The notes under the pieces are model-generated. The model did no database searches. It saw only the letters and a list, made by a program, of their open reading frames with translations, and was not told the DNA's origin. From an uncultured Acidobacteriota bacterium (GTDB lineage: Bacteria > Acidobacteriota > Terriglobia > Acidiferrales > UBA7541): a stretch of 64,000 nucleotides of DNA. The position numbers were made by a program, and so were the translations under genes. Positions within the stretch are counted from its first letter, which is position 1. Every line of letters starts with the position of its first letter. The DNA is taken from contig CAWHSG010000001.1 in assembly GCA_963831955.1 (NCBI GenBank), positions 903,140 to 967,139 of the forward strand, in the 5' to 3' direction. Below, one piece after another: positions 1 to 64,000 of the stretch.

Positions 1-800
1 CTAATGGAGCAGCCAGCGCTTTGGCGCCGCGCTTGTTTCGCTCGCTCGGTGCGGACGTGGTGGCCATGAACGATCGACCTGATGGACGCAACATCAATGC
101 AGGGTGCGGATCGCTGCATCCCGAAGTGATGCAGAAAAAAGTCGTGGAGACGCGTGCGGCATTGGGCGTGGCGTTTGATGGCGATGCGGATCGCGCCATT
201 TTTTCCAGCGCTAGCGGAAAATTGGTGGATGGCGATGGCGTGATTCTTTCCATGGGGCGTTACATGAAAGCCCGCGGGACGCTGAAGGGCTCGACGATCG
301 TCGGCACTACCATGGCTAATCTAGGTCTCGAGCGGGCACTGGAAAGTTCGGGGTTGAAGCTGGCGCGCGCGGCCGTGGGCGATCGCTACGTGTTGGAAGA
401 AATGCAACGGATCGGCGCGAATTTGGGCGGAGAGCAGTCGGGGCATATTTTATTTTTGGATGATGCCACCACCGGCGACGGGATGCTTACGGCGGTGAAG
501 ATTGCTTCTCTGATTGCCGCCGAAGGGCCGCTGGATTCGCTGGTTTCGGATTTGAAGATTTATCCGCAGACGATTGTGAATGTGAAGGTGAGATCGAAGC
601 CGCCGCTGGATTCGCTACCAGACGTAGCCTCGACTCTGGCCGAAGCCCAAAAAACTCTTGGCGATTCAGGCCGCGTAGTCCTGCGCTATTCCGGCACAGA
701 GAAATTGGCGCGGGTGATGGTAGAAGCCGAGCGCGATGAAGACGTCCAGCGCTGGGCCCACGCCCTAGCCGGCGCCCTGCGCACCGCCATCGGCGCGTAG
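1..800 (+). CDS. glmM: phosphoglucosamine mutase, C-terminal part (5' end outside window)
   Basis: The ORF is open to the window edge. The translation (GVAFDGDADR, GGEQSGHILF, RYSGTEKLARVMVEAE) matches the alpha-D-phosphohexomutase/GlmM domain II-IV pattern. Confidence 0.85.
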   Translation, partial: NGAASALAPRLFRSLGADVVAMNDRPDGRNINAGCGSLHPEVMQKKVVETRAALGVAFDGDADRAIFSSASGKLVDGDGVILSMGRYMKARGTLKGSTIVGTTMANLGLERALESSGLKLARAAVGDRYVLEEMQRIGANLGGEQSGHILFLDDATTGDGMLTAVKIASLIAAEGPLDSLVSDLKIYPQTIVNVKVRSKPPLDSLPDVASTLAEAQKTLGDSGRVVLRYSGTEKLARVMVEAERDEDVQRWAHALAGALRTAIGA

Positions 801-810
801 CCCCTCTTTC

Positions 811-840
811 GTACCGCTGGCGTCCCGCCGGCTCTTACGA
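811..840 (+). repeat. degenerate REP-like palindrome (family A variant, GTACCGCTGGCGTCCCGCCGGCTCTTACGA)
   Basis: Resembles the GTAGCGCCGGCGTCCCTGCCGGCATCTTACGA elements seen 8 more times in the window. It lies 10 nt after the glmM stop. Confidence 0.5.
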
Positions 841-1184
841 CCCGCACGTAACCTACATTCCGAAATCAAGTTCGGCGCGAGCTCGTAGGCCTTTCCTTCT
901 TTCGTAGCGGTGCGCTTCAGCGCAGCAGCATTTTCACCGTAAAGCCATCGTTGAGCCATATCGTACAGGTGCCCGGGTGCCGCACGCGCCGTCTTTGCGC
1001 GTGGGAGCGGGCGCCCACGCACGCGTGTGTCCCGGAACAGCCAACAATTTCACCGTCCCCCGGGGAACTTTTCAACCGCAATCGGCATTACAGGTAGTGA
1101 GCGCCGAGTTACCGAAGCAATCGATCGACGCAAGATTACGCGGTGGATTCGTTCTAACGCTTAGGCTGCAAACAGGGCCGAAAA

Positions 1185-1245
1185 GCGGGAGGGTCTGTCA
1201 CACGGATCGTTAAGGCGCGATTTGGATGATAAGACCCTCCCCTAC
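1185..1245 (-). repeat. REP-like hairpin family B, long-loop variant (GGGAGGGTCT-35 nt-AGACCCTCCCCTAC)
   Basis: 10-bp perfect arms at 1187..1196 and 1232..1241 with a 35-nt loop. A homologous copy lies at 31206..31266 and short-loop copies at 52426 and 63865. Confidence 0.7.
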
Positions 1246-1848
1246 GGGAAGAGCTGCGAAATCATGCTACGCGACGAAGAACTGATGTTGGCGTTTCAGA
1301 AGGGCTCGACGGAGAGCTTCTCGGAATTATTTTTGCGCTATCGCGATCCGCTTTTCGGATTCTTCCGCCGGCGGCTTTCGAATCCTACCCGGGCTGAAGA
1401 ATTGACGCAGGAATGTTTTCTGGCGGTGCTGCTAGGCGCGGAGCGTTGGGAGCCGCGAGCTACATTTCGGACTTATCTCTATGCCATCGCGCTGAAATTG
1501 ACGGCGGCGGAATACCGCAGATCGCAGCGCGAGCTGGTGCGGGCCACCGACGCCGATGGAGTCGGCCAGCCAAATGCCACCGAAGCAGACCTCAGAGTCC
1601 GCCGCGCGATTGCGGCGCTTGATGCTGAGCACCGCGAGGTCGTCCTGCTTCGAGAATTCGAAGGATTGAGCTACGAAGAAATCGCCGCCGCATTACGCAT
1701 CCCCATCAACACCGTCCGCTCGCGCCTATTCCGCGCCAGAATGTCGCTCAAAGAGCTGCTCGACCCGAAACCCCAAAAGCTGCACCGCGAAAAAGAAGTT
1801 TCAGGCAAGCAAGCGCCAGCCATCCAGGAACTAAGGCAGGAACCATGA
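1222..1848 (+). CDS. ECF-type RNA polymerase sigma factor (sigma-70 family, group 4)
   Basis: Region 2 (FSELFLRYRDPLFGFFRRRL, ELTQECFL) and region 4 (REVVLLREFEGLSYEEIAAALRIPINTVRSRLFRAR) are recognisable. The TTG at 1222 lies inside a repeat, so ATG 1264 is an alternative start. Confidence 0.85.
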   Translation: MDDKTLPYGKSCEIMLRDEELMLAFQKGSTESFSELFLRYRDPLFGFFRRRLSNPTRAEELTQECFLAVLLGAERWEPRATFRTYLYAIALKLTAAEYRRSQRELVRATDADGVGQPNATEADLRVRRAIAALDAEHREVVLLREFEGLSYEEIAAALRIPINTVRSRLFRARMSLKELLDPKPQKLHREKEVSGKQAPAIQELRQEP

Positions 1849-3122
1849 ATCGCACTGCACACGAAATCGAACCCGAAGAAGTAATGGCTTATCTCGACGG
1901 CGAGCTGGAAGCTTCCCGCGCGAGCGAAGTCGCCGCGCACATCGCCGCTTGCACCGAATGTGCGTCGGTCGAAGCGGATCTGCGCGCAGTTTCGAGCCAA
2001 CTCATCCAATGGCAAGTAGAAGCTGCTCCGCTGTCCCTCGCAAAATCGATTGAGCAATCGATGGCGAAGCCCCGAACGGCGGCATCCGTGAATGCGCGAG
2101 AACGTAAAGGCTCGATCGGTGCGTGGCCTCGCTTGGCTGCTCGCCAGTGGGCGTGGAAATTGGGCCTCGTCAGTGTCGCGTTATTGCTCGTCGGTGCTGT
2201 CTATATCCAGCACAGTTCCAGCCGGCACATACCGGAATTGCAGACGTTTACAGGTCTGCGCACCGCAGCTCCTACTGCGCCATCGGCCGCCAACACCGAA
2301 ATGAGCCCTGACGTGCCGACGATGCAAAAGCTTCAGGCGCAGGAACAGCTCTCGGAGAGTCTGGAAAAGGATGCCGCTCCAGATTCCGCAGCTCCCGCCG
2401 GATCTCGGACGCCAGCACCGACGCCCGGGCCGATGATTGCGCGGACGGCCTCGATGAATTTGGTGATCGGCAAGCTGGATGTGGCGCGGGCTTCACTCGA
2501 GAAACTCCTGGCGCGCCATCACGCCTTCGCGAGCGACATGACGCTCGATCAAAGCAACGATGCCTCCGCCTCGCTAAACGCCACGCTCCAAGTTCCGTCG
2601 GCAGAACTCGATGCCACGCTCAGCGATCTGCGCGCGCTCGGCCGCGTTTCGACGGAATCGCAAGGCGGCGAAGACGTGAGCGACCAACACGTAGATCTAG
2701 CCGCGCGCCTGCACAACGCCCGCGAAAGCGAAGAGCGCCTACTCGATATTCTCCGTACGCGCACAGGAAAAGTAAGCGACGTCCTCGCCGTAGAAGAGCA
2801 AATCTCGCAAACGCGCGGCGAAATCGAGCAAATGGAAGCGCAGCTGGCGAATCTTGATAAGCGCGTAAGTTACGCGTCCATCAAGCTGCAAATGGCCGAA
2901 GAATATAAAGCGCCGGCGGGAGCGAATGGATCGGTAGCGCTACGATTGCGGAACGCCATCGTCAGCGGCTATCGCGACGCGTTCGATAGCCTGCTGGCCC
3001 TCGCCGTATTCCTGCTGAGCGCGGGACCGACGCTGTTAATTTGGGCGTTCATTCTCTTCTGGCCAGCGCGGGCGATCTGGAAGCGGCGCGGCGCTTTGCG
3101 GGCGGCATTCGGAAAAAGCTAG
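1845..3122 (+). CDS. anti-sigma factor, N-terminal zf-HC2 motif with C-terminal DUF4349-like coiled-coil/TM domain
   Basis: ATGA overlap with the sigma gene. HIAACTECASV matches the H-x3-C-x2-C zf-HC2 motif. There is a central TM segment, a coiled-coil region and C-terminal hydrophobic helices. Confidence 0.7.
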   Translation: MNRTAHEIEPEEVMAYLDGELEASRASEVAAHIAACTECASVEADLRAVSSQLIQWQVEAAPLSLAKSIEQSMAKPRTAASVNARERKGSIGAWPRLAARQWAWKLGLVSVALLLVGAVYIQHSSSRHIPELQTFTGLRTAAPTAPSAANTEMSPDVPTMQKLQAQEQLSESLEKDAAPDSAAPAGSRTPAPTPGPMIARTASMNLVIGKLDVARASLEKLLARHHAFASDMTLDQSNDASASLNATLQVPSAELDATLSDLRALGRVSTESQGGEDVSDQHVDLAARLHNARESEERLLDILRTRTGKVSDVLAVEEQISQTRGEIEQMEAQLANLDKRVSYASIKLQMAEEYKAPAGANGSVALRLRNAIVSGYRDAFDSLLALAVFLLSAGPTLLIWAFILFWPARAIWKRRGALRAAFGKS

Positions 3123-3182
3123 CGGCGGCGGTAGGGCTCGTGATTCGACCCAAGTAACGATTGTGCCTGTGCTAGGCTGAAG

Positions 3183-4540
3183 AGTCTGTGTGAGAACTCG
3201 ATTTGACGCGTCTCTTATACTGCACGGGAGAGGAGACGCGATGGCTAAATTTTTGGAGTACCACCCGGACCAGGCGTATTTGTTGCCGCCGAGCGTTCGC
3301 GATGTGCTAGGGCCGAAAGCATCTGTGCTTTTACATCCGCAAGGTGCTGGCGAAGTTGAACCTGAGCGCATTCCGCGAGGAGTACGGCGTGGAGGGCGGG
3401 CCGGCGTACGCGCCGGAGTCGCTGGTGGCGGTGTGGTTGTATGCCTATGCGTTGGGCGTGACCAGTTCGCGGCGTCTGGAGCAGCGCCTTCGCGAGGATT
3501 TGGCGTTCCGCTATTTGGCGGCCGGCGCGACACCGGATCACTGGACATTGAATGATTTTCGCCGCCGGCACGCGCGAGGATTGAACGATCTGTTCACGCA
3601 AGTGGTGGAAGTGGCGCGGAAAGCAAAAATGGGGAAGCTCGGGCATGTGGCCATTGATTCGACGCGCATCGCGGCGAACGCTTCGCGGGATCGCATCGAC
3701 ACGGAGCAGAAGTTGCGGGATCAGCGGGCGCGCACGCGGCGAGCGATCCGCCGCTGGCAGAAGCAATGCGATCGGGACGATCCGAATGAGGGCGCGGGAA
3801 TGGATGTGGGCGAGGCGGTGATGGAACGGCTGGAAGAGCAGCTGGCCGCGATTCCCGAGCGGCTCGAGCGGCTGCGGAAATCGGGTTTGAAGAAGCTGTC
3901 GCGCACCGATGCGGACAGCCGGTTTTTGAAGGAGCGCGGCGGATTCAAGTTGGGCTACACGGCCACGCTGGCGGTGAGCGAAGATCATTTGATTTTGGCG
4001 CAGCGCGTGACGCAGGAGACCACCGACAACCAAGCATTGCTGCCGATGGTGGCCGAGGTGCGGCGGCAGTGCCGCCGAAAACCTAGACGCGTGAGCGCGG
4101 ACAGCGGATTTTTCTCCATCGACACGGTGAAAGCGCTGGAGCAGAAAAAAATCGACGCCTACGTTCCAGATTCGAATTTGGCGCGCTGGTTGAATCGCGG
4201 AGGACGGCTGCGGACGCGAGCGAGCGATCCGGCGCATCGCCGCATGAGGCGTAAGCTGCGCGATCCGGCGGGACAGAGAATTTACCGCCGCAGGAAAGCG
4301 ATCGTCGAACCGGTGATCGGAATACTGAAAGCGCAGCGAGGGAGGCGCGCATTCGCGCGACGCGGCCTGCCGCAGGTAGCGGTGGAGTGGGCGCTGGCGG
4401 CCACCGCCTACAATCTGACGCGTCTGTGGCACAGCAAGAAGCGCCGCGCGAAGCGCTGATCCACGGAAGGCGCAAGAAACCTGAGAGCTCATGATCGATT
4501 ACGCAAACTAAATCTGGGGCATCGAGTCTTCACACAGACT
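3183..4540 (+). mobile_element. IS element, IS5/IS1182 superfamily, copy 1 (1358 bp, frameshifted transposase)
   Basis: Imperfect terminal inverted repeats AGTCTGTGTGAGAACTCGAT / ATCGAGTCTTCACACAGACT. Flanked by direct CTGAAG at 3177..3182 and 4541..4546. Almost identical to 24326..25682 on the other strand. Confidence 0.9.
3241..4459 (+). pseudogene. transposase (DUF772 + DDE, IS1182-like) disrupted by a 1-bp insertion
   Basis: Reading is split between ORFs 3190..3555 and 3344..4459. Copy 1 has GCCGAAAGC (AAA at 3316..3318) where intact copy 2 has GCCGAAGC. Confidence 0.85.
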
Positions 4541-4648
4541 CTGAAGCCCGCCGCTACGAGGGCGGGGTCTCTCTCAATATAATTGACTTCGAAGCTACTC
4601 TCCTGTAATTCCTATCGCGCATAAGCACTCTATCGAGGATTCAACACT

Positions 4649-5542
4649 ATGCGTAATGGCGTGGCAATTGTTGCCCTGCTGTTCGGTTTCGCGGCGCCTT
4701 GCGTCTGGCCACAGGCGCTCGCGAGCGATCGCGGGACTAGCCCGCAAAGCGGCGCGGTAGCTTCAACCCAGTCGTACCCCCATTCGCCCGACGGAATGAA
4801 AGCTCAAGTCGAAAATCTTTTCGCGGCTTGGCGGACGCAAGACCCGCAGCAAATCTCAGCCGCCCTCGAACTTTTCAGCTTGCCCGACGCCGATGCCTGG
4901 TTCGCGCAAGTATTCGGAACGGACAAAGCGAAACAGTTGTCGGATGACTTCAAGAGCAGCCTGAACGGATTTCAGTCGCATATGAAATGGATTTCAGGGA
5001 ATTGGGCGTCCAAGCCCGGCGTGACAGTAAAGATCGAAACTTCCGAACTGCCGGTGCCGCCGAAATCCGGAGGCGACGAAGCCGTGCTGCCGAGCCCCAT
5101 CGCCGCGATTAAAGTCGAGAACTTTCGCTTTGACGTATCCGCGGGCGGAGACAGCGCTCCTTCGTGGGTGAATTCATTTGTGTACCGCGATGGAACTTTC
5201 CGGTCGGTCGGCGGAACGTATCCTTTTTGGCATGAAAAATTGCAGGGCATCCGGACGCGCGCCGAAGTACTAGCCACGGTGCGGCAGGTAGTGGCGATTC
5301 ACACCGTACCGGCGAAGTATCCTTCGGAGGCCAAGAAGCAGGGTATTAAAGGCGATGTGACGTTGAGCATCGTGGTCGGTGCCGATGGCAAGGCGAAAAA
5401 TATACAACTCGTGGATGGAAATCCTCTGTTGGCCAAAGCGGCGGAAGACGCCGTCAAGAAATGGAAATTCCAGCCGTATCAGATCGAGGGACATGTGCTC
5501 GAAATACCAGTCAAAGTCAAAGTGCCCGTGGTTCCGCAATGA
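4649..5542 (+). CDS. secreted protein with C-terminal TonB_C-like domain
   Basis: Signal peptide MRNGVAIVALLFGFAAPCVWPQALA. C-terminus PAKYPSEAKKQGIKGDVTLSIVVGADGKAKNIQLV...AVKKWKFQPY fits the TonB C-terminal fold pattern. Confidence 0.7.
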   Translation: MRNGVAIVALLFGFAAPCVWPQALASDRGTSPQSGAVASTQSYPHSPDGMKAQVENLFAAWRTQDPQQISAALELFSLPDADAWFAQVFGTDKAKQLSDDFKSSLNGFQSHMKWISGNWASKPGVTVKIETSELPVPPKSGGDEAVLPSPIAAIKVENFRFDVSAGGDSAPSWVNSFVYRDGTFRSVGGTYPFWHEKLQGIRTRAEVLATVRQVVAIHTVPAKYPSEAKKQGIKGDVTLSIVVGADGKAKNIQLVDGNPLLAKAAEDAVKKWKFQPYQIEGHVLEIPVKVKVPVVPQ

Positions 5543-6465
5543 TGTCGGCGACGCGCTTCCCGAAGCTCGTTCTTTTTTCGATATTGCTAAGCGCGCTCGC
5601 GATACCCTCGGCCCGAGCGTTCCCGGATAGCGGCCAAGCACCTCAGCTTCCTCAGTATCCGGATACCGCGGAGGGACTCACTTCGCTGACCCATGACTTA
5701 CTCGACGCGATGAAGAAGGGTGACGCGGCAACTACAAATGCCTATCTCAGCTCGCTGGTGCTTCCCAATCCCGATTCCTGGTTCTCCGGTGTCTTCGAAA
5801 AGGACTTGGGGCGTGAGTCGGCGGCGGAATACACGGAGATGCTTCCATCGCTACCGGCGATGTTAACGGCCGCATTTCAGGACATCGCCGCCAGCGGCGC
5901 AACGCCGGTCAGCGGCATTCGTTTCGCAGAGGCATGCGATCGCGAGATCGACGGCAACATGCTCGTGCTGCTCTCGATGCGAAAACGCGACAAGCCTCTC
6001 TATGAAATTCGTTATGGCGCGGGCGCAATGCAGCGCGCGATCTGGGCCTTCGCCTACGTGGATGGCGGCTTCCGCTACATTGGGAACACGCGTCTTGGAT
6101 TCGGCAAACCGCCGAAAAGCCCTGCCGCTGCCGCCGAGGTTTCCGGGCAATCGAAGAGTGAGCATTCTGCACATCAACGAGTGTTAGTGGGCGGCGAGGT
6201 GCAGCGCGCGAAAATGATACGCCAAGTTCAACCGGAATATCCCGAAGTGGCGCGGGCGAACCATGTGGCCGGCACGGTAATCCTTCACGCCGTCATCGGA
6301 AAAGACGGAACCGTTCGGCAGATTCAGGTGAAGCAGGGACCTTGTATGTTGGACGAAGCCGCGATCCGCGCGGTCCGGCAATGGCGCTATGCTCCTACTA
6401 CATTGATGGGTGAACCGGTAGAGGTAGACACCACGATCTCGGTAACATTTACCTTGAACCATTAG
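5539..6465 (+). CDS. secreted protein with C-terminal TonB_C-like domain (tandem paralog)
   Basis: ATGATG start overlaps the previous stop (ATGA). Signal peptide MMSATRFPKLVLFSILLSALAIPSARA. C-terminus QPEYPEVARANHVAGTVILHAVIGKDGTVRQIQV...AVRQWRYAPT. The N-terminal domain is similar to the upstream gene. Confidence 0.7.
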   Translation: MMSATRFPKLVLFSILLSALAIPSARAFPDSGQAPQLPQYPDTAEGLTSLTHDLLDAMKKGDAATTNAYLSSLVLPNPDSWFSGVFEKDLGRESAAEYTEMLPSLPAMLTAAFQDIAASGATPVSGIRFAEACDREIDGNMLVLLSMRKRDKPLYEIRYGAGAMQRAIWAFAYVDGGFRYIGNTRLGFGKPPKSPAAAAEVSGQSKSEHSAHQRVLVGGEVQRAKMIRQVQPEYPEVARANHVAGTVILHAVIGKDGTVRQIQVKQGPCMLDEAAIRAVRQWRYAPTTLMGEPVEVDTTISVTFTLNH

Positions 6466-6797
6466 TAGAGGGACGGGTTTGCCAAGACGTTCGACGGTTC
6501 AGCATTGATCGAATTACCGGGCTCTCGTGGCGGCACGCGCGAGAACCACAGATCCGGAATATTCCAAAGAGCATAGGCGGAACGTTAAAATTGTGAGAAA
6601 TCGTAGCGCGCGAATATCGGCTGACGCGTTACGGTCTCCTAAACTTAACGTAAACCTAGTGGATTCATAGGATCGTGCGGGGACCAATCTGCCTCACCGC
6701 TCTGGCATGGGGCGTGCAGCACAGTCAGCGGCTGTCTCTTCTTCCCGGGGTGGGCCGGTTCCGCCGCGCCGGAATCGGATACTGGGGGATAGAGCAT

Positions 6798-6829
6798 AGG
6801 GGTCCCGTACGCGGGACCCCTTTTTATTT
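6798..6829 (+). terminator. rho-independent terminator (orphan, about 330 nt after the nearest + strand CDS)
   Basis: GGGGTCCCG-TACG-CGGGACCCC (9-bp GC stem) followed by TTTTTATTT. Confidence 0.7.
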
Positions 6830-6879
6830 GCGGGCCGGCCGATCGCGATTCGTTCGCGCCGCGGCGTCACAGCGGCCTT

Positions 6880-6903
6880 GTAGCACAGCTGCTCTTGGCT
6901 GAG
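6880..6903 (+). repeat. REP-like palindrome family C (GTAGCACAGC...GGCTG)
   Basis: GTAGCACAGCTGCTCTTGGCTGAG. Related copies at 17166, 32609 and 32682. Confidence 0.55.
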
Positions 6904-6986
6904 TTGAATTTTAGACGCTTCGCTACGCGCGGCGTCAGGCCATACTAACGGCCACAGGCAGAGGTGTCGGCGCTACAACGGCCCCA

Positions 6987-7397
6987 CTACGACGTTAGTG
7001 GTAGTTGGTCGATCGATGCGGTGTGCCAGACTTTGCGGTAAGCGTAAACATACACCGAATCGCCTGCAGCGTTCAGCAACGCAGTGTCTGTGCCAACAAT
7101 CTCAGCAAAGTGCTTCTCCACGAGGTACGCCATCTCGGCGCTATCCGCCTTTGAGAACACGTAGTTGCCGTCCTTCAAATCCACGGCCTGGCCCGACCAG
7201 CCGCGCAGCAGTGGCTCGCGGGAAATACCTACGCAGAAATCCGCTGGTGCCCCGCCCAACTGGCGCATAAACATTTCAAGCCGGTGGGTGATTTCGCGGG
7301 CGCGCTTCGCGCCCAGCTCGCCGAGAAGGATATTCCATTTCACCGATTCGATGACGTCGGGCGCGAAGGGCGATTGTCGGTCCGCAGGCCGCAACAA
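6987..7397 (-). CDS. hypothetical protein encoded immediately downstream of nrdJ
   Basis: 136-aa ORF with a TTG start 7 nt after the nrdJ stop, on the same strand. No family recognised and no clear RBS. Confidence 0.4.
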   Translation of the reverse strand: MLRPADRQSPFAPDVIESVKWNILLGELGAKRAREITHRLEMFMRQLGGAPADFCVGISREPLLRGWSGQAVDLKDGNYVFSKADSAEMAYLVEKHFAEIVGTDTALLNAAGDSVYVYAYRKVWHTASIDQLPLTS

Positions 7398-7404
7398 TTG
7401 TTTT

Positions 7405-10230
7405 TTAGCTGCACCCCGAAGTGCTGCCGCAATTTACGCACTTGTAGCAACTGCCATTGGGCACCATGAGCATTCCGCATTCGGAGCAGGAGGGCGCGTC
7501 GTCGGTGGTGAAGCGCGTGCGCGCCGACGCCGCCATGGCATTTGGATCGGCGGGCGCGGAGGCGCCTCCGAAAACGGCCGGCGCCGGCATAGTCGCTGCT
7601 GCCGAGGCTTGCGTGCCGAGCAACGTATCCTCATCGGCCGGCGGATTCAGCTTCAAATAAACCGGCGAGATGAATTTGCCGCCGAGCCAACGCGCGATGT
7701 AATCGAGCACCGAGCTGGCGAAACGAATGTCGTTGTTGTGCGTGTAGCCGGCCGGCTCGAAGCGCGTATTCATCAGCTTATCCACGAGTGCTTTGAGCGG
7801 CACGCCGTATTGCAGGCCGATGGAAATCGATAGCGCGATGCCGTCCATCAGGCCGGAAAGCGTGGCGCCTTCCTTGGCCATTTTGATGAAAAGCTCGCCG
7901 GGCGTGCCATCGTCATACATGCCGACAGTGAGGTAGCCTTCATGGCCTCCCAGCCAGAACTTGTGGGTGATCGATTTCCGCTCATCCGGAAGTTTGCGCC
8001 GCGAAGTGCGCACGAAAAGTTCCCGCTGTTCGGGAGCAGGTGTTTCGGGTCCATCCGCGGCGGAAGCCGCCAACGCGTTGGCCGCCGCTTCTTTCTTTCC
8101 GCCGGAAGCCGAAAGCGGCTGCGAGCGCTTCGAATTATCGCGGTAGATAGCCACGGCCTTCAGCCCATATTTCCACGATTCGATGTACGCCTGCATGATG
8201 TCTTCGACGGTGGATTCTTCGGGCATGTTGATGGTCTTGCTGATCGCGCCCGAAAGGAACGGTTGCGCCGCGGCCATCATGCGCAGATGCCCGCGCCAGG
8301 CGATGGAACGTCCGCCGCCTGCTGGAGCCAGCGAGCAATCGAAAACCGGGAGGTGCTCGGGCTTCAGATTCGGCGCGCCCTCGATTTTACCGTTCTGATC
8401 AATGTAATCCACGATTTGGCCGACTTCTTCGGGCGTGTAGCCAAGGTGCAGCAGCGCCCGCGGGACGGTGTTGTTCACAATCTTGATCACGCCGCCGCCG
8501 ACCAGCCTCTTCTGCTTCACCAGCGCGAGATCGGGCTCGATGCCGGTGGTATCGCAATCCATCATGAAGCCGATGGTGCCGGTGGGCGCGAGCACAGAAA
8601 CCTGCGAATTCTTGTAGCCAAATTTTTCGCCGTGAGCGAGCGCGTTGTCCCAAGCTTCCTGCGCCGCGTGCAGCAAGTCGGGCTGAACGTTATCTTCCTT
8701 AATCGGCCGCAGCGAATCGCGATGCATGCGAATCACGTCCAGCATCGGCTCGCGATTCACCGCATAACCGGCAAACGGCCCCATGCGCTCAGCAATTCTC
8801 GAGGATTGATAGTAAGACTCGCCTGTCATGAGCGAAGTGATCGCCCCGCAGAGATCGCGCCCCGCATCGGAATCGTACGGCACGGCCAAAGTCATCAGCA
8901 GCGCCCCAAGATTTGCGTAACCGATGCCCAGCGGACGGAAGTCGTGCGAATTCTTGGCGATGCGCTCCGTGGGATAGCTGGCGTTATCCACCAGAATTTC
9001 CTGCGCGGTGATAGTGATGTCCACGGCGTGGCGGAAGCCCTCGACGTCAAATTGATCGTTCGAGCCGAGAAACTTCAGAAGATTGAGCGAGGCCAGATTG
9101 CAAGCCGTGTCGTCGAGGAACATGTATTCGGAGCAAGGATTCGAGGCATAAATGCGATCGGTGCCCTTGCAGGTGTGCCAGCGATTGACGGTGGTGTCGT
9201 ACTGCATGCCGGGATCGCCACATTGCCACGCGGATTCGGCCATACGGTGCAGCAATTCGCGCGCGCTGAATTTCTCGGCAGGTTTGCCGTCGGCGACGTT
9301 CTTGGTCCACCAATCGCCGTCTTCTTCGGTGGCTTGCATGAATTCGTCGGTGACGCGCACCGAGTGATTCGCGTTCTGAAAGAAAATCGAGGAATACGCT
9401 TCGCCGTCAATCGAAGGATCGTAGCCGCTCTCGATCAGCGTATGCGCCTTGCGCTCTTCCTTCACCTTGCTCTCAATGAACTCAGCGATATCGGGGTGAT
9501 CCACGTTGAGAATCACCATTTTTGCAGCGCGACGCGTCTTGCCACCGCTCTTGATCACGCCGGCAAAAGCATCGAAACCTTTCATGAAGCTCACTGGTCC
9601 CGAAGCGATGCCGCCGCCCGAAAGCGATTCGCGGCTGCCGCGCAGCGTAGAAAAATTCGTGCCGGTGCCGGAGCCCCACTTGAAGAGCATGCCTTCCGTC
9701 CGCGCCAGACCCATGATCGATTCCATGTCGTCTTTCACGGAATTGATGAAGCAAGCCGAGCATTGCGGTTTAGGCTGCACGCCGACGTTGAACCACACCG
9801 GCGAATTGAAAGCCATTTTCTGCTCTAGCAGCAGATGCGTAAGCTCATCGCGGAAAGCATCGCGCGATTCATTGGAAGCGAAGTAGCCGCCCTCTTCGCC
9901 CCAGCGCACAATGGTATTCGCCACGCGCCCAATCAAATGCTTGACAGAAGTTTCGCGCTCCGGCGTATTCGGTTTGCCGTGAAAATATTTCGAGGCGACT
10001 ATGTTTGTAGCAGTCTGCGACCAGGATTTCGGTACAGCAATTCCTTCCTGACGAAAAATGGTCTGACCTTTGTCATTGCCGATGAGTGCGGTGCGCTTTT
10101 CCCATTCCACTTTGTCGTAGGGAGAGATCGAGCCGTCGGTAAACAGGCGGCGAAATTCCAGGCCGCGTTGCGAGCCGATTTGCGGCTCCGATGTGAGTTT
10201 CCCGTTTAATGCCATCCGTGCTTCTGCCAT
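7405..10230 (-). CDS. nrdJ: ribonucleoside-diphosphate/triphosphate reductase, class II, adenosylcobalamin-dependent
   Basis: Motifs SNPCSEY, CNLASLNL, PTGTIGFMMDCDTTGIEPD and ISKTINMP, plus a Cys-rich C-terminal tail CSECG...CYKCVNCG. ATG 10230 is preceded by GGAGG, so I prefer it to the TTG at 10275. Confidence 0.9.
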   Translation of the reverse strand: MAEARMALNGKLTSEPQIGSQRGLEFRRLFTDGSISPYDKVEWEKRTALIGNDKGQTIFRQEGIAVPKSWSQTATNIVASKYFHGKPNTPERETSVKHLIGRVANTIVRWGEEGGYFASNESRDAFRDELTHLLLEQKMAFNSPVWFNVGVQPKPQCSACFINSVKDDMESIMGLARTEGMLFKWGSGTGTNFSTLRGSRESLSGGGIASGPVSFMKGFDAFAGVIKSGGKTRRAAKMVILNVDHPDIAEFIESKVKEERKAHTLIESGYDPSIDGEAYSSIFFQNANHSVRVTDEFMQATEEDGDWWTKNVADGKPAEKFSARELLHRMAESAWQCGDPGMQYDTTVNRWHTCKGTDRIYASNPCSEYMFLDDTACNLASLNLLKFLGSNDQFDVEGFRHAVDITITAQEILVDNASYPTERIAKNSHDFRPLGIGYANLGALLMTLAVPYDSDAGRDLCGAITSLMTGESYYQSSRIAERMGPFAGYAVNREPMLDVIRMHRDSLRPIKEDNVQPDLLHAAQEAWDNALAHGEKFGYKNSQVSVLAPTGTIGFMMDCDTTGIEPDLALVKQKRLVGGGVIKIVNNTVPRALLHLGYTPEEVGQIVDYIDQNGKIEGAPNLKPEHLPVFDCSLAPAGGGRSIAWRGHLRMMAAAQPFLSGAISKTINMPEESTVEDIMQAYIESWKYGLKAVAIYRDNSKRSQPLSASGGKKEAAANALAASAADGPETPAPEQRELFVRTSRRKLPDERKSITHKFWLGGHEGYLTVGMYDDGTPGELFIKMAKEGATLSGLMDGIALSISIGLQYGVPLKALVDKLMNTRFEPAGYTHNNDIRFASSVLDYIARWLGGKFISPVYLKLNPPADEDTLLGTQASAAATMPAPAVFGGASAPADPNAMAASARTRFTTDDAPSCSECGMLMVPNGSCYKCVNCGSTSGCS

Positions 10231-10469
10231 TGATGCCTCCGCGCAGGCATTCGAGCCGCCGGTGATTTGCTTCAAGGACCGCTAGGCGGGGCTTATCTAT
10301 TGTAACCCCGCGAGTGCCCCCAAGACGATCATCCGGCGCACGCTGGGGGTGCGTCGCCGCCGTCGTCCAAAGAATGGAAAAGCATAGCCCTACCATGACA
10401 AAAAATCATGTCAAGGGCGGGCTTGCTGGCGCTTCGAGCCGCTCTATGATTGATTTGACTTCGTTTGGT

Positions 10470-10512
10470 CCGGAAATTTAATGGCTCACGAAGTAAGCGA
10501 TTAAATTTCCGG
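10470..10512. promoter_or_regulatory. 13-bp perfect AT-rich inverted repeat (CCGGAAATTTAAT-17 nt-ATTAAATTTCCGG) in the nrdJ leader
   Basis: Read directly from the sequence. It lies just downstream of the predicted nrdJ -10 element and could be an operator or an RNA hairpin. Confidence 0.5.
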
Positions 10513-10529
10513 AAACAAAGTCGCCGCCG

Positions 10530-10557
10530 AGTATAGGGGATGTGGAAAAGTTGTCAA
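10530..10557 (-). promoter_or_regulatory. sigma-70-type promoter candidate for nrdJ (TTGACA-16 nt-TATACT) with a TTTTCCACA DnaA box in the spacer
   Basis: The minus strand reads TTCTTGACAACTTTTCCACATCCCCTATACTCGG. The -35 is at 10552..10557, the -10 at 10530..10535 and the DnaA-box 9-mer at 10541..10549. Confidence 0.55.
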
Positions 10558-10942
10558 GAAAAAACTGGCCTCCGGGATACAAAATGTTGTGGCGAAGTTG
10601 TCGTAAGCGTCTATGTGTCGTGGTACGTATGCGAAAGGTACGTAGACCAGTTTGCTCCAAATTTTTCAATTCCTCACCGAATTTAATTTCTTCGCGACAT
10701 ACCCATGCGGTCAAGAAGCATTTCGTTGTCATCTCGAACCCGCCTCTCAAGGTGAGGGATCTGCATTTGTTTTTTGTAGGGGCCCGGGTTCACCTCCCGC
10801 CCGATTTGGCTTTGGGTTTTCTTCCGATTCGCGTTTTGGTTTTCGCTTCCGCTAACACGTCTCGCCACGCACGCAATTTCGCATCGTGGAACATAAACCC
10901 GCCACCACGATTGACTTTCACCCGCGCCTCCAAAAAAATGTG

Positions 10943-11905
10943 ATGGTGAGCACCCCGGCAATCGAATTCGAAGCCCTCACCAAAGACTACGCCTACGGTT
11001 TCTGGCGCAAACGCCAACGGCGCGCGCTCGATGCGCTCACTTTCGAAGTGCGCGAGGGCGAAGTCTTCGGCTTCCTCGGCCCTAACGGCGCCGGCAAAAC
11101 CACCACGCTGAGGCTGCTGATGAGCCTCATCTTCCCGACCAGCGGTACGGCGCGGATTCGCGGGCGTTCCATCGACGATATCGAAATGCATCGGGAGATC
11201 GGATTTCTCCCTGAGCAGCCGTATTTTTACGATTACTTGACCGCCCGCGAGCTTCTCGATTATTCCGCGCGTTTTTTCAAATTCTCCGCATCTGATCGCC
11301 GCGAGCGAGTCACCCGATTTCTCGAGCGCGTGGGCCTAAGCGCCGCCGCGGATGTGCAGTTGCGGCGATTTTCGAAGGGAATGTTGCAGCGCGTGGGAAT
11401 CGCGCAAGCCATCCTGCACGATCCGAATGTAATTTTCCTGGATGAGCCGACCTCAGGGCTCGATCCCGTGGGCCGCCGCGAAGTCCGCGAGATTATTCTG
11501 GACTTGCAGCGGCAGGGGCGCACCGTTTTTTTCTCCACGCACATTCTGCCGGATGCCGAGGTGCTCTGCGATCGCGTCGCGGTGCTCGTCGGCGGAAAGC
11601 TGCAAGGCGTGGGCTCGCCGCAGGAAATCGTCTCGATCGAAGTGCTAGGCATGGAAGTGCTGTTCGAGTTGCCGGCGGGCCGCACAGTGCCAACCGCGCT
11701 CGCCAGCCACGTCACACCATCCGGAGGCGCCTATCGGCTCGATGTACCAGAAGCCCAGCTCTACGACTCCATCGCACAATTGCGAGCCTGCGACGCGCGG
11801 ATCGTTTCCGTCGCGCAATTGAAGCCCACGCTCGAGGATTATTTCTTCAAGCTCGTCGGACGCGAAGCGGCGCCATCCTATGCCGTCGAGGTGGCCGATA
11901 AATGA
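10943..11905 (+). CDS. ABC transporter ATP-binding protein
   Basis: Walker A GPNGAGKTT, signature-like FSKGMLQR and Walker B IFLDEPTSGLD. The start is moved to ATG 10943 (MVSTPAIEFEALTKDY). Confidence 0.9.
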   Translation: MVSTPAIEFEALTKDYAYGFWRKRQRRALDALTFEVREGEVFGFLGPNGAGKTTTLRLLMSLIFPTSGTARIRGRSIDDIEMHREIGFLPEQPYFYDYLTARELLDYSARFFKFSASDRRERVTRFLERVGLSAAADVQLRRFSKGMLQRVGIAQAILHDPNVIFLDEPTSGLDPVGRREVREIILDLQRQGRTVFFSTHILPDAEVLCDRVAVLVGGKLQGVGSPQEIVSIEVLGMEVLFELPAGRTVPTALASHVTPSGGAYRLDVPEAQLYDSIAQLRACDARIVSVAQLKPTLEDYFFKLVGREAAPSYAVEVADK

Positions 11906-12681
11906 GCAGCGTTCCCTTTTTCGTCGCGGTGAATACGTTCCGCGAATCGGTGCGCGACCGCGTGCTCTACAATTTGATTTTTTTCGCGCTGTTGATGATC
12001 GTCGCGGCAGTCTTCGTCGGGCAAATTTCCATTGGCATCGAGCGCCTGGTAATCGTCAATCTCGGCCTGAGCGCTATCTCGCTGCTCGGACTCGTGATGT
12101 CGGTTTTCATCGGCGTCGGCCTGGTTTACAAGGAAATCGAGCGCCGCACGCTCTATAGCATTTTGGCCAAGCCCGTCCGCCGCTGGGAATTTCTCACCGG
12201 AAAATATCTGGGCTTGCTGCTCACGCTGGCAATCAACACCGCGCTGATGACCCTCGGCCTGTTCCTCGCGTTGCTCTATGTAAATCACGCCATCGTCCGC
12301 GCCGACGCACCGATTCTGCTGGCCGTCTATTTCATCTTGCTCGAATTCGCGATGGTCACGGCCCTCGCGCTGTTCTTCTCCTGCTTCTCCACGCCCATGC
12401 TCTCCACGCTTTACACCCTCGGCATCTTCCTAGCCGGCACGTTTGCATCCGATCTGCGCGATGCGGGGGCGTTGAGCAACAGCGGTGCGGTAAAAGCGCT
12501 CACTTCGGTCCTCTATTACGCGCTGCCCAATTTCAGCAATTTCAACGTAATCGGCGCTACCGCGCACGGCGACGCAATTCCATTCTCGCTGGTTTGGCAA
12601 AATACCGCGTACGCTGCAATTTACATTTTGGCATTGCTGCTGGCAGCCTCCGCCGTTTTCTCGAACCGGAACCTGAAATGA
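11902..12681 (+). CDS. ABC-2 type transporter permease
   Basis: ATGA overlap with the ATPase gene. About 6 predicted hydrophobic helices throughout. Confidence 0.75.
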   Translation: MSSVPFFVAVNTFRESVRDRVLYNLIFFALLMIVAAVFVGQISIGIERLVIVNLGLSAISLLGLVMSVFIGVGLVYKEIERRTLYSILAKPVRRWEFLTGKYLGLLLTLAINTALMTLGLFLALLYVNHAIVRADAPILLAVYFILLEFAMVTALALFFSCFSTPMLSTLYTLGIFLAGTFASDLRDAGALSNSGAVKALTSVLYYALPNFSNFNVIGATAHGDAIPFSLVWQNTAYAAIYILALLLAASAVFSNRNLK

Positions 12682-12705
12682 AATTCTTCCGGCGAGTGGT
12701 TTGAA

Positions 12706-13605
12706 ATGCACATCTCCGCGCGCGACCGTCAAATCTGGATTGCAGCGCTGGGAGTTCCTCTACTTCTTCTCTCGCTCTATCCCTTGCAGCGTCGCATTAC
12801 CGAAAAAAAAGATTCCATCGAGCAACAGCAAGAATTATTGCTGCGTTCCGGCAAGCTGCTGAAGCGGCTTAGCCTGGGCTACGATTCGCTGCTCGCCGAC
12901 ATCTATTGGACACGCACGGTGCAGTACAACGGCGGCGTAATCGCGCGCGGTGTAAATGACTTCGGGCTGCTGGCGCCGCTCCTCGACGTAACCACCGATC
13001 TCGATCCGCGGCTCGATGTGGCCTACCGCTACGGCGCAATTTTCCTTTCGGAGAAAGTTCCCGCCGGCGCGGGGCGTCCGGATCAAGCCATCGCTCTGGT
13101 GCGCAAAGGCATCGCCGCTAATCCCACGAATTGGCGCCTCTACTACGATCTCGGCTTCGTCTATTACTGGTACCTGCGCGATTACCAGCAAGCCGCGCAA
13201 ACTTTCTGGGAGGGCAGCAAAGTCCCCGGGGCGATGCCCTGGATGAGCGCCATGGCCGCGCACATTGCCGGCTCGGGCGGCTCGCGCGAAACTTCCCGCT
13301 TCATGTGGGGCCAAATTTACGAATCGTCGCAAGACATCACCATCCGCGCCAACGCGCTAGCCCACTTGCAGGCGCTGCGCACTCTCGATGATCTCGACGC
13401 GCTCACGAATTTCGCCGAAACCTACAAAAAACGAACTGGTCACGCTCCTACTTCCATGCAAGATCTCGTCAACGCCCACATCATCCTGGGCATTCCGCAA
13501 GATCCCGGCGGCTATCCTTATATATTCGACGCGAATGGCGAGCCCGCCGCAAATCCCGAGAGCCCCATGGCCGAGCGCGTGAAAAACTGGTCCGGCCGCA
13601 AGTAA
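12706..13605 (+). CDS. membrane-anchored hypothetical protein, TPR-like helical repeats
   Basis: N-terminal TM segment (IWIAALGVPLLLLSLYPL). Same strand as, and 24 nt after, the permease gene. Helical repeat-like composition. Confidence 0.55.
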   Translation: MHISARDRQIWIAALGVPLLLLSLYPLQRRITEKKDSIEQQQELLLRSGKLLKRLSLGYDSLLADIYWTRTVQYNGGVIARGVNDFGLLAPLLDVTTDLDPRLDVAYRYGAIFLSEKVPAGAGRPDQAIALVRKGIAANPTNWRLYYDLGFVYYWYLRDYQQAAQTFWEGSKVPGAMPWMSAMAAHIAGSGGSRETSRFMWGQIYESSQDITIRANALAHLQALRTLDDLDALTNFAETYKKRTGHAPTSMQDLVNAHIILGIPQDPGGYPYIFDANGEPAANPESPMAERVKNWSGRK

Positions 13606-13736
13606 CGCGGGTTTAACTTTCCGCCGCAGACGCCGTTCCTAATCTGTACCGCCGGACAGGTCGCCTGCATCCCATTCTTGGCATTAAACTGAGGGCGTCG
13701 GGCGGAGCGGCCCCGCTGCGGCTCATTTGCCGGAGG

Positions 13737-15686
13737 ATGGAATTCATGTTGGGACGAATCCAAGTTCGACGATCGCTGGTGCTCCTCGCAGCTTTGACAC
13801 TGGGTTCTTGCGGCGGCGGGAAAGGCGGCGGCTCGGCAAGTTCCCCAGCGCCCGTGGCGCCGGCGATCACCTCGCAGCCCACCAGCCAGAGCGTGACGGC
13901 TCCGGCAACCGCAACTTTTTCGGTGACGGCATCGGGAACGGCGCCCTTGAGCTACCAATGGCAGGAGAATAACTCGAACATCGCCGGCGCGACGACTGCC
14001 AGTTATACGACGCCTCCCACCACGAGCGCAGATGACGGCTCGACCTTCGACGTAACGGTGACCAATTCCGCCGGAAGCGCCACCAGCAACACGGTGACGC
14101 TCTCGGTTTCGACCACTTCGATGGCTGCGGGCACAGACATCGTCACATTTCACAACGATGTGGCGCGAACCGGACTGAATCCGACTGAGACGACGCTCAC
14201 TCAAGCCAATGTGAACGTGCACACGTTCGGCCTGCTGCGAAATCTTGCCGTGGATGGAAACGTGGATGCCGAGCCGCTCTATCTTTCCGGACTGATGATC
14301 AATGGCGCAGCGCACAACGTAGTTTTCGTCGAAACCGAGAACGAAAGCGTCTACGCCTTCGATTCCGATAGCGGCGCAACGCTCTGGCAGGACACGGTCG
14401 CAAATCTGCTCCCCGCCGGCGAGACCGCCAGCGATAATCGCGGCTGCGGCCAGGTGACTCCGACGATCGGCATCACCGCCACTCCCGTGATCGATCGCAA
14501 AGCCGGCCAACACGGAACAATGTTCCTGGTCGGCATGTCCAAGGATGCCCAGGGCAATTATCATCAGCGGCTGCACGCGCTCGATGTGACCACCGGCGCG
14601 GAGCTGCTCAACGGCCCAACCGAAATCAGCGCCACATATCCTGGCACCGGCCTGGGAAACAACAACGGCGTCATGACTTTCGCACCCGGAAATTACAAAG
14701 AGCGAGCCGCCCTGCTGCTCCTCAACGGCCAAATCTATCTCAGTTTCGCATCGCACTGCGATTTCCCGCCGTATCAAGCCTGGGTGATGGCCTATAGTGA
14801 AAGCTCGCTGCACCAAACCACCGTCCTCAATCTCACCGCCAACGGAGGAGACACCGGCCCCAACGGCAAATGGGGCTCCGGCGCTATCTGGCAAAGCGGC
14901 GGCGGACCAGCAGCCGATCCGCAAGGCAACATTTATATCGCGATGGCCAACGGAGCCTTCGAGACCACGCTCGATGGCAACGGATTTCCCAATCAGCAGG
15001 ATTTCGGCAACGCCTTCGTGAAGCTATCACTCACCGGCAGCAAACTCTCCGTCGTCGATTACTTCACCATGACTGGCACGTTGAACGAAGACGATAGCGA
15101 TCAGGATCTGGGTTCCGGCGGGCCGCTTGTTCTCCCTGACTTGAGTAACGGCAGCGGAACCACCGAGCATCTGGCCATTGCCGCGGGAAAAGATGGCGCC
15201 ATCTATGTGGCAGACCGCACGAATATGGGCAAATTCAACGCCACTACCGACAATATTTATCAGGAATTGCTGCACGCGGTTCCCGAGGGAGTTTGGGCGG
15301 TTCCAGCCTACTTCAATCAGACCGTCTATTACTGCGATCAGGCCAGCAATCTGAAAGCGTTTGCGATCAGCAATGCGAAGCTGTCAGGACCCACATCATC
15401 CACTGCGACGAGTTTCGAATATCCTGGGGCACTGCCGTCCGTATCCGCGAACGGCACATCGGATGGCATCGTCTGGGCCATCGAGAATTCGGGCGTGGCC
15501 GTCCTGCGCGCCTACCCCGCGAATGATTTGACTACTGAACTCTACGACAGCAATCAAGCCGCCGGCAGCGCCGATCATCCCGGCGACGGAAATAAATTCA
15601 TCACCCCGGCAATCGCCGACGGAAAAGTATTTGTAGCCACGCAAGCAAGCGTAGCCGTGTACGGCTTGCTCCCGGCGCAACGTTAA
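13737..15686 (+). CDS. lipoprotein with Ig-like domain and PQQ-like beta-propeller
   Basis: Lipobox LTLGSC. Ig-like module ITSQPTSQSVTAPATATFSVTASGTAPLSYQWQ...TVTNSAGSATSNTVTLSV, followed by propeller-like repeats (VYAFDSDSGATLWQ, GAIYVADR). Confidence 0.7.
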   Translation: MEFMLGRIQVRRSLVLLAALTLGSCGGGKGGGSASSPAPVAPAITSQPTSQSVTAPATATFSVTASGTAPLSYQWQENNSNIAGATTASYTTPPTTSADDGSTFDVTVTNSAGSATSNTVTLSVSTTSMAAGTDIVTFHNDVARTGLNPTETTLTQANVNVHTFGLLRNLAVDGNVDAEPLYLSGLMINGAAHNVVFVETENESVYAFDSDSGATLWQDTVANLLPAGETASDNRGCGQVTPTIGITATPVIDRKAGQHGTMFLVGMSKDAQGNYHQRLHALDVTTGAELLNGPTEISATYPGTGLGNNNGVMTFAPGNYKERAALLLLNGQIYLSFASHCDFPPYQAWVMAYSESSLHQTTVLNLTANGGDTGPNGKWGSGAIWQSGGGPAADPQGNIYIAMANGAFETTLDGNGFPNQQDFGNAFVKLSLTGSKLSVVDYFTMTGTLNEDDSDQDLGSGGPLVLPDLSNGSGTTEHLAIAAGKDGAIYVADRTNMGKFNATTDNIYQELLHAVPEGVWAVPAYFNQTVYYCDQASNLKAFAISNAKLSGPTSSTATSFEYPGALPSVSANGTSDGIVWAIENSGVAVLRAYPANDLTTELYDSNQAAGSADHPGDGNKFITPAIADGKVFVATQASVAVYGLLPAQR

Positions 15687-15718
15687 GTAGCGCCGGCGTC
15701 CCCGCCGGCATCTTACGA
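15687..15718 (+). repeat. REP-like palindrome family A (GTAGCGCCGGCGTCCCCGCCGGCATCTTACGA)
   Basis: Starts 1 nt after the stop codon at 15684..15686. It is the inverted partner of 15829..15860. Confidence 0.8.
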
Positions 15719-15828
15719 GCGCGAGTTCGCCAAGGCCGTTATCACGGTCGGACCTACCCGTTTGGAACAGAGGATCTAATTTGATTGTGTACGCCGCGCT
15801 TGATTACGGTCTTTGCGGGCTTTTGTGG

Positions 15829-15860
15829 TCGTAAGATGCCGGCGGGGACGCCGGCGCTAC
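15829..15860 (-). repeat. REP-like palindrome family A
   Basis: TCGTAAGATGCCGGCGGGGACGCCGGCGCTAC. Ends 1 nt before the stop of the convergent gene at 15862. Confidence 0.8.
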
Positions 15861-15861
15861 T

Positions 15862-17106
15862 TTACTCGTACCGCAGAGCCTCCACCGGATCAAGACGCGC
15901 GGCCTTCATGGCCGGCCAGACACCAAAGATCAATCCAATACTCACGGAGACTGTGAATCCCGCGATGATGGCCCACGGCGTCACCACGGCTTTCAGTGAA
16001 GTCACCATCGGAATCAACAACGTCGCCCCGCCGCCCACAATTATTCCGATCACTCCCCCGATGCCCGTGAGCGTCATCGCCTCGAATAAAAATTGCCAGG
16101 TAATATCCGCGCTGCGAGCGCCAATCGCTTTGCGCACCCCGATTTCGCGCGTCCGTTCGGTAACCGAAACCAGCATGATATTCATCACGCCTACGCCGCC
16201 AATCAGCAGCCCGATCGAACTGAGCACAATGATCGCCACCACCGTGCTTTTGATGATGTCGTTAAATTGCTGCGCCGTTTCCCGGTTGGTCTGGATGAAA
16301 AAGTTGTCGGGCTTATCGTAAGGGACGTTGCGGCGCCGCCTCAGCACGTCGCGCGCCTGATCCACGGCCTTATCCACCTGCCCCGGATAAGAGAGAAAGC
16401 GAATAAAAATCTCGAAAGCGGCCGGATAGATTTTTCGGAACGTATAATAAGGCAGCACTACGCGGCGATCCTCATCATTGGTCCCAAAGCCGCCAACGGG
16501 CTTTTGCAAAACGCCGATGACCTGAAACGTGGATCCATCCACCATAATATTTTTGCCGATCGCATCAGCAACGGTGCCGTAAAGAGCCGTGGCCACATTC
16601 TCACCGATCACGGCTACGTTCTCGCGATGAAGGTTCTCGGTATCCGTGAAAAAGCGCCCCGCAGCCATCGTCGCGTTCGAATAGACTTCCAGAAATGCCG
16701 GAAAGGTTCCCCGGAATTCGATGCCCTGCACTTCGTTATTCTGATAGCGCACGTTGTGCGCCACTTCCCATTGAAAAATCGAAACCGCCACCTGCTTGAT
16801 CGCCGGGCATGACTGCATCAATGCCTCGCCGTCCTCCAGCGTCAATGGTTTGCGCTCGCGTTCTTCCTTCGGACGCCGAGCATTGTTATTGAAATTCTGC
16901 CCGTAGCGCTGCACCCACGCGGTATCGATTCCTTCCTGCGTAATCTCGTCCTGAATCACCGTCTTGAATCCATCCACAAGCCCCACCACAAGAATGATCA
17001 ACCCCACGCCGATCATCACGCCCAGCACAGCAAGAAAGCTGCGCAGCTTATGCGTTCGCAGCGTGTCAAACGCCAGCGCCAAATTTTCGCGATAATCCTG
17101 ATTCAT
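15862..17106 (-). CDS. ABC transporter permease, MacB/FtsX family
   Basis: N-terminus LRTHKLRSFLAVLGVMIGVGLI, a large periplasmic domain, and C-terminal FtsX-like SVTERTREIGVRKAIGA...KAARLDPVEALRYE. Confidence 0.85.
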   Translation of the reverse strand: MNQDYRENLALAFDTLRTHKLRSFLAVLGVMIGVGLIILVVGLVDGFKTVIQDEITQEGIDTAWVQRYGQNFNNNARRPKEERERKPLTLEDGEALMQSCPAIKQVAVSIFQWEVAHNVRYQNNEVQGIEFRGTFPAFLEVYSNATMAAGRFFTDTENLHRENVAVIGENVATALYGTVADAIGKNIMVDGSTFQVIGVLQKPVGGFGTNDEDRRVVLPYYTFRKIYPAAFEIFIRFLSYPGQVDKAVDQARDVLRRRRNVPYDKPDNFFIQTNRETAQQFNDIIKSTVVAIIVLSSIGLLIGGVGVMNIMLVSVTERTREIGVRKAIGARSADITWQFLFEAMTLTGIGGVIGIIVGGGATLLIPMVTSLKAVVTPWAIIAGFTVSVSIGLIFGVWPAMKAARLDPVEALRYE

Positions 17107-17165
17107 TTTGAATTCCGGGCCTCGGCGGCGTGCGACGCTGCGTCCGGCCTTTTGCCTACATCCGG

Positions 17166-17189
17166 CACAGACAAGAGTGGCTGTGCTAC
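17166..17189 (-). repeat. REP-like palindrome family C
   Basis: CACAGACAAGAGTGGCTGTGCTAC, the reverse complement of the GTAGCACAGCC-type element. It lies between the two permease genes. Confidence 0.55.
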
Positions 17190-17194
17190 CACTG

Positions 17195-18460
17195 CTAGCC
17201 CTCAGCCCGCAAGGCCTCTATCGGATCCAACCGTGCGGCGCGCATCGCGGGATAGATGCCGAAAAACAATCCCACGATGGTCGAAAGCGATAGCGCAATC
17301 ACGATGGTGAAAATGGGAGTCGCAAACGGAATCGAAGTTGCCGAGCGCACGATCGCCGCCAACACCAGCGCCAGGATCACTCCGATCGAGCCGCCGAGCG
17401 CCGCCAGCAGCGCCGACTCCACCAGAAATTGCAGCAAAATATGTAATTTCCGCGCGCCCAGCGATTTCCGCAAACCAATCTCGCGCGTTCGCTCCGTCAC
17501 GCTGGCCAGCATAATATTCATAATCACAATTCCGCCGACCACCAGAAAAACCGACGTGACCCAGATGGCAATCCCGAAAGCATTCCCGGTAATGCGATTC
17601 CAGATGCTGGTAAGCTGCGTCGGCGAAACCACTCCAAAATTGTCCTCGGCGTCATAGGGCACGTGGCGCCTGGTGCGCAGCAGCACGCGGGCCTCATCCT
17701 CGGATGATGGCATCAAGTCGGGCGTTGGCGCCTGGACGAAAATCGCCACCGAATCCTCCGGCGCGAGCCAGCCTTTGCGGTAGCTCGAGAGCGGCATCAT
17801 GATGAAGTCGTCCAGCGACTGCCCCAGCACCGTGCCCTTCGGCGCGGCCACCCCGACGATTTGATATTGCTCAGCCCCTGCGCGAATCAGCCGGCCGAGG
17901 GGATCGCTCGAAGCAAAAAACTGGTTGGCCACATCGGCGCCGATGATGCACACATCCGCGCGATGTTGCTCATCAGAATCCGTCAGCAAGCGCCCGCTTG
18001 AGACTTCCACATCTCGAATTTCCGCATAGCTCGGCGAAACGCCCATGATGGTCACGTTCTCGCGCAAATCATTCCCGTAGCGCACGTCGGCAAATGTCTG
18101 CATCAATCCGGAAATATTGGTGGCCAGCTTCATGTCCGCCTGCAGCGCCTCGAGGTCGCTCATCTGCAGCGGCGGCCTCTTGCGCGCCTTATTCCACTCC
18201 TCGAAATTGGTGACCACTCCGACGCGGTCTATCACGTAGGCGTTGGCTCCAAGATTGGCCACTTTCTCCGCCACATAGACGTTCAACCCGTTCAGCACCG
18301 ACATCACCGCAACCAGCGTGGCGACCGCCAGGATCACCCCAAGCAGCGTCAGAAAGCTGCGCAGCTTGTGGGCGCGCAGCGTGTCCACGGCGATGGCCAG
18401 CGTCTCGCGCAGCGCCACCGTCGCTTCCCCCGCCTTCATCCCCATGCGGAACGGTGCCAT
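17195..18460 (-). CDS. ABC transporter permease, MacB/FtsX family (paralog)
   Basis: LRAHKLRSFLTLLGVILAVATL... SVTERTREIGLRKSLGA...RAARLDPIEALRAEG. Confidence 0.85.
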   Translation of the reverse strand: MAPFRMGMKAGEATVALRETLAIAVDTLRAHKLRSFLTLLGVILAVATLVAVMSVLNGLNVYVAEKVANLGANAYVIDRVGVVTNFEEWNKARKRPPLQMSDLEALQADMKLATNISGLMQTFADVRYGNDLRENVTIMGVSPSYAEIRDVEVSSGRLLTDSDEQHRADVCIIGADVANQFFASSDPLGRLIRAGAEQYQIVGVAAPKGTVLGQSLDDFIMMPLSSYRKGWLAPEDSVAIFVQAPTPDLMPSSEDEARVLLRTRRHVPYDAEDNFGVVSPTQLTSIWNRITGNAFGIAIWVTSVFLVVGGIVIMNIMLASVTERTREIGLRKSLGARKLHILLQFLVESALLAALGGSIGVILALVLAAIVRSATSIPFATPIFTIVIALSLSTIVGLFFGIYPAMRAARLDPIEALRAEG

Positions 18461-18552
18461 TCATCTAGTATAGACGGTTGTGCTTAGAGAAATGTTCGCT
18501 TCTGCCCGGCGATATTTTCCGCCCGCAACCCGCTAGAATAGCAGTGGGTTTT

Positions 18553-18617
18553 GTAGGGGCGGGCCTGTGCCGTTCGGCCTTCGTTTTCGTAGCGGCGGGC
18601 TTAAGCCCGGCATCTTG
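18553..18617 (+). repeat. two adjacent GTAG-headed REP-like elements
   Basis: GTAGGGGCGGGCCTGTGCCGTTCGGCC followed by GTAGCGGCGGGCTTAAGCCCGGCATCTT. Confidence 0.55.
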
Positions 18618-18707
18618 ATGCAAGATCGCGCAAACACCTCAGATCGCCGCAAAACCGATGTCCGTTGAGTGCAGTGAGGCCAAAGGATTTACAGGGACCG
18701 TCGCACG

Positions 18708-19607
18708 ATGAGACGTTTCGCAATACTAGTAGTTTACGTACTCCCCATGGTTCTCGTGCTCCCCGGGCAAGCGGCGGCGCAAGTCGCGGGCGCTGGCCTG
18801 AGCGATTCGCAGATACACGCGCTGGCGGAGCGCGTCATCGCCGCGCAGCACTCCGACGATGTAGCCCTCGAGGAATTCGAGCGCATCGAGCAGCACACCG
18901 TTTATTCCGGCGCCAACCGCCGCATCACCGAAGATAAATTCTATCGCGTGGTCCCTACAGGCACTGGCACGCTAAAACTCCTATTCAAAGACAACTATTC
19001 CCCGCTCGATCCCAATACCTATCGCAAGCAACTGCACGACTGGGAGCAAATCCTCGAAATTGCCGTCAATCCCGACGACCCGCGCCAGCAAGCCGCCTAT
19101 GCCAAGTGGCAGAGAAAGATGAAAGAGCGGAAGGATTTGCTGGAGGCCGCGCGGCAGGCTTATTACGTCACTTCATCGGGGCAGGAAATCCGCAATGGAC
19201 GGCTCTGCGACGTGCTGGCACTCGATCCGAATCCCAACTTCGTTCCGCACTCGATCGCCGAGAATGTCCTGACTGGGACGCGCGCGAAAATCTGGATCGA
19301 TGACGCCAGCGGCCAGATCGTGCACGGCGAGGCTGACGTCATTCGCGATATTTCCTTCGGCGCTGGAATACTCGGCAAACTCTATCGCGGCGGCCGCTTT
19401 TCGCTCGATAGTTCCGAGCTAGCTCCAGGAATCTGGGCACCATATCGAGTGCAATTCGATTACTCGGTGCGCAAGTTTCTATTCACATTCGAAACCCACG
19501 AAGTAACACAAACCAGCCACTACCGCCGCGTAGGTCCTCCTTCGAAAGCGCTAGCAACAGCCCGCGAAGAATTGGAACACGGCGCGCCCGTGCCGGCCGA
19601 TCCGTAG
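18708..19607 (+). CDS. secreted hypothetical protein
   Basis: Signal peptide MRRFAILVVYVLPMVLVLPGQAAA. Divergent from the permease pair. No family recognised with certainty. Confidence 0.6.
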   Translation: MRRFAILVVYVLPMVLVLPGQAAAQVAGAGLSDSQIHALAERVIAAQHSDDVALEEFERIEQHTVYSGANRRITEDKFYRVVPTGTGTLKLLFKDNYSPLDPNTYRKQLHDWEQILEIAVNPDDPRQQAAYAKWQRKMKERKDLLEAARQAYYVTSSGQEIRNGRLCDVLALDPNPNFVPHSIAENVLTGTRAKIWIDDASGQIVHGEADVIRDISFGAGILGKLYRGGRFSLDSSELAPGIWAPYRVQFDYSVRKFLFTFETHEVTQTSHYRRVGPPSKALATAREELEHGAPVPADP

Positions 19608-19864
19608 CCGTTCCTTGCGTGCGGCTCACGCGGCATTAGCCGCGGACGCTCCCGTAGGGCCCGCGCTTCATGCCGGGCCGGGCAATACGTATGTTCAAGC
19701 CAAAACGGCCCCAAACCCAAATACCCGCTAGAAAGAAGTGGGCAGCGCACACGAGCAAGCCTCAGTTTGTCTGGATTTCATTTGGTCTGTCTGTATCTCA
19801 GATGGAACCGCCCGCAGAAATCCTCATTCAGGCTCCGCAATGACCGTCAGATAATCAAGGAACT

Positions 19865-20416
19865 ATGACCCCCCAACGCCTCTCCATCGCGGTCTTGACG
19901 GTATTCTTGTTCACCTTCCCACGAGCATCGCGCGCTCAAAACACCGGACAGCAACCAACTCCCGCGCCCGCATCCGCAGCCGCCCCGAGCGCAACAACTC
20001 CGCCAGCCGATTCAAAGCCCCCAGCAAAAGCCCCCGCCGCCAAAAAAGTCTGGACCAACGAAGACATGGGCAACCTAACCGGCCCGACCTACGACGGAAA
20101 GCCCAACCGCGGCTCGCGGCAAAATTCGTATCACCCGCAAAGCTATTCGGGATCCCCGAACGGAGACTATTACCGCAATCAGATCAATTCGCTGAAAGCG
20201 AAAATCGCGGATATCGATCGGAAGTTGGACAATTACGAAGCATTAGCCCACGGAGAGGCGCCGGGACAAGGCGAAAAGCAAACCGGCGTAAGAATCACCG
20301 ACTCCCGCGCCGATATTCAGGCGCTAGTGGCACAAAAGCAAAAGCTACAAGCCCAAATCAGCGATCTAGAAGATCAAGCCCGCCACGCCGGAGTAGAACC
20401 CGGCCAGCTCCGCTAA
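19865..20416 (+). CDS. secreted hypothetical protein, Pro/Ala-rich linker and coiled-coil
   Basis: Signal peptide, a low-complexity PAPASAAAPSATTPPADSKPPAKAPAAKK segment, and a C-terminal heptad-like region. Confidence 0.55.
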   Translation: MTPQRLSIAVLTVFLFTFPRASRAQNTGQQPTPAPASAAAPSATTPPADSKPPAKAPAAKKVWTNEDMGNLTGPTYDGKPNRGSRQNSYHPQSYSGSPNGDYYRNQINSLKAKIADIDRKLDNYEALAHGEAPGQGEKQTGVRITDSRADIQALVAQKQKLQAQISDLEDQARHAGVEPGQLR

Positions 20417-20418
20417 AA

Positions 20419-20450
20419 GTAGCGCCGGCGTCCCTGCCGGCATCCGACGA
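20419..20450 (+). repeat. REP-like palindrome family A
   Basis: GTAGCGCCGGCGTCCCTGCCGGCATCCGACGA, 2 nt after the stop codon. Inverted partner at 20608..20639. Confidence 0.8.
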
Positions 20451-20537
20451 CCCACAACGCGACCACAATCAAAAAACATGGGCGGCGTAACAAGCTTAAC
20501 CACAACCGGATTTTCTTTTCCTCGCTCGAAACGTGGT

Positions 20538-20588
20538 AAAAAACAAAAAGCGCGGCCCTGGATCGATCCAGGGCCGCGCTCGTTTTTG
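20538..20588. terminator. bidirectional intrinsic terminator
   Basis: Perfect 32-bp palindrome AGCGCGGCCCTGGATCGATCCAGGGCCGCGCT (20549..20580) flanked by an A-run upstream and CGTTTTT downstream, between convergent genes. Confidence 0.8.
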
Positions 20589-20607
20589 GATGAAACGTAT
20601 ATCGCGC

Positions 20608-20639
20608 TCGTAAGACGCCGGCAGGGACGCTGGCGCTAC
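20608..20639 (-). repeat. REP-like palindrome family A
   Basis: TCGTAAGACGCCGGCAGGGACGCTGGCGCTAC. The CTA of its GTAG head supplies the TAG stop of the rhodanese gene. Confidence 0.8.
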
Positions 20640-21502
20640 TTGGCCCCCGCAGCAGCTGCTTCCTTCTCGATCGGCGCGCGCACCAGATTGCCCCACTCCG
20701 TCCACGATCCGTCGTAATTCTTCACCCGGTCGTAACCCAGCAAATACTTCAACACGAACCAGGTATGCGAACTGCGCTCGCCGATGCGGCAGTAGGCGAT
20801 CACTTCATCCTTGCCCGAGATTCCTTTGCCTTGATAGAGCTGCTTCAACGCATCCGCGGGCTTGAAGGTGCCGTCTTCTGCAGCGGCTTGCGCCCAGGGA
20901 ATGCTTGCGGCGCCAGGGATATGCCCGCCGCGCTGCGCCGTTTCCGTCATTCCCGGCGGCGCGATCACTTTGCCGCTGAATTCGTCGGCCGAGCGCACAT
21001 CCACCAATTGTCCCGCGGACTTCTTCCCGAGAATCGCCTCGACATCCTGGCGGTAAGCGCGCACTTTCTCGTTCGGCTCCGAAGCGTTGTAGGTAGTCTT
21101 CGCCGGATTCGCCGCATCCGTCGTCAACGGCCGCTTCTCCTCGAGCCACTTCTTTCGTCCGCCGTTCATTAACTTCAGATTTTTGTGGCCGTAGTATTCG
21201 AGTTGCCAGAAAGCGTAGGCGGCGAACCAGTTGTTATTGTCGCCGTAGAGAATCACGGTCGTATCGTTCGAAATTCCTGAGCGGCCGAGCAAGTCTTCTA
21301 GAGCTGCTTTATCAATCAAATCGCGTCGAACGCCATCTTGAAGCTGCGTCTGCCAATTCCAGCCCACGGCGCCGGCAATGTGCCCTTGATCATAAGCGGA
21401 AGTGTCCACGTCCACTTCGACGAGCCGGATGTTCGGATCTTTCGAATGGCTGGCTACCCATTCCGTCGATACCAATACTTCGGGATGCGCATACTCAGAC
21501 AT
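20636..21502 (-). CDS. thiosulfate sulfurtransferase (tandem rhodanese domains)
   Basis: The N-terminus (VSTEWVASH, IRLVEVDV, YDQGHIAGA) and the active-site loop YCRIGERSSHTWF are characteristic of CysA/SseC-type rhodaneses. Confidence 0.85.
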   Translation of the reverse strand: MSEYAHPEVLVSTEWVASHSKDPNIRLVEVDVDTSAYDQGHIAGAVGWNWQTQLQDGVRRDLIDKAALEDLLGRSGISNDTTVILYGDNNNWFAAYAFWQLEYYGHKNLKLMNGGRKKWLEEKRPLTTDAANPAKTTYNASEPNEKVRAYRQDVEAILGKKSAGQLVDVRSADEFSGKVIAPPGMTETAQRGGHIPGAASIPWAQAAAEDGTFKPADALKQLYQGKGISGKDEVIAYCRIGERSSHTWFVLKYLLGYDRVKNYDGSWTEWGNLVRAPIEKEAAAAGAK

Positions 21503-21528
21503 GATTGGTGCTCCTTTTCGCTACGGTT

Positions 21529-21556
21529 CAGGGCCGATGATTCAGCCCTGCGATAT
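21529..21556. repeat. solitary copy of the 33-bp array unit (hairpin CAGGGCCGA-TGAT-TCAGCCCTG + CGATAT)
   Basis: Matches the reverse complement of the 28312..28634 unit with about 2 differences. It lies 27 nt upstream of the rhodanese ATG. Confidence 0.65.
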
Positions 21557-22149
21557 ATTCTAGGACCGCCTAGCACGATCCGCCGCAAGATACCTCAAAA
21601 CGCTGCTAATTTGGATGCCCCGCTAGGGTTAGAGATTCCCGATTCTAGCCCAATCTTCGGGCGGTTGTAGGGGCGGCCTCAGGGTTTCAGCGCCCTCGGT
21701 GGTCTCCTAATCTGAGTTCGATGACAGTTTCGTAGAGGGATTCCGCATCCATCGCGGCGGAGCCGCGGCGTCACGGTGGGAGCCCCCGAATTTATTCGGG
21801 GGAGGAGCGCTTCAGCGCTCCGAAAAAGCGCCGCCCTTGATGATGCGTTTTAGCGCTGGGCACTCCGTCGCGAGCCGAATCGCATCATCTCGGTAATCCC
21901 ACATTCAGTTCCATTGTTGCGAACAACAAGCCAAGCTACTTTCAGGTGGGAAATTGTCGATGATGCCCCCGAAAATACTCAAAAAAATAAGCCATGGAGG
22001 CACGAATTGCGGGATTTCTGCTCGATACACCAAAACGAGTAGAAATCGACGCAACTCGCTGAAAACAAAGCACCGAGGTCGTTTCTACCCGTAGCGAAAA
22101 CGCACTCCGCTAGAAGATGGGTTTCGGCGATCCGAAGGGCACCCCAGCT

Positions 22150-22410
22150 CTAAACCGGGGCCAGTTTTCCCTCGCGCGATTCGTATTCAACGCGCAGGAT
22201 CCAATCGAAATGGAATTTCTCCCCGGCCAGCCATTTCTCCAGTTCCTCGCGGCTCGCCGCTTCGAATTCCACGAGCAGCTTGCCGTCCTGCAGGCACAGC
22301 AGCACTCGCAGGGTGCGAACGGCCGAAGCAGTGTGCAGCCGCTTGGCAAGTTCCTCGGCGCCCTGGCGAGTAAGGCAAGCGATGGTGTGCTGTGAGAGAT
22401 AGCGGGGCAT
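22150..22410 (-). CDS. small hypothetical protein (possibly DUF4242-like)
   Basis: 86-aa ORF starting MPRYL. It is the best of three overlapping frames, and the family assignment is tentative. Confidence 0.45.
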   Translation of the reverse strand: MPRYLSQHTIACLTRQGAEELAKRLHTASAVRTLRVLLCLQDGKLLVEFEAASREELEKWLAGEKFHFDWILRVEYESREGKLAPV

Positions 22411-22515
22411 TCGTCCGGCTCCTTTGCGATTGAACCACGGACAATTAAGGGCGAATCATTTTGGCATTCGCGATTCGCGACCTCCTCGGATACACTGCCC
22501 GCGGAGAAAAAGCAA

Positions 22516-23610
22516 ATGCCTGAAACGCGCGCGGCTCATCCGTACTTCCTCTACGATGCGATCGTCGCCCAACCCCACTTGATCGAACAAGTCTTCTCGA
22601 AATCGCGCTCGGCCATCGAGCGCGCCGTGCAGGCCGCCGCCAATCGGAAGCGTATCGTCTTTATCGGCATCGGAACATCGCTCAACGCGGCCAATGTGGC
22701 CGAGCGCTGGATGCGCCATCATTCCGGCGGCCGCGCCCTCGCGCGCGCCGAACAATCCTTCGAATTCGCGCACTATCCGCTAGCGCTGAGCGCCGAAGAC
22801 GCCGCGGTGATCATCACGCACACAGGCACCACCACTCAATCGGTGGAAGCCCTGCGAATGGCAAAATCCATGGGCGCGCTCACGATTGCTGTCTCCGGAT
22901 ATCTGCCCGGCGAAGGAATGTTGGAAGCGGATGTACGCATCGAAACCTGCGAGCAGGAAGTCGCGTTTGCGTACACGAAAAGCTATACGACCGCGCTCGC
23001 CGCCATCGCGCAATTCATTCTTGGCTACCTTGAAAAACGCGGACTGTTGAAAGATGGCGCGAGCGCGCGAGCCGCGCTCGACAAAGTCCCGGCGCTCATG
23101 CGTGCAGGTCTTAAGACCGAGAGCCAAGTCCGCGAAGCCGCCAGCCTGATCGCCGAACGCAATCGCATCGTCTTCTTCGGCGCGGGCACCTGCTGGGCCA
23201 CCGCCTCCGAAGCTGCGCTAAAAATCAAAGAGACGAGTTACATCGCGGCCGAAGGCTTCGAGACCGAGGAAATCCTCCACGGCCCATTCTCAGAAATCGA
23301 TTACCGCGGCGCGATCATCGGCATGCTAACCGGTGAGCCCGCCGACGAGCGCGCTCGCACAATTCTCCGTGCCGCCAAAGAATTGGGGATGCTCCGCATG
23401 GCCGTCACGACGTCGTCCGCCAATCGCGACATCGCCGCCGAGCACACCATCGTGTTGCCCGAGTCCCCAACCTGGCTAGCCGCATTCACCCACGTAGTCC
23501 CGCTGCAACTCCTCACCTATCACATAGCCCTGGCCCGGAAAATCAATCCCGATACCGGCCGCCAGGACCAAGAAACCCATGCCCAAGCCCACAAAGTCTA
23601 CAAATTGTAG
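22516..23610 (+). CDS. SIS domain sugar-phosphate isomerase/aminotransferase-like protein (GlmS C-terminal/AgaS/FrlB type)
   Basis: Two SIS-like modules: IVFIGIGTSLNAA...ITHTGTT and IVFFGAGTCWATASEAALKIKETSY..AEGFETEEILHGP. Confidence 0.75.
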   Translation: MPETRAAHPYFLYDAIVAQPHLIEQVFSKSRSAIERAVQAAANRKRIVFIGIGTSLNAANVAERWMRHHSGGRALARAEQSFEFAHYPLALSAEDAAVIITHTGTTTQSVEALRMAKSMGALTIAVSGYLPGEGMLEADVRIETCEQEVAFAYTKSYTTALAAIAQFILGYLEKRGLLKDGASARAALDKVPALMRAGLKTESQVREAASLIAERNRIVFFGAGTCWATASEAALKIKETSYIAAEGFETEEILHGPFSEIDYRGAIIGMLTGEPADERARTILRAAKELGMLRMAVTTSSANRDIAAEHTIVLPESPTWLAAFTHVVPLQLLTYHIALARKINPDTGRQDQETHAQAHKVYKL

Positions 23611-23706
23611 CCACGTCGGTTGGACAGGCTAACCGATACGATGAATGTGAATCGCCCCAATTGAATCCCGGGTTAAAATCGGAAGCAGAAAGCTGGGAGA
23701 ATTCCG

Positions 23707-24048
23707 ATGAGATCGATTTGCGCTGGGCTTCTGATCGCTTCGATGCTGCTTATTGTCCGCCCCGTATCCTCCGGCGAGCGGCTGGGCACGCTTGAAGGCA
23801 CCGTGGAGCGCGATGGCAAGCCCTTGGCGGGCGCCCGCGTGACGGCCGAGGAGTCCGAAGGCGCCCACCCTCACGCGACGCTAACGAATGACGATGGCCG
23901 CTTCTTCTTTCCTCGCTTGAAACCTGGTCTTTACAACCTGCGCGCCTACTACAAAGGAGAGTGGTCCGGCTGGGCTAAAAATGCGGAAGTTAAGGTCGGA
24001 AAAGGTACTAATGTAACCCTCCACGTCCCCGTAAGTATAACAAAATAA
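23707..24048 (+). CDS. carboxypeptidase regulatory-like domain protein (secreted)
   Basis: Signal peptide, then GTLEGTVERDGKPLAGARVTAE...TNDDGRFFFPRLKPGLYNLRAY. Confidence 0.7.
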   Translation: MRSICAGLLIASMLLIVRPVSSGERLGTLEGTVERDGKPLAGARVTAEESEGAHPHATLTNDDGRFFFPRLKPGLYNLRAYYKGEWSGWAKNAEVKVGKGTNVTLHVPVSITK

Positions 24049-24325
24049 AGAAACAGCCTTCGCAGCCAAAACAGCCTGGTACTAAGACCCCAGTACAACT
24101 TTTTTGGACCTTCCGAGCCATTGGCCGCTCCCTTTCCGTTATCTACCATCGTTTTGCGGGTTGGGAGCTGCGTTGCGGGGACGACGGTTCCGTAAGGAGC
24201 CGGGGCACGCTACCCAATCCGCCCAGCCCTCCCTGTCGGCAAACCCCTCCTGACCCCCAGCTGACAGGGGGGCATGTCTGGACGATTTCTAGGATCGTAC
24301 CGCTTTCGTAGCGGCGCGCCTTCAG

Positions 24326-25682
24326 AGTCTGTGTGAAGACTCGATGCCCCAGATTTAGTTTGCGTAATCGATCATGAGCTCTCAGGTTTCTTGCGCCTTC
24401 CGTGGATCAGCGCTTCGCGCGGCGCTTCTTGCTGTGCCACAGACGCGTCAGATTGTAGGCGGTGGCCGCCAGCGCCCACTCCACCGCTACCTGCGGCAGG
24501 CCGCGTCGCGCGAATGCGCGCCTCCCTCGCTGCGCTTTCAGTATTCCGATCACCGGTTCGACGATCGCTTTCCTGCGGCGGTAAATTCTCTGTCCCGCCG
24601 GATCGCGCAGCTTACGCCTCATGCGGCGATGCGCCGGATCGCTCGCTCGCGTCCGCAGCCGTCCTCCGCGATTCAACCAGCGCGCCAAATTCGAATCTGG
24701 AACGTAGGCGTCGATTTTTTTCTGCTCCAGTGCTTTCACCGTATCGATCGAGAAAAATCCGCTGTCCGCGCTCACGCGTCTAGGTTTTCGGCGGCACTGC
24801 CGCCGCACCTCGGCCACCATCGGCAGCAATGCTTGGTTGTCGGTGGTCTCCTGCGTCACGCGCTGCGCCAAAATCAAATGATCTTCGCTCACCGCCAGCG
24901 TGGCCGTGTAGCCCAACTTGAATCCGCCGCGCTCCTTCAAAAACCGGCTGTCCGCATCGGTGCGCGACAGCTTCTTCAAACCCGATTTCCGCAGCCGCTC
25001 GAGCCGCTCGGGAATCGCGGCCAGCTGCTCTTCCAGCCGTTCCATCACCGCCTCGCCCACATCCATTCCCGCGCCCTCATTCGGATCGTCCCGATCGCAT
25101 TGCTTCTGCCAGCGGCGGATCGCTCGCCGCGTGCGCGCCCGCTGATCCCGCAACTTCCGCTCCGTGTCGATGCGATCCCGCGAAGCGTTCGCCGCGATGC
25201 GCGTCGAATCAATGGCCACATGCCCGAGCTTCCCCATTTTTGCTTTCCGCGCCACTTCCACCACTTGCGTGAACAGATCGTTCAATCCTCGCGCGTGCCG
25301 GCGGCGAAAGTCATTCAATGTCCAGTGATCCGGTGTCGCGCCGGCCGCCAAATAGCGGAACGCCAAATCTTCGCGAAGGCGCTGCTCCAGACGCCGCGAA
25401 CTGGTCACGCCCAACGCATAGGCATACAACCACACCGCCACCAGCGACTCCGGCGCGTACGCCGGCCCGCCCTCCACGCCGTACTCCTCGCGGAATGCGC
25501 TCAGGTTCAACTTCGCCAGCACCTTGCGGATGTAAAAGCACAGATGCTTCGGCCCTAGCACATCGCGAACGCTCGGCGGCAACAAATACGCCTGGTCCGG
25601 GTGGTACTCCAAAAATTTAGCCATCGCGTCTCCTCTCCCGTGCAGTATAAGAGACGCGTCAAATCGAGTTCTCACACAGACT
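24326..25682 (-). mobile_element. IS element, IS5/IS1182 superfamily, copy 2 (1357 bp, intact)
   Basis: Same terminal repeats as copy 1. Flanked by direct CTTCAG at 24320..24325 and 25683..25688. Differs from copy 1 by the 1-bp indel and a handful of substitutions. Confidence 0.9.
24407..25624 (-). CDS. transposase, DUF772 N-terminal domain + DDE (IS1182-like)
   Basis: MAKFLEYHPDQAYLLPPSVRDVL..., YGVEGGPAYAPESLVAVWLYAYALGVTSSRRLE...PDHWTLNDFRRRH, and a C-terminal IVEPVIGILK...NLTRL. ATG 25624 is preceded by GGAGAGGAG. Confidence 0.85.
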   Translation of the reverse strand: MAKFLEYHPDQAYLLPPSVRDVLGPKHLCFYIRKVLAKLNLSAFREEYGVEGGPAYAPESLVAVWLYAYALGVTSSRRLEQRLREDLAFRYLAAGATPDHWTLNDFRRRHARGLNDLFTQVVEVARKAKMGKLGHVAIDSTRIAANASRDRIDTERKLRDQRARTRRAIRRWQKQCDRDDPNEGAGMDVGEAVMERLEEQLAAIPERLERLRKSGLKKLSRTDADSRFLKERGGFKLGYTATLAVSEDHLILAQRVTQETTDNQALLPMVAEVRRQCRRKPRRVSADSGFFSIDTVKALEQKKIDAYVPDSNLARWLNRGGRLRTRASDPAHRRMRRKLRDPAGQRIYRRRKAIVEPVIGILKAQRGRRAFARRGLPQVAVEWALAATAYNLTRLWHSKKRRAKR

Positions 25683-25813
25683 CTTCAGCCCGGCATCCGA
25701 CGAAGAAAATCTAACCTACACCAGGAATCGCGGCTGGACTCCTAGAGCAGAACACTTCCCACGATTTGACGCCCAGCTACGTTCTCGATTACGGATTTAG
25801 CATGAATTTGTAG

Positions 25814-25848
25814 TCGTAAGATGCCGGCCTGAAGGCGCGCCGCTACGA
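25814..25848 (-). repeat. REP-like palindrome family A' with CTGAAG loop (intact, uninterrupted IS target-type site)
   Basis: TCGTAAGATGCCGGCCTGAAGGCGCGCCGCTACGA. It is 31/35 identical to the site reconstructed by deleting IS copy 2. Confidence 0.8.
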
Positions 25849-25865
25849 ATGCGTTCCTAACTTTG

Positions 25866-28256
25866 TTAGAAGGACGTGCCGGCTAGGAAGATATCGCCTA
25901 GGCCTGTGGCGAAATTGGCTACGATGTTCGTTGCCGGCGAGATGAACGCTACCGTGTGGCCGTCACCGCTTACCGCCGGACGAAGCGAGACGTTGTTCGC
26001 CAGCGTTCCACCCAGCGAAATGCTTCTCAGCGACGTCCCCGGTATGCAGGAGGTGGTCGTCGAGCTCACCGCTCCCTCGCACGTATTCCGCACGAAGACA
26101 TTCTCAAATCCATTCGTGGTGCCGGGCACGAGATTCGTAGCCAACGATGCGAAAGCGATGAACTGTCCATCGCTCGAGTTCGTGACGGTCGAACTAATGC
26201 TGGGCTGCTCGCTCAATCCGTTTCCGGGCGTCACATTGTCGTTGGCAATCGATACAAGCGTCATGGAAGTAGTGCAGCCCGAGACAGCCAAGCCGCAAGT
26301 GTCGCGCACGTAGATCTGCTGGGTGCCGTCGGACGCGGTCTGCACCAGATTCGTTGCCGTGGACGCGAACGCCACGAAGCGCCCGTCTGAAGTAATCGAG
26401 GCTTGTCCGCTGGCGCCGTTCGCAGGAGTCGTGCCGTCGTTCGAGGAGGCGACCGTTACGATCTGCACGCAATCCGCGACGCCCGCGATACAGGTCGCCG
26501 TGTCGTAAATCTGCGGTGCCGGCGGCGTCACTCCGCTCACCAAGTTCGTGGCTGCTGAAGTGTAAGCCACGAACGCGCCGCTTCCCGCCGTGGCAGGCTG
26601 TGAACTCGGAGCATCCGCGGGCGTGACACCATCCGGAGATGAAACCAAAATCGTTTTTGGCGTGCAAGTCACCACGGTGGAAGTGAGATTCAAGCAGGTA
26701 TCGCGCAAATAAACCTGTGCGATACCGTTGGGGTTGACGCCGGAAATGAGATTGGTGGCCGTCGAAACGAAGGATACGTAGCGGCCATCCGGACTGATCG
26801 ATGGCTGGGTGGCGTCGGCATTTGCGGCGCTCACCCCGTCGGCAGCCACCGAGACGAGGGCTGTAGCGCTCGTGGCGCAAGTCCCGCCGCTGGTCGTCGA
26901 AGTCGCCGCGCAGCCGCTATGCAGGAAGATTTGCCGCGTGGTTCCTGTAAGGGTCGGGAAGTTCGGATCAAGATTCGTAGCGTGCGACGAGAAGGCGACG
27001 AATCCCCCGGTCGAGTCCATGGTCGGCTCGAGGCTGTCCGAATTTCCCTGCGTGCCGACCTGAGTCCCGCTGCCGGCCGTGCCGGAAATGCTGGCCAACT
27101 GCGTAGAGGGCAAGCAGGTAGCTTGGGCAAAGCAAGTATCGCGGACAAAAACATCCGGAACGCCGTTGGTATCGTCCTCGATGAGATTGCTCGAGGCCGA
27201 AGCGAACGCCACGAAGCGCCCCGTCGAGCTGATTCTGGGGCCCGAGCGGCTCAGATCGCCGATGCCGTTGTTGGCCGAAAACCCATTGAAGGAGTAATCG
27301 ACCAGGACGGGCAAGCCGGTATAGAGCAAATTGGTGGTAAGTGGCACGATGCCGTTGACCGCGAACTGCAATGGTTGGGATACTCCGCCGCCCGGGGCGG
27401 GATTCGAGATCGAGACTTGCGCCACTTGAGCGGCGCCAAGGTCCGCCTGGGTAAGAGTCGAAGTGATTGAGGAGCTGGAAGTAAACGTCGTGGGCCGTGG
27501 GCTTCCGTTGAAGAGCACCTGCGATTGCGGTACGAAGCCGGTTCCTGTGATGGTGAGTGTCGCATTATTGCCCCCCGCCGCTGCGCTGGTGGGCGCGATT
27601 TTTGTGAGCACGGGAATGGCATCGTTGATTGCCAACGGCAGCGTGCCGGTGCTGCCTCCGCCCGGAGCCGGATTCAAAACTCCAATGTTCAGCACGCCCG
27701 CCTGGATTAAGTCCGCGGCGGAGATGGTAGTCTGCAATTGCGTACCGCTAACGATCTGCGTTGAGCGGTTGTCGCCGTTCACGGTGATTTGCGAGAGCCC
27801 CTCAAAGTTGGTTCCGAAAACGTTCAGGGTAAAGCCAGTGCCGCCTGCCAGGGCGGTAGTTGGAGACATGCTGGTAATGGTAGGTGTTTCGCTCTCGATT
27901 TGTGTGATCGTGAAAATTATTTGGTTCGAGGTGCCGCCGCCGGGCGCGGGAGTCTGGACTTCGATGGTCACATCGCCGGGCGTGGAAACGAACGAGGAGG
28001 AGATATTAGCGGTCAGCGCGTTGCCGCTCTGAAAGATAGACTGGACGCCGCTGCCATTGAAAAAAATCACGGACTGGGGCGCGAATCCGTGCCCATTCAC
28101 GGTCAGCACGAATCCCGGCGAGCCCGCTGGAATGCTGGGCGGAGTCGTCGAAGCGACCGTTGGCGAGGGATTATTCGCAATGCCCTCGCCGCAGGAAGCC
28201 AGCAGCAGCGCCGCCACAAACACCAGCCGATTTTGGAGCGAACTCTTCCTTTTCAA
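25866..28256 (-). CDS. large lipoprotein with IPT/TIG-like repeats and TolB/PD40-like propeller repeats
   Basis: Lipobox LLLASCGEG. Four repeats of the type P..GGT.FTLTV.G.GF. C-terminal repeats GRFVAFAS.ATNLV...VFVRDTC. TTG start preceded by AAGGAG. Confidence 0.75.
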   Translation of the reverse strand: MKRKSSLQNRLVFVAALLLASCGEGIANNPSPTVASTTPPSIPAGSPGFVLTVNGHGFAPQSVIFFNGSGVQSIFQSGNALTANISSSFVSTPGDVTIEVQTPAPGGGTSNQIIFTITQIESETPTITSMSPTTALAGGTGFTLNVFGTNFEGLSQITVNGDNRSTQIVSGTQLQTTISAADLIQAGVLNIGVLNPAPGGGSTGTLPLAINDAIPVLTKIAPTSAAAGGNNATLTITGTGFVPQSQVLFNGSPRPTTFTSSSSITSTLTQADLGAAQVAQVSISNPAPGGGVSQPLQFAVNGIVPLTTNLLYTGLPVLVDYSFNGFSANNGIGDLSRSGPRISSTGRFVAFASASSNLIEDDTNGVPDVFVRDTCFAQATCLPSTQLASISGTAGSGTQVGTQGNSDSLEPTMDSTGGFVAFSSHATNLDPNFPTLTGTTRQIFLHSGCAATSTTSGGTCATSATALVSVAADGVSAANADATQPSISPDGRYVSFVSTATNLISGVNPNGIAQVYLRDTCLNLTSTVVTCTPKTILVSSPDGVTPADAPSSQPATAGSGAFVAYTSAATNLVSGVTPPAPQIYDTATCIAGVADCVQIVTVASSNDGTTPANGASGQASITSDGRFVAFASTATNLVQTASDGTQQIYVRDTCGLAVSGCTTSMTLVSIANDNVTPGNGLSEQPSISSTVTNSSDGQFIAFASLATNLVPGTTNGFENVFVRNTCEGAVSSTTTSCIPGTSLRSISLGGTLANNVSLRPAVSGDGHTVAFISPATNIVANFATGLGDIFLAGTSF

Positions 28257-28311
28257 ATGCCCGGCTCCTTGTTACTTGGTCCAAACGGTAACACCGCATG
28301 GTTATTACATT

Positions 28312-28634
28312 GCAGGGCTGAATCATCAGCCCTGACCTGATATCGCAGGGCTGAATCATCAGCCCTGACCTGGTATCGCAGGGCTGAATCATCAGCCCTG
28401 ACCTGATATCGCAGGGCTGAATCATCAGCCCTGACCTGATATCGCAGGGCTGAATCATCAGCCCTGACCTGATATCGCAGGGCTGAATCATCAGCCCTGA
28501 CCTGATATCGCAGGGCTGAATCATCAGCCCTGACCTGATATCGCAGGGCTGAATCATCAGCCCTGACCTGATATCGCAGGGCTGAATCATCAGCCCTGAC
28601 CTGATATCGCAGGGCTGAATCATCAGCCCTGACC
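28312..28634. repeat. tandem array: 33-bp unit x 9.8 (GCAGGGCTGAATCATCAGCCCTGACCTGATATC), each unit carrying a 9-bp-stem hairpin
   Basis: Unit starts at 28312, 28345, 28378, 28411, 28444, 28477, 28510, 28543, 28576 and 28609. The only difference seen is A to G at 28373. Hairpin is CAGGGCTGA-ATCA-TCAGCCCTG. Confidence 0.95.
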
Positions 28635-29025
28635 CGACCGCTTGATCACTCCGACCCGGTCACTTCGAACCCGCTCGATCGCGTGTGGGGCCCATAGAAG
28701 TGGCAACTGGAATAGGAGAGACTACTAGAGATGACGGATTCGGGCAATCCGGATGCCTGGGTATCGAGTGCCGCCGGCGTTCCTGTTTACCCCGACTAAT
28801 TCAAAGGGCTGGCGTCAGGCGACCGCCGCACGAGCCAGAGCCGTGGTCGTAAACACAGCAGAATGCCTCGATTGGCGTGGATACGCCGTAGCCAATGCGG
28901 GCGGCATATATCGTGTAAATTTCCTGTAATGATGGTTTTCCGTTGACTCCGCACCCGCGCGATGGGTTAAGCTGTCGCCGTGATGCGCAATCATGAAAAT
29001 TCGCTCGAAACCAGGACGTTGATCG

Positions 29026-30447
29026 ATGCAGTTGAAGATCACCCTCCGTCTTACGCTCGCAGTCTTGGCCTTTTGGGCGTTCGCGCCGCGGGTGTGCGCG
29101 CAGGATGCGCCCGCCGCTCAAGCGAGTGTTGAGTCACCTGCAGCTGACTCACCTGACACTCCCGGCGATTCCCCGGTAACACTTTTCCCGCACTCCGATA
29201 CAAGCCGCTGGTGGATTTCCGGGCAGGCGAACATTATTTTGCAGTGGCATCCGGCGTTTCATTCTCCCTACAGCGGCCCGAATAGCTTTCGCGCGGCCGG
29301 CGAGAACGATACATCGAAGGTTTACACGCTCTATACAGGCTTCGCTCTCACGCACACCACCGAAATTTTCGCCGATGTTGAGAGCGCCGGGGGCCACGGT
29401 TTGAGCCAGGCTCTGGGCCTTGCCGGATTCACCAATCTCGACGTGGTGCGGAATCCGGCGCTCGGGCCAACGCCGTATCTGGCGCGTCTCGTGTTGCGGC
29501 AAATCATTCCGCTTTGCAGCGAGCGCGTCGATGCGGAGCGCGGGCCGCTGGCGCTGGCCACCTCGCTGCCGGCGCGGCGGATCGAGATTCGCGTCGGGAA
29601 AATGAGCCTGGTGGATTTTCTGGATGTGAATTCGGCCGGCGGCGATAGCCATCTGCAATTTCTGAATTGGACGGTGGACAACAACGGCGTGTACGACTAC
29701 GCGGCGAACACGCGGGGCTACACCGAGGCCGCGATTGTGGAATTTGATACACGCTCGTGGTCGGCGCGCTTCGCCGAGGCCATGATGCCTAAAGTTGCTA
29801 ACGGTTTGCATCTTGACGCCGATCTATTCCGGGCACATTCGGAAAGTTATGAAGTTGAGTGGCGGGAACATTTTCTTGCCGGACGATCCGGAGTGATTCG
29901 CTTGCTGGGCTTTGAGAATCACGGGGACATGGGCAATTACCGCGAGGCCATTAATGATTTCCTTGCCGGGCAAGGCTCGCGGCCGGACATCATCGCCACG
30001 AGACAGCAGGGCCGCGTGAAATACGGCTTCGGCCTTAATGTGGAACAGGATCTGACTAAAGAATTCGGATTGTTTGCGCGGCTGGGTTGGGCCGACGGAC
30101 GTAACGAATCGTTCGCATACACCGAAGTCGATCGCACGCTGGAAATTGGGAGCTATTTTCACGGCGAGAGCTGGCATCGCAAGAACGATCGCGCTGGCGC
30201 GGTCTTTACCATGAACGGAATCGTGGCCGATCACGCGCGGTATCTGGCGCTCGGCGGCCTTGGTTTCCTGCTCGGCGATGGCGCCCTGACGTACGGGCAC
30301 GAGAAAATCTTCGAAGGCTATTACACGTTGCATGCCTGGCGCGGCATTTTCACCAGCTTTGATCTGCAACACATCAACAATCCCGGCTACAACAAAGATC
30401 GCGGGCCAGTCACGGTGCCGGGATTACGCCTGCACGTAGATTTCTGA
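29026..30447 (+). CDS. outer-membrane porin, OprB-like carbohydrate porin family
   Basis: Signal peptide ending VCAQDA. ISGQANIILQWHPAFHSPYSGPNSF and a beta-strand-like alternating pattern ending LRLHVDF. Confidence 0.6.
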   Translation: MQLKITLRLTLAVLAFWAFAPRVCAQDAPAAQASVESPAADSPDTPGDSPVTLFPHSDTSRWWISGQANIILQWHPAFHSPYSGPNSFRAAGENDTSKVYTLYTGFALTHTTEIFADVESAGGHGLSQALGLAGFTNLDVVRNPALGPTPYLARLVLRQIIPLCSERVDAERGPLALATSLPARRIEIRVGKMSLVDFLDVNSAGGDSHLQFLNWTVDNNGVYDYAANTRGYTEAAIVEFDTRSWSARFAEAMMPKVANGLHLDADLFRAHSESYEVEWREHFLAGRSGVIRLLGFENHGDMGNYREAINDFLAGQGSRPDIIATRQQGRVKYGFGLNVEQDLTKEFGLFARLGWADGRNESFAYTEVDRTLEIGSYFHGESWHRKNDRAGAVFTMNGIVADHARYLALGGLGFLLGDGALTYGHEKIFEGYYTLHAWRGIFTSFDLQHINNPGYNKDRGPVTVPGLRLHVDF

Positions 30448-30596
30448 AATGCACGGACCGTTGTAGCTGAGGGTGCTTTAGCCCTCCCCTGGAAAGCCAG
30501 CAATCCGCTTGCCCTTTTGGTTCGTCTAAGGGCACAATCGCGCGCCGTTGGGGGTTGGGACGCGTCGACGCGGTCAGAGACCACTGGGAGATTTTC

Positions 30597-31169
30597 ATGA
30601 TGCGGAAACTTTGTTTGCTTGTTTGGCTCATCGCCTTTGGCGCGCCATTCGTGATGGCGCAGGACCAGGAGAAAAAGCCGGCTGAGGAGCACCCTGCCAC
30701 GGCACCCGTTGCAAACCCCGCCGATGTATCCTCACGTGACGCCATCATGGCGGCTACTTACGATGTGATCTCGGGGCCGGCGGGCAAAAAACGCGATTGG
30801 AACCGGTTTCTTTCGCTTTTTGCGCCCGGGGCGCGGCTCGCGGCTGTTGATAAAAATCATGACGGCCAGCTTGTGGTGCATGTTTTCTCGCCGGAGGATT
30901 ATGTGAAATTGGCCGAGCCATATTTCGCGAAGGAGGGGTTCTTTGAACGTGAATCCTCGCGCACGCTGGAGAGTTGGGCCAATATCGAGCAGGTTTTCAG
31001 CACTTACGAGTCGCGTCATGCGGCCGAGGACGCGAAGCCGTTTGCGCGGGGGATAAACAGCTTTCAGCTTTTTAATGATGGCAAGCGGTGGTGGGTCGTG
31101 ACGATTTATTGGCAGGAGGAAACCGCGGAGACACCCTTGCCGAAGAAATATTTGGGGAAAAAGCGCTAG
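30597..31169 (+). CDS. secreted NTF2/SnoaL-like fold protein (hypothetical)
   Basis: Signal peptide MMRKLCLLVWLIAFGAPFVMAQ. About 170-aa mature domain with the W-rich C-terminus KRWWVVTIYWQEE. Confidence 0.5.
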   Translation: MMRKLCLLVWLIAFGAPFVMAQDQEKKPAEEHPATAPVANPADVSSRDAIMAATYDVISGPAGKKRDWNRFLSLFAPGARLAAVDKNHDGQLVVHVFSPEDYVKLAEPYFAKEGFFERESSRTLESWANIEQVFSTYESRHAAEDAKPFARGINSFQLFNDGKRWWVVTIYWQEETAETPLPKKYLGKKR

Positions 31170-31205
31170 CGGGATTCACGGCTTCGATTAGTACGGGGCC
31201 TAAAG

Positions 31206-31266
31206 GCGGGAGGGTCTGTCTTACGCACCGGTTCGGCGCAATTAGGGTGAGAAGACCCTCCCCTAC
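31206..31266 (-). repeat. REP-like hairpin family B, long-loop variant
   Basis: GGGAGGGTCT (31208..31217)-35 nt-AGACCCTCCC (31253..31262)-CTAC. The loop is about 23/35 identical to the copy at 1185..1245. It lies 24 nt upstream of the SDR gene ATG. Confidence 0.7.
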
Positions 31267-31289
31267 AAAGTCGGGCGTTGGAGGTTGTT

Positions 31290-32138
31290 ATGTACAAAAG
31301 TGATTTGATGAAGGGGCGGAATATTTTAATTACTGGCGGGGGAACCGGGCTGGGGCGCTCGATGGCTCTGCGGTTTGCTGAGCTTGGGGCGAATATTTTT
31401 CTTGTGGCGCGGCGGCCTGAGCCGCTGGAGGCTACCTCAAAAGAAATTCAGGCTAAAGGCGTGAAGGCTGGGTTTGCTTCTTGCGATGTTCGCGATTTTG
31501 CGGCGGTGGAGAAGGCAGTGGACGCCGGCGAGAAAGAAATTGGGCGGATCGATACGCTGGTCAACAATGCCGCGGGCAATTTTGTGGCGCGCACCGAGAA
31601 ACTTTCGGCCAACGCTTTCGCGGCGGTGGTTGGAATCGTGCTCAGCGGCACGTTTCATTGCACTTTGGCGCTGGGCCGCAAGTGGATCGATGCGAAGCAG
31701 CCCGGAAATGTTCTGAATATTGTGACCACTTACGCTTCGACGGGGGCTGGTTCGGGGTATGTGGTTCCTTCGTCGTGCGCCAAGGCAGGGGTGTTGGCGA
31801 TGACGCGCTCGCTCGCGGTCGAATGGGCGCGCTACAACATTCGATTCAATGCCATTGCGCCGGGGCCCTTTCCTACGGAAGGGGCATGGTCCCGTTTGAT
31901 GCAGAGCAAGGAATTTGAAGAGAGGGCCATCAAGAATCATCCGATGAAGCGATTTGGGCGGCATGATGAATTGGCGGACCTTGCGGTTTACTTACTTAGC
32001 CCGCAGGCGCAGTACATCAACGGCGATTGCGTGACGATTGACGGGGCGCAGTGGCTGGCCGGGGCAGGCGAATTTAATGAGTACCGGAAGCTTCCCGATG
32101 AGATGTGGGCGATGATTGAGGGGGCGCGGAAGAAGTGA
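31290..32138 (+). CDS. SDR family oxidoreductase (2,4-dienoyl-CoA reductase-like)
   Basis: ITGGGTGLGRSMA Rossmann motif, NNAAGNF, and catalytic-region S...K. ATG 31290 is preceded by GGAGG. Confidence 0.8.
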   Translation: MYKSDLMKGRNILITGGGTGLGRSMALRFAELGANIFLVARRPEPLEATSKEIQAKGVKAGFASCDVRDFAAVEKAVDAGEKEIGRIDTLVNNAAGNFVARTEKLSANAFAAVVGIVLSGTFHCTLALGRKWIDAKQPGNVLNIVTTYASTGAGSGYVVPSSCAKAGVLAMTRSLAVEWARYNIRFNAIAPGPFPTEGAWSRLMQSKEFEERAIKNHPMKRFGRHDELADLAVYLLSPQAQYINGDCVTIDGAQWLAGAGEFNEYRKLPDEMWAMIEGARKK

Positions 32139-32301
32139 CGAGTTTTGCATCGCGGAGTAAGAGTGAAAATTCAAAAGCCCCACGCGCAAACCCGGCGCAT
32201 GGGGCACCCGGGGAACGCGCTGCGATTCTTTACTCCGGGTTGGCGTTGCGTTAGGCTTTTCGCGGGCCTGCAATTTTTCCGCGCGGAACGAGGAGGCCAC
32301 T

Positions 32302-32604
32302 ATGTACGCGCGAGTAACGCATTTCCGCATCCTTCCGGGAAAGCTTGTGGATTTCTCGTTGGCGGTCCAGTCGTTGATTCCGGAGATCCAGGGGCAAAAG
32401 GGATTTCGCGGGATTTTGGTGGTCCATACGCAGACTTCTGATCCGATAGAAGTGGAAGTTCTATCGTTGTGGGAAACGCAGGCGGACCTTGATGCCACGG
32501 AGAAGAATCTTTCCTTTTATCATGCGCTGGCACGGGTACAGGCATTCGGGCAAGGATTCCCGTCGATTAATGTGCATCAGGTACTGGTGAGCAAATTCCC
32601 GTGA
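32302..32604 (+). CDS. ABM-like (dimeric alpha/beta-barrel) small protein
   Basis: 100 aa. MYARVTHFRILPGK...GFRGILVV...VLSLWETQADLDA resembles the antibiotic-biosynthesis-monooxygenase fold pattern. Confidence 0.5.
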   Translation: MYARVTHFRILPGKLVDFSLAVQSLIPEIQGQKGFRGILVVHTQTSDPIEVEVLSLWETQADLDATEKNLSFYHALARVQAFGQGFPSINVHQVLVSKFP

Positions 32605-32608
32605 TTTT

Positions 32609-32705
32609 GTAGCACAGCCACTCCTGGCTGTGGATTTTTGTCGGTTTCCTCGCTACACCTAGCCGTTTTACCTAATTCCGACACGGCCGGAAGTGGCTGT
32701 GCTAC
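32609..32705. repeat. inverted pair of REP-like family C elements
   Basis: GTAGCACAGCCACTCCTGGCTGTG (32609..32632) and CACGGCCGGAAGTGGCTGTGCTAC (32682..32705). Confidence 0.65.
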
Positions 32706-32785
32706 AAAGTCGCTGCGCTTCTTGACCGCTTGCACGCTCGCCAGTAATCTAATTCTGTCGCTGTTTTGCCCAGCGAAAGAAACTC

Positions 32786-34735
32786 ATGGACACAATTCAC
32801 GTTACTCTGCCGGATGGGGCTACGCGCGAAGTGCCTAAGGGCACTACGCCTTTGGAGATCGCGCGGCAGATATCGCCTCGACTTGCCGACGCTGCGTTTG
32901 TGGCTCGAGTAGCCGCCCCGAATGATGGCGAGGGCGAGCTCGTGGATCTGCGGCGGCCGCTCGAAAGTGATTCGAAATTGCAAATTCTTACTGAGAAAGA
33001 TCCGGAGGCGCTCTACGTTTTCCGGCACTCGGCTGCGCATCTTCTGGCTGCTGCAGTCACTGAGCTTTTCCCCAGTGTGAAGCTGGGGATCGGGCCGCCC
33101 GTTGATAATGGCTTCTTCTACGAATTCTTGCGTGCGGAGCCTTTCACTCCTGAGGATCTCGCCAAGATTGAAGCCAAGATGCGCGAGCTGGCGGCACAGG
33201 ATTTGCCGAACGAGCGCAAATTGCTGCCAAAGCCCGAAGCCATCGAACTCTACAAAAAATCGCAGCAAAATTTTAAGTGCGAACTGGTGGAAGAAAAAGC
33301 CATCGAACCGATGGTTTCTTTTTACACCACCGGAAAATTCATCGATTTCTGCCGCGGGCCGCATATTCCTTCTACCAAGCGCATTCAGGCATTCAAGTTA
33401 ATGAATGTGGCGGGGGCCTACTGGAAAGGGCAGGAAGGGAATCCGCAGCTCCAGCGGATTTATGCCGCTTGCTTTTTCACCAAGAAAGAACTCGACGAAT
33501 ATTTGCATCGCCTGGAAGAAGCCAAGCGCCGCGATCATCGCAAACTTGGCGCCGAACTCGATCTCTTCAGCATTCAGGACCAGGCTGGGCCCGGGCTGAT
33601 TTTCTGGCATGCCAAGGGCGGGCTGATTCGCAAGATTATTGAAGACTGGCTGCGCGATGAATTGCTGGCGCGCGGTTACGATCTGGTTTTCACGCCGCAC
33701 ATCATGCTGCGGGATCTTTGGAGCACCAGCGGGCATACTAATTTTTATCGCGATAGCATGTTTGGGCCCATCGAAGTCGAGAAAGCAGATTACCAGCTCA
33801 AGCCCATGAATTGCCCGGGGCACATTTTGATTTACAAATCGAAGATGCGCAGTTATCGCGATTTGCCGGTGCGGTTGGCGGAACTTGGCACGGTTTACCG
33901 CTACGAGCGTTCCGGAGTGCTGCATGGCTTGCTGCGCGTGCGCGGATTCACTCAGGATGACGCGCACATTTTCTGCATGCCTTCGCAGATCGAAAAGGAA
34001 GTGGAAGATTGCGTGGATTTCGCTTTTGCGGTGATGAAGAAATTCGGATTTGATAGTTATGCGGTGGAGTTATCGGATTGGGATCCGATGCATCCGGACA
34101 ATTATGCCGGCAAGCCGGAAGATTGGCATCGCGCCACCAACGCGCTTAAGACTACGCTTGACCGTCTGAAGATTCCTTTCAAGCGCATTGAGGGCGAGGC
34201 TGCTTTTTATGGGCCGAAGATCGATATTAAATTGATCGATGCTATCGGGCGGCCGTGGCAGCTCACTACCGTGCAATTCGATTTCAATTTGCCGGCGCGA
34301 TTTGAGTTGGAATTTGTGGGCGAAGATGGCGGGCGGCATCAGCCTTTGATGGTGCATCGGGCGCTTTTGGGCAGCGTCGAGCGATTTTTTGGGATGTTGA
34401 TCGAGCATTATGCTGGGGCGTTCCCGGTCTGGCTCGCGCCCGTGCAGGTTTCCGTGTTGCCGCTGAGCGAAAAAATCGCTGATTACGCGAAGCTGGTGAC
34501 CGAGAAGCTGAAGGCCGCAGGCTTCCGCGTCCATCTCGATGAGCGCAACGAAAAGCTACAAGCCAAAATCCGCGACGCCCAAATGGAAAAAATCCCTTAC
34601 ATGCTGGTCCTAGGCGCCAAAGAAGCCGAGGCCGGCACCGCGTCCGTGCGCCACCGCACTAAGGGCGATCAAGGCGCGATCCCGCTAGATCAATTCATAA
34701 CCAACCTCCGTAGCGAAATCGCGCCGAACTCGTAG
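32786..34735 (+). CDS. thrS: threonine--tRNA ligase
   Basis: TGS-like N-terminus, HSAAHLLA editing motif, class II core (NCPGHILIYK, FTQDDAHIF, RPLMVHRAL) and an anticodon-binding C-terminus. Confidence 0.95.
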   Translation: MDTIHVTLPDGATREVPKGTTPLEIARQISPRLADAAFVARVAAPNDGEGELVDLRRPLESDSKLQILTEKDPEALYVFRHSAAHLLAAAVTELFPSVKLGIGPPVDNGFFYEFLRAEPFTPEDLAKIEAKMRELAAQDLPNERKLLPKPEAIELYKKSQQNFKCELVEEKAIEPMVSFYTTGKFIDFCRGPHIPSTKRIQAFKLMNVAGAYWKGQEGNPQLQRIYAACFFTKKELDEYLHRLEEAKRRDHRKLGAELDLFSIQDQAGPGLIFWHAKGGLIRKIIEDWLRDELLARGYDLVFTPHIMLRDLWSTSGHTNFYRDSMFGPIEVEKADYQLKPMNCPGHILIYKSKMRSYRDLPVRLAELGTVYRYERSGVLHGLLRVRGFTQDDAHIFCMPSQIEKEVEDCVDFAFAVMKKFGFDSYAVELSDWDPMHPDNYAGKPEDWHRATNALKTTLDRLKIPFKRIEGEAAFYGPKIDIKLIDAIGRPWQLTTVQFDFNLPARFELEFVGEDGGRHQPLMVHRALLGSVERFFGMLIEHYAGAFPVWLAPVQVSVLPLSEKIADYAKLVTEKLKAAGFRVHLDERNEKLQAKIRDAQMEKIPYMLVLGAKEAEAGTASVRHRTKGDQGAIPLDQFITNLRSEIAPNS

Positions 34736-34864
34736 CCGAACGTCTTTAGACCCTACCGAGTTTGGGCGCCGCTTGCTTCGTAATGATTCAGCTTCCGATA
34801 GTCCGGCTACCCGCCCACCAGCACCTTCGATGAGTTAGAATCTCCGCACGACTGGACTCCGAAA

Positions 34865-35494
34865 ATGGCTTCCGACGCTTGGTATCGAAACAAGGAATGG
34901 AATTCAGAAATTGAGGCCAAGTTCCTCGAAAAGTTGGGCCGCGCGCGAGACAAGTTGCAACCTCTTCGGATACAAGCTGGTTACCTGGCGCAAGATCATC
35001 CGAATGCAGCCTTGGGTTTGCTCGATAGATACTTTGCGATGGGTGAGCACTTCGACCTCGCCCAGGCATTTGTTGACCAGGCCGAAGCCTATGTTGCTCT
35101 CGGTCGAATTGATGACGGACTTCGGTCGCTCGAAAAGGCTCTCGCCCGGGAGCGCCAGTTTCCAAACCTCAAGACCAGCGCCTGGAGTAAGTTTGCGATG
35201 ATGGTAGCGACGCGGAACCTTGAGTCACATTTTGAGGAGGCGCTCCAAATCCTCGACGCAAATCTGTCGGGACTCATGTTTCCGCTGGACAAGTTTGAGT
35301 GGCACGCGTCGAAAGCACTGATCTTGGCAGCTATCGGCGACTATACCGCAGCAAAGAACCATGCAATTGGAGCTTTAAACGCCGCCAAGACAAGGCATTC
35401 CGGCTATCGATATCATCCGCAAGTCGGACTGGTTGGGCACGCATACGAAACGCTTCGAGAGCAGCTACTTATGTTGTCGGGCTCTCAGCGCTGA
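34865..35494 (+). CDS. hypothetical helical-repeat (TPR-like) protein inserted between thrS and infC
   Basis: 209-aa ORF with an ATG start. No recognised family. It appears somewhat less GC-rich than its neighbours (not computed). Confidence 0.5.
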
Positions 35495-35682
35495 CCTCAA
35501 TATTAGTTCGAGGATCTCTCCCCTAAAGCCCACCCCCAGCGCTAATCGGAAACACGAACTAGTCAGCGCAGAACTCACATTTCGGCGTAGCATTGCGGCG
35601 TGCTATACTTTTTGGCCCGTGCCCCTCGCGGAGTTGACTGAGGACACGGTATTATTGCGGGACGAGTTCTGGAGGTGGGTTT

Positions 35683-36246
35683 ATCGCTGAACGTGGAGCT
35701 AGCAGTACCAGCGGTTTGCGGGTGAATGAGCGAATCCGGGCGCGGGAAGTCCGGGTGGTGGACGAAGCGGGCAATCAGCTCGGAGTGATGTCGCTCTTCG
35801 ATGCCATGAAGGCGGCGCGCGAGGCGGGGCTGGACGTTGTGGAAATCTCACCGACGGCCGTTCCGCCGGTCTGCAAGCTCGTGGACTATGGGAAATTCCT
35901 CTACGAGCAAAATAAAAAAGCGCACGAGCAAAAGAAGCATCAGAAATCCGCGCACATCAAGGAAGTGAAATTCCGGCCTGCGACGGCCGAGCATGACTAC
36001 CAGGTGCGCAAGAATCAAATCATCCGGTTTCTAGGCGAGGGCCATAAGGTGAAGGCCATGATTTTTCACCGTGGCCGGGAAATGGCTCATCAGGATGTGG
36101 GGCGCGCGAAGATGACGCGTCTGCTGAAAGATATTGGCGAGCACGCGCAGGTGGAATTCGGGCCGCGCATGGAAGCGAATATCCTGCTGGCGTTGCTAGC
36201 CCCGAAAAAGGGCGCGACGGCGGCCAAGACGGCAGGCCAGGCATGA
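35683..36246 (+). CDS. infC: translation initiation factor IF-3 (probable non-canonical AUC start)
   Basis: VNERIRAREVRVVDEAGNQLGVM...KEVKFRP...D. GGAGGTG at 35671..35677 sits 5 nt before the in-frame ATC at 35683. The first canonical start is TTG at 35716. Confidence 0.85.
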   Translation: MAERGASSTSGLRVNERIRAREVRVVDEAGNQLGVMSLFDAMKAAREAGLDVVEISPTAVPPVCKLVDYGKFLYEQNKKAHEQKKHQKSAHIKEVKFRPATAEHDYQVRKNQIIRFLGEGHKVKAMIFHRGREMAHQDVGRAKMTRLLKDIGEHAQVEFGPRMEANILLALLAPKKGATAAKTAGQA

Positions 36247-36251
36247 TGTAG

Positions 36252-36278
36252 CTCGGGTCTTCAGACCCGAGGTTTTTC
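36252..36278 (+). terminator. REP-like GTAG-headed hairpin with T-run between infC and rpmI (terminator/attenuator candidate)
   Basis: GTAG CTCGGGTC-TTCA-GACCCGAG GTTTTT. Confidence 0.55.
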
Positions 36279-36317
36279 GCTGTATTGTGAAATTGAGATA
36301 AGGCAACAGGTGCTGAA

Positions 36318-36536
36318 TTGTCAAAAGCAAAACCAAAAGTTCGCAAACTAAAAACGCATCGCGGCGCTGCGAAGCGCTTTCGAGTGACGAAGAACGGCAA
36401 GATCATGCGCCCGCACGCATTCAAGCGCCACTTGCTGGGCACAAAAAAGCCCAAGCGCATGCGCCATCTTCGCCGCTCGGTGCAAGTGGATCCGGCTGAC
36501 GCGCCGAAAATCCGGCGCATGTTGCCGTACGCATAA
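36318..36536 (+). CDS. rpmI: 50S ribosomal protein L35
   Basis: KLKTHRGAAKRFRVTKNGKIMRPHAFKRHLL. TTG start. Confidence 0.9.
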   Translation: MSKAKPKVRKLKTHRGAAKRFRVTKNGKIMRPHAFKRHLLGTKKPKRMRHLRRSVQVDPADAPKIRRMLPYA

Positions 36537-36804
36537 AGATTTGTTTCTCGGTTGTAATTTCCGCGCCAGGCAGCGCGCATTCCCGCCACGGCGGGCCTGC
36601 CGGCCGGATGTTCTGATCCGCTGATTGGATCGGAGCACAGTGCCGCTTCAAGTAGCACGAATTAGAAGCGGCCACCAAAACTCGCCGTGGAGTTGACTCG
36701 TGCGTTTTTGCGGGGTGCGCGCTTTTGCGGGCGTGGTCTGCTTTTCGCGCGAGGCTCTCCACGTCTGAAATTTTCCGGAATCATTCAAACGAGGAGAGTT
36801 AAAA

Positions 36805-37185
36805 ATGTCTCGAGTCAAACGCGGAACCAAACGCCGCGCCAAGCGCAAGAAACTGTTACGCCACGCCAAGGGTTTTTTCCTAACCAAGAGCAAGCTCTAC
36901 CGGTCAGCACGCGAAGCGGTGAACCGCTCGCTGCGCTTTTCCTATCGCGACCGGCGGAATCGCAAGCGCGACTACCGCACGCTTTGGATTCAGCGCATCG
37001 GAGCTGCTGCACGCAATAACGGCCTCTCTTACAGCCAATTGATCCACGGGCTAAAAGTAGGCGGCATCGATCTGGATCGAAAGATCCTGGCGGACATGGC
37101 GGTGAACGACGCGACAGGCTTCACGTCGCTGGTGGAATCAGCCAAGTCTCACATCGCCGCCGCTGCGAAACCAGCAAAGTCGTAA
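36805..37185 (+). CDS. rplT: 50S ribosomal protein L20
   Basis: [25 protein letters not shown]...[28 protein letters not shown]. Confidence 0.95.
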
Positions 37186-37342
37186 AAGTTTCGTACCGCT
37201 GGCTTGTCCTGAGAAGTTTCGAAGGGCGTCCCTGCCGACTCTTTTCGGCCCTTTAGCGATTGGCTGGACCGTGCAAACTGAACCGAGCTTTGCAGGGACG
37301 CCGGAGGCCGCGTGAACGTTGCGGCCTTAGCTGACATTGCGG

Positions 37343-37374
37343 TCGTAAGATGCCGGCAGGGACGCCGGCGCTAC
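37343..37374 (-). repeat. REP-like palindrome family A
   Basis: TCGTAAGATGCCGGCAGGGACGCCGGCGCTAC, located between rplT and pheS. Confidence 0.8.
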
Positions 37375-37406
37375 TTGATTCACAGCTCCGTCTCTCATTT
37401 ATCACC

Positions 37407-38489
37407 ATGAACGCTCTGGAAAAAACCGCTCAACGATTCGAGCAGCTCGGCGTGTCTTCGCCCGACGAGATCGCAGCGTTACTTGCCGAATTGCGCTCGG
37501 GCGCCGCGGCTGAGGCTGGGCAAATTCGCGGCGCTGATTCTCTTGAAGCTTTTCGCGTGAAATGGCTGGGGCGGCGCGATGGGATTTGCTCGCGCATTTC
37601 GGAAAATTGGCTGAAGGCTGCGCCGGCTGAATATAAGAAATCGATCGGCGCCGGCTTGAACGAGCTTCGCGCTTCGCTTGACGCCGCGATTGAATCCGCG
37701 AAATCATCCGGGGCTGACGTGGCTAGCGGTCCTCCGATCGATCTCTCTTTGCCTGGCGTCGAGCGGCCCGTCGGCACGCATCATCTGATCCGCCAGACCT
37801 ACGAAGAAGTTGAGCGGATTTTCATGTCCATCGGCTTCAGCGTTGTGGAAGGGCCGGAGATCGAGACGCCTTACTACAATTTTGAGGCGCTTAACATTCC
37901 GGAATTTCATCCGGCGCGCGACAACATGGATACCTTCTACATCGAAGGTTCCGGCGGGCATCTGCTGCGCACGCATACTTCGCCGATGCAAATCCGTACC
38001 ATGGAGAAGCAGGCGCCTCCGGTGCGCATTGTGGTGCCGGGGAAGGTTTATCGCCGCGATAATCCTGACGCTACTCACGGCTACATGTTCCATCAGATCG
38101 AGGGCCTCGCGGTGGATAACGACATTACCTTCTGCGATTTTCGCGGGACGGTGGAACATTTCGTGCGTGAATTTCTGGGCGCGAAAGTGAAGACGCGCTT
38201 GCGGCCTAGTTATTTTCCATTTACGGAGCCATCGGCCGAGGTGGATGCCTCGTGCCACGTTTGCGGCGGCGAAGGCTGCCGCACTTGTAAATTTTCCGGC
38301 TGGATCGAAATGTTTGGCGCCGGGATGGTGAATCCGGCTGTGTATGGATTTGTGAATTACGATGCGAAGCGGCTTTCGGGATTTGCTTTCGGCATGGGCG
38401 TGGACCGGCTGGCGATGATGCGTTACGGGATTACGGATTTGCAGGTGCTGTTTCAGAATGATGTGCGCTTCCTGCGCCAGTTTCCCTAG
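37407..38489 (+). CDS. pheS: phenylalanine--tRNA ligase alpha subunit
   Basis: LLRTHTSPMQIR, FRGTVEHF and SYFPFTEPSAEVD, ending GFAFGMGVDRLAMMRYGI. The start is moved to ATG 37407 because the upstream extension is REP sequence. Confidence 0.9.
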   Translation: MNALEKTAQRFEQLGVSSPDEIAALLAELRSGAAAEAGQIRGADSLEAFRVKWLGRRDGICSRISENWLKAAPAEYKKSIGAGLNELRASLDAAIESAKSSGADVASGPPIDLSLPGVERPVGTHHLIRQTYEEVERIFMSIGFSVVEGPEIETPYYNFEALNIPEFHPARDNMDTFYIEGSGGHLLRTHTSPMQIRTMEKQAPPVRIVVPGKVYRRDNPDATHGYMFHQIEGLAVDNDITFCDFRGTVEHFVREFLGAKVKTRLRPSYFPFTEPSAEVDASCHVCGGEGCRTCKFSGWIEMFGAGMVNPAVYGFVNYDAKRLSGFAFGMGVDRLAMMRYGITDLQVLFQNDVRFLRQFP

Positions 38490-38501
38490 CGCTGCTTAAA
38501 A

Positions 38502-40589
38502 ATGAAAGTGCTCTTTAATTGGCTCAAAGAATTCGTCGAGCTTGCGGCGACGCCGGCCGATTTGCGCGCGCGGCTTTCCACTTCGGGGACGGCAGTGGAT
38601 GCCATCGAAGAATCCGCGGCCGGGCCGATGCTGGATGCCGAGCTAACTGCGAATCGGCCGGATTGCCTGGGGCACTACGGGATCGCGCGCGAAGCCGCCA
38701 CGCTTTACCGGCTTGCGCTAAAGCCGGTGCAGCCGAAATTCACAGCATCCGCGGCGCCGGTGTCGCAGGCCACAAGCGTCGTCATCGAAACACCGGAACT
38801 TTGCTCGCGGTTTACGGCTCGCGTGTTTCGCGGCGTAAAAGTGCAGCCCTCGCCAGACTGGCTGCGGCAGCGTCTCGAAGCGCTGGGGCACGCGTCGATC
38901 AACAATGTGGTGGATATTACGAATTACGTGCAGCTCGAGTTGGGCCAGCCGCTGCATGCTTTCGATCTTGATAAAGTCGCGGAGCATCGCCTGATCGTGC
39001 GGCGGGCGCGGGCCGGCGAAAAACTGCGCACGCTGGATGGCGTCGAGCGGACGCTCCCCGCCGGGACTTGTGTGGTGGCGGATTCTTCACGGGCGATTTC
39101 GATTGCCGGAATTATGGGCGGGGCTGATACCGAAATTGGTTTTGCGACACGCAATGTGTTGCTCGAAGCCGCGTGGTGGGACCCGATTTCAACCCGCCGC
39201 GCGTCGAAGGCGCTGAATTTGCGCACCGAAGCTTCGATGCGTTTCGAGCGCGGGGCCGATCTCGAGATGCCAGAGCTTGCTTCGCGACGCGCGGCGGAAT
39301 TGACGCTGCAACTCGCCGGCGGCGAAGTGCTTGGCGGGGTGGTGGACGTTTATCCGGGTAAAGAGCCGCCGCGCAAACTGGAACTGACTCGGAAGGAAAT
39401 TTTGCGCGTGATGGGTGCGGACATTCCCGATCGCGATATCGAGGAGATTCTCGGCGCGCTCGGCTTTGCGCCTGTACGCGTGGACGCGAATCGCGGCAGC
39501 GCGGGCTCGATTGCGGCATCTTGGGAATGCCGCCAGCCGTCGTGGCGCCGCGATGTTACGCGAGAGATTGATTTGATCGAAGAAGTGGCACGCATCTACG
39601 GCTACGATAAATTTCCGCCGCGCATTCCGCCATCGAAGCGCGCCGCTCTGCGCCAGCCGCGCGCGCAGGCTGAGGACGCCGTGCGAGAGCGGCTCGTCGG
39701 GCTTGGCTACCACGAAATTGTGACTATTCCGCTGGTGGATAAGGATCAAGACGCGCTTTTTCGCGACGCGAAGATTGCGCCCGCGATCATTACCAATCCG
39801 CTTTCGGAAGAAGCTTCGGCTATGCGGAGCTCTGGCGCGGTGAATATGCTCGCGACGCTTGAGTGGAATTTGAATCGCGGGCAGCGGAATCTGCGGCTGT
39901 TTGAAATTGGGCGCACTTATGCGCTGGAAGCGGGCAAGCCTGTGGAGACGCGCATATTGACGCTGGGCGCGACGGGCTTGGCGCGCGAGAAAACGATTCA
40001 CGACGACGCGCGCGAGTTCGAGTTCGCCGACTTGAAAGGGGACCTGGATCGCGTTGGCGAGCTCGCAGGCAGCTTCGAATGGAAAGCGGGTGCGCCGGCG
40101 TGGCTGGCACCGAGCGCTGCGGCGTTGATCGCCGCATCGAATCGGGGCGTTGGGCTGCTGGGCGTCGCCGGAAAGATTGGCCGCAAGGCTGCCGAGACAT
40201 TCAAGCTGCGGCAGGATATTTTTTATGCGGAGTTGAAGTTGGATCCGCTGCTGGAGGCTGTTGACGCGGCGCGCGTGGCTCGCCGCTTCGAGCCATTGCC
40301 GCGTTTCCCCGCGGTCGAGCGCGATTTTTCGTTGCTGCTGAATGAGGGCACGAGTTTCGCGCAGGTGGCGGAGACGATTCGCGGGTTGAAGATACCTGAG
40401 TTGCAGAAAGTGGAAGCCGGGGATCTGTTCCGCGGCAAGAATGTTCCTGCGGGAAAATTCTCGCTGCTCGTGCGCGTGACGTTTCAGAGTAGCCAGACTA
40501 CGTTGACCGACGCGCAACTTACCGATTTTTCTGCTCGGATCGTGGGCGCTCTGGAAAAGTCGCTAAGGGCAGTACTTCGGGCAAGCTAA
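38502..40589 (+). CDS. pheT: phenylalanine--tRNA ligase beta subunit
   Basis: MKVLFNWLKEFV..., a B3/4 domain, B5 (RRDVTREIDLIEEVARIYGYD) and an FDX-ACB C-terminus. It follows pheS by 12 nt. Confidence 0.9.
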   Translation: MKVLFNWLKEFVELAATPADLRARLSTSGTAVDAIEESAAGPMLDAELTANRPDCLGHYGIAREAATLYRLALKPVQPKFTASAAPVSQATSVVIETPELCSRFTARVFRGVKVQPSPDWLRQRLEALGHASINNVVDITNYVQLELGQPLHAFDLDKVAEHRLIVRRARAGEKLRTLDGVERTLPAGTCVVADSSRAISIAGIMGGADTEIGFATRNVLLEAAWWDPISTRRASKALNLRTEASMRFERGADLEMPELASRRAAELTLQLAGGEVLGGVVDVYPGKEPPRKLELTRKEILRVMGADIPDRDIEEILGALGFAPVRVDANRGSAGSIAASWECRQPSWRRDVTREIDLIEEVARIYGYDKFPPRIPPSKRAALRQPRAQAEDAVRERLVGLGYHEIVTIPLVDKDQDALFRDAKIAPAIITNPLSEEASAMRSSGAVNMLATLEWNLNRGQRNLRLFEIGRTYALEAGKPVETRILTLGATGLAREKTIHDDAREFEFADLKGDLDRVGELAGSFEWKAGAPAWLAPSAAALIAASNRGVGLLGVAGKIGRKAAETFKLRQDIFYAELKLDPLLEAVDAARVARRFEPLPRFPAVERDFSLLLNEGTSFAQVAETIRGLKIPELQKVEAGDLFRGKNVPAGKFSLLVRVTFQSSQTTLTDAQLTDFSARIVGALEKSLRAVLRAS

Positions 40590-40590
40590 A

Positions 40591-40622
40591 GTGGCGCCGG
40601 CGTCCCTGCCGGCATCTTACGA
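40591..40622 (+). repeat. REP-like palindrome family A (GTGG head variant)
   Basis: GTGGCGCCGGCGTCCCTGCCGGCATCTTACGA, 1 nt after the pheT stop. Inverted partner at 40700..40731. Confidence 0.8.
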
Positions 40623-40699
40623 CCTCGATTAACCCTACATCTTGAAAATGCCGGCGGACTGAGACCGTGCGTGATCGTTGCCTTGGCTGTGATTTGCGC

Positions 40700-40731
40700 T
40701 CGTAAGATGCCGGCAGGGACGCCGGCGCTAC
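40700..40731 (-). repeat. REP-like palindrome family A
   Basis: TCGTAAGATGCCGGCAGGGACGCCGGCGCTAC. Confidence 0.8.
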
Positions 40732-40776
40732 TTGACCGCGCTCCGCTCGAAATCGCCCGGAAAGTCTGACCAAATT

Positions 40777-43431
40777 TTAAGTCTTCGCGTCGCCCTCGGG
40801 AGTTTCTTCTTCTAGGATTGCGGCGGCTGCGGCTACGCGGTCGCCTTCATCGAGGCGCAGCAGGCGGACGCCTTGCGTGGAGCGGCCGGCTTCGCGGATC
40901 TCGCCGGAGTGGACGCGGATTACCTTGCCTTGGCCGGTGATGATCATTACGTCGGAATCTTCCTTCACTTGCAGCGCGGCAACTACCGGGCCGTTGCGAT
41001 CGGTGGACTTGAGATTGATCACGCCTTTGCCGCCGCGCGACGTGACGCGGTATTCGGCTAGCGGGGTGCGCTTGCCGTAGCCCTTTTCGGCTACCGTGAG
41101 CATCAGTGAGGTTAGCGATTCGCGGATTTGATCGCTCTCCAGTTCGTCGAGATTGTCGGTGGTCTTCTTGAATTCTTTTTTGATGATTTCGAAGTCGGGC
41201 TGCACGGCGTCCATACTCACTACGTAATCATCCTTCGCTAGGTCCATGCCGTTCACGCCGCCGGCGGCGCGTCCCATGGCGCGCACTTCGGTTTCGCGGA
41301 AGAGGATGGCTTGGCCGTCGCGGCTCGCCAGGAAAACCATTTGCTTGCCGTCGGTGAGCTTTGCGCCGATCAGCTCATCCTTGTCATCGAGGCTGATGGC
41401 GATGATTCCCGAGGGACGCGGATTCGAGAATTCTGCTAGCTCGGTTTTTTTCACCGTGCCGTTGCGAGTGGCTAGGAACACGAAGCGATTTGCTTCCTCA
41501 AGATTTCTTGCCGAGACGACGGCGGTCAGCGTTTCGTTTTCCTGGAAGCGTACTAGATTGCTGATGGCCTTTCCTCGAGTGGCGGCTGCGGCTTCGGGAA
41601 TTTCGTAAACCTTCAGCCAGTAAATGCGGCCTTTCGAAGTGAACAGTAAAATATAGCTGTGCGCCGAGGCCACGAAGAAATGCTCGACGAAATCTTCTTC
41701 GCGTGTGCGCGCGCCGATGCGGCCTTTGCCGCCGCGCGACTGGTGGCGATAGACATCCACCGAAGTGCGTTTGATGTAGCCGGCGTGACTCACGGTGATG
41801 GCCATTTCTTCGTCTTTGATCAGGTCTTCGAGCTTGATTTCTTCGACGCGGTCCACGATTTGCGTGCGGCGCTCATCGCCATAGAGCTTCACTACTTCGC
41901 GTAGCTCGGCGACGATCACGCTGCGCAGTTTCTTTTCGCTGGCCAAGATTTCGCGCAGCTCGGCGATGCGGGCGCGGATTTGCGCGAGTTCCTTGAGGAT
42001 GTCGTCCACGGAAAGCTGCGTGAGGCGGTGCAATTGCAATTCGAGGATGGCATCAATTTGGATGTAAGTGAGGCCGATGTGCTCGACGCGCGCCGCCCCT
42101 GCGATTCCATATTTCTTATGATCGAGCTTCACACCGCGAACCGTGGTTTCTTTTCCTCCGACGAGGACGCGCACAGAACGGTTCTCGAAAAATTCGAATA
42201 AATTCTGGCGCGCGGCGGCGCGGCTGGCCGACCCGCGGATCACCTTGATCACATCGTCGATGTAGTCGAGCGCGATCTGATAGCCGAGCAAAATGTGCTC
42301 GCGCTCTTCGGCCTTCCGCAAATCGTATTGCGTGCGGCGGCGCACCACGTCCACGCGATGTTCGATAAATAGATGAAGCAATTGAACGAGACCCAGCTCG
42401 CGCGGCTGGCCGCCGACGATTGCCAGCAGAATCATTCCGAAGGATTCCTGCAACTGGGTGTGCTTGAAAAGATGATTGAGAATGATTTCCGGCTCTTCGT
42501 CGCGCTTCACTTCGATGACGATGCGCATGCCGTCGCGGTCGCTTTCGTCACGAATGTCGGCGATGCCTTCGATTTTTTTCAATTGGACGAGTTCGGCGAT
42601 GTGTTCGATGAGCCGGGCCTTGTTCACTTGATACGGCAGCTCGGTGACAACGATGTCCTGGCGATCCTTGCCGCGCGCTTCGATGGCCACTTTCGCGCGC
42701 ACCTGGAAGGTGCCACGGCCGTTTTTGTAGGCCTGCTCGATGCCGTCGCGGCCGTAGATGTAGCCGCCCGTCGGAAAATCCGGGCCGGGAACGAGCTTCA
42801 TCACCTGTTTCAGAGTGGTTTCCGGATTTTCGATCAGCAAGATTGCGGCTTCTACAGTCTCCTTCAAATTGTGCGGGGGTATATTTGTGGCCATGCCGAC
42901 GGCGATGCCGCTCGAGCCGTTGACCAGCAAATTCGGAATCTTGGTGGGCAGGACGGTGGGTTCCTGCGTGCTCTCGTCGAAATTCGGAACGAAATCGACG
43001 GTTTCCTTCTCGATGTCAGCGAGCAATTCCTCGGCAATTTTAGAGAGCCGCGCTTCTGTGTAACGCATGGCCGCGGGAGGATCGCCGTCCACCGAACCGA
43101 AATTTCCCTGGCCGTCGATGAGCGGATAACGCATGTTGAAGCCCTGCGCGAGACGCACCAACGCGTCATACACAGGCGAATCGCCGTGCGGATGAAACTT
43201 GCCGAGCACTTCGCCGACGATCTTGGCGCACTTGCGATACGGCTTCGTCGAAGTTAAGCCCAGCTCATACATGCCGAAGAGAATGCGGCGATGCACGGGC
43301 TTCAAGCCGTCGCGCACATCGGGCAGCGCGCGGCCGATGATTACGCTCATGGAGTAATCGAGGTACGACTTCTTCATCTCCGCTTCGATATCTACCGGCA
43401 GGAGAATTGATTGATTGGGTTCGTCAGTCAT
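40777..43431 (-). CDS. gyrA: DNA gyrase subunit A
   Basis: [29 protein letters not shown], the QRDR-like [26 protein letters not shown], and C-terminal beta-pinwheel repeats. Confidence 0.95.
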
Positions 43432-43482
43432 TTATGCCTCGTTGCGAAATTAAATTCCGGCCGCGCGGGCCGAGCCCGGTCG

Positions 43483-43722
43483 CTACTTTTGGTCCAACAC
43501 GTGACTTTTTACTGCCTCGAACGCGGAGGCGTTATTCGAAAAACGAATCGGCGCGAAATGCGCTTCGAGACGCGCTAGGAATGCCGCGCACTCGGCTTCG
43601 TCTGCACATTCGAACGCTACGCCGCGCTCCACGTCCGGCGAGCTGGTCGGCGTTGCCTTGAAATCGGAGCACGAAAGCCCGCGCAAGCCCGGCAGCGTTT
43701 CCCAATTGAGCTGAAACATCAT
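43483..43722 (-). CDS. small hypothetical protein
   Basis: 79-aa ORF filling the gap between the PPOX-like gene and gyrA on the same strand. No family recognised. Confidence 0.35.
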   Translation of the reverse strand: MMFQLNWETLPGLRGLSCSDFKATPTSSPDVERGVAFECADEAECAAFLARLEAHFAPIRFSNNASAFEAVKSHVLDQK

Positions 43723-43753
43723 TCTGTTCGCGAAGCGATCCGCGCCGCCGGCG

Positions 43754-44299
43754 TCAAAATTTCCAGCGCGTGGCCGACACCGGAAAATCGCGCTCCTGCC
43801 AGGCGAACGCTACGCGCGGCTTCATGGCCACGATGTACGGTGTTCCAGGCGCGTCGGTAAGTTTCATTTTGTATTTCTTCTTATAAGCGGCGTCGATGGC
43901 GGCGATCTCGGCCGCGTCTGTGATTTCCTGCGCCGCACATTCGAGAATTACCGCGTCGTCGCCGCTTTCGAGATGCACGATCGCGACGGGTTGACGCTGA
44001 AGGTTGCGCGCCTTGCGCGAATTCCGATCGGTGCCGAAAATTAATGCGCCATCGAGCCATACGCCCCAGACGGGCATCGAGTGCGGCCGGCCATCGGGCC
44101 GGGCTGTTGCGATCCAATAGTTCTTGGATTTCGTCAACTTGGCACAGACGTCGTTCCAGGCGATGAGTCCTTTGCCGTCGGGCTTGATTCCGTAGCTTTG
44201 GGCGAAGGCCGGCCGGTCTCGCGGCGGTTCGGGTGCTGCGTCCGGAACCGTTCGTCGTTGGGCCGGCTTTTTTGCCTGAGCTTTTTTTTTCGCGGCCAT
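43754..44299 (-). CDS. pyridoxamine 5'-phosphate oxidase-like FMN-binding split-barrel protein
   Basis: YWIATARPDGRPHSMPVWGVWLDGALIFGTDRNSRKARNL. Basic N-terminal tail. Confidence 0.65.
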   Translation of the reverse strand: MAAKKKAQAKKPAQRRTVPDAAPEPPRDRPAFAQSYGIKPDGKGLIAWNDVCAKLTKSKNYWIATARPDGRPHSMPVWGVWLDGALIFGTDRNSRKARNLQRQPVAIVHLESGDDAVILECAAQEITDAAEIAAIDAAYKKKYKMKLTDAPGTPYIVAMKPRVAFAWQERDFPVSATRWKF

Positions 44300-44333
44300 T
44301 TAATTCATCCTTGTCGCTATCGAGCCAGCGCTT

Positions 44334-47003
<2,670 letters not shown>

Positions 47004-47232
47004 TTAAGTGCCGGTCTGGAGGAATCCCGAGACCAACGACGAACGCAGAAATTTTAACCGATTCGGGCGGATTTCTCAAGGCGATTTTTGCGACTGGAAC
47101 GCTGTATGACCTTTTATTTTCAATGGTTTACAGGGCGGATGTAGCCGTACGTAAATGTACGGATGCGGCGAGGATAGCGCCAAGCCCAATGGCCAATTTA
47201 ATCGTGAAAAAGATCGGTGCGGCGAACGAAAA

Positions 47233-48345
47233 TCAAATGCGCATGGGCATTACTACGTAGCGGTAGCGCGCGGCTTCGTCGGCTAGCGGGCGGAGTTGCC
47301 CGGCGGATTGTTCGTCTTTCAATTCAAAAGCGATCGGCCCGTCAGCTGCGGCCGCTAGGAAATCGAGAATGTATTGTGCGTTGAAACCGATCGAGAGCGG
47401 CTCGCCTTTATATTCTTTTTCGATGGCTTCTTTCGCTTCACCGTATTCGGGACTCGATGCGGAAATTTCGATAGCTTCTTTCGCCAGCGTGAATTTCACG
47501 GCGCGGGACCGCGCATCGGCGAGTTGCGAAACGCGGCGCAGCGCGTCATTCAGTTCGTTGCGCTCGAGCACTACGGTTTTGTTCGCATCGCGCGGCAACA
47601 CCGCTTCATAATTCGGGAATTGGCCGGTGAGCTTGCGCGACGTGAGCAGCCGACGGCCGAATTGGAAAAAGAGGTGGCTATCGTCCTGCGCGAAATCCGC
47701 GAGCGCGTCGTCGGCCGAGCCGCCCACCAGCCTGGAAATTTCTGACATCGCTTTCTTCGGTACTAGAACGCGCACTTCACTACTCAGCCCGTCGAATTTC
47801 TGGGTGGTCTCGACCATCGCCAGTCGGTGCCCGTCGGTCGCGACCATGGTGATCGAATCCGGCTTCAGCACCAATAGAGCGCCATTCAATGTGTAACGGG
47901 ACTCTTCAAGTGAAATTGCAAACGTGGTTTTCGCGATAAGGTCATTCAAAGTGGCCGCGGGAATTTTGACCAACACATGTGGGAATGATGGGAGGACCGG
48001 AAAATTTTCGCGCGACATCCCGACCATCTTGTAATTCTTTCGGTCGCAACTAATCTGAATCCAATGATTATCGAGTAGCTTGAACTTAATTTCTTCGTCG
48101 GGCAACAGCCGCACTAGATCGAGCAATTTTTTCGCGGGAATTGTGCCCGAACCATCCTTCTTCACTTTCGCTTCGCACGAGGTGCGAATGCTCAGTTCTA
48201 GATCTGTGGCCGTGATCGACAGGCGATTGCCGTGCGCCTCGAAAAGAATATTCGAGAGGATGGGGATAGTCGTCTTGCGTTCGACCACTCCCTGCGTCAG
48301 CTCGAGCTCCTCAAGGAGATCGAATTTCTTCACGCTGAATTCCAT
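47233..48345 (-). CDS. dnaN: DNA polymerase III beta subunit (sliding clamp)
   Basis: MEFSVKKFDLLEELELTQGVVERKTTIPILSNILFEA, ending YVVMPMRI. ATG 48345 has a GAGGA RBS, whereas ATG 48399 has none. Confidence 0.9.
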   Translation of the reverse strand: MEFSVKKFDLLEELELTQGVVERKTTIPILSNILFEAHGNRLSITATDLELSIRTSCEAKVKKDGSGTIPAKKLLDLVRLLPDEEIKFKLLDNHWIQISCDRKNYKMVGMSRENFPVLPSFPHVLVKIPAATLNDLIAKTTFAISLEESRYTLNGALLVLKPDSITMVATDGHRLAMVETTQKFDGLSSEVRVLVPKKAMSEISRLVGGSADDALADFAQDDSHLFFQFGRRLLTSRKLTGQFPNYEAVLPRDANKTVVLERNELNDALRRVSQLADARSRAVKFTLAKEAIEISASSPEYGEAKEAIEKEYKGEPLSIGFNAQYILDFLAAAADGPIAFELKDEQSAGQLRPLADEAARYRYVVMPMRI

Positions 48346-48467
48346 ATCCGTCTGTCCTCGCGCTGCGTCTTTGGTGACTTGCGTTCCGGTTGAGCTCATA
48401 GTGTAGGCCTACTCTACAGCTTTTCTTCTTTAGGATAAAGATAAGACCCCGCCGTCGTCGCCGCAAC

Positions 48468-48627
48468 TGTGGAAATTGCGGATATCGCGCCAGGCTGCTG
48501 AGCCGGGGAGGGTTGAGCCACTTGCGAAGCTGTGGATGAAAATTTCACGCCGAGGAATAAACGCCGAACCGCCGCCACGTCCAAGTTCATAGCCCGGGAG
48601 TCCCGCGAATTGCACAGCCCGTCCACA
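48468..48627. promoter_or_regulatory. DnaA-box-like 9-mers in the dnaA-dnaN spacer
   Basis: TGTGGAAAT (48468), TGTGGATGA (48531), AATTGCACA (48608) and CCGTCCACA (48619). Confidence 0.5.
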
Positions 48628-48676
48628 GCCTATGAACAGGCCGCCCGCCGCCGCACGAGCCTGCCGCGAGCTAAAC

Positions 48677-49984
48677 TCATCCGAACGAGTCGAGTAGCCT
48701 GTTGATAGTCTTGTTCAAATCTTTGTCCACGCGCCGCAGGTTCTCGATCTTGTGGATCGAGTGCAGCACCGTGGTGTGATGCTTGCCGCCAAATTGCCGG
48801 CCGATTTCCGGCAGCGACGCAGAGGTGAGCTGCTTCACCAGGAACATTGCTACCTGGCGCGGGAAGGCGATCACTTTCGAATTCGAGCGCACTTTCAAAT
48901 CCTGAGCGCGCAACCCGAAATGTTCTCCGACGCGCTTCTGAATCTGCTCGATGGTGACTTTCTTTTCCTGGATCTCGATAATGTTCTTAAGCACCTGCTG
49001 CGCCGTCCCGAGATTCACTTCCGCCCCGGTGAGCGACGCAAACGCAATCAAGCGAATCAGCGCGCCTTCCAGCTCGCGCACGTTCGACTTAATCGAGCGC
49101 GCGATGTATTCGGCCACGTCATCAGCCAGGCGAACCCGCTCACTCTCGGCCTTCTTCTGCAAAATCGCGATCTTGGTCTCAAGATCCGGCGGCTGAATAT
49201 CCGCGATCAAGCCCCACTCGAAACGCGAGCGCAACCGCTCTTCAATCGCCGAAATCTCCTTCGGCGGGCAATCGGAGGAAATCACGATCTGTTTTTGCTG
49301 ATCGTAGAGCGCGTTGAAGGTATGGAAGAATTCTTCCTGCGTCCGCTCGCGCGTGGCGATGAATTGGATGTCGTCCACCATGAGCACGTCCATGGTGCGG
49401 AAGCGATCGCGGAAGGTGCTCATGCGATCGAAGCGCAGTGAAGCAATCACCTCGTTCGTGAATTTCTCGGCGCTCACGTAGGTGAGGCGCAGCGACGGGT
49501 TGCGCTTCTTGAGGGTGTGCCCGATGGCCTGCATCAAGTGCGTCTTGCCCAACCCCACTCCGCCGTATAGGAAAAGTGGGTTATAGGACTTCGAAGGCTG
49601 ATCGGCAACGGCCTGAGCGGCGGCATGGGCAAACTGATTCGATCCGCCCACCACAAATGTGTCAAAAGTGTAGCGAGGATTGAGCTGATGGCTGACCGAA
49701 TCGAAATCCAGGCGAGCCTGAGAGGCAGGAACCCCTTCCTGCCCGTCCTGTTCTACGCAGATGTACTCAATCCGCGCGTTCTCCATCCCGACTTCCACCA
49801 GAACACCCTGCAGAATCTGCCCGTAAGTCTCGGTAAGCCGCTTGCGGAATAGCCGGGTAGGCACGCGCACGACAATGCGGCCCTCATCGGCACTCTCGAG
49901 CCGCGTGGGACGAAACCAGGTGTTAAAACTATGTGGGTTTACCCGGCGTTCCACATGGTGCAGGATCCGATCCCACTGATTCAT
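48677..49984 (-). CDS. dnaA: chromosomal replication initiator protein DnaA
   Basis: MNQWDRILHHVERRVNPHSFNTWF, Walker A GGVGLGKTHL, Walker B LMVDDIQF, sensor motifs and the domain IV segment RQVAMFLVKQLT...IGRQFGGKHHTTVLHS. The start is set to ATG 49984. Confidence 0.95.
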   Translation of the reverse strand: MNQWDRILHHVERRVNPHSFNTWFRPTRLESADEGRIVVRVPTRLFRKRLTETYGQILQGVLVEVGMENARIEYICVEQDGQEGVPASQARLDFDSVSHQLNPRYTFDTFVVGGSNQFAHAAAQAVADQPSKSYNPLFLYGGVGLGKTHLMQAIGHTLKKRNPSLRLTYVSAEKFTNEVIASLRFDRMSTFRDRFRTMDVLMVDDIQFIATRERTQEEFFHTFNALYDQQKQIVISSDCPPKEISAIEERLRSRFEWGLIADIQPPDLETKIAILQKKAESERVRLADDVAEYIARSIKSNVRELEGALIRLIAFASLTGAEVNLGTAQQVLKNIIEIQEKKVTIEQIQKRVGEHFGLRAQDLKVRSNSKVIAFPRQVAMFLVKQLTSASLPEIGRQFGGKHHTTVLHSIHKIENLRRVDKDLNKTINRLLDSFG

Positions 49985-50017
49985 ACCAATGCCAACCCTT
50001 CCGGCCATTCCCACAGG

Positions 50018-50382
50018 CGTGGAAATGATGTGGAAATCCCGCATTTTGGGTTTCACCGGCGCTGACTCATCAGCCCGGACCCTGCGGGAGCGATATCAAA
50101 TCGCTTTCAGTGCAAAGGAGCGGTTAGGTCCCCAAGACCGCAATCACCCGAGGAGTGCGTGACTCCGTACGACGCCCGTAATGCGAGGCGGGATTGTGCA
50201 TAAAAGAATGGTTAAGGGCAAGAGAAAATTGAGCGAAGCCCATGCACAGCTTTCACATGCTATGCACAGGATTTCCACAGCGTCAAAATGGTACGAAATG
50301 CTCGATTTTTTCAACATTCGTTGAGAAAACGCGCACAAGGGCAGTGGAAAACTCCGGCGGAGAATTGCACAGGTGCTTGACA
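50018..50382. other. candidate oriC / dnaA promoter region (DnaA-box cluster plus AT-richer stretches)
   Basis: 9-mers CGTGGAAAT (50018), TGTGGAAAT (50029), TTGTGCATAA (50194, rc TTATGCACA), CCATGCACA (50240), CTATGCACA (50260), ATTTCCACA (50271) and AATTGCACA (50362). AT-richer segments lie around 50198..50236 and 50285..50332. Confidence 0.55.
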
Positions 50383-51507
50383 CTATGGTTTTTGAGAGCT
50401 TCCTGCGGGCTTCTCGGAGGGCGCGGCCGTTTTGTCGCCGGGCTTGGCTTCCGATTTTTCCGCGGGCTTTGGCTCGGGATTACTACCCAACTTGTCAGGC
50501 CGCGCAAAGGCATAAACGCCGATCGGATCGGCAGCCAGCAACAGCCGATTGGGCTCGACTAGTATCGAGACCGGCGCGACGCGCTTGCCATCAGCGGTGA
50601 ATGTGCGGTAGGTCACGCCTTTCCGGTCGCCGGCGGAATCGTAGTGCACCAACTCGTCGTCGACGGCGATCCAGATGTCGCCGTTGACGGGATCGACGCC
50701 CACGGCGTTAATGACCGGCTTCAAATCGATGGGCTTGCCTTTCTCATCCTGATCCTGGATCACCCTGCGCTTGGCTGTGGCCTCCGGCGCAAACTCTAAA
50801 GTGTTGAGCTCGATCTCGAGGGTGGAGGTGCCGGCGCGATCGTAGCGGCGCACCGTCGGCTCGGGCAGATGCAAGAAGGCGAGATAGAGATGATTGGCTG
50901 GATCGGTGAGCAGCCGCCCCGAGTTTAGATAGCGATTCAGGTCGCGGTGATCGGCGAGATCTTCGAGATAGCCGAACTCTCGCAGCAATTTTCCGTGGAA
51001 ATCGAAAATCTGGATCAGCCGATGCACGTGGATGCTGGTGACGGCAATCTCGCCGTCGGGCAGCGCGGCCACGGATACCGGCGCACTCACCGGAAATTCA
51101 GCGATGTCGCGGCCTTCGTCTTCGATGTTGCTGTAAACGCGGATCAGATTTGCGCCGCTATCCGCCACGTAGATTTGCCCAGTGGGGTCGACATCGAAAT
51201 CGATTCCATTGACGATGGCGGTTTCTTTCGTGGGATCGGGAGGAATCTTGCCAAGTAGCCGGCCATTCGCGTGATAGGACATGACCGACGCGCCGGGAGC
51301 GGAAAGCGCGTAGTAGCGCCCGGCCTTATCACGGCGAAGCGCGCGCACGCCAGGTCCAACATCGGGAAGAACGCGCGCCGTCGCGTCCAGTTCGAAATCC
51401 AGTTCTTGCGCGCGCACCGCGCTCGCAGCACGGAATTTCGAGGCACCAAAAAACGCAGCGAGAACGGCGAGGGAGAAAACGATTAACAATGGAGCGCGGC
51501 GATTCAT
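50383..51507 (-). CDS. secreted NHL/beta-propeller-like repeat protein with Pro/Lys/Glu-rich C-terminal tail
   Basis: Signal anchor MNRRAPLLIVFSLAVLAAFFGA. Repeats of the type GQIYVADSGANLIRVY and GDIWIAVDD. Tail PEPKPAEKSEAKPGDKTAAPSEKP. Confidence 0.6.
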   Translation of the reverse strand: MNRRAPLLIVFSLAVLAAFFGASKFRAASAVRAQELDFELDATARVLPDVGPGVRALRRDKAGRYYALSAPGASVMSYHANGRLLGKIPPDPTKETAIVNGIDFDVDPTGQIYVADSGANLIRVYSNIEDEGRDIAEFPVSAPVSVAALPDGEIAVTSIHVHRLIQIFDFHGKLLREFGYLEDLADHRDLNRYLNSGRLLTDPANHLYLAFLHLPEPTVRRYDRAGTSTLEIELNTLEFAPEATAKRRVIQDQDEKGKPIDLKPVINAVGVDPVNGDIWIAVDDELVHYDSAGDRKGVTYRTFTADGKRVAPVSILVEPNRLLLAADPIGVYAFARPDKLGSNPEPKPAEKSEAKPGDKTAAPSEKPAGSSQKP

Positions 51508-51626
51508 GGAATTCAAATTGTAGCGGCTGCAAGGGTCAAAGATGCCGCGCCGCTTAAGGGCGTTGCCCTCTGCGACAGGGCCGAACACCCACCGCCATAA
51601 CGGCGGGAGATAAACCCCCGCCCCTA

Positions 51627-52409
51627 CTAATCTGCGCGGAAGACGAGTCGTTCGATCGATCGCGCGTGGCCCGTGGTCTCGTCCACGTCGATTAGCACGG
51701 TGTTCATGCGCACATCGCGCTCGGACACCGTGAAGCGCGCCGGCATGCCGTCGAGAAAGCGCTGCACGATGCCGGCCTTGTCCATGCCGATCACGGAATC
51801 GTGCGGCCCAGTCATGCCCACATCGGTAATGTAAGCCGTGCCGCCCGGCAGCACGCGCTCGTCAGCGGTAGCAACATGCGTATGCGTGCCGACAACGACG
51901 GAGACTTTGCCATCGAGAAACCAACCCATCGCTTGCTTCTCGGAGGTGGCTTCCGCGTGCATGTCCACGAAAATTACTTTCGTCGTCGAAGGAATTCGCG
52001 CCAACTCGTGCTCGGCGCCGCGGAACGGACAATCAATCGGGGTCATGAATGTGCGCCCCTGCAAATTGAGCACCGCATACGGCACGCCATTCTTCGCCGT
52101 GCCCATGTAAAGCCCGCTACCGGGCGAGCCCGGCGGAAAATTAGCCGGACGCAGCAAGCGCGGCTCATGCGGGAAAAATTCGAAAATTTCCTTGCGATCC
52201 CAAATATGATTGCCGCCGGTCAACACTTCGGCGCCGGCAGCGAACAATTCCTCGGCCAAGCGCGGCGTGATCCCAAATCCCGAAGCCGAATTTTCGCCGT
52301 TAGCGATGCAAAGATCGACGCGATGCTGCTGCAACGCATCCGCCAGCCGGTCATGCACAATCTGCCGCCCCGGCGATCCCACAATGTCCCCAACAAATAG
52401 GATTCGCAC
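51627..52409 (-). CDS. ymdB: YmdB-family metallophosphoesterase (2',3'-cyclic-nucleotide 2'-phosphodiesterase type)
   Basis: MRILFVGDIVGSPGR..., NGENSASGFGIT, GNHIWD, DMHAEATSEK and GTHTHV. Confidence 0.85.
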   Translation of the reverse strand: MRILFVGDIVGSPGRQIVHDRLADALQQHRVDLCIANGENSASGFGITPRLAEELFAAGAEVLTGGNHIWDRKEIFEFFPHEPRLLRPANFPPGSPGSGLYMGTAKNGVPYAVLNLQGRTFMTPIDCPFRGAEHELARIPSTTKVIFVDMHAEATSEKQAMGWFLDGKVSVVVGTHTHVATADERVLPGGTAYITDVGMTGPHDSVIGMDKAGIVQRFLDGMPARFTVSERDVRMNTVLIDVDETTGHARSIERLVFRAD

Positions 52410-52425
52410 AAATCTCCCAGCAGTC

Positions 52426-52451
52426 GTAGGGGAGGGTCTTCAGACCCTCCC
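52426..52451 (+). repeat. REP-like hairpin family B, short form (GTAGGGGAGGGTCTTCAGACCCTCCC)
   Basis: 10-bp arms with a TTCA-type loop and a GTAG head. Confidence 0.75.
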
Positions 52452-52859
52452 GAATTTGGGCCCACGAACCAGCCTAGCCAAAAAACAAGCCAAGGCCCGC
52501 CGAATATAATCACAGCAATATTTTAGATCTGGAAATTACAGCGGAGGAAGTCCACTTCGCCGTGCAGTGCTAGACCCTGAACCCCACGAATAAGTGGGTG
52601 CCCTGCGCCTGCTTTCAGGCTTTCCCGTACCGGCGGAACCGGCGAGGACATGCGCAACGGCAGGACGACGGGGGCTCCCGGGGATCCAGTGTTGGTTCAA
52701 ATAGGCCGTCACACCGGCACCTGCGTCGCAGGCCGCCTCCGCGAAACATTGTAGCAGGAATCATTCGGGCGACGCTGCGATGGCGCGCCATGAGCGGAGG
52801 TATCACCCGGAGGCGGTTTTGGTGTCCGCCTCCGGGTAAATTGCCGCACCGACTCGCGG

Positions 52860-55700
52860 CTAGAAGTGGAAGCCGACCTCGGCGCTAAACGTCCGGGGCG
52901 TCACATAATGCGTGCCGCTGAAGGTGGAGATGAAATTGTAAAGGGCTTCTTTGTTGGTCACATTGACGGCAGTAAGACGCAAGCTCCATTTGTATCGGTC
53001 GCCACGGAACAGGTTGTCCTCTCCCAACGCTAAATCAAACAGGTTCCGCGACGCTATGCGGGGCGGGTTGTGGTCGTCGTTCTCCGTCCCCGGCGCCGGA
53101 ATCGAAACGTACTTCGCACCGTAGCTCGCAGCGGGACACAGATTGACCCCCAAAGACGAGCTGATTGGCGTAGTCGGTGTCGCAAAGACCCCTCCGCAGA
53201 ACAGCCCGGCCTGGAACTGCTGGTCCGGTGTGATTATCGAAGTGTCCACTACGCTGTCACTCCCCATCGGTCCGTTGGCGCAGTTGCCTCCAGCGCACGG
53301 CACCGGACCTGCCACCAGCCCGCTGTCAAACCGCCAGTTGAAACCGAGCCAGGGCCCGCGTTTCCATGGTTGGTATTGCATGTGAGTGGTCTGATTAAAC
53401 TTCTCGTCGTGGTCGATGCGGAACACCGAGCCTGCCACTCCCGGTGTGGCCCCAATTCCACTGACCTGTGGACCAAAGAAACGCGCCGCCACGCTCGACA
53501 TCACCACGTACGCCGTGAACCCGTGCGTTTCCGGTACGCTCAAGCGAATAGCGTATCCAGGGATTTTCGAACTGGCCCACTCGATGGGATACGTGATCGG
53601 CGTATCGCCGAGCACGCTGAAGTCGAACGCCTTGTGCGTGTACTTCCAGATGTACTCGCCGTCGAAGACCAAGTATTTTCCAAACGCCTGTTCCAGGCCG
53701 GCGTGGAACTCATTGCGATGCCCTGGGCTTAGCGGCGGTATCGTCGGGGATACGCACGCTCCGCCGGCTACGGCTTCTTGTAAATCAAAGATCACCGGAT
53801 TATTGCAGCCGGTGCTGGCCAGGATCAGGTTTTCGTTGAACGGCGTCTCCATGGTCCGCGCATAGGAAACGCGCAGCACGGTATTGGTCTGCTTGATGTT
53901 GTATGCGACGCCTAGTCTTGGCTCGAGTTGCTGGGCGCTCGCGATGCCGTTGTAGAAGTCCGCCCGCAAGCCCAGGTTCCAGGTCCAGTTCTTGTAGGTG
54001 ATGGAATCTTGAGCGTACAAAGCCTCCTCTTTAATGTCTGTGTGGCCATTGAAGGTGAAAATACCGCTGGAGGTCTGCCCCGCTGGACAGCCGTCCGATG
54101 TTGGCAGCGAAGCCGTTCTCGTCAGGTCGAAGCAGCCCAAAAGGGGTAGAAATCCGGGATTCGCGGAGCCGCCCGGATTGCCAATCCCGCCGCAAGCTCC
54201 GGGATCGGTGATAGCCGGGTTGGTATTGAAGGTTCCATCTGCATTCAAACAAACCGGATTAACACCAGGGTCCACAATCCCGAAATGGTCATGCTCATCC
54301 AGGAAGGTATGCTCGAACGAGACTCCCGCCTTCACGTTGTGCATTCCCTTGACATAAGAGATTACCGCGCGGCCTCCGGCATTCAGCAACGCGCGATTCT
54401 GAGCGACGGTTTCCTGCTGCAGGTCGGGTGACAAATCAGCGAAAGGATTCGCGCTCGGGTAATAGTTGTATTGATCTCGTCGCACCCATCCCCCCAGCGT
54501 GAAGACCGTCCGTGAATTGATCAGGCGCGTCCACGAAGGAGCGATATTGAAAGTCCCGATCTTCGAGCGCTGGTCCTGAACCCCTACCGGTTCGCCGTCT
54601 GCTCCCAGGCCTCCGCAATTACCGATCTGCCCTACTGGGCAGACGGGGTCGATCGCATTAAAAGTCCAACCCGTTGCGTTTTCAGCGTCGAACGAGTTTG
54701 GCGTTTGAAACCAGGAGCGGCTGTAGCCAAAGTTGAAACTAAGGGTGTCCGCCGTTGAAAACTTGTAGTCCACACGATCGAATAGGTTTTCCTCGTTGCC
54801 TTTGTCGTGCATGACCACAAATTCCGGACCGTCCAGAAATCGCCCGGTATTTAGACCGTTAGCCGAGATGAAGTTTCCCCACTTGTCATTGCCGTACCCT
54901 AAATCAAATCCTGCGTATGCCGTCCCAAACGATCCGTACGAAGACGTCACTGAGCCATGAGCCGGGTTGACACCCAAGCCCGACCGGGTGGTAGCCACGA
55001 TCACCAGGCTGGTCTTGCCCCCAAACTCGGCCGGCGGCGCTCCCTCGATTACTTCCAGGGATTGCACCGAATCTACGGGAAGCTGATTCGAGAACACTTT
55101 GCTTTGCTGGTCGGTGATCGGCTGTCCGTCAATCGAAAAGGAGTTTGACGCGTGATCGCCCAGTCCGTGAAACAATCCGTTTGAGTCTGCAGCGACCCCC
55201 GGAGAAGCCAACGTCACCAGCGAGCTGAGTGACGAAGACGTGCTCTCGAGCGGCAGCTTCTCGAACAGCCCACGATCCACGTCCGTATGCGCCGTCGAGT
55301 CCGTCTCGATCAAATCGCCACCGTTGGACTCTACGGTCACCGTCGTCGAGGTGCCCGCAATCTGCATGGCGATCTGCAGCGTTACCGGCACCGACGAACG
55401 CACCTCCACATCCTCCGTGTAAGACGCGAATCCCTTCGACGTCACCACCAGGTGGTAAGGATTGAACGGCACGTTTTCAAATTTGAACGAGCCGTCCGAG
55501 CCCGTCGTGGCGTATCGCGTGTAGCCGCTTACAGGATTCGTAATTTCCACCGATGCGCCCGGGATCACTGCGCCCGTCGCGTCCTTCACATTGCCACTGA
55601 TCGAGGCTGCGTTTGCTCCTTGCGCGCGGGCCGTGCTTGCGGATAGCGCCGCCCCTGCGGCCAAAGCCAATACCAATACACTTCTAAGAATCCCTCGCAT
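52860..55700 (-). CDS. TonB-dependent receptor-like outer-membrane protein with N-terminal CarboxypepD_reg domain
   Basis: Signal peptide. SISGNVKDATGAVIPGASVEITNPVSGY...GSDGSFKFENVPFNPYHLVV, a plug-like region, a long beta-barrel and the terminal motif EVGFHF. Confidence 0.8.
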   Translation of the reverse strand: MRGILRSVLVLALAAGAALSASTARAQGANAASISGNVKDATGAVIPGASVEITNPVSGYTRYATTGSDGSFKFENVPFNPYHLVVTSKGFASYTEDVEVRSSVPVTLQIAMQIAGTSTTVTVESNGGDLIETDSTAHTDVDRGLFEKLPLESTSSSLSSLVTLASPGVAADSNGLFHGLGDHASNSFSIDGQPITDQQSKVFSNQLPVDSVQSLEVIEGAPPAEFGGKTSLVIVATTRSGLGVNPAHGSVTSSYGSFGTAYAGFDLGYGNDKWGNFISANGLNTGRFLDGPEFVVMHDKGNEENLFDRVDYKFSTADTLSFNFGYSRSWFQTPNSFDAENATGWTFNAIDPVCPVGQIGNCGGLGADGEPVGVQDQRSKIGTFNIAPSWTRLINSRTVFTLGGWVRRDQYNYYPSANPFADLSPDLQQETVAQNRALLNAGGRAVISYVKGMHNVKAGVSFEHTFLDEHDHFGIVDPGVNPVCLNADGTFNTNPAITDPGACGGIGNPGGSANPGFLPLLGCFDLTRTASLPTSDGCPAGQTSSGIFTFNGHTDIKEEALYAQDSITYKNWTWNLGLRADFYNGIASAQQLEPRLGVAYNIKQTNTVLRVSYARTMETPFNENLILASTGCNNPVIFDLQEAVAGGACVSPTIPPLSPGHRNEFHAGLEQAFGKYLVFDGEYIWKYTHKAFDFSVLGDTPITYPIEWASSKIPGYAIRLSVPETHGFTAYVVMSSVAARFFGPQVSGIGATPGVAGSVFRIDHDEKFNQTTHMQYQPWKRGPWLGFNWRFDSGLVAGPVPCAGGNCANGPMGSDSVVDTSIITPDQQFQAGLFCGGVFATPTTPISSSLGVNLCPAASYGAKYVSIPAPGTENDDHNPPRIASRNLFDLALGEDNLFRGDRYKWSLRLTAVNVTNKEALYNFISTFSGTHYVTPRTFSAEVGFHF

Positions 55701-55846
55701 TTTTCCTCCGTACCCCTGCCCGGGGCGGTATGTGGTAATGGATCGTGGAGTCGCCGCCGCTCCTGGAAATGCAAATCCAAAAGAGCGGAAGCGCCGGCGC
55801 GCGCGTAACGCGGCCGGTGGACGATCTTCAGTTGACTTAGTTGGAG

Positions 55847-56164
55847 TTAGGCAGAGGGAGGCGCGCGAGAGGAATGATCGGAAATCAGCAGCTCAAGATC
55901 GGGCGTGCGAATTTCGCAGGGCACCCCATGAGCCACCAAAACCAAAACCGGAGCTTTGACGACGGTAGCCGACTTAATCGGCGCATTATGCGCGATGTGG
56001 CAAACTGGGCAGGCCGCGTCCGAGCTTCCCGCGTGATGATGCGCGAGAGTTGACTCGGTGGCCATGAACAGCAGCGCGAATATCGCCAGGCAGACGAATA
56101 TTACTTGTGCCCTGCGGTGCGCCGGGTTGGCCCAAGACTTCATGTGCTTGTCACTATACCCCAC
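55847..56164 (-). CDS. small membrane-anchored Cys/His protein (HHH...ACPVCHIAH), paralog of 61864..62148
   Basis: One N-terminal hydrophobic helix, a His cluster, a CxxCH motif and a C-terminal RAPPSA. It lies 71 nt downstream of czcA on the same strand. Start is uncertain (GTG 56164 or ATG 56143). Confidence 0.55.
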   Translation of the reverse strand: MGYSDKHMKSWANPAHRRAQVIFVCLAIFALLFMATESTLAHHHAGSSDAACPVCHIAHNAPIKSATVVKAPVLVLVAHGVPCEIRTPDLELLISDHSSRAPPSA

Positions 56165-56235
56165 AGATGCCCATTAGACGCTAAAAGCTGCAAGAGGTTT
56201 GCACTAATCGTCACGCGCCTCCGGGCCGCCATCGC

Positions 56236-59200
56236 CTATACCTGCAAAACATCGCCTTCGCGAGCTACCATCTGGTAGAGCACTGGGCTCACGATGCGTC
56301 CCAGGAATAGCCGCGAGATCAGTCCCGCCACAATCACGATCGCAAACGGTTTCTGCGAGTCCGAGCCTACGCCAGTGGAAAGCGCCGCGGGCAGCAAACC
56401 GAGACAGGCCACCAGCGCCGTCATCATGATCGGCCGCAGCCGGATCAACGATCCATCGAGCGTAGCCTCGCGGATGCCCTGGCCTTCGAGGCGCAGCTTA
56501 TTGATGTAGGAGACGTCGATGATCGCGGTCTCCGCCGAGACGCCCATGAGCACCAGCAAGCCGAGCACTGACGAGACGCTAAACGTCGTGTGCGTAAGTT
56601 TCAGCGCCAGCAGCGCGCCAACCGGCTCGGTCATCACCACTCCAATCAGCACGGTGAGCGGAAACTTAAAATTGCCGTAGAGCGCGAAGAGGATGACAAA
56701 TATCAGCAGAACGGCGAGCGGGCCGATCAGCGCAAATTGGTCGCGCGAGGCAACATATTCACTATATTCGCCGCCCCAATCGAGGCGGTAGCCCTGCGGC
56801 AACTTAACCGATGACTGCACGGCTTTCTGCGCCTCGTTCACCGCGCGCGCCAGATCGCGCCCTTCAATACTGAATTGCACCCCGATGTAGCGCGAATTAT
56901 TCTCGCGGTAGATGAACGATGCCCCGTTGCCCTGATGAATGGTAGCCAGCTCGGAAATCGGAATCTGCTGCCCGGAAGGCGTCGGCACCAGCAAATTGCT
57001 GATGGCGTGCTCGCTCGAGCGATACTCGGGCTTCATGCGCACCACTAAATCGAACAACTGCTCGCCCTGGATCACTTGTGTGGCCGCTTGCCCGCCCACC
57101 GCCGCCTGAATCACTCCTTCCACGTCGGAGACATTGATCCCGTAGCGCGCGATTTTTTCGCGGTCCACGTCAATTTGCACGCTCGGCTGGCCCAGCTCGC
57201 GGACCACGGTGAGTTCGGTGAATCCGGGTACTTGCTGCAGCACGCGCTTAATCTCGACGGCTTTGTCTTCGAGTGTTTGCAGATCTGGCCCGTAGATTTT
57301 CACCGCCAGCGCGCTCTTCAAGCCCGTCAGCGCTTCATCTACGGCGTCTTCGGCCGGCTGCGTGAAGTTGAAAATCACGCCGGGATACGATTCCACTTTT
57401 TTCTGAATGTCTTTGGTCAGCTCGGCCTTGTTGTGAATCGATCCCTTCTTCCACAGCGCGTCGTTATAAGGTTTCAACCCGACATAAAATTCGCAATTGA
57501 AGAACCCGGTGGGATCGGTGCCATCGTCGGGGCGCGCCAGCTCCGAACCAACTTCAGTGACCATCGGGTAGGACATCAAGATCTTGCGGATCTGCGGCGC
57601 GAATTTAGCGGCCTCCTCGAAGGAAATGGTGTAGGGCATAGTAGCGCGCACCCACATCGCCCCTTCGTCCAGGTGGGGCATAAACTCGCCGCCGATGAAG
57701 GGAATCAGCAGCAGCGAAGCGAGGAAAATGATGGTGGCAAACACCATCGTTAGATTCGGGCGGTCCAGGCACCAGCGCAGTTCCGCGGCGTATTCGTCCT
57801 TGAGCCATTCATATGCGCGGTTTACATTTTCCTTCACGCCGTGCGTGAACCAGTAGGAAGCCAGCACGGGCACAAGTGTGAGCGTCAATAGCAACGAGCC
57901 CAGCAGCGCCCACGACATCGTTTCCGCCATGGGGTGGAACAGCTTGCCGGAAGGACCAGTCAGCGCGTAGATGGGAATGTAACCGGCCAAAATCACGGCG
58001 ATGGAATAAAAAATCGGCCGGTCCACGTCCCGCGCTGCCGCGATGATCACTTCGTGCAGGCTGTACTCTTGCCCGTGCCGCGCCGCGAGCTCCCGGTAGA
58101 TGTTCTCCATCATCACCACCGTGCCATCGATGATGATTCCAAAATCGATTGCCCCAATCGAAAGCAGATTTGCCGGGATTCCGCGACCGTGCAGAAATAT
58201 GAATGAGAACAACAGGCTCAGCGGAATCGTCAGCGCAACTATCACCGCTGCCCGCACGCTGACCAGAAAAAAGATCAGCACGATAAACACCAGCGCCATG
58301 CCCAGCAGCAGGTTGTGCTCCACCGTGTCGACGGTTACCTGCACCAGATCGCTGCGGTCATAGTAGGGGTGAACTTTCACGTCCGGCGGCAGAAGATCGC
58401 GGTTAATTTCCTTCGTCTTCTCTTCCACTCGCTTGAGCACGTTTTGGGTCTGCTCGCCGGTGAGCATGAGGATGACGCCCTCGACGCGGTCGTCATCATT
58501 CTGGAATCCGAATTCGCCCAGGCGCGGCGCATGGCCGATGGTGACTTCGCCGATGTCCCGGATGCGCACCGGAACGCCATTGTTGTTCCCCACCACAATT
58601 TGGCCGATGTCTTCGGTCCTATTCACCAACCCGAGTCCGCGCACGTAGAAAAATTGCGAGCCCTGCGAATAAAAGCCGCCGCCGGCGTTGGCGTTGTTGG
58701 CCGCGAGCGCATTCAGCACTTGCGGCAAAGGAATGTGGTAGCTGTAAATCTTGGCGGGATCGAGCAGCACCTGATATTGCATCACCGTGCCGCCAAATCC
58801 CGAATCGTCAGCCACGCCCGGCACGGACTTGTAAGCCCGCTCAATCACCCAGTCTTCGAAGGTTTTTAGCTCTTGTGGAGTGCGGTCCGGACTGTCGATC
58901 ACGTAGCGGTAAACCAAATTCGACGGGCTCGAAAGCGGCGCCAAACTGCCCGTCACTCCGGGGGGTAACGTAGCGTCCGAGAGCCTTTCAAACACCACCT
59001 GCCGCGCGAAATAATTGTCCGTGTCGTCCTGAAACGTCATGATCACGTCGGACAATCCATACAGCGAGATCGAGCGCATGAACACCATGTGCGGCACGCC
59101 GTTCATCTGCAGCTCGATCGGCAGCGTCACCAGCCGCTCGATTTCCTCGGCCGCGTGCCCGGGCCACTGGGTGATCACTTCCACCAGAGGCGGTGAAAGA

Positions 59201-59322
59201 TCCGGGTAAGCGTCCACAGGCATGCGCTGAAACGAAATCGCGCCGGCAATGACGATGAGCACAGCCATCATCAGCACAAGAAAGCGCTGCCGCAGAGCAA
59301 ATTGAACGATGCGATGAATCAT
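56236..59322 (-). CDS. czcA: heavy-metal efflux RND permease, CzcA/CusA family (CzcA-like)
   Basis: 1028 aa. N-terminus MIHRIVQFALRQRFLVL...YPDLSPPLVEV. The TM4 signature AIDFGIIIDGTVVMMEN matches the DFG-DG-VEN motif of divalent-cation HME-RND pumps. Confidence 0.85.
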   Translation of the reverse strand: MIHRIVQFALRQRFLVLMMAVLIVIAGAISFQRMPVDAYPDLSPPLVEVITQWPGHAAEEIERLVTLPIELQMNGVPHMVFMRSISLYGLSDVIMTFQDDTDNYFARQVVFERLSDATLPPGVTGSLAPLSSPSNLVYRYVIDSPDRTPQELKTFEDWVIERAYKSVPGVADDSGFGGTVMQYQVLLDPAKIYSYHIPLPQVLNALAANNANAGGGFYSQGSQFFYVRGLGLVNRTEDIGQIVVGNNNGVPVRIRDIGEVTIGHAPRLGEFGFQNDDDRVEGVILMLTGEQTQNVLKRVEEKTKEINRDLLPPDVKVHPYYDRSDLVQVTVDTVEHNLLLGMALVFIVLIFFLVSVRAAVIVALTIPLSLLFSFIFLHGRGIPANLLSIGAIDFGIIIDGTVVMMENIYRELAARHGQEYSLHEVIIAAARDVDRPIFYSIAVILAGYIPIYALTGPSGKLFHPMAETMSWALLGSLLLTLTLVPVLASYWFTHGVKENVNRAYEWLKDEYAAELRWCLDRPNLTMVFATIIFLASLLLIPFIGGEFMPHLDEGAMWVRATMPYTISFEEAAKFAPQIRKILMSYPMVTEVGSELARPDDGTDPTGFFNCEFYVGLKPYNDALWKKGSIHNKAELTKDIQKKVESYPGVIFNFTQPAEDAVDEALTGLKSALAVKIYGPDLQTLEDKAVEIKRVLQQVPGFTELTVVRELGQPSVQIDVDREKIARYGINVSDVEGVIQAAVGGQAATQVIQGEQLFDLVVRMKPEYRSSEHAISNLLVPTPSGQQIPISELATIHQGNGASFIYRENNSRYIGVQFSIEGRDLARAVNEAQKAVQSSVKLPQGYRLDWGGEYSEYVASRDQFALIGPLAVLLIFVILFALYGNFKFPLTVLIGVVMTEPVGALLALKLTHTTFSVSSVLGLLVLMGVSAETAIIDVSYINKLRLEGQGIREATLDGSLIRLRPIMMTALVACLGLLPAALSTGVGSDSQKPFAIVIVAGLISRLFLGRIVSPVLYQMVAREGDVLQV

Positions 59323-59340
59323 TTAGACTACGGTTTCCCC

Positions 59341-60513
59341 TCAGCGCTGCAGCGAATTCTGGAATTGCAGGAATAAGCTGCCGTCGCCGACCACGTGATC
59401 GTTTGCCTGCAGCCCGGTGAGGATTTGTGTTTTTCCGGCCTGGCTTTCGCCGAGCGTCACGCCGCGCCGCGCAAACTGGCTGTTCCCTGTTTGCAGATAG
59501 ACGTACGGCATGTTCTGGTCGTCGCGCAGCACCGAGGAATCAGGGACGAACAGCGCATTTTGAATCACGCCGGCTCGGACTTCGGCACTCACGTACATTT
59601 CCTTCTTCAAACGCTCGCCCGGATTCGGTGCTTCGATCCGCGCTTGCAGCGTCCGCGTATTGGGATCGAGCGCGGGAGAAATATATTGGATCCTTCCGCT
59701 CACAGCCGTCGGATACGATTCGTTGGTGATGGTCACGGGATCGCCCACATGTACGTACGCCACGTCCTTCTGGTAGATGTTCACCAGAATCCAGACCGAA
59801 CTCATGTCTGAGAGCGTGAAGCATTGCGTCGCTCCGGCGGCCAGCAATTGCCCCACGGAGCACTCTTTGTCCACCACCTCTCCAGCCACCGGCGAGTAGA
59901 GCGGAATTTCCGCCGAGGCGGGCTTGCTAACGATCGAGTCCGCGTCCGCAATGCCGAGAATATGGATGGCGTCGGTGCTGGCCTCGAAGTCCGCGCGCGC
60001 CTGCTCGCGGGTTGATGCCGCTTGCTCGAGGTCGGCCTCGGCAATGGCGTGGTGCGCGTAGAGATCCTGCGCGCGGACGTAGAACCTGTCCGCGAGCTGG
60101 TAGGCATCGCGAGCCTTGATATAAGCCGAGCGCAGCAGTGAGTAATCCGGGCTGGCCACGTAAAGCATCGGCTGCCCGGCGCGCACATGCTCGCCCGGCG
60201 CCACCACCACCCGGCTCACCGGCCCGCCTATCTGCGTAATCACCGGCGTAGTCTTGAAGTCGTTGTACTCCACTGCACCAGTCAGCCGCAGCGTGCGTGC
60301 CAGCGGCCCCTGCGCCACCGTCACCACCTGAATGTGAGACATCTGGTCGGCAGGCAGCGAGAACAATTCCGCTTTAGCGTCCGCACTTTCCGCGGTCGAG
60401 TACGAAGTCATCTTGCTGGCCTGATCTCCCGATCCGCACCCGGCCAGCGCCAAGCTCAGTGCCGACACCAAGATCGCCCCGTTGCATCGCCTTGAGCGTG
60501 TTCCCGTTTTCAT
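59341..60513 (-). CDS. czcB: efflux RND periplasmic adaptor (membrane fusion) lipoprotein, CzcB-like
   Basis: Lipobox LALAGCGS. Barrel-sandwich hybrid and coiled-coil hairpin pattern. It lies 18 nt upstream of czcA. Confidence 0.8.
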   Translation of the reverse strand: MKTGTRSRRCNGAILVSALSLALAGCGSGDQASKMTSYSTAESADAKAELFSLPADQMSHIQVVTVAQGPLARTLRLTGAVEYNDFKTTPVITQIGGPVSRVVVAPGEHVRAGQPMLYVASPDYSLLRSAYIKARDAYQLADRFYVRAQDLYAHHAIAEADLEQAASTREQARADFEASTDAIHILGIADADSIVSKPASAEIPLYSPVAGEVVDKECSVGQLLAAGATQCFTLSDMSSVWILVNIYQKDVAYVHVGDPVTITNESYPTAVSGRIQYISPALDPNTRTLQARIEAPNPGERLKKEMYVSAEVRAGVIQNALFVPDSSVLRDDQNMPYVYLQTGNSQFARRGVTLGESQAGKTQILTGLQANDHVVGDGSLFLQFQNSLQR

Positions 60514-61787
60514 GGCAAGTTCCTTGACCCCACAGCTTCGCGGAGCTGCTCGAGCGCCGTCTGGTAAGACGCGAGAGACTGCCGGTACGCGAGCTCGACG
60601 GCGCGATAGCTGCGTTCGGCATCGAGAAAGTCGAGCAGGCTCGCGGCGCCGCGTTTATAGGCGTACTCGCTGATATCGCGCGATTCCTTGGCTGCATCGA
60701 GATAGCCGGTGCGATAGAGCTTGATGATTTGATCGTTCGTCTGCAGATTCTCGTACGCGTTCACCACATCGGTCAGCACCTGCTCCTGCGCCGCCTTCTC
60801 CGTTTCCTGCGATTGGCCGATCGCGTAGCGTGTCCGCGCGATTTCTCCCTGATTGCGGTTGAAAATTGGCAGCGGGATGCTGAAGAACAAAGAAACCGAG
60901 CTGAGGCCCGAGGTATGCGAGTAATCCGCCCCGGCGGTCAGGTCTTGTTTGGCGATGGACTTCTGCACTTCGTATTGGCTCTGCGCCGCGGTCACGCCCT
61001 GTTGCGCCGCGCGCAAATCCGGGCGCTGCCGCAACGCCATCGCCTCTAGATCGTCGCGCTTCGCTTGCACCGGCTGGTAATCGAGTTCTCCGGCCACGTC
61101 GTAGTCCGCGGGCACGGATTCAAACCCAAGCTGTTGCCGCAGCGAAATCAGCGCCTGCACTTTCGCCAGCTGTGCTTGGGAATAGTCGGTCTGGAACTGA
61201 AGAAGCTGCAGCTTGATCTTGAGGTAGTCGCCTTCGCTTATTCCGCCCGCTTTCAATTGGGCTTCGCTGATGTCCACAGTGTTCTGAAAGCTCCTTACGT
61301 CCTGCTCGGCCAGCGCCAGGGTGGACTCCGCAAGCTGCACGCTGACGAAATCCGACGCCACAAGAAAAGTCAGCGCCCTCTCGTTATCCGCCACCTGCGA
61401 TTTCGTCTGCGCCGTAACATCCAACGCCGCCTGCAAGCGGTGCTGCCGCTTCCGTCCGATCTCGAAGAGGTAGCTCAGCCCGATATCGAATTGCGCGTTC
61501 TGGTCGAAGTAAGTCGTACCCACCTGGGTGGGCTGAAAGAGAGGCAGGAACTGCGCGTCCCATGAAAGCACCGGATTGGGCCGCAGATTGGCAGTGATCT
61601 CTTCTGCCTGCGACTGCTGAATCGTCGAGCGCTCCGCCTGCAAAGTGTGGTTATGATCGAGCGCCAGCTTTATGGCTTCATCAAGCGTAATCCGCACCGG
61701 CCCCTGGGTCTGTCCCAGAGCTGCAACCGCGCTCGCTCCAAAAATAAGCGCCGATAGCGCCACAAAACCAGTTAGTCGTTTCCACAT
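60510..61787 (-). CDS. czcC: TolC-family outer membrane efflux protein, CzcC-like
   Basis: Signal peptide, two OEP repeats (LTLDEAIKLALDHNHTLQA...) and a 4-bp overlap with the adaptor gene. Confidence 0.8.
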   Translation of the reverse strand: MWKRLTGFVALSALIFGASAVAALGQTQGPVRITLDEAIKLALDHNHTLQAERSTIQQSQAEEITANLRPNPVLSWDAQFLPLFQPTQVGTTYFDQNAQFDIGLSYLFEIGRKRQHRLQAALDVTAQTKSQVADNERALTFLVASDFVSVQLAESTLALAEQDVRSFQNTVDISEAQLKAGGISEGDYLKIKLQLLQFQTDYSQAQLAKVQALISLRQQLGFESVPADYDVAGELDYQPVQAKRDDLEAMALRQRPDLRAAQQGVTAAQSQYEVQKSIAKQDLTAGADYSHTSGLSSVSLFFSIPLPIFNRNQGEIARTRYAIGQSQETEKAAQEQVLTDVVNAYENLQTNDQIIKLYRTGYLDAAKESRDISEYAYKRGAASLLDFLDAERSYRAVELAYRQSLASYQTALEQLREAVGSRNLP

Positions 61788-61863
61788 AGAACCACCATTC
61801 TTGAAGTGGAATAGAAAAGTAAATCAGCGCGCCCGAATCGGCGCAGGATTTCTAACGGAAGAG

Positions 61864-62148
61864 CTAAACCGAAGGCGGAGCGCGTGCAGGAACGCGGTGA
61901 ATATCTGGAGCAGATTGAAACGCCGGCAGAACCGCTTCAAAGTTTCGTCCCACGGGCGCAAGCACCGGCAAGCGGTGTCCGTCCAATGGTTTATCGGCAG
62001 CCTGATGGCTGTAATGGCAAACCGGGCAGGCTCGTTCGGAGCCGTTGCTGTGAGTATGCCAAACGCTGCCAAACGTGCTGCCAAAAATCAACAGGCTGAC
62101 GAGTGCCAGCGACACAATCACCAGCCGAATTTTCCGTTCGGATGCCAT
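61864..62148 (-). CDS. small membrane-anchored Cys/His protein (HTH...ACPVCHYSH), paralog of 55847..56164
   Basis: N-terminal helix IRLVIVSLALVSLLIFG, HTH, a CxxCH motif and C-terminal RAPPSV. It lies 76 nt upstream of czcC on the same strand. Confidence 0.55.
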   Translation of the reverse strand: MASERKIRLVIVSLALVSLLIFGSTFGSVWHTHSNGSERACPVCHYSHQAADKPLDGHRLPVLAPVGRNFEAVLPAFQSAPDIHRVPARAPPSV

Positions 62149-62255
62149 TCTCTTTACAGCAGGACCAACCGCGCGGGCCCACGTGTTTCAGTGTATCTAA
62201 GATGCAGAGACCCGGAAAGCGTTGTGTTTCCAGTGGTAGCCATCGCGGCATGCTG

Positions 62256-62573
62256 CTAAGCAGACTGTTCGAGGGCCTTTTCCACCATGGTCACACACTT
62301 CTCGACGCGCTGCTGCAGCGGTCCTTGAATCGCTTCCAGACGCCCCTGAACCGTGTGCAGCTCGTCGGCAATATTCAGCGCCGCCAGCACCGCTACACGC
62401 ACCGAGTCCACCGTGTGCGTCGCCTCCGCCACCATTCGCATCTTCGCGTCCACAAACGCCGCGAGTTCCTTCAGTTGCTCTTCATTCCCATCAGCGTGCA
62501 CATTGTAAGCTTGCCCGTAAATTTCGATCTTCACGCGATTCTCCCCGCTGAGCCGAAGATATTCTCCGGCCAC
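62256..62573 (-). CDS. zapA: cell division protein ZapA
   Basis: VKIEIYGQAYNVHADGNEEQLKELAAFVDAKMRMV...VAVLAALNIADEL. Confidence 0.8.
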   Translation of the reverse strand: MAGEYLRLSGENRVKIEIYGQAYNVHADGNEEQLKELAAFVDAKMRMVAEATHTVDSVRVAVLAALNIADELHTVQGRLEAIQGPLQQRVEKCVTMVEKALEQSA

Positions 62574-62598
62574 CAGCCAACTCTGACAAGCAAAACAT

Positions 62599-63756
62599 TC
62601 ATTTCGCGGGTGCCGGCGGCAAATAATATCCCGGTCGCGTCCTAACCCGCACGCCCGGCCGGCTTACAGTGACCTTAATTTCATGAAATCCCGAAGGCTC
62701 ATCCCCGGGCGGCTTATAACCCAGCGTGTATTGCGCGTGAAGCTCAGCCCCGATTTCATCCATCACTTTTTCGATCGTCCGGTCCTTCATCGTCGCGTAA
62801 TGCACTCCGCCCGTCGCCTCCGTAGCCACCTCCAACGCATGATTCTTCACCGCGTTCGAAGCGTGCTTCACGACCCAAATCGCCAGAGAAAGCATGTCAA
62901 TATTCCCGTAAGTCTGCGCCTCCGTCTGCGGAGTCTCCGGCACTCCCGGCGGCGTTGGCACAGGAAAAGTTCCGGGCGGCCCGATTTCCGTGGGTGTATA
63001 AGGCTTCGGCGGATTGCGGAACTCGGCGCCCAGCGTGCTCAATCCAATCGTATAAATCGTAACGTTGGCCAGCGTAGCCTCGCGCAAAGCCTGCCCCAAT
63101 TTCGTCTCGCTCCCGGTATCCTGCGCCTCGCCCACAATCAAAAGGATCCGCCGCTCGCGTTCCGGCTGCTTGGCCAGCAACCGCACGCTCTCCGAAATCG
63201 CATCGTAGAGCCGCGCTCCAGAAGATCCCATCGGCAACCCATGGATCGCGCTCTCCACCAAATCTGCGTCGCTGGTAAAATCCCGCCGCACATCAATCGA
63301 ATCGTCGTAAGTAACCACCGCCGCTTCGCCCGACCGCGCCATCACCGTCTGCGTAAAAATGGTCGCCGAGTGCCGCACCGCCGGAAGCAGCGACTCGATC
63401 CGCGAGCTGCTCTCCGCCAGAAACACCACCGCTAAGGGATCGCCACCGAGATCGAAGTGAAGAATCGTCTGCTCCGCTCCGTTATCGAAAACGTGGAAGT
63501 CCTTTTGCTCCAAATCCAGAATCAATTCTCCGTCGCGATCCTGCACCGTAACCGGAGTAATCACTTCCGTGGTACGAACAATCAGCGGCTTCTCCTGCAA
63601 AGGAGGCGGGTTCAGGTCAATGCCAGGCTTCTTGTCATTAGCGCCGGCCGCCGGATGAATCGGCCCGGCAGGCTGCTGCGCACGCGCGGGACCAGCCGTC
63701 GCGAAAAAAATCGCTGTGACCAAAATCCAGCCGGCAATTCGAGCGCACATTCTCAT
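62599..63756 (-). CDS. VWA domain protein (acidobacterial VWFA-related type), secreted
   Basis: Signal peptide MRMCARIAGWILVTAIFFATAGPARA. RDGELILDLEQKDFHVFDNGAEQTI, a VWA core, and C-terminal YTLGYKPP...FHEIKV. Confidence 0.75.
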   Translation of the reverse strand: MRMCARIAGWILVTAIFFATAGPARAQQPAGPIHPAAGANDKKPGIDLNPPPLQEKPLIVRTTEVITPVTVQDRDGELILDLEQKDFHVFDNGAEQTILHFDLGGDPLAVVFLAESSSRIESLLPAVRHSATIFTQTVMARSGEAAVVTYDDSIDVRRDFTSDADLVESAIHGLPMGSSGARLYDAISESVRLLAKQPERERRILLIVGEAQDTGSETKLGQALREATLANVTIYTIGLSTLGAEFRNPPKPYTPTEIGPPGTFPVPTPPGVPETPQTEAQTYGNIDMLSLAIWVVKHASNAVKNHALEVATEATGGVHYATMKDRTIEKVMDEIGAELHAQYTLGYKPPGDEPSGFHEIKVTVSRPGVRVRTRPGYYLPPAPAK

Positions 63757-63864
63757 CGAAGTCAGTCTATCTGATTCCGCCACATTTCCGCGTGTTGCAC
63801 GCTCCCCCGTGCGTGAACCGTCTAGCTTTTCCCGGCAACCATCTCCTAAAATGAACAAGCTCTC

Positions 63865-63891
63865 GTAGGGGAGGGTGCTTCAGACCCTCCC
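63865..63891 (+). repeat. REP-like hairpin family B, short form
   Basis: GTAGGGGAGGGTGCTTCAGACCCTCCC followed by GCTTTTCGGCC, as in the flank of the 1185 copy. Confidence 0.7.
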
Positions 63892-63953
63892 GCTTTTCGG
63901 CCTTGTCTTCTTGTGCGAATCAAGCTCCATGTTCCCAAAACCTAGGAGGACGA

Positions 63954-64000
63954 ATGTCTCCGATCCGCCATCTCCCCATGTCCAAACTGGCCTATCAGGA
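63954..64000 (+). CDS. start of an unidentified CDS (3' end outside window)
   Basis: AGGAGG 4 nt before the ATG. It is open to the window end (MSPIRHLPMSKLAYQ) and too short to identify. Confidence 0.3.
   Translation, partial: MSPIRHLPMSKLAYQ

Follow-up and report, generated by a model that had tools for sequence, protein, structure and literature searches.

An acidobacterial IS1182-family insertion sequence located at the centre of REP-like palindromic repeats

Targeting of palindromes and hairpins is already known for members of the insertion sequence (IS) family IS1182. Passages in Furi et al. 2016 (PMC4923244) and Wan et al. 2017 (PMC5678879) credit Siguier et al. 2015 with having noted palindromic targets for some IS1182 members. 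In Staphylococcus, the IS1182-family element IS1272/TnSha1 inserts into inverted repeats or hairpins, often terminators downstream of genes, and does so in both orientations (PMC4923244, PMC5678879). IS1272 inserts without duplicating its target, and part of the stem-loop is lost in the process.

Insertion at the symmetry axis of REP elements is likewise known, in this case for IS3 and IS4 elements. REP-targeting IS have been reported by Tobes and Pareja (2006) for the IS3, IS110, IS4, IS256, and IS5 families (PMC1525189). ISPsy8 (IS3) and ISRm22 (IS4) insert at the REP symmetry axis and generate direct repeats of 3 and 6 bp, respectively (PMC1525189). For IS621, ISPpu9, ISPpu10, and ISPa11, which belong to the IS110 family, all or most copies are found in REPs at a fixed position (PMC1525189). 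The recombinase of these IS110-family elements is of the DEDD type, terminal inverted repeats are absent, and repeats of 0-2 bp are generated. Their mechanism is entirely different from that of the element described here; according to a preprint, a bridge RNA serves to select their targets (bioRxiv 10.64898/2026.03.19.712850). A fixed insertion point in REPs is also a property of IS1397 and ISKpn1 from the IS3 family, which, like ISPsy8 and ISRm22, differ from the present element in having transposases of unrelated families and proteobacterial hosts. IS1397 reportedly inserts in the loop of the palindromic units of E. coli. Short palindromic target consensus sequences that are cut with a fixed stagger, as expected of a two-fold symmetric transpososome, are furthermore found for Tn10, Tn5, and the IS5 group, none of which is known to be tied to a genomic repeat family. 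The target consensus is GCTNAGC for Tn10 and YTAR for the IS5 group. Palindromic target sites of Tn5 are mentioned in PMC1525189.

The window analysed here is a stretch of 64 kb of DNA from a soil acidobacterium. Compared to the systems described above, the host phylum, a defined 12-bp target, and the duplication of the loop in an IS1182 member are new. Two IS copies are present in the window (Table 1), and both were confirmed at the places where a preceding reading of the DNA, made from the letters alone and called the sequence-only reading in the following, had located them, with the ends shifted to the positions given in the table. The sequence-only reading had described the copies as IS5/IS1182-type, of which the IS1182 half was borne out and the IS5 half was not. 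The transposase of copy 2, a single ORF of 405 aa, scores 298.7 bits with the NCBIfam model NF033551 (IS1182 equivalog) and thereby passes the cut-off of 270. The next best NCBIfam model, ISNCY, reaches 66 at a cut-off of 325, and all IS5 models are below their cut-offs (IS5_4, 59/140; IS5_2, 35/140; IS5_1, 28/275). In Pfam, the protein is matched by DDE_Tnp_1 (PF01609, E = 1e-17), by the N-terminal DUF772 (PF05598, E = 9e-17), and by DDE_Tnp_1_6 (PF13751, E = 3e-12). AIDST (from residue 137), SADSGF (from residue 285), and YRRRKAIVEPVIGILK (from residue 348) are candidates for the catalytic motifs. Members of the IS1182 family have terminal inverted repeats and, as reportedly described by Siguier in 2015, are roughly 1.3-2 kb long; the two copies have such repeats and lengths of 1359 and 1360 bp. 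An identical 405-aa transposase has been recorded as P0361, and this on a single contig of 2,445,568 bp. In copy 1, an extra A at position 3316 splits the transposase gene into two ORFs (ATG at 3241, stop at 4459). Because of this frameshift, copy 1 is probably non-autonomous, and it would need the intact copy 2 in trans.

Table 1. Positions of the two IS copies, their target sites, and REP-like elements in the window. Target-site duplications are given at their most likely extent.
Feature	Position	Strand	Remarks
IS copy 1, 1360 bp	3182..4541	+	frameshifted transposase
IS copy 2, intact, 1359 bp	24325..25683	-	ends GAG...CTC, placed by comparison with about 100 relatives
Imperfect 21-bp terminal inverted repeats of copy 2	25663-25683 (transposase-proximal) and 24325-24345
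Transposase gene of copy 2, IS1182 family	24407..25624	-	405 aa from ATG; NCBIfam and Pfam
Target-site duplication, copy 1, first	3178..3181		TGAA; single-copy state in L121
Target-site duplication, copy 1, second	4542..4545		TGAA
Target-site duplication, copy 2, first	24321..24324		TTCA on + strand; reads TGAA in the direction of the transposase gene
Target-site duplication, copy 2, second	25684..25687		TTCA
GTAG-headed arm, REP-like element split by copy 1	4546..4557	-	GTAGCGGCGGGC on - strand
Degenerate second arm of copy-1 target	3165..3177	+	…GTGCTAGGC; pairs with other arm at 3 bp only
GTAG-headed arm, REP-like element split by copy 2	24308..24320	+	GTAGCGGCGCGCC
Other arm, REP-like element split by copy 2	25688..25703	+	GCCCGGCATCCGACGA
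Intact REP-like element, 130 bp from copy 2	25814..25848	-	just after stop codon of gene 25866-28256 (-)
Unoccupied REP-like element, same type	18589..18619	+	GTAGCGGCGGGC-TTAA-GCCCGGCATC; 5-bp stem, 4-nt loop
Unoccupied REP-like element	904..934	+	GTAGCGGTGCGC-TTCA-GCGCAGCAGC

An end-to-end alignment of the two copies shows 6 substitutions and 1 indel between them; they are 99.5% identical. Exactly four occurrences of the terminal repeat AGTCTGTGTGARRACTCGAT are present in the window, forming two inverted pairs, at an expectation of 0 from shuffled sequences. The terminal inverted repeats begin with GAGTCTGTGTGA and match at 19 of 21 bases. For comparison, relatives were collected from genomes (19 loci), from metagenomes (80 loci), and by exact protein look-up (19 more); all named sources of these relatives are Terriglobia or Acidobacteriota. 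The terminus GAGTCTGTGTG is common to all collected relatives (47-95% identity), and the clades differ in the base directly outside of it, which can be A, C, or G. As GAG and CTC are conserved where the adjoining base varies between clades, the IS ends were placed at GAG...CTC. For the same reason, an alternative placement with AGTCTG ends and a 6-bp duplication was not preferred.

Each copy is flanked by a hexamer in direct repeat, which is CTGAAG for copy 1 (3177-3182 and 4541-4546) and CTTCAG for copy 2 (24320-24325 and 25683-25688), in agreement with the sequence-only reading. The hexamer shares its outer C and G with the IS, of which they are the last and the first base. The duplication is most likely confined to the 4-nt centre TGAA, and the repeat would take on the appearance of a hexamer because the target has a C before and a G after this tetranucleotide and the IS itself begins with G and ends with C. 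In this clade, duplication lengths of 4 bp (TGAA) and 6 bp both fit, and the empty site is the same either way. That the hexamer represents a target duplication and is not part of the IS, as had been proposed, is supported by the variation of the duplicated core among relatives (TAAA, TTTA, TTCA, TGAA, and TATA) and by its presence as one copy in a sister strain. The flanks outside the hexamer differ between copy 1 and copy 2 and therefore belong to the target.

The sister strain provides an empty site for copy 1. The anti-sigma gene beside this copy has an 89%-identical homologue on the JGI contig L121. Downstream of this homologue, L121 reads gattcgacccaagtaacgatggtgcctgtgctcggCTGAAGcccgcccctacgaagg, which corresponds to the left flank from the window, one CTGAAG, and the right flank from the window, and the contig continues without a break through ...gtgcctgtgctcggCTGAAGcccgcccctacga... 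at the place where IS copy 1 is located in the window. As this site is uninterrupted and contains a single CTGAAG, the repeat at copy 1 is a true target duplication and nothing has been deleted. To the right of the copy-1 site, the window and L121 diverge after about 30 nt, and the match on this side therefore spans the REP arm only. An IS1272-type replacement of a stem-loop was not encountered at the window IS, which has TGAA on both sides, the corresponding L121 site having one TGAA and nothing extra. In contrast to IS1272, the window IS duplicates the centre of its target and loses none of it. For copy 2, a clean empty site was not found among the sister contigs: L126 and L127, on which the 796-aa neighbour is 94-95% identical, lack the IS together with most of its REP (about 24 nt). 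Contig L119 from the same strain was discarded as an empty site because it breaks inside the IS. The possibility that the tetranucleotide is derived from the donor and travels with the IS was also rejected, as both flanks differ between L002 and L015, which are copies of one IS in one genome.

The sequences split by the two copies resemble a set of GTAG-headed elements, of which at least 14 are present in the 64-kb window, in three or more stem variants. All of these are located between ORFs, mostly directly after stop codons. They are short, repeated, and extragenic, as is required of REPs, and the label REP-like is a fair one. The motif GG.CT..AG.CC occurs 6 times in the window compared to 0.6 times in shuffled sequences. 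Two sites, at 24308 and 25829-25846, match the 18-mer GTAGCGGCGCGCCTTCAG with 0 mismatches, compared to 0.17 matches expected by chance. Similarity between the rebuilt copy-2 site and the intact element nearby had been recognized before; it amounts to 32/35 positions and not to the 31/35 originally counted. Removal of the IS from the copy-1 site also leaves a GTAG-headed REP-like sequence, as had been stated, and this sequence is the one that is uninterrupted in L121.

Intact members of the repeat family fold into hairpins with 5-7-bp stems and a 4-nt loop, with z-scores between -1.7 and -3.5. The element next to copy 2 (25814-25848) has a TTCA tetraloop and a weak fold that is no better than that of shuffled sequence. 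Both reconstructed target sites fold poorly (z = +0.6 and -0.5), and the one of copy 2 is barely palindromic beyond the closing pair. Of the earlier description of the element as a REP-loop IS, the fixed position in REP-like repeats was retained (2/2 copies), but a hairpin loop fits the sites in the window poorly. In a terminator scan, one REP-like element and no other was flagged as intrinsic-terminator-like, and terminator-like sites in the window overall were no commoner than in shuffled sequences. Rfam and tRNA scans at the insertion loci gave no matches.

The specificity of this exact IS is deduced largely from its relatives, since there are two copies only and the exact transposase is present on one contig. 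In the closest clade, 35 unique sites have the form GG(N)C-TNNA-IS-TNNA-G(N)CC, so that the target is the 12-bp palindrome GGNC-TNNA-GNCC. The T and A of the target centre are invariant in these 35 sites, and the arms are conserved as C/G at position 1 (34/35), G/C at position 3 (34/35), and G/C at position 4 (30/35). This clear consensus distinguishes the clade from IS1272, whose targets share little primary sequence. Among 83 unique related sites, the arms are complementary in at least 5 of 6 positions in 57 (69%), compared to 2.6% of 176,273 control positions from the same loci, and perfect arms are found in 39% of the 83 sites compared to 0.2% of the controls. Relatives with 55-62% identity have the target CCCTCTCCCC-(5 nt)-GGGGAGAGGG, those with 50-53% identity have GCCCCATGCG-TNA-CGCATGGGGC or CCGCGACCG-TNA-CGGTCGCGG, and at 35% identity a plain CTAG is duplicated. 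A fixed position within a genomic repeat family is seen for both window copies (2/2), for the closest metagenomic loci L020 and L021, and for the relatives with 82-87% identity (L100-L114). All insertion sites seen, namely those of the window copies and of 10 long-contig loci, are intergenic. The element and its relatives are found at the centre of REP-like palindromes far above chance, in support of the target specificity that the sequence-only reading had suggested for the element. The further claim of that reading that such a preference would be unusual for IS5/IS1182 did not hold, as palindrome targeting has already been published for IS1182 members and IS1272 targets hairpins.

The GTAG head lies on the 3' side of the transposase in both window copies, as previously observed, and also in L020 and L021, although four of four is not significant. 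The fixed orientation that had been proposed from the two window copies fails in relatives. For an 82%-identical IS with several copies on one 2.4-Mb contig, the GTAG head is located 3' of the transposase in L102 (gcccggcTGAA-IS-TGAAgccggccgctac), but 5' of it in L103 (GTAGCGGCGGGC-TTCA-IS-TTCA-GCCCGGCAC) and in L106. L104 and L108 represent one locus in two samples, in which the IS is inserted opposite ways while the orientation of the loop is unchanged; these insertions are therefore independent hits. Both orientations are also seen when L015 is compared with L002, and L005 with L006 and L007. Counted by eye, the sites with a recognisable head are divided 6 vs 4 between the two sides. Insertion of these elements is not bound to one orientation.

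The explanation preferred here, with a probability of roughly 0.8, is that the transposase of this IS1182-family element inserts at the centre of symmetry of a short palindrome rich in G+C and duplicates its 4-nt centre, in either orientation. In the closest clade, the consensus of this palindrome is GGNC-TNNA-GNCC, and the duplicated centre at the window sites would be TGAA. The data show directly the family assignment, the ends, the duplication, one empty site, the palindromic consensus of the target, and the use of both orientations by relatives. Recognition, in contrast, is inferred: a two-fold symmetric transpososome would read the palindrome as a sequence in double-stranded DNA, and the cuts would be staggered by a fixed distance of 4 bp. 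In the acidobacterial host, this target motif forms the apex of the GTAG-headed REP-like repeats. As these repeats are intergenic and mostly located just after stop codons, insertions rarely hit genes. Points that speak against this explanation are the small number of copies of this exact IS, the poor palindrome at the copy-2 site and the poor folding of both window sites, the lack of a clean empty site for copy 2, the ambiguity between 4 and 6 bp, and the sites at which the two copies of the loop differ.

The main rival explanation, which is considerably less likely and altogether doubtful, is that these acidobacterial IS1182 elements read DNA structure. In that case, the transposase would see an extruded hairpin or cruciform, or a single-stranded hairpin, the GAGTCTGTGTGA ends would be joined at the stem-loop junctions, that is, at the 5' edges of the loop, and the duplication would be equivalent to the loop of 3, 4, or 5 nt. 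Several observations among relatives are consistent with this. Clades with unchanged termini differ in duplication length, which is 3-5 nt (TNA and similar) in relatives of 50-53% identity, 4 nt (TNNA) in those of 65-95%, and 5 nt in a MAG with long contigs and 60% identity. Arm sequences vary from clade to clade as well but stay complementary, in some cases with covariation (GGTC/GACC, GGCC/GGCC, and GTCGGAGC/GCTCCGAC). In addition, the hairpins targeted by IS1272, a member of this family, show little conservation of sequence (PMC4923244), and a loop-duplication model, pathway c proposed for IS1272, is drawn in PMC5678879. However, complementarity at arm positions 1, 3, and 4 in the closest clade is no higher than what the fixed consensus alone predicts, and the window's own sites are the poor folders described above. 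Furthermore, in 11/30 sites a perfect hairpin with an 8-bp stem and a similar loop, a T..A tetraloop, has remained untouched at a distance of up to 90 bp, while the IS is located in a palindrome with a stem of 1-5 bp. L023 and L024 seem to have 5-nt loops, yet their duplication is 4 nt. Sequence recognition is favoured because there is no excess of complementarity, because the window sites fold poorly, and because stronger hairpins nearby are unused, the last of these pointing to sequence and not structure as the cue. If recognition of structure nevertheless applied, these elements would represent the loop-duplicating branch that has so far merely been hypothesised for IS1272, and they would offer a natural series in which the measuring of a hairpin by a DDE transposase, as opposed to a fixed stagger, could be studied.

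Random insertion, after which only copies in harmless intergenic repeats survive selection, is very improbable. It would be in accordance with the intergenic position of every site seen, but selection for intergenic positions does not explain why the same nucleotide of a 12-bp motif was used in dozens of independent loci, nor why one loop was hit twice independently and in opposite orientations (L104 and L108). Least credible is a reading in which the IS includes the CTGAAG hexamers together with the G+C-rich bases next to them, as extended inverted repeats and without target specificity, for although GGGC-T..A-G and its complement form an inverted repeat around the IS in many relatives, the centre differs between copies of one IS in one genome (TTTA left and TTCA right in L002 versus TAAA on both sides in L015, and TGAA in L102 versus TTCA in L103), the outside bases differ between window copies that are otherwise nearly identical, the same sequence is found uninterrupted and without IS at 25814-25848, at 18589, and in L121, and the L121 empty site already refutes it.

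The window IS reveals no new kind of mechanism. Its behaviour resembles that of ISPsy8 and ISRm22, and its family had previously been connected with palindromes. It adds an acidobacterial IS1182 case to the short list of IS homing to the symmetry axis of REP-like elements. The defined target GGNC-TNNA-GNCC aids the annotation of IS boundaries and of REP families in the poorly studied soil Acidobacteriota, and the target preference explains the near-exclusive intergenic position of these IS copies. The related elements with duplications of 3, 4, or 5 nt constitute a usable set for addressing the question of sequence or hairpin recognition in IS1182 transposases.

The two copies of the loop at an insertion site are not always the same. 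In the sites from long contigs, they are identical in 12/17 and different in 5/17 cases. L002 and L108 have TTTA-IS-TTCA, and L013 and L106 have TTCA-IS-TAAA. Many more loop mismatches, including exact reverse-complement pairs, are found in short-read contigs. The simplest reading of mismatched loops is that flanks of different copies have been mixed, either through recombination or because a repeat present in several copies led to chimeric short-read assembly, and a special mechanism was set aside in favour of such mixing. Imperfect direct repeats have also been described for 3/9 copies of ISRm22, where they were ascribed to recombination between copies (Tobes and Pareja, PMC1525189). In L101, the loops read TTCA-IS-TTTA; the orthologues L103 and L107 have TTCA on both sides, and the mismatch in L101 is therefore a later C-to-T change.

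Comparison of the locus of IS copy 2 (window 24040-25880) with the two sister contigs that carry no insertion sequence (IS) there, L126 (4880-5345) and L127 (4870-5275), shows that about 24 nt of the REP-like repeat (REP) occupied by the element are missing from both sister strains, and that L127, where the neighbouring REP lies, carries one of another type. REPs are thus gained, lost or replaced among close strains. Near the same insertion, a stretch of intergenic DNA about 200 bp long (window 24049-24290, in minus-strand reading; …ATCGTCCAGACATGCCCCCCTGTCAGCTGGGGGTCAGGAGGGGTTTGCCGACAGGGAGGGCTGGGCGGATTGGGTAG…) is near-invariant between the window, L126 and L127 while the surrounding DNA diverges. 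An Rfam scan of this block yielded no family that reached its gathering score, and the block may represent an undescribed non-coding RNA or leader.

GTAG-headed hairpin repeats occur in the window in several stem variants side by side. One type is characterized by the loop GTCCCY and is present in five copies, none of which is occupied by the IS. A second type has the form GTAG-GGGAGGGTC-TTCA-GACCCTCCC, and repeats of this same type flank the 87%-identical IS at the related loci L110-L114. A third type is followed by a T-run, giving it a terminator-like appearance.

GTAG-headed repeats and structured RNA in the window
Feature	Position	Strand	Score
GTAG-headed hairpin repeats, various stem types	15687, 15852, 20419, 37366, 40723; 36256; 52435; 63875; 30473		
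6S RNA (RF00013)	52545-52737	-	50.8 bits (gathering score 46.4)

In several relatives, the IS-occupied mini-palindrome cttcaGGGGC-TRAA-GCCCC belongs to a composite repeat some 70 nt long, in which it comes first (L001, L015, L087, L100, L104, L105, L108 and other loci). The second part, located about 20 nt from the mini-palindrome, is a hairpin with an 8-bp stem, GTCGGAGC-TGAA-GCTCCGAC, into which the IS has almost never inserted. In some cases the two copies of the loop, one on each side of the IS, are unequal or exact reverse complements of each other, with arms that are still complementary. Such cases were found at L013 and L106, and also at L031, L115 and L117, at L045, L052, L054 and L062, and at L072 and L079. 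These loop pairs probably result from the mixing of flanks between IS copies, either by recombination or during assembly; at L013 and L106, both on long contigs, they may do so.

The gene neighbourhood of copy 1 (window 3122-4649) was compared with the related genomes L122 (3790-4543) and L124 (3787-4459). In both of these, an NLPC_P60 gene immediately follows the anti-sigma gene on its 3' side, and in L122 a TonB-like gene comes next. Where these genomes have the NLPC_P60 gene, nothing but the REP and the IS is present in the window, and L121, the sister contig with the uninterrupted copy-1 site, carries a different gene again at this place downstream of the anti-sigma gene.

Follow-up and report, generated by a model that had tools for sequence, protein, structure and literature searches.

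What might explain ten near-identical hairpins standing head to tail in front of a single lipoprotein gene? The reading we favor, with a probability of roughly 0.7, is that a 33-nt, REP-like hairpin element was recently amplified head to tail in this particular lineage. The array lies in a 64,000-nt stretch of DNA from an uncultured acidobacterium, referred to here as the window. It is a fast-changing repeat of a familiar kind and does not constitute a new system. Three bodies of evidence carry this reading: the structure of the array itself, the state of the same site in relatives, and the occurrence of the same element at many unrelated sites.

The ten-copy array is real. Tandem Repeats Finder places the repeat at 28312-28634 with a period of 33, 9.8 copies, 99% matches, no indels and a score of 639, which agrees with the array and with the consensus as first quoted in an earlier note on this DNA. 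Within the window the 33-mer has nine matches at no more than one mismatch, none of 100 shuffles contains any match, and the 22-nt hairpin core occurs ten times inside the array. Because the period equals the length of the 33-nt element, the array can be read as ten complete elements, head to tail and without spacer, on the minus strand (28307-28636). The last copy had been described as truncated, and this is consistent with the 9.8 copies of the repeat finder, but once the terminal flanks are included there are exactly ten complete elements. On the minus strand the array unit is C[G/A]GGT-CAGGGCTGA-TGAT-TCAGCCCTG-C[G/A]AT[A/G]T, and the 9-bp stem (CAGGGCTGA/TCAGCCCTG), the 4-nt loop (ATCA) and the 11-nt linker containing GATATC are as originally described. 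The sole substitution in the array, again in agreement with the first count, is an A>G on the plus strand at 28373, in the linker of unit 2. All nine internal junctions read CGATA[T/C]-CAGGT, one of them with the change at 28373, and the outer ends of the array keep the canonical CGGGT and CAATGT. The combination of like internal junctions with distinct outer ends is in keeping with one unit having been amplified and not with ten independent insertions. The units abut and their linkers are identical, so the unique spacers that characterize a CRISPR are absent, as had been recognized from the start. The companion proposal, that a 33-bp period would set every site on one face of the DNA, is only approximately correct: 33 bp corresponds to 3.14 helical turns, and successive units therefore drift by about 50 degrees and do not all share one face.

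Could the count of ten be an assembly artefact? The element would then be real and its number wrong, either inflated or collapsed, and the true locus would carry few units as its relatives do. A 323-bp run of identical 33-mers is indeed beyond short-read sizing, and no locus besides the window has more than three units in the genome and metagenome collections. The contig collection has no entry for the window's own proteins, an exact look-up of the porin included, that could provide a second assembly for comparison. However, the private substitution in one unit and the distinct outer flanks on the terminal units look like read-through, and three independent assemblies of one relative (L013, L053 and L054) agree on two units, indicating that short arrays at this site are assembled reproducibly. 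We regard a wrong count as quite unlikely, and miscounted units would not change the identity of the element.

The same site was then compared among relatives, using twelve distinct orthologous upstream regions, the window included, that were gathered by a protein search with the lipoprotein and from the loci of the motif scans. No unit is present in L049, L050, L056, L057, L058 (identical to L059 and L060) and L061; one unit, with a stem mismatch, is present in L052; two units are present in L051, in L001 (identical to L055) and in L013 (identical to L053 and L054); three are present in L037, and ten in the window. The units of the relatives have diverged from one another, whereas the ten of the window are near-identical. 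The earlier argument from near-identity to recent expansion is borne out by this difference between 0 to 3 diverged units at orthologous sites and 10 near-identical ones here, and so is the anticipated variability of copy number, which is seen between species-level relatives. Both units of L051 carry the same derived loop change, TAAT, which points to turnover or homogenization within the locus. In an NJ tree of the first 870 nt of the lipoprotein gene, three empty outgroups (L058, L061 and L057) fall outside a clade composed of two subclades, one with L055, L053, L056 and L052 (2, 2, 0 and 1 units, respectively) and the other with the window, L037, L051, L050 and L049 (10, 3, 2, 0 and 0 units, respectively). 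The simplest history would be a single gain, after which the units contracted, were lost or expanded. The last hairpin and the RBS region are separated by a 33-nt tail (28274-28306, minus strand, CAATGTAATAACCATGCGGTGTTACCGTTTGGA...), which is found in all unit-carrying relatives and is gone along with the units in L049, L050 and L056, so the original event was not a clean insertion of the element.

The six empty relatives, among them those with the two top protein identities to the window (95% and 94%), keep the promoter block, the RBS and the gene. The units are thereby shown to be dispensable for an intact gene, which is found without any of them. This speaks against an obligatory expression switch, one of the roles first considered for the array. 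The gene in question (25866-28256, minus strand) has a TTG start and encodes a secreted lipoprotein of 796 aa with the lipobox LLASC, PD40 beta-propeller repeats and a weak N-terminal TIG match. Its description as an IPT/TIG lipoprotein is supported by the lipobox and by homologues annotated as IPT/TIG, but in Pfam it is PD40 that scores, and TIG is sub-threshold. The RBS, AAGGAG (28266-28271, minus strand), is conserved in all 12 orthologous loci and lies about 40 nt past the last hairpin. The spacing reported originally is correct, with 55 nt between the array edge and the TTG start at 28256, the AAGGAG RBS between them, and 391 nt (given before as about 390) between the array and the ATG at 29026 of a divergent OprB-family porin gene (29026-30447, plus strand). 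The porin is unlinked to the element: several relatives, some with units and some without, have the promoter block but no porin gene.

Upstream of the array, in the direction of the lipoprotein gene, a non-coding block of about 130 nt (28637-28764, minus strand) is 94-95% identical to that of relatives whose coding DNA is about 82% identical. This block probably comprises the promoter and the first ~75 nt of the leader. It includes a promoter-like core (28719-28747, minus strand), in which TTGCCC (28747-28742) and TAGTCT (28724-28719) are separated by the canonical -35/-10-like spacing of 17 nt. Neither hexamer varies among the 12 orthologues, one of which has only 60% gene identity, and the invariant part of the 12-way alignment reads CAGGCATCCG..TTGCCC-N17-TAGTCT.TC.TATT. 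The core matches the sigma-70 consensus at only 7 of 12 positions and was not listed by a sigma-70 scan, and the promoter call therefore comes from conservation. A scan of 28000-29300 for consensus promoters and terminators gave nothing useful in the intergenic region, and no unusual RNA fold is predicted in the conserved upstream block (z-scores +1.1 and +0.1). L037 shows no conservation between the array and the RBS, which makes a promoter there unlikely. In the empty-site relatives the conserved block runs almost straight into the RBS. Transcription would start near 28712 on the minus strand, and the position of the conserved core upstream of the array places the array in the putative 5' leader, from about +78 to about +400; the leader would have a length of about 455 nt here, compared with about 100 nt in the empty-site relatives. 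The idea of a transcribed multi-hairpin leader is thus favored by the position of the array, downstream of the only deeply conserved promoter-like core, with transcription itself a prediction.

How would such a leader fold? A single unit is predicted to fold at -17 kcal/mol as RNA (z of -4 to -5) and at about -10.5 kcal/mol as DNA, with z of -4 to -5.7 overall, and no shuffle folds as well as one unit. For the whole leader RNA, ten separate hairpins are predicted (z = -11.5). Strong and regularly spaced hairpins downstream of a conserved promoter-like core might signify a dedicated repeat RNA, whether a sponge for an RNA-binding protein or a processed, ToxI-like antitoxin, and type III toxin-antitoxin systems do contain repeat RNAs with units of 33-36 nt. 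We consider such an RNA highly improbable. The gene downstream encodes the 796-aa secreted lipoprotein and no small endoribonuclease, the flanking proteins have no PADLOC match, and the repeat has no Rfam match. Furthermore, single units occur at unrelated loci in both orientations, close relatives have only 0-3 units, and changes in the stem carry no strand-specific signal.

The unit of the array belongs to a dispersed family. On the minus strand of the window the family consensus is CGGGT-CAGGGCTGA-TGAT-TCAGCCCTG-CAATAT, or with the end CGATAT, a 33-nt element in which a GC-rich stem of 9 bp closes a 4-nt loop and is flanked by tails of 5 nt (5') and 6 nt (3'). Conservation reaches past the palindrome on both sides in every member of the family. 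A scan of species-representative genomes with the query CAGGGCNGATGATTCNGCCCTG returned 20 loci, 10 of which are in Acidobacteriota MAGs, the rest being unrelated terminator-like hairpins in other phyla. A transition-tolerant pattern returned 28 further loci from metagenomes, about 17 of them of the element family. When clustered by the 300 nt on either side, the copies fall into about 12 independent locus families in Candidatus Acidiferrales MAGs and soil contigs, and the names on homologous proteins put the hosts of the element in Candidatus Acidiferrales, class Terriglobia. Exact cores are found at only 2-3 loci per Acidobacteriota MAG in the genome scan; this count is far under classic REP abundance and counts against a REP-like reading.

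Every copy seen is intergenic, and 2-3 loci lie within the 64-kb window. A solitary copy (21524-21556, plus strand), CGGTT-CAGGGCCGA-TGAT-TCAGCCCTG-CGATAT, is identical to the array unit at 28 of 29 positions by BLAST; its core (21529-21550) has one stem mismatch, and the linker bases are shared on both sides. It is located 21 nt upstream of the ATG (21502) of a minus-strand rhodanese gene, in the orientation opposite to that of the array relative to the lipoprotein gene. A degenerate relative (50057-50081, plus strand), CGGCGCTGA-CTCA-TCAGCCCGG-ACC, has weak similarity (nhmmer E = 0.08) and resembles the CCGGGCTGA...TCAGCCCGG variant in L022. The 33-mer is not confined to the array locus, which contradicts any account of it as a property of that locus only, and the array is not a purpose-built site: its unit is one of a family dispersed over about 12 unrelated loci, in both orientations and both 5' and 3' of genes. 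Where the element is 5' of a gene, the distance from core to start codon is 57 nt for the lipoprotein, 25 nt for the rhodanese and 87 nt for an amidohydrolase, and one copy is immediately upstream of a TonB_C protein gene. Other copies follow stop codons, by 13 nt in L026, 5 nt in L038 and about 78 nt in L004. Some copies point with the nearest gene and others against it. The multi-unit loci (L001, L002, L013, L021, L030, L037, L051 and the window) are all head to tail with a period of 33-34 nt.

Sites that are filled in one relative and empty in another give a view of how the element comes and goes. In L002, two tandem units form a clean 68-bp block that is missing from the orthologous L004, and the junction carries a short ATGTT repeat resembling the element's own end; a third copy, 460 bp away from the L002 pair, is orthologous in both. 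The copy at the rhodanese site is shared by the window and L051; L052, L053 and L055 lack it. L021 and L030 share 99.3% identity as far as the end of a unit pair, beyond which they diverge, with L021 continuing as the right flank of another element-bearing locus, a junction that represents either recombination at the element or a chimeric contig. Comparison of these sequences shows an element that has been copied nearly unchanged into many unrelated intergenic sites and has been gained and lost between close relatives.

An alternative explanation for the dispersed copies is that they form a regulon, the 9-4-9 palindrome being the duplex site of a dimeric DNA-binding protein and the array an operator or iteron-like cluster, whose ten sites would provide cooperative repression, activation or titration at the divergent lipoprotein and porin promoters. 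In its favor, the core is perfectly palindromic and stays invariant at orthologous sites with varying flanks, many copies are found 25-90 nt before a start codon, and each genome has few of them, which is regulon-like. One-sided stem changes without strand bias are also what would be expected if duplex DNA were read. However, the copies share 33 nt, including the loop and the asymmetric, non-palindromic tails, and are far more alike than usual regulon sites, which points to common descent by copying and not to independent sites. Several copies sit 5-13 nt past stop codons, between tandem genes. No shared function was found among the neighbors of the element, which include genes for a rhodanese, an amidohydrolase, a TonB_C protein, a DedA/VTT protein and HsdM, and none of which encodes a regulator. 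At the lipoprotein locus itself, six orthologues lack the site yet have the promoter block, and the porin is absent in some relatives that keep units. We judge an operator array unlikely. An origin role, or the iteron-like one that had also been raised, is opposed by the locus, which is chromosomal, syntenic in a dozen relatives and beside thrS-infC-rplT, and which has no replication gene. A search for a plasmid or viral origin gave no match for the motif in viral contigs or PLSDB.

Is the hairpin itself under selection? Among 30 distinct copies of the element, mean column identity is 92% and 96.7% of stem cells are paired. There are two-sided stem changes, from A-U to C-G at pair 2 and from U-A to C-G at pair 7, and their number is matched in only 20 of 500 shuffles. 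Pairing or palindromic symmetry is weakly supported, with no transcribed strand favored. Strand-specific RNA selection was rejected by a test of wobbles against mismatches, in which one-sided changes had no strand bias (6 wobble cells versus 9 unpaired cells). The 22-nt core does not vary at several orthologous sites where neighboring bases, those of the adjacent ATAT tail, drift. This suggests host-level selection and hints that the hairpin itself may be its target, which a view of the element as purely selfish does not explain. Core invariance amid drifting neighbors would also fit a hairpin that is read by a protein. In that alternative the host would keep the 22-nt hairpin for a specific protein that reads it as DNA or as RNA, and the array would be a copy-number dial or a titration sink. 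We think this quite improbable; if true, it would represent a regulatory module derived from a domesticated mobile hairpin, at a cell-surface lipoprotein gene in an uncultured soil phylum.

Several other candidates were considered for the array. Two frames of the array are open on the minus strand, and a 150-aa ORF there would encode (MIQPCDIRSGL)n; a coding repeat was rejected, the ORF having only a sub-threshold Pfam match, unit 2 of L013 containing TAG, and many relatives having no units. A known RNA family was rejected, since neither the window nor ten related loci have an Rfam match that reaches the gathering threshold and 28200-28800 has nothing at E <= 1, and ARAGORN found no tRNA or tmRNA. 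The inverted repeats of a neighboring IS5-like element are unrelated to the hairpin, and the array is not its MITE. A link to defense or to a type III toxin-antitoxin system was likewise rejected, with no PADLOC match and no Pfam nuclease match in the downstream PD40/TIG lipoprotein.

Returning to amplification of a REP-like element, a plausible course of events can be proposed. One insertion, probably already a pair, would have occurred upstream of the lipoprotein gene in the ancestor of a subclade. Two adjacent copies would then allow slipped-strand mispairing or unequal recombination to alter their number, and the hairpins probably help such changes. Some lineages would thereby have lost the units, others would be left with 1-3 diverged ones, and ten near-identical units would have arisen here. 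The array most likely enters the transcript as a row of ten hairpins, each of about -17 kcal/mol. Any effect on expression would probably be modulatory, through leader length, RNA stability or the traffic of polymerase or ribosomes, and the array is unlikely to be an essential control device. The first spread of the element was probably in trans, by an enzyme that reads a single-stranded hairpin with asymmetric tails, such as an HUH/Y1 transposase; this is the weakest step of the proposal and is speculative. An approximate IS200 TnpA query gave no credible tblastn match to a Y1/RAYT transposase in 488 kb of sequence, the one weak match being a glyoxalase, and the search is a weak one because such a gene is single-copy.

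For Acidobacteria, the literature search turned up a note on TIR-flanked tyrosine transposases but no account of repeats like these. As far as we found, this family of small palindromic repeats is documented here for the first time; its hosts, Candidatus Acidiferrales, form a soil order that is widespread and uncultured. The leader of the lipoprotein gene offers a natural series of 0, 1, 2, 3 and 10 units at one site, which could be used both for measuring how hairpins tune expression and for following how hairpin arrays grow and shrink. For annotation, the array should not be taken for a CRISPR, an origin or a gene, the 150-aa ORF is spurious, and the locus is likely to be mis-sized in short-read assemblies.

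How does the element compare with known systems? The array is reminiscent of ToxI antitoxin RNAs in having tandem units of 33-36 nt directly upstream of a gene with which they are probably co-transcribed. Unlike in ToxI, the downstream gene encodes no ToxN/AbiQ-like nuclease, there is no terminator between array and gene, the units also occur singly all over the genome, and there are relatives without an array. With VNTRs of promoter and leader regions it shares a perfect tandem repeat upstream of a surface-protein gene, 0-10 units among close relatives, and differences in number of the kind that slippage or unequal recombination would produce. Unlike in those VNTRs, the unit is a pre-existing dispersed element and no locus-specific simple repeat, its 33 nt are long beside classic phase-variable tracts, and the variation is between species-level relatives and not within a population.

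The closest resemblance is to REPs and BIME clusters, such as those of P. fluorescens SBW25 and E. coli. REPs are in general imperfect stem-loop palindromes of 20-40 bp that occupy many unrelated extragenic sites, and the present element, 33 nt long with a stem of 9 bp and a loop of 4 nt, agrees in both respects. Like REPs it is a short extragenic palindrome with unpaired tails, dispersed in both orientations, often just after stop codons or in leaders, variable in presence between relatives and occasionally amplified into ordered tandem arrays. Unlike REPs, it has few exact copies per genome in place of hundreds, its units are head to tail without spacer and not in inverted pairs as in REPINs and BIMEs, it has neither a GTAG nor a CGTC tag, no RAYT was found in the 488 kb searched, and its host belongs to an uncultured order of Acidobacteriota. 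REP abundance is usually above 100 copies per genome. Tandem REP arrays, including 12-unit ones, have been described in P. fluorescens SBW25 (PMC3116915), and REPs are reported to be context-dependent tuners of transcription, termination and mRNA stability (bioRxiv 10.64898/2026.03.23.713779). Families of 20-100 units or fewer have been accepted as REPs (Di Nocera et al. 2013, PMC3733652). In the GTAG and CGTC superfamilies of that work, dimers are mainly head-to-head or tail-to-tail, with head-to-tail pairs negligible, and the CGTC superfamily has no known dedicated transposase (PMC3733652).

The CGTC superfamily has further points in common with the present element: a stem of 8-9 bp, a loop of 4-5 nt, a short 3' tail and families that can be small (PMC3733652). 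If the stem is read as 8 bp, the element also has an unpaired tag ending in GTC just 5' of it (GGTC-AGGGCTGA...). However, its tag is GGTC or GGGT where the superfamily has CGTC, TGTC or CCTC, it has neither two A-T pairs at the start of the stem nor a CCA tail, its dimers are as a rule head to tail, and the superfamily has not been reported from Acidobacteria. A GTAG or CGTC tag is present in none of the 30 distinct copies, whose 5' tail is CGGGT, or GGTC if the first stem pair is open. The failed tags, the absence of a preference for inverted dimers and the apparently low abundance place the family among REP-like elements that lie outside the GTAG and CGTC superfamilies.

Upstream of the lipoprotein gene, the non-coding block at window positions 28637-28764 (minus strand) shows 94-95% identity to relatives, compared with ~82% for the flanking genes. 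The core sequence CAGGCATCCG..TTGCCC-N17-TAGTCT does not vary across 12 orthologues, even where gene identity falls to 60%. The conserved CAGGCATCCG, 5' of the -35-like hexamer, may be a regulator site. When window 28765-30501 was compared with the corresponding region of L001/L055, L056 and L057 (loci from related soil Acidobacteria; L001 and L055 are the same at this site), the OprB porin gene that diverges from the lipoprotein gene proved to be present in some relatives and absent from others. In the relatives without the porin gene, another signal-peptide protein is encoded in its place, and the lipoprotein promoter block is retained. On the other side of that block, a 150-aa ORF, (MIQPCDIRSGL)n, consists of the array repeat (28171-28623, minus strand) and extends, in a different frame, across the start of the lipoprotein gene. 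It could be mis-annotated as a gene; it is an artefact that exists because the repeat is open in two minus-strand frames.

Just 3' of the lipoprotein gene in the window there is an IS5-like insertion sequence (~24322-25683) with 22-bp terminal inverted repeats, AGAGTCTGTGTGA..ACTCGAT, and a transposase with DDE_Tnp_1 and DUF772 domains (24407-25675, minus strand). The insertion sequence is missing from all orthologous loci. A derivation of the 33-nt hairpin element from it was considered and rejected, there being no relation between the two. An inverted repeat of ~20 nt, CGTAGCGGCGCGCCTTCAG / CTGAAGGCGCGCCGCTACG (24300-24322 and 25838-25858), also 3' of the lipoprotein gene, brackets the insertion sequence and ~150 nt beyond it, and is probably the terminator stem of the lipoprotein gene, split by the insertion.

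A second dispersed repeat, distinct from the 33-nt element, is ~90-110 nt long and comprises several hairpins (CCCCCG..CGGGGG, GGAGCGCTTCAGCGCTCC and GCGCTTTAGCGC), with a compensatory variant present in its first stem. In the window it lies at 21750-21860, with the solitary copy of the 33-nt element ~200 bp away. Among the related loci it is found in L004 (3254-3364), L014 (31-119 and 253-341), L019 (3582-3660) and L009, where it forms a tandem triplicate with a period of ~223 bp (1785-1873, 2008-2096 and 2267-2330). Its sole database signal is a weak HgcC-like match (Rfam, E = 0.085).

A conserved non-coding block of ~270 nt is located 3' of a DedA/VTT gene in L008, L009 (2340-2580, for example), L014, L019, L023, L031, L040 and L043. 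It holds one hairpin element with a terminator-like hairpin on either side; the first of these two terminator-like hairpins covaries (GGAGAG/CTCTCC versus GGGGAA/TTCCCC). The sequence past the block varies from genome to genome, with a type I HsdM gene in L009. The block possibly represents a small RNA gene or marks the boundary of an island. Two other contigs, L021 (1-1794) and L030 (4139-4718), share 99.3% identity as far as the end of a hairpin-unit pair, after which they are wholly different, L021 running on as the right flank of the DedA/VTT block; this junction reflects either recombination between two element copies or a chimeric metagenome contig.

Elsewhere in the window, a 6S (SsrS) RNA gene at 52545-52737 (minus strand) gives a full-length match to Rfam RF00013, its 50.8 bits exceeding the gathering score of 46.4.

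Follow-up and report, generated by a model that had tools for sequence, protein, structure and literature searches.

Two conserved small ORFs beside a czcCBA operon

Two small ORFs on the reverse strand of a 64,000-nt stretch of DNA from an uncultured Acidobacteriota bacterium (hereafter, the window) were found to be real, conserved paralogues, and they probably serve as cis-acting regulatory leader peptides (uORFs) of the DUF2946 (CruR/CutF) kind. The locus combines coding constraint, family membership, an almost invariant leader-to-target order and a covarying spacer hairpin, and we regard it as a fresh example of an already known mechanism, in which a leader peptide carrying a RAPP arrest motif senses metal. 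All features described below lie on the reverse strand.

An initial annotation of the sequence had described two paralogous small CPVCH/His-rich ORFs beside czcCBA, and both were present as stated, with 34% identity over ~95 residues (BLASTP, E=4e-13). The 94-aa product of ORF A (61864..62148) opens with a hydrophobic helix, carries a Cys/His motif and ends in RAPP-SV-stop. The gaps given for the pair were confirmed, with 76 nt between the ORF A stop (61864) and the czcC ATG (61787), and 71 nt between the czcA stop (56236) and a GTG at 56164. If this GTG serves as the start, ORF B has 105 aa (55847..56164), as first annotated. That reading frame is present, but almost all homologues have 98 aa, beginning at the internal ATG (56143, MKSW...), so the true start of ORF B is probably this ATG, which places the gene (98 aa) at 55847..56143, 92 nt past czcA.

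Conservation in related genomes had been proposed as a check on the pair. Orthologues with 59–93% identity retained the motifs, both ORFs were under purifying selection (dN/dS 0.17–0.26), and an exhaustive profile search with a threshold of E<=1e-3 recovered 325 representative clusters, which together argue that the ORFs did not arise by chance. Their synteny was kept within Acidobacteriota. AlphaFold predicted a helix at the N-terminal residues 2–29, with the rest of the chain extended and no globular fold, and a PDB search found no relative of the small proteins. No promoter for leader A or leader B was located at the locus.

A putative metal-binding motif at a fixed distance from RAPP

Nearly all intact relatives in the profile-search set possessed the N-terminal hydrophobic helix, CxxC and RAPP. 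The CxxC was invariant and set inside WHxH-x7-CxxCHxxH, and RAPP was likewise invariant, lying 1–2 residues ahead of the stop and exactly 44 residues past CxxC. Both the position of RAPP and the 44-residue spacing held across relatives less than 50% identical. In the family logo, both Cys were found in 118/118 sequences and the flanking His in 87–90%. The putative metal-binding motif of ORF A (62005..62058) reads H31-x-H33 ... C41-P-V-C44-H45-x-x-H48, of which C41, C44, H31 and H33 were invariant or nearly so among relatives, and that of ORF B (55988..56041) reads H35-H36-H37 ... C45-P-V-C48-H49-x-x-H52. The RAPP codons of ORF A (61873..61884, R89-A90-P91-P92), a predicted ribosome-arrest site, and those of ORF B (55856..55867, R93-A94-P95-P96) each lie 44 residues past CxxC and 2 residues ahead of the stop. 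All the shared elements listed initially, namely the HTH/HHH cluster, ACPVCHxxH, PVL and a C-terminal RAPPS(V/A), were found, although the last had gone unrecognised as the ribosome-arrest motif RAPP. None of the Pfam-supported genes of the window contained RAPP or RGPP, and the other occurrences all fell in short or overlapping frames that lack such support. The 3' ends of both leaders showed a C>G bias, which was stronger in B than in A and in B extended into the following spacer.

The initial annotation could not place the two proteins in a named family. Pfam DUF2946 proved to be the only recurrent family among their relatives, matching 33 of 104 with E<=0.01 and a best E of 4.8e-7. Two relatives, P0078 (25.9 bits) and P0116 (24.5 bits), exceeded the curated cut-off of 23.7 bits, ORF B scored 17.8 bits (E=0.0059), under the cut-off, and ORF A on its own had no Pfam match; membership of the two ORFs therefore rests on family-level, transitive evidence. 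All matches aligned the region from CxxC to the C terminus with profile positions ~52–117 of 117. The family is defined by CXXC and RAPP with a conserved spacing of ~45 residues (PMC9426467). Judged by motifs, spacing and profile matches, we assign ORFs A and B to DUF2946 as divergent acidobacterial members. DUF2946 proteins have been described as uORFs whose nascent chain senses metal while the ribosome stalls at the C-terminal motif, with the outcome that the next gene is controlled in cis.

Each ORF precedes its own presumed target gene

ORF A is a divergent DUF2946-family upstream ORF of czcC (60510..61787, OEP), czcB (59341..60513, MFP) and czcA (56236..59322), the presumed targets of leader A. 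The czcA product carries DFGIIIDGTVVMMEN and scored 892.9 bits against TIGR00914 (CusA/CzcA family; cut-off 701), in agreement with the CzcA-type pump first proposed. Another suggested check was co-occurrence with HME-RND operons. Of 69 metagenomic loci with an A-type ORF, about 68 had a CzcC-type gene directly 3' of it. The annotated ORFs of the window included neither a two-component system nor a CDF gene, and the earlier idea that the small ORFs supply the missing regulation is close to our best explanation.

ORF B is a DUF2946-family uORF of a TonB-dependent-receptor-like gene (52860..55700), which encodes an outer-membrane protein of 946 aa with CarboxypepD_reg and Plug and is the presumed target of leader B. 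A CarboxypepD_reg+Plug receptor was found 106–146 nt downstream in every B-like locus. One locus (L012) had the B-type ORF and the receptor without an RND pump, in two others (L014, L015) a P-type ATPase intervened while the B-type ORF was still paired with the receptor, and in three (L096–L098) the B-like ORF and receptor adjoined znuA/ABC-3. The pair had been described as bracketing the pump and as possibly dedicated to it. Since A-type ORFs precede a CzcC-type gene and B-type ORFs precede a receptor even where the pump is missing, the gene order indicates instead that each ORF leads its own next gene.

Proposed mechanism and known systems

Arrest, metal sensing and binding, regulation in cis and the direction of the response are argued here by homology from characterised relatives. 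The leader would be translated, and its N-terminal hydrophobic helix would direct the nascent chain to the membrane. At the C-terminal RAPP the ribosome would arrest while its P site holds the first Pro codon and its A site the second, and the Cys/His motif exactly 44 residues upstream would be just clear of the exit tunnel and translocon, where it could bind metal. Metal occupancy would alter the duration of arrest, and the time that the ribosome spends at the leader 3' end would set how strongly the following gene of that mRNA is expressed: czcCBA (efflux) for leader A, and the receptor-like gene (probable uptake) for leader B. For the pump, metal is expected to prolong arrest and switch expression on, as with CutF; for the receptor, metal is expected to relieve arrest and switch expression off, as with CruR, possibly via Rho. 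The metal itself may be Zn, Co, Cd or Ni, or else Cu.

CruR (BP2923) of Bordetella pertussis is the DUF2946 uORF of the TonB-dependent transporter gene bfrG (Roy et al. 2022, PMC9426467), and it governs this downstream transporter with both RAPP and CXXC required (PMC9426467). CruR arrests in vitro and RAPP arrests ribosomes (PMC12992588, PMC10987492), although RAPP by itself is insufficient and the residues before it matter (PMC10987492). Like CruR, ORF B is small, of exported type, and carries CXXC and, ~45 residues on, a RAPP that ends only a few residues short of the C terminus; both have the 3' C>G bias, and in both cases a TonB-dependent-receptor gene of matching orientation follows after a long structured spacer (146 nt, vs 162 nt for CruR). 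In contrast, CruR is 145 aa long, proteobacterial and copper-specific, whereas ORF B is 98 aa long and acidobacterial, has the extended HHH-x7-CxxCHxxH, matches DUF2946 at the low score given above, and has as its presumed target a CarboxypepD_reg+Plug receptor without a following PepSY gene.

CutF of Rhodobacter capsulatus is the DUF2946 leader of cutO (Ozturk et al., 10.1101/2022.11.11.516240, 10.1101/2025.02.05.636593) and governs it via a signal peptide, a Cys motif and a C-terminal Pro motif (10.1101/2022.11.11.516240). A Sec-type N terminus and a Cys motif ~45 residues from a C-terminal Pro-rich motif are common to CutF and both ORFs, while CutF uses CxxxC and a PPP-type motif involving EF-P instead of CxxC and RAPP. 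CutF and ORF A further share a spacer of <100 nt with a stem-loop ahead of the target, and for ORF A the next gene is that of an RND outer-membrane factor, the class that CutF-like genes precede most often, followed by TonB-type genes (10.1101/2022.11.11.516240).

The two ORFs also resemble the RAPP-type arrest peptides ApdA, ApdP and the RQH family, together with the RAPP/RGPP small ORFs that precede TonB-dependent-receptor and metal genes (Sakiyama 2021; Fujiwara 2024, PMC10987492; Fujiwara 2025, PMC12992588; Morici 2024, PMC10951233), in being small, with an N-terminal localisation signal and a C-terminal RAPP, upstream of a regulated gene; what the classical members monitor is Sec/YidC. 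Enrichment of RAPP ORFs ahead of TonB-dependent receptors and metal genes has been reported (PMC12992588, PMC10987492), and in the 2025 survey the enriched downstream partners include TonB-dependent receptors and metal-homeostasis genes (PMC12992588). The word 'efflux' is absent from the main text of that survey (PMC12992588), so it is chiefly the context analysis of the CutF paper that describes RND-linked RAPP leaders.

Alternative functions

The ORFs might instead encode CzcI-like accessories, that is, stable membrane-anchored or periplasmic metal binders acting in trans on CzcCBA as chaperone, gatekeeper or quencher, with the RAPP tail a protein-level feature; we consider this unlikely. 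Like ORF A, the small genes for CzcI and CzcI2 of Cupriavidus metallidurans immediately precede the czcC of a czcCBA determinant, and CzcI is reported to be a periplasmic protein that acts in trans and quenches CzcCBA. The CutF paper assigns CzcI to SSN cluster 20 of the DUF2946 similarity network (10.1101/2022.11.11.516240), both ORFs have the hydrophobic helix and Cys/His cluster expected of such a protein, and the peptide stretch between the motifs is also under purifying selection. However, an invariant RAPP at a fixed distance from CxxC, left unexplained by an accessory role, is the pattern expected of a tunnel/translocon ruler rather than a folded domain, and no globular fold was predicted. 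The C-terminal Pro motif is reportedly missing from CzcI (10.1101/2022.11.11.516240) whereas ORF A keeps the invariant RAPP, ORF B tracks the receptor gene and not the pump, and CruR and CutF were undetectable as mature proteins (PMC9426467; 10.1101/2022.11.11.516240). Of the roles first suggested, a periplasm-facing sensor comes near the best explanation, whereas RAPP and its 44-residue spacing disfavour a stable chaperone or gatekeeper.

It is still less probable that RAPP stalling is real but responds to a non-metal signal, such as Sec/YidC translocation capacity or thiol-redox state, with an indirect link to metal genes. Classical RAPP peptides (ApdA, ApdP, RQH class) do monitor localisation via pulling force, RAPP ORFs also precede DsbA and thioredoxin genes (PMC12992588, PMC10987492), and the CxxC pair could report disulfide formation. 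Yet the genes downstream are almost exclusively of the heavy-metal RND or TonB-dependent-receptor type, often adjoined by ZnuA, P-type ATPase or CsoR/RcnR-type genes; the His-rich surroundings of CxxC suggest metal ligation, and CruR and CutF respond to copper through the Cys motif (PMC9426467; 10.1101/2022.11.11.516240). A role as tiny mono-heme c-type cytochromes, anchored in the membrane and with heme bound covalently at CPVCH for redox or metal reduction near the pump, is highly improbable despite CxxCH in both ORFs and 103/118 relatives, an export-competent N terminus and a further His nearby, because 15/118 relatives have Q, L or A in place of the His that follows CxxC while both Cys are invariant, cytochrome families did not recur in Pfam (one weak match in 104), NCBIfam gave no matches, there was neither a PDB relative nor a predicted globular heme pocket, and heme binding accounts for neither RAPP nor the fixed spacing.

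RNA structure in the spacers

In the proposed mechanism, arrest could be coupled to the output by SD unmasking, by Rho-dependent termination, or by pausing or attenuation at the spacer hairpin. The 76 nt that separate leader A from czcC (61788..61863) contain a conserved hairpin (61828..61845, U-GCGCC / GGCGC-G), whose stem is GUGCC/GGCAC in most relatives. Pair 50:95 covaried across 59 loci (UA in 32, CG in 19), the predicted pairing probability was ~0.9, and the hairpin score was matched by 0/500 shuffles and collapsed in slid registers. The hairpin begins ~19 nt past the leader A stop, too far away for a ribosome halted at RAPP to reach it. The stem-loop of CutF masks the cutO SD, whereas the SD here lies outside the conserved hairpin. 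A conserved, mostly unpaired motif follows on its 3' side (61819..61827; CUGAUUUAC here, consensus CCGAUUCAC). Further downstream, a local hairpin (61792..61809, CCAC-UUCAAGAAU-GGUGG) includes the SD-like GGUGG of czcC, and the L006 relative has CCGC...GCGG. Masking of the SD by the leader 3' end was not supported at this locus, where duplex energies were no better than controls and the z-score of the window was ~ -0.1; strong pairing of this kind was seen only in two divergent loci (L099 and L101).

The 146-nt spacer between leader B and the receptor-like gene (55701..55846) was structured (MFE -59.8 kcal/mol) and contains the SD GGAGG of that gene (55705..55709) and a GC-rich hairpin (55794..55817, CCGGCCGCG-UUA-CGCGCGCGCCGG). 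RNAalifold analysis of 8 loci revealed compensatory changes in this hairpin, with several stem pairs retained (GC/AU, CG/GC). A strong stem-loop was also found 3' of the stop of the receptor-like gene.

Two conserved small ORFs of the DUF2946 family

Both small ORFs of the initial annotation were recovered, ORF A at 61864..62148 (minus strand, 94 aa) and ORF B, as first called, at 55847..56164 (minus strand, 105 aa). They were alignable over their full length with 34% identity (E=4e-13), confirming the proposed paralogy, and the distances of 76 nt between ORF A and czcC and 71 nt between czcA and ORF B were right as quoted. Because almost all ORF B homologues were 98 aa long and started at the internal ATG at 56143, the start of ORF B was shifted to this ATG, which is probably the true start and lies 92 nt past czcA.

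Word-indexed searches recovered 8 and 39 close relatives of the two ORFs, all derived from metagenomes or MAGs and with 'hypothetical protein' as their sole name. The genome loci recovered were all in Acidobacteriota MAGs (11/11), and the recurrent gene order in relatives was zapA, small ORF, OEP, MFP, RND, small ORF, and a large outer-membrane gene. Profile searching was exhaustive, covering 1.84 billion representatives, and yielded 325 proteins at E<=1e-3, almost all of whose matches reached the C terminus. Compared with orthologues at 59–82% amino-acid identity, both ORFs had dN/dS values of 0.17–0.26, and thus their peptide sequences are under purifying selection. Both Cys residues of the CxxC motif were kept in 118 of 118 relatives.

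The N termini of the family contain basic residues followed by a hydrophobic helix, in the manner of an export signal that may be cleavable or act as an anchor; the hydrophobic core had Kyte-Doolittle 15-residue maxima of 2.9 in ORF A and 3.1 in ORF B. The Cys/His motif of the family is (W/H)-H-x-H-x7-C-x-x-C-H-x-x-H, with the CxxC at C41/C44 in ORF A and C45/C48 in ORF B. At the C-terminal end, both ORFs have RAPP plus two residues before the stop codon. Across 104 sequences, the R and the two P residues of RAPP were invariant and the A was present in at least 90%, and RAPP was followed by one or two residues in 102 of 123 members. The interval between CxxC and RAPP was 44 residues in ORF A, ORF B, and 109 of 123 relatives, and 41–45 residues in the remaining relatives, with a single exception. 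With 94 and 98 aa, both ORFs are under the 150-aa size limit of the family. AlphaFold predicted a helix at residues 2–29 with the rest extended and no globular domain (pTM 0.40).

Ribosome arrest at RAPP is documented, with the third residue of the motif occupying the P site of the stalled ribosome, and bacterial proteomes generally avoid RAPP and RGPP (PMC10987492, PMC12992588). The C-terminal RAPPS(V/A) had been recorded in the initial annotation, which did not recognize its meaning as an arrest motif. RAPP and RGPP were absent from every Pfam-supported gene in the window; beyond ORF A and ORF B, they occurred in unsupported short or overlapping frames only.

ORF B matched the Pfam family DUF2946 (PF11162) with 17.8 bits (E=0.0059), below the curated cut-off of 23.7 bits, and ORF A alone had no Pfam match. 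Among 104 relatives, DUF2946 was the sole recurrent Pfam family, being matched by 33 of them at E<=0.01 (best E=4.8e-7), and the relative proteins P0078 (25.9 bits) and P0116 (24.5 bits) were over the cut-off. All of these matches placed the region from CxxC to the C terminus on profile positions ~52–117 of 117, and both window ORFs matched the family profile that retrieves the DUF2946-matching members. Judged from the motifs, the spacing, and these profile matches, ORF A and ORF B are divergent representatives of a family that has a name and has been characterized in part. The initial annotation had found no named family for the pair; the assignment, by transitive, family-level homology, supplies the match to a known family that it had named as removing the novelty.

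At L002/L005, relative loci with a B-type leader (a relative of ORF B) at 13952..14248 (plus strand), the public gene call missed the leader and called an opposite-strand 75-aa ORF instead, which shows that such leaders are under-annotated. Some B-type copies were degenerate. P0045, on contig CAWJBU010000012.1 (also the contig of L008), kept HHH and RAPP but had lost the CPVCH segment, and P0046 and P0047 had apparent frameshifts; these copies could be natural sensor-dead leaders, decaying leaders, or assembly errors.

Comparison with characterized relatives

The nascent chain of CruR, an upstream ORF in Bordetella pertussis, senses copper via a CXXC motif, with copper relieving the arrest at RAPP and leading to Rho-dependent termination before a TonB-dependent transporter gene (PMC9426467); the arrest was later shown in vitro (PMC12992588). 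CutF of Rhodobacter capsulatus has the opposite polarity, in that copper prolongs stalling during co-translational export and the stalling unmasks the cutO ribosome-binding site (10.1101/2022.11.11.516240). In a survey of 5,334 CutF-like proteins, the commonest downstream neighbour was an RND outer-membrane factor (CusC/CzcC/SilC) and the second commonest was a TonB-type protein (10.1101/2022.11.11.516240). The spacing from the Cys motif to the proline motif is 45 residues in CruR and CutF, compared with 44 in ORF A and ORF B.

Published work already covers elements of this kind, with their motifs, the mechanism as worked out in two model organisms, and both dominant genomic contexts (RND OEP and TonB-dependent receptor). 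New here are an acidobacterial subfamily whose His-rich motif is extended and most of whose members fall under the Pfam threshold, the occurrence of an exporter leader and a receptor leader next to each other, and a covarying spacer hairpin with a conserved flanking motif.

Genomic context of the two small ORFs

ORF A lies directly before a three-gene efflux operon on the same strand. The OEP gene (czcC, 60510..61787, minus strand) matched PF02321, the MFP gene (czcB, 59341..60513, minus strand) matched HlyD_D23 and RND_mfp, and the RND gene (czcA, 56236..59322, minus strand) matched TIGR00914 of the CusA/CzcA family with 892.9 bits (cut-off 701). The RND product carries DFGIIIDGTVVMMEN and the DFG...DG...EN motif, in agreement with the czcA-type pump described in the initial annotation. 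ORF B lies 146 nt before a gene on the same strand (52860..55700, minus strand) that encodes a 946-aa TonB-dependent-receptor-like protein with CarboxypepD_reg and Plug domains. A strong stem-loop directly after the stop codon of this receptor gene (52822..52855, minus strand; ACCCGGAGGCGG-acaccaaaa-CCGCCUCCGGGU) is probably the terminator of the leader B–receptor transcript. A consensus scan found neither a promoter nor a canonical terminator in either spacer.

In every locus examined, a CarboxypepD_reg+Plug gene was located 106–146 nt downstream of the B-type ORF. At L012, the B-type ORF and its receptor gene stood alone beside a catalase-peroxidase gene, with no RND gene, and at L014 and L015 a P-type ATPase gene was located between czcA and the B-type ORF/receptor pair. 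The divergent leaders P0078, P0058, and P0088 and the pair at L049 also preceded receptor genes. At the P0078 loci (L096–L098), znuA and an ABC-3 permease gene immediately preceded the DUF2946 leader and receptor gene, and at L097 genes for a CsoR/RcnR-type repressor and a P-type ATPase came next. When metagenomes were scanned with the A-like motif C[PSQ]ICHL[SN]HQ, the scan yielded 80 loci, 69 of which had enough downstream sequence; the next gene was a CzcC-type OEP in ~68 of these 69, and no czcA was detectable upstream of the A-like leaders at the scanned loci.

Since A-type ORFs (relatives of ORF A) precede CzcC-type OEP genes and B-type ORFs precede receptor genes, each small ORF belongs with its own downstream gene. 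The view that the pair brackets the pump therefore does not hold; the adjacency of ORF A and ORF B is that of a small metal-homeostasis island in which an efflux unit sits beside a receptor unit. Among the annotated ORFs, no regulator of the two-component or MerR type was found near the locus. At L049, two tandem RAPP-ending small ORFs (3075..3611 and 3680..4060, plus strand) preceded a single TonB-dependent-receptor-like gene, which may be a double-leader arrangement.

Structure of the spacers downstream of the small ORFs

To compare the spacers between A-type leaders and czcC, we used 59 non-identical sequences with typical lengths of 65–90 nt. Following the stop codon, these spacers contained a ~17-nt pyrimidine-rich stretch, a GC hairpin of 6–8 bp, a mostly unpaired CCGAUUCAC motif, a second pyrimidine-rich stretch, a GAAGG-type SD, and the ATG. 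The hairpin (61828..61845, minus strand, in the window) was entered by hand and then tested for covariation. Its score was 0.270, compared with 0.184 ± 0.015 in shuffled alignments, and was reached by none of 500 shuffles; in slid registers the score was at most 0.14. At columns 50:95, for example, U-A was found in 32 sequences and C-G in 19. RNAalifold returned no structure for the 59-sequence alignment, in which the loop columns were gappy, and Rfam had no match in 55500..62400 even at E<=1. The conserved motif (61819..61827, minus strand; CUGAUUUAC in the window, columns 98–106 of alignment A7), which likewise had no Rfam match, was located directly 3' of the covarying hairpin in most leader–czcC spacers and could be a pause site or a protein-binding site.

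Unlike the CutF stem-loop, which shields the SD of its target, the covarying hairpin of leader A excludes the SD. The SD and start codon were usually predicted to be paired (~0.85), with partners spread across both pyrimidine tracts, and a local hairpin containing an SD-like GGUGG (61792..61809, minus strand) was seen in the clade of the window. With Pro91 in the P site, the footprint of an arrested ribosome on the mRNA would reach approximately to the stop codon. The covarying hairpin starts ~19 nt beyond, and thus the arrested ribosome would be unable to melt it. The hairpin may be a pause, attenuation, or stability element.

We also considered CutF/SecM-like pairing between the leader 3' end and the SD. 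RNAalifold on 7–8 close relatives predicted long-range pairing of the RAPP codons with the downstream SD and start codon. This candidate pairing was not supported across 63 diverse loci, where duplex energies were no better than those of ORF-interior segments, dinucleotide shuffles, and mismatched locus pairs. When the retest was confined to the 14 nt after the stop codon, pairing was weak at A-type loci (mean z -0.27, p ~0.03), with a value of z ~-0.1 for the window itself, and was strong only in the divergent receptor-type loci L099 (z -5.0) and L101 (z -3.7).

The B-type spacer was longer than the A-type spacer and strongly structured (MFE -59.8 kcal/mol), with a GC hairpin at 55794..55817 (minus strand) that showed compensatory changes among eight relatives. 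As described for cruR, where a C>G bubble goes with Rho-dependent termination, a C>G bias spanned the 3' end of ORF B and the spacer (C 0.38–0.42, G 0.15–0.23); the bias was weaker at ORF A. An intrinsic terminator in the B spacer was considered and rejected, as the U-rich tract folds as a second hairpin instead.

Proposed mechanism and alternative explanations

Beyond the coding constraint, family motifs and spacing, profile-level membership, leader–target order, and spacer hairpin observed here, we infer from studies of CruR, CutF, and RAPP that ORF A and ORF B would act through ribosome arrest, metal sensing, and control in cis. The N-terminal helix would target the nascent chain to the membrane and the ribosome would arrest at RAPP, at which point the Cys2/His-rich site 44 residues back would just have cleared the tunnel and translocon. 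Whether metal occupies this site would change the duration of the arrest, and the dwell of the ribosome at the leader 3' end would set the expression of the next gene. An arrest peptide of this kind might also sense translocation capacity or redox state instead of metal, a possibility that agrees poorly with the genomic context.

A stable periplasmic quencher or chaperone resembling CzcI of the Cupriavidus czc determinant would offer a different explanation. CzcI is reported to work in trans on CzcCBA from the periplasm and, like ORF A though not ORF B, is encoded by a small gene directly upstream of czcC. It appears in the CutF similarity network without a proline motif (10.1101/2022.11.11.516240), whereas both window ORFs, compared with CzcI by its description, keep the invariant RAPP. 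Such a protein would leave unexplained the RAPP beside the stop codon, its fixed spacing from CxxC, the tie of ORF B to the receptor gene, and the lack of a predicted fold, and we consider this explanation the less likely one. A mono-heme c-type cytochrome with heme at CxxCH, an option raised in the initial annotation, is unlikely, given that 15 of 118 relatives have another residue in place of the His after CxxC, with both Cys invariant, that a single weak cytochrome-type Pfam match was found in 104 relatives and no NCBIfam match for ORF A or ORF B, that a PDB profile search gave matches at chance level only, and that no globular fold was predicted.

For the arrest-peptide leaders, we would expect the pump to be induced by metal, as in the CutF type, and the receptor to be repressed by metal, as in the CruR type. 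This expectation follows physiological sense, and both polarities occur in the DUF2946 family. The characterized relatives CruR and CutF sense copper. In the window, the DFG...DG...EN motif and matches of the CzcB, NccB, and Ihp type suggest divalent cations as the substrate of the pump, and the ZnuA context of L096–L098 and the neighbours at L097 point to a divalent metal such as zinc in the case of the receptor-type leaders.

A further joint reading is tentative, and we regard it as rather unlikely. The two paralogous arrest-peptide sensors may form a reciprocal switch, side by side, with the same Cys2/His-rich site and opposite output polarity, in which metal prolongs arrest and turns the exporter on, and relieves arrest and turns the outer-membrane importer off. 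The A-type spacer element, that is, the covarying hairpin and unpaired CGAUUCAC motif past the reach of the stalled ribosome and not in Rfam, may also represent a novel RNA module that couples arrest to transcription, for instance as a signal for pausing or attenuation, unlike the SD-masking stem of CutF.

If ORF A and ORF B are leaders of this kind, the CruR/CutF mechanism of ribosome stalling by a metal-sensing nascent peptide would extend to Acidobacteriota, a major soil phylum that has received little study. The CxxC-44-RAPP ruler is retained in a subfamily mostly under the Pfam DUF2946 threshold, and the locus provides a compact natural case of an efflux pump and an outer-membrane receptor with one paralogous leader each. 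For annotation, hypothetical small ORFs of this family beside czcCBA and TonB-dependent receptor genes should be read as DUF2946-type leader peptides rather than as accessory subunits of the pump. Work on the coupling of arrest to expression has a defined target in the covarying spacer hairpin and the motif that flanks it.

Other features of the window

A 6S (SsrS) RNA gene (52545..52737, minus strand; RF00013, 50.8 bits, gathering score 46.4) was found between the TonB-dependent-receptor-like gene and ymdB, which are 450 nt apart. Because dnaA (48677..50056), dnaN (47233..48399), gyrB (44334..46868), and gyrA (40777..43431), all on the minus strand, are grouped at 40777..50056, the metal locus probably lies near the origin of chromosomal replication; no clear GC-skew switch was seen near dnaA–gyrA in a coarse table. 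The window also contains a DDE transposase gene of an IS element (24407..25675, minus strand) and an ECF sigma factor gene with a zf-HC2/DUF4349 anti-sigma gene (1222..3122, plus strand). Two adjoining TonB_C-domain genes (4649..6465, plus strand) encode products that could energize the receptor.
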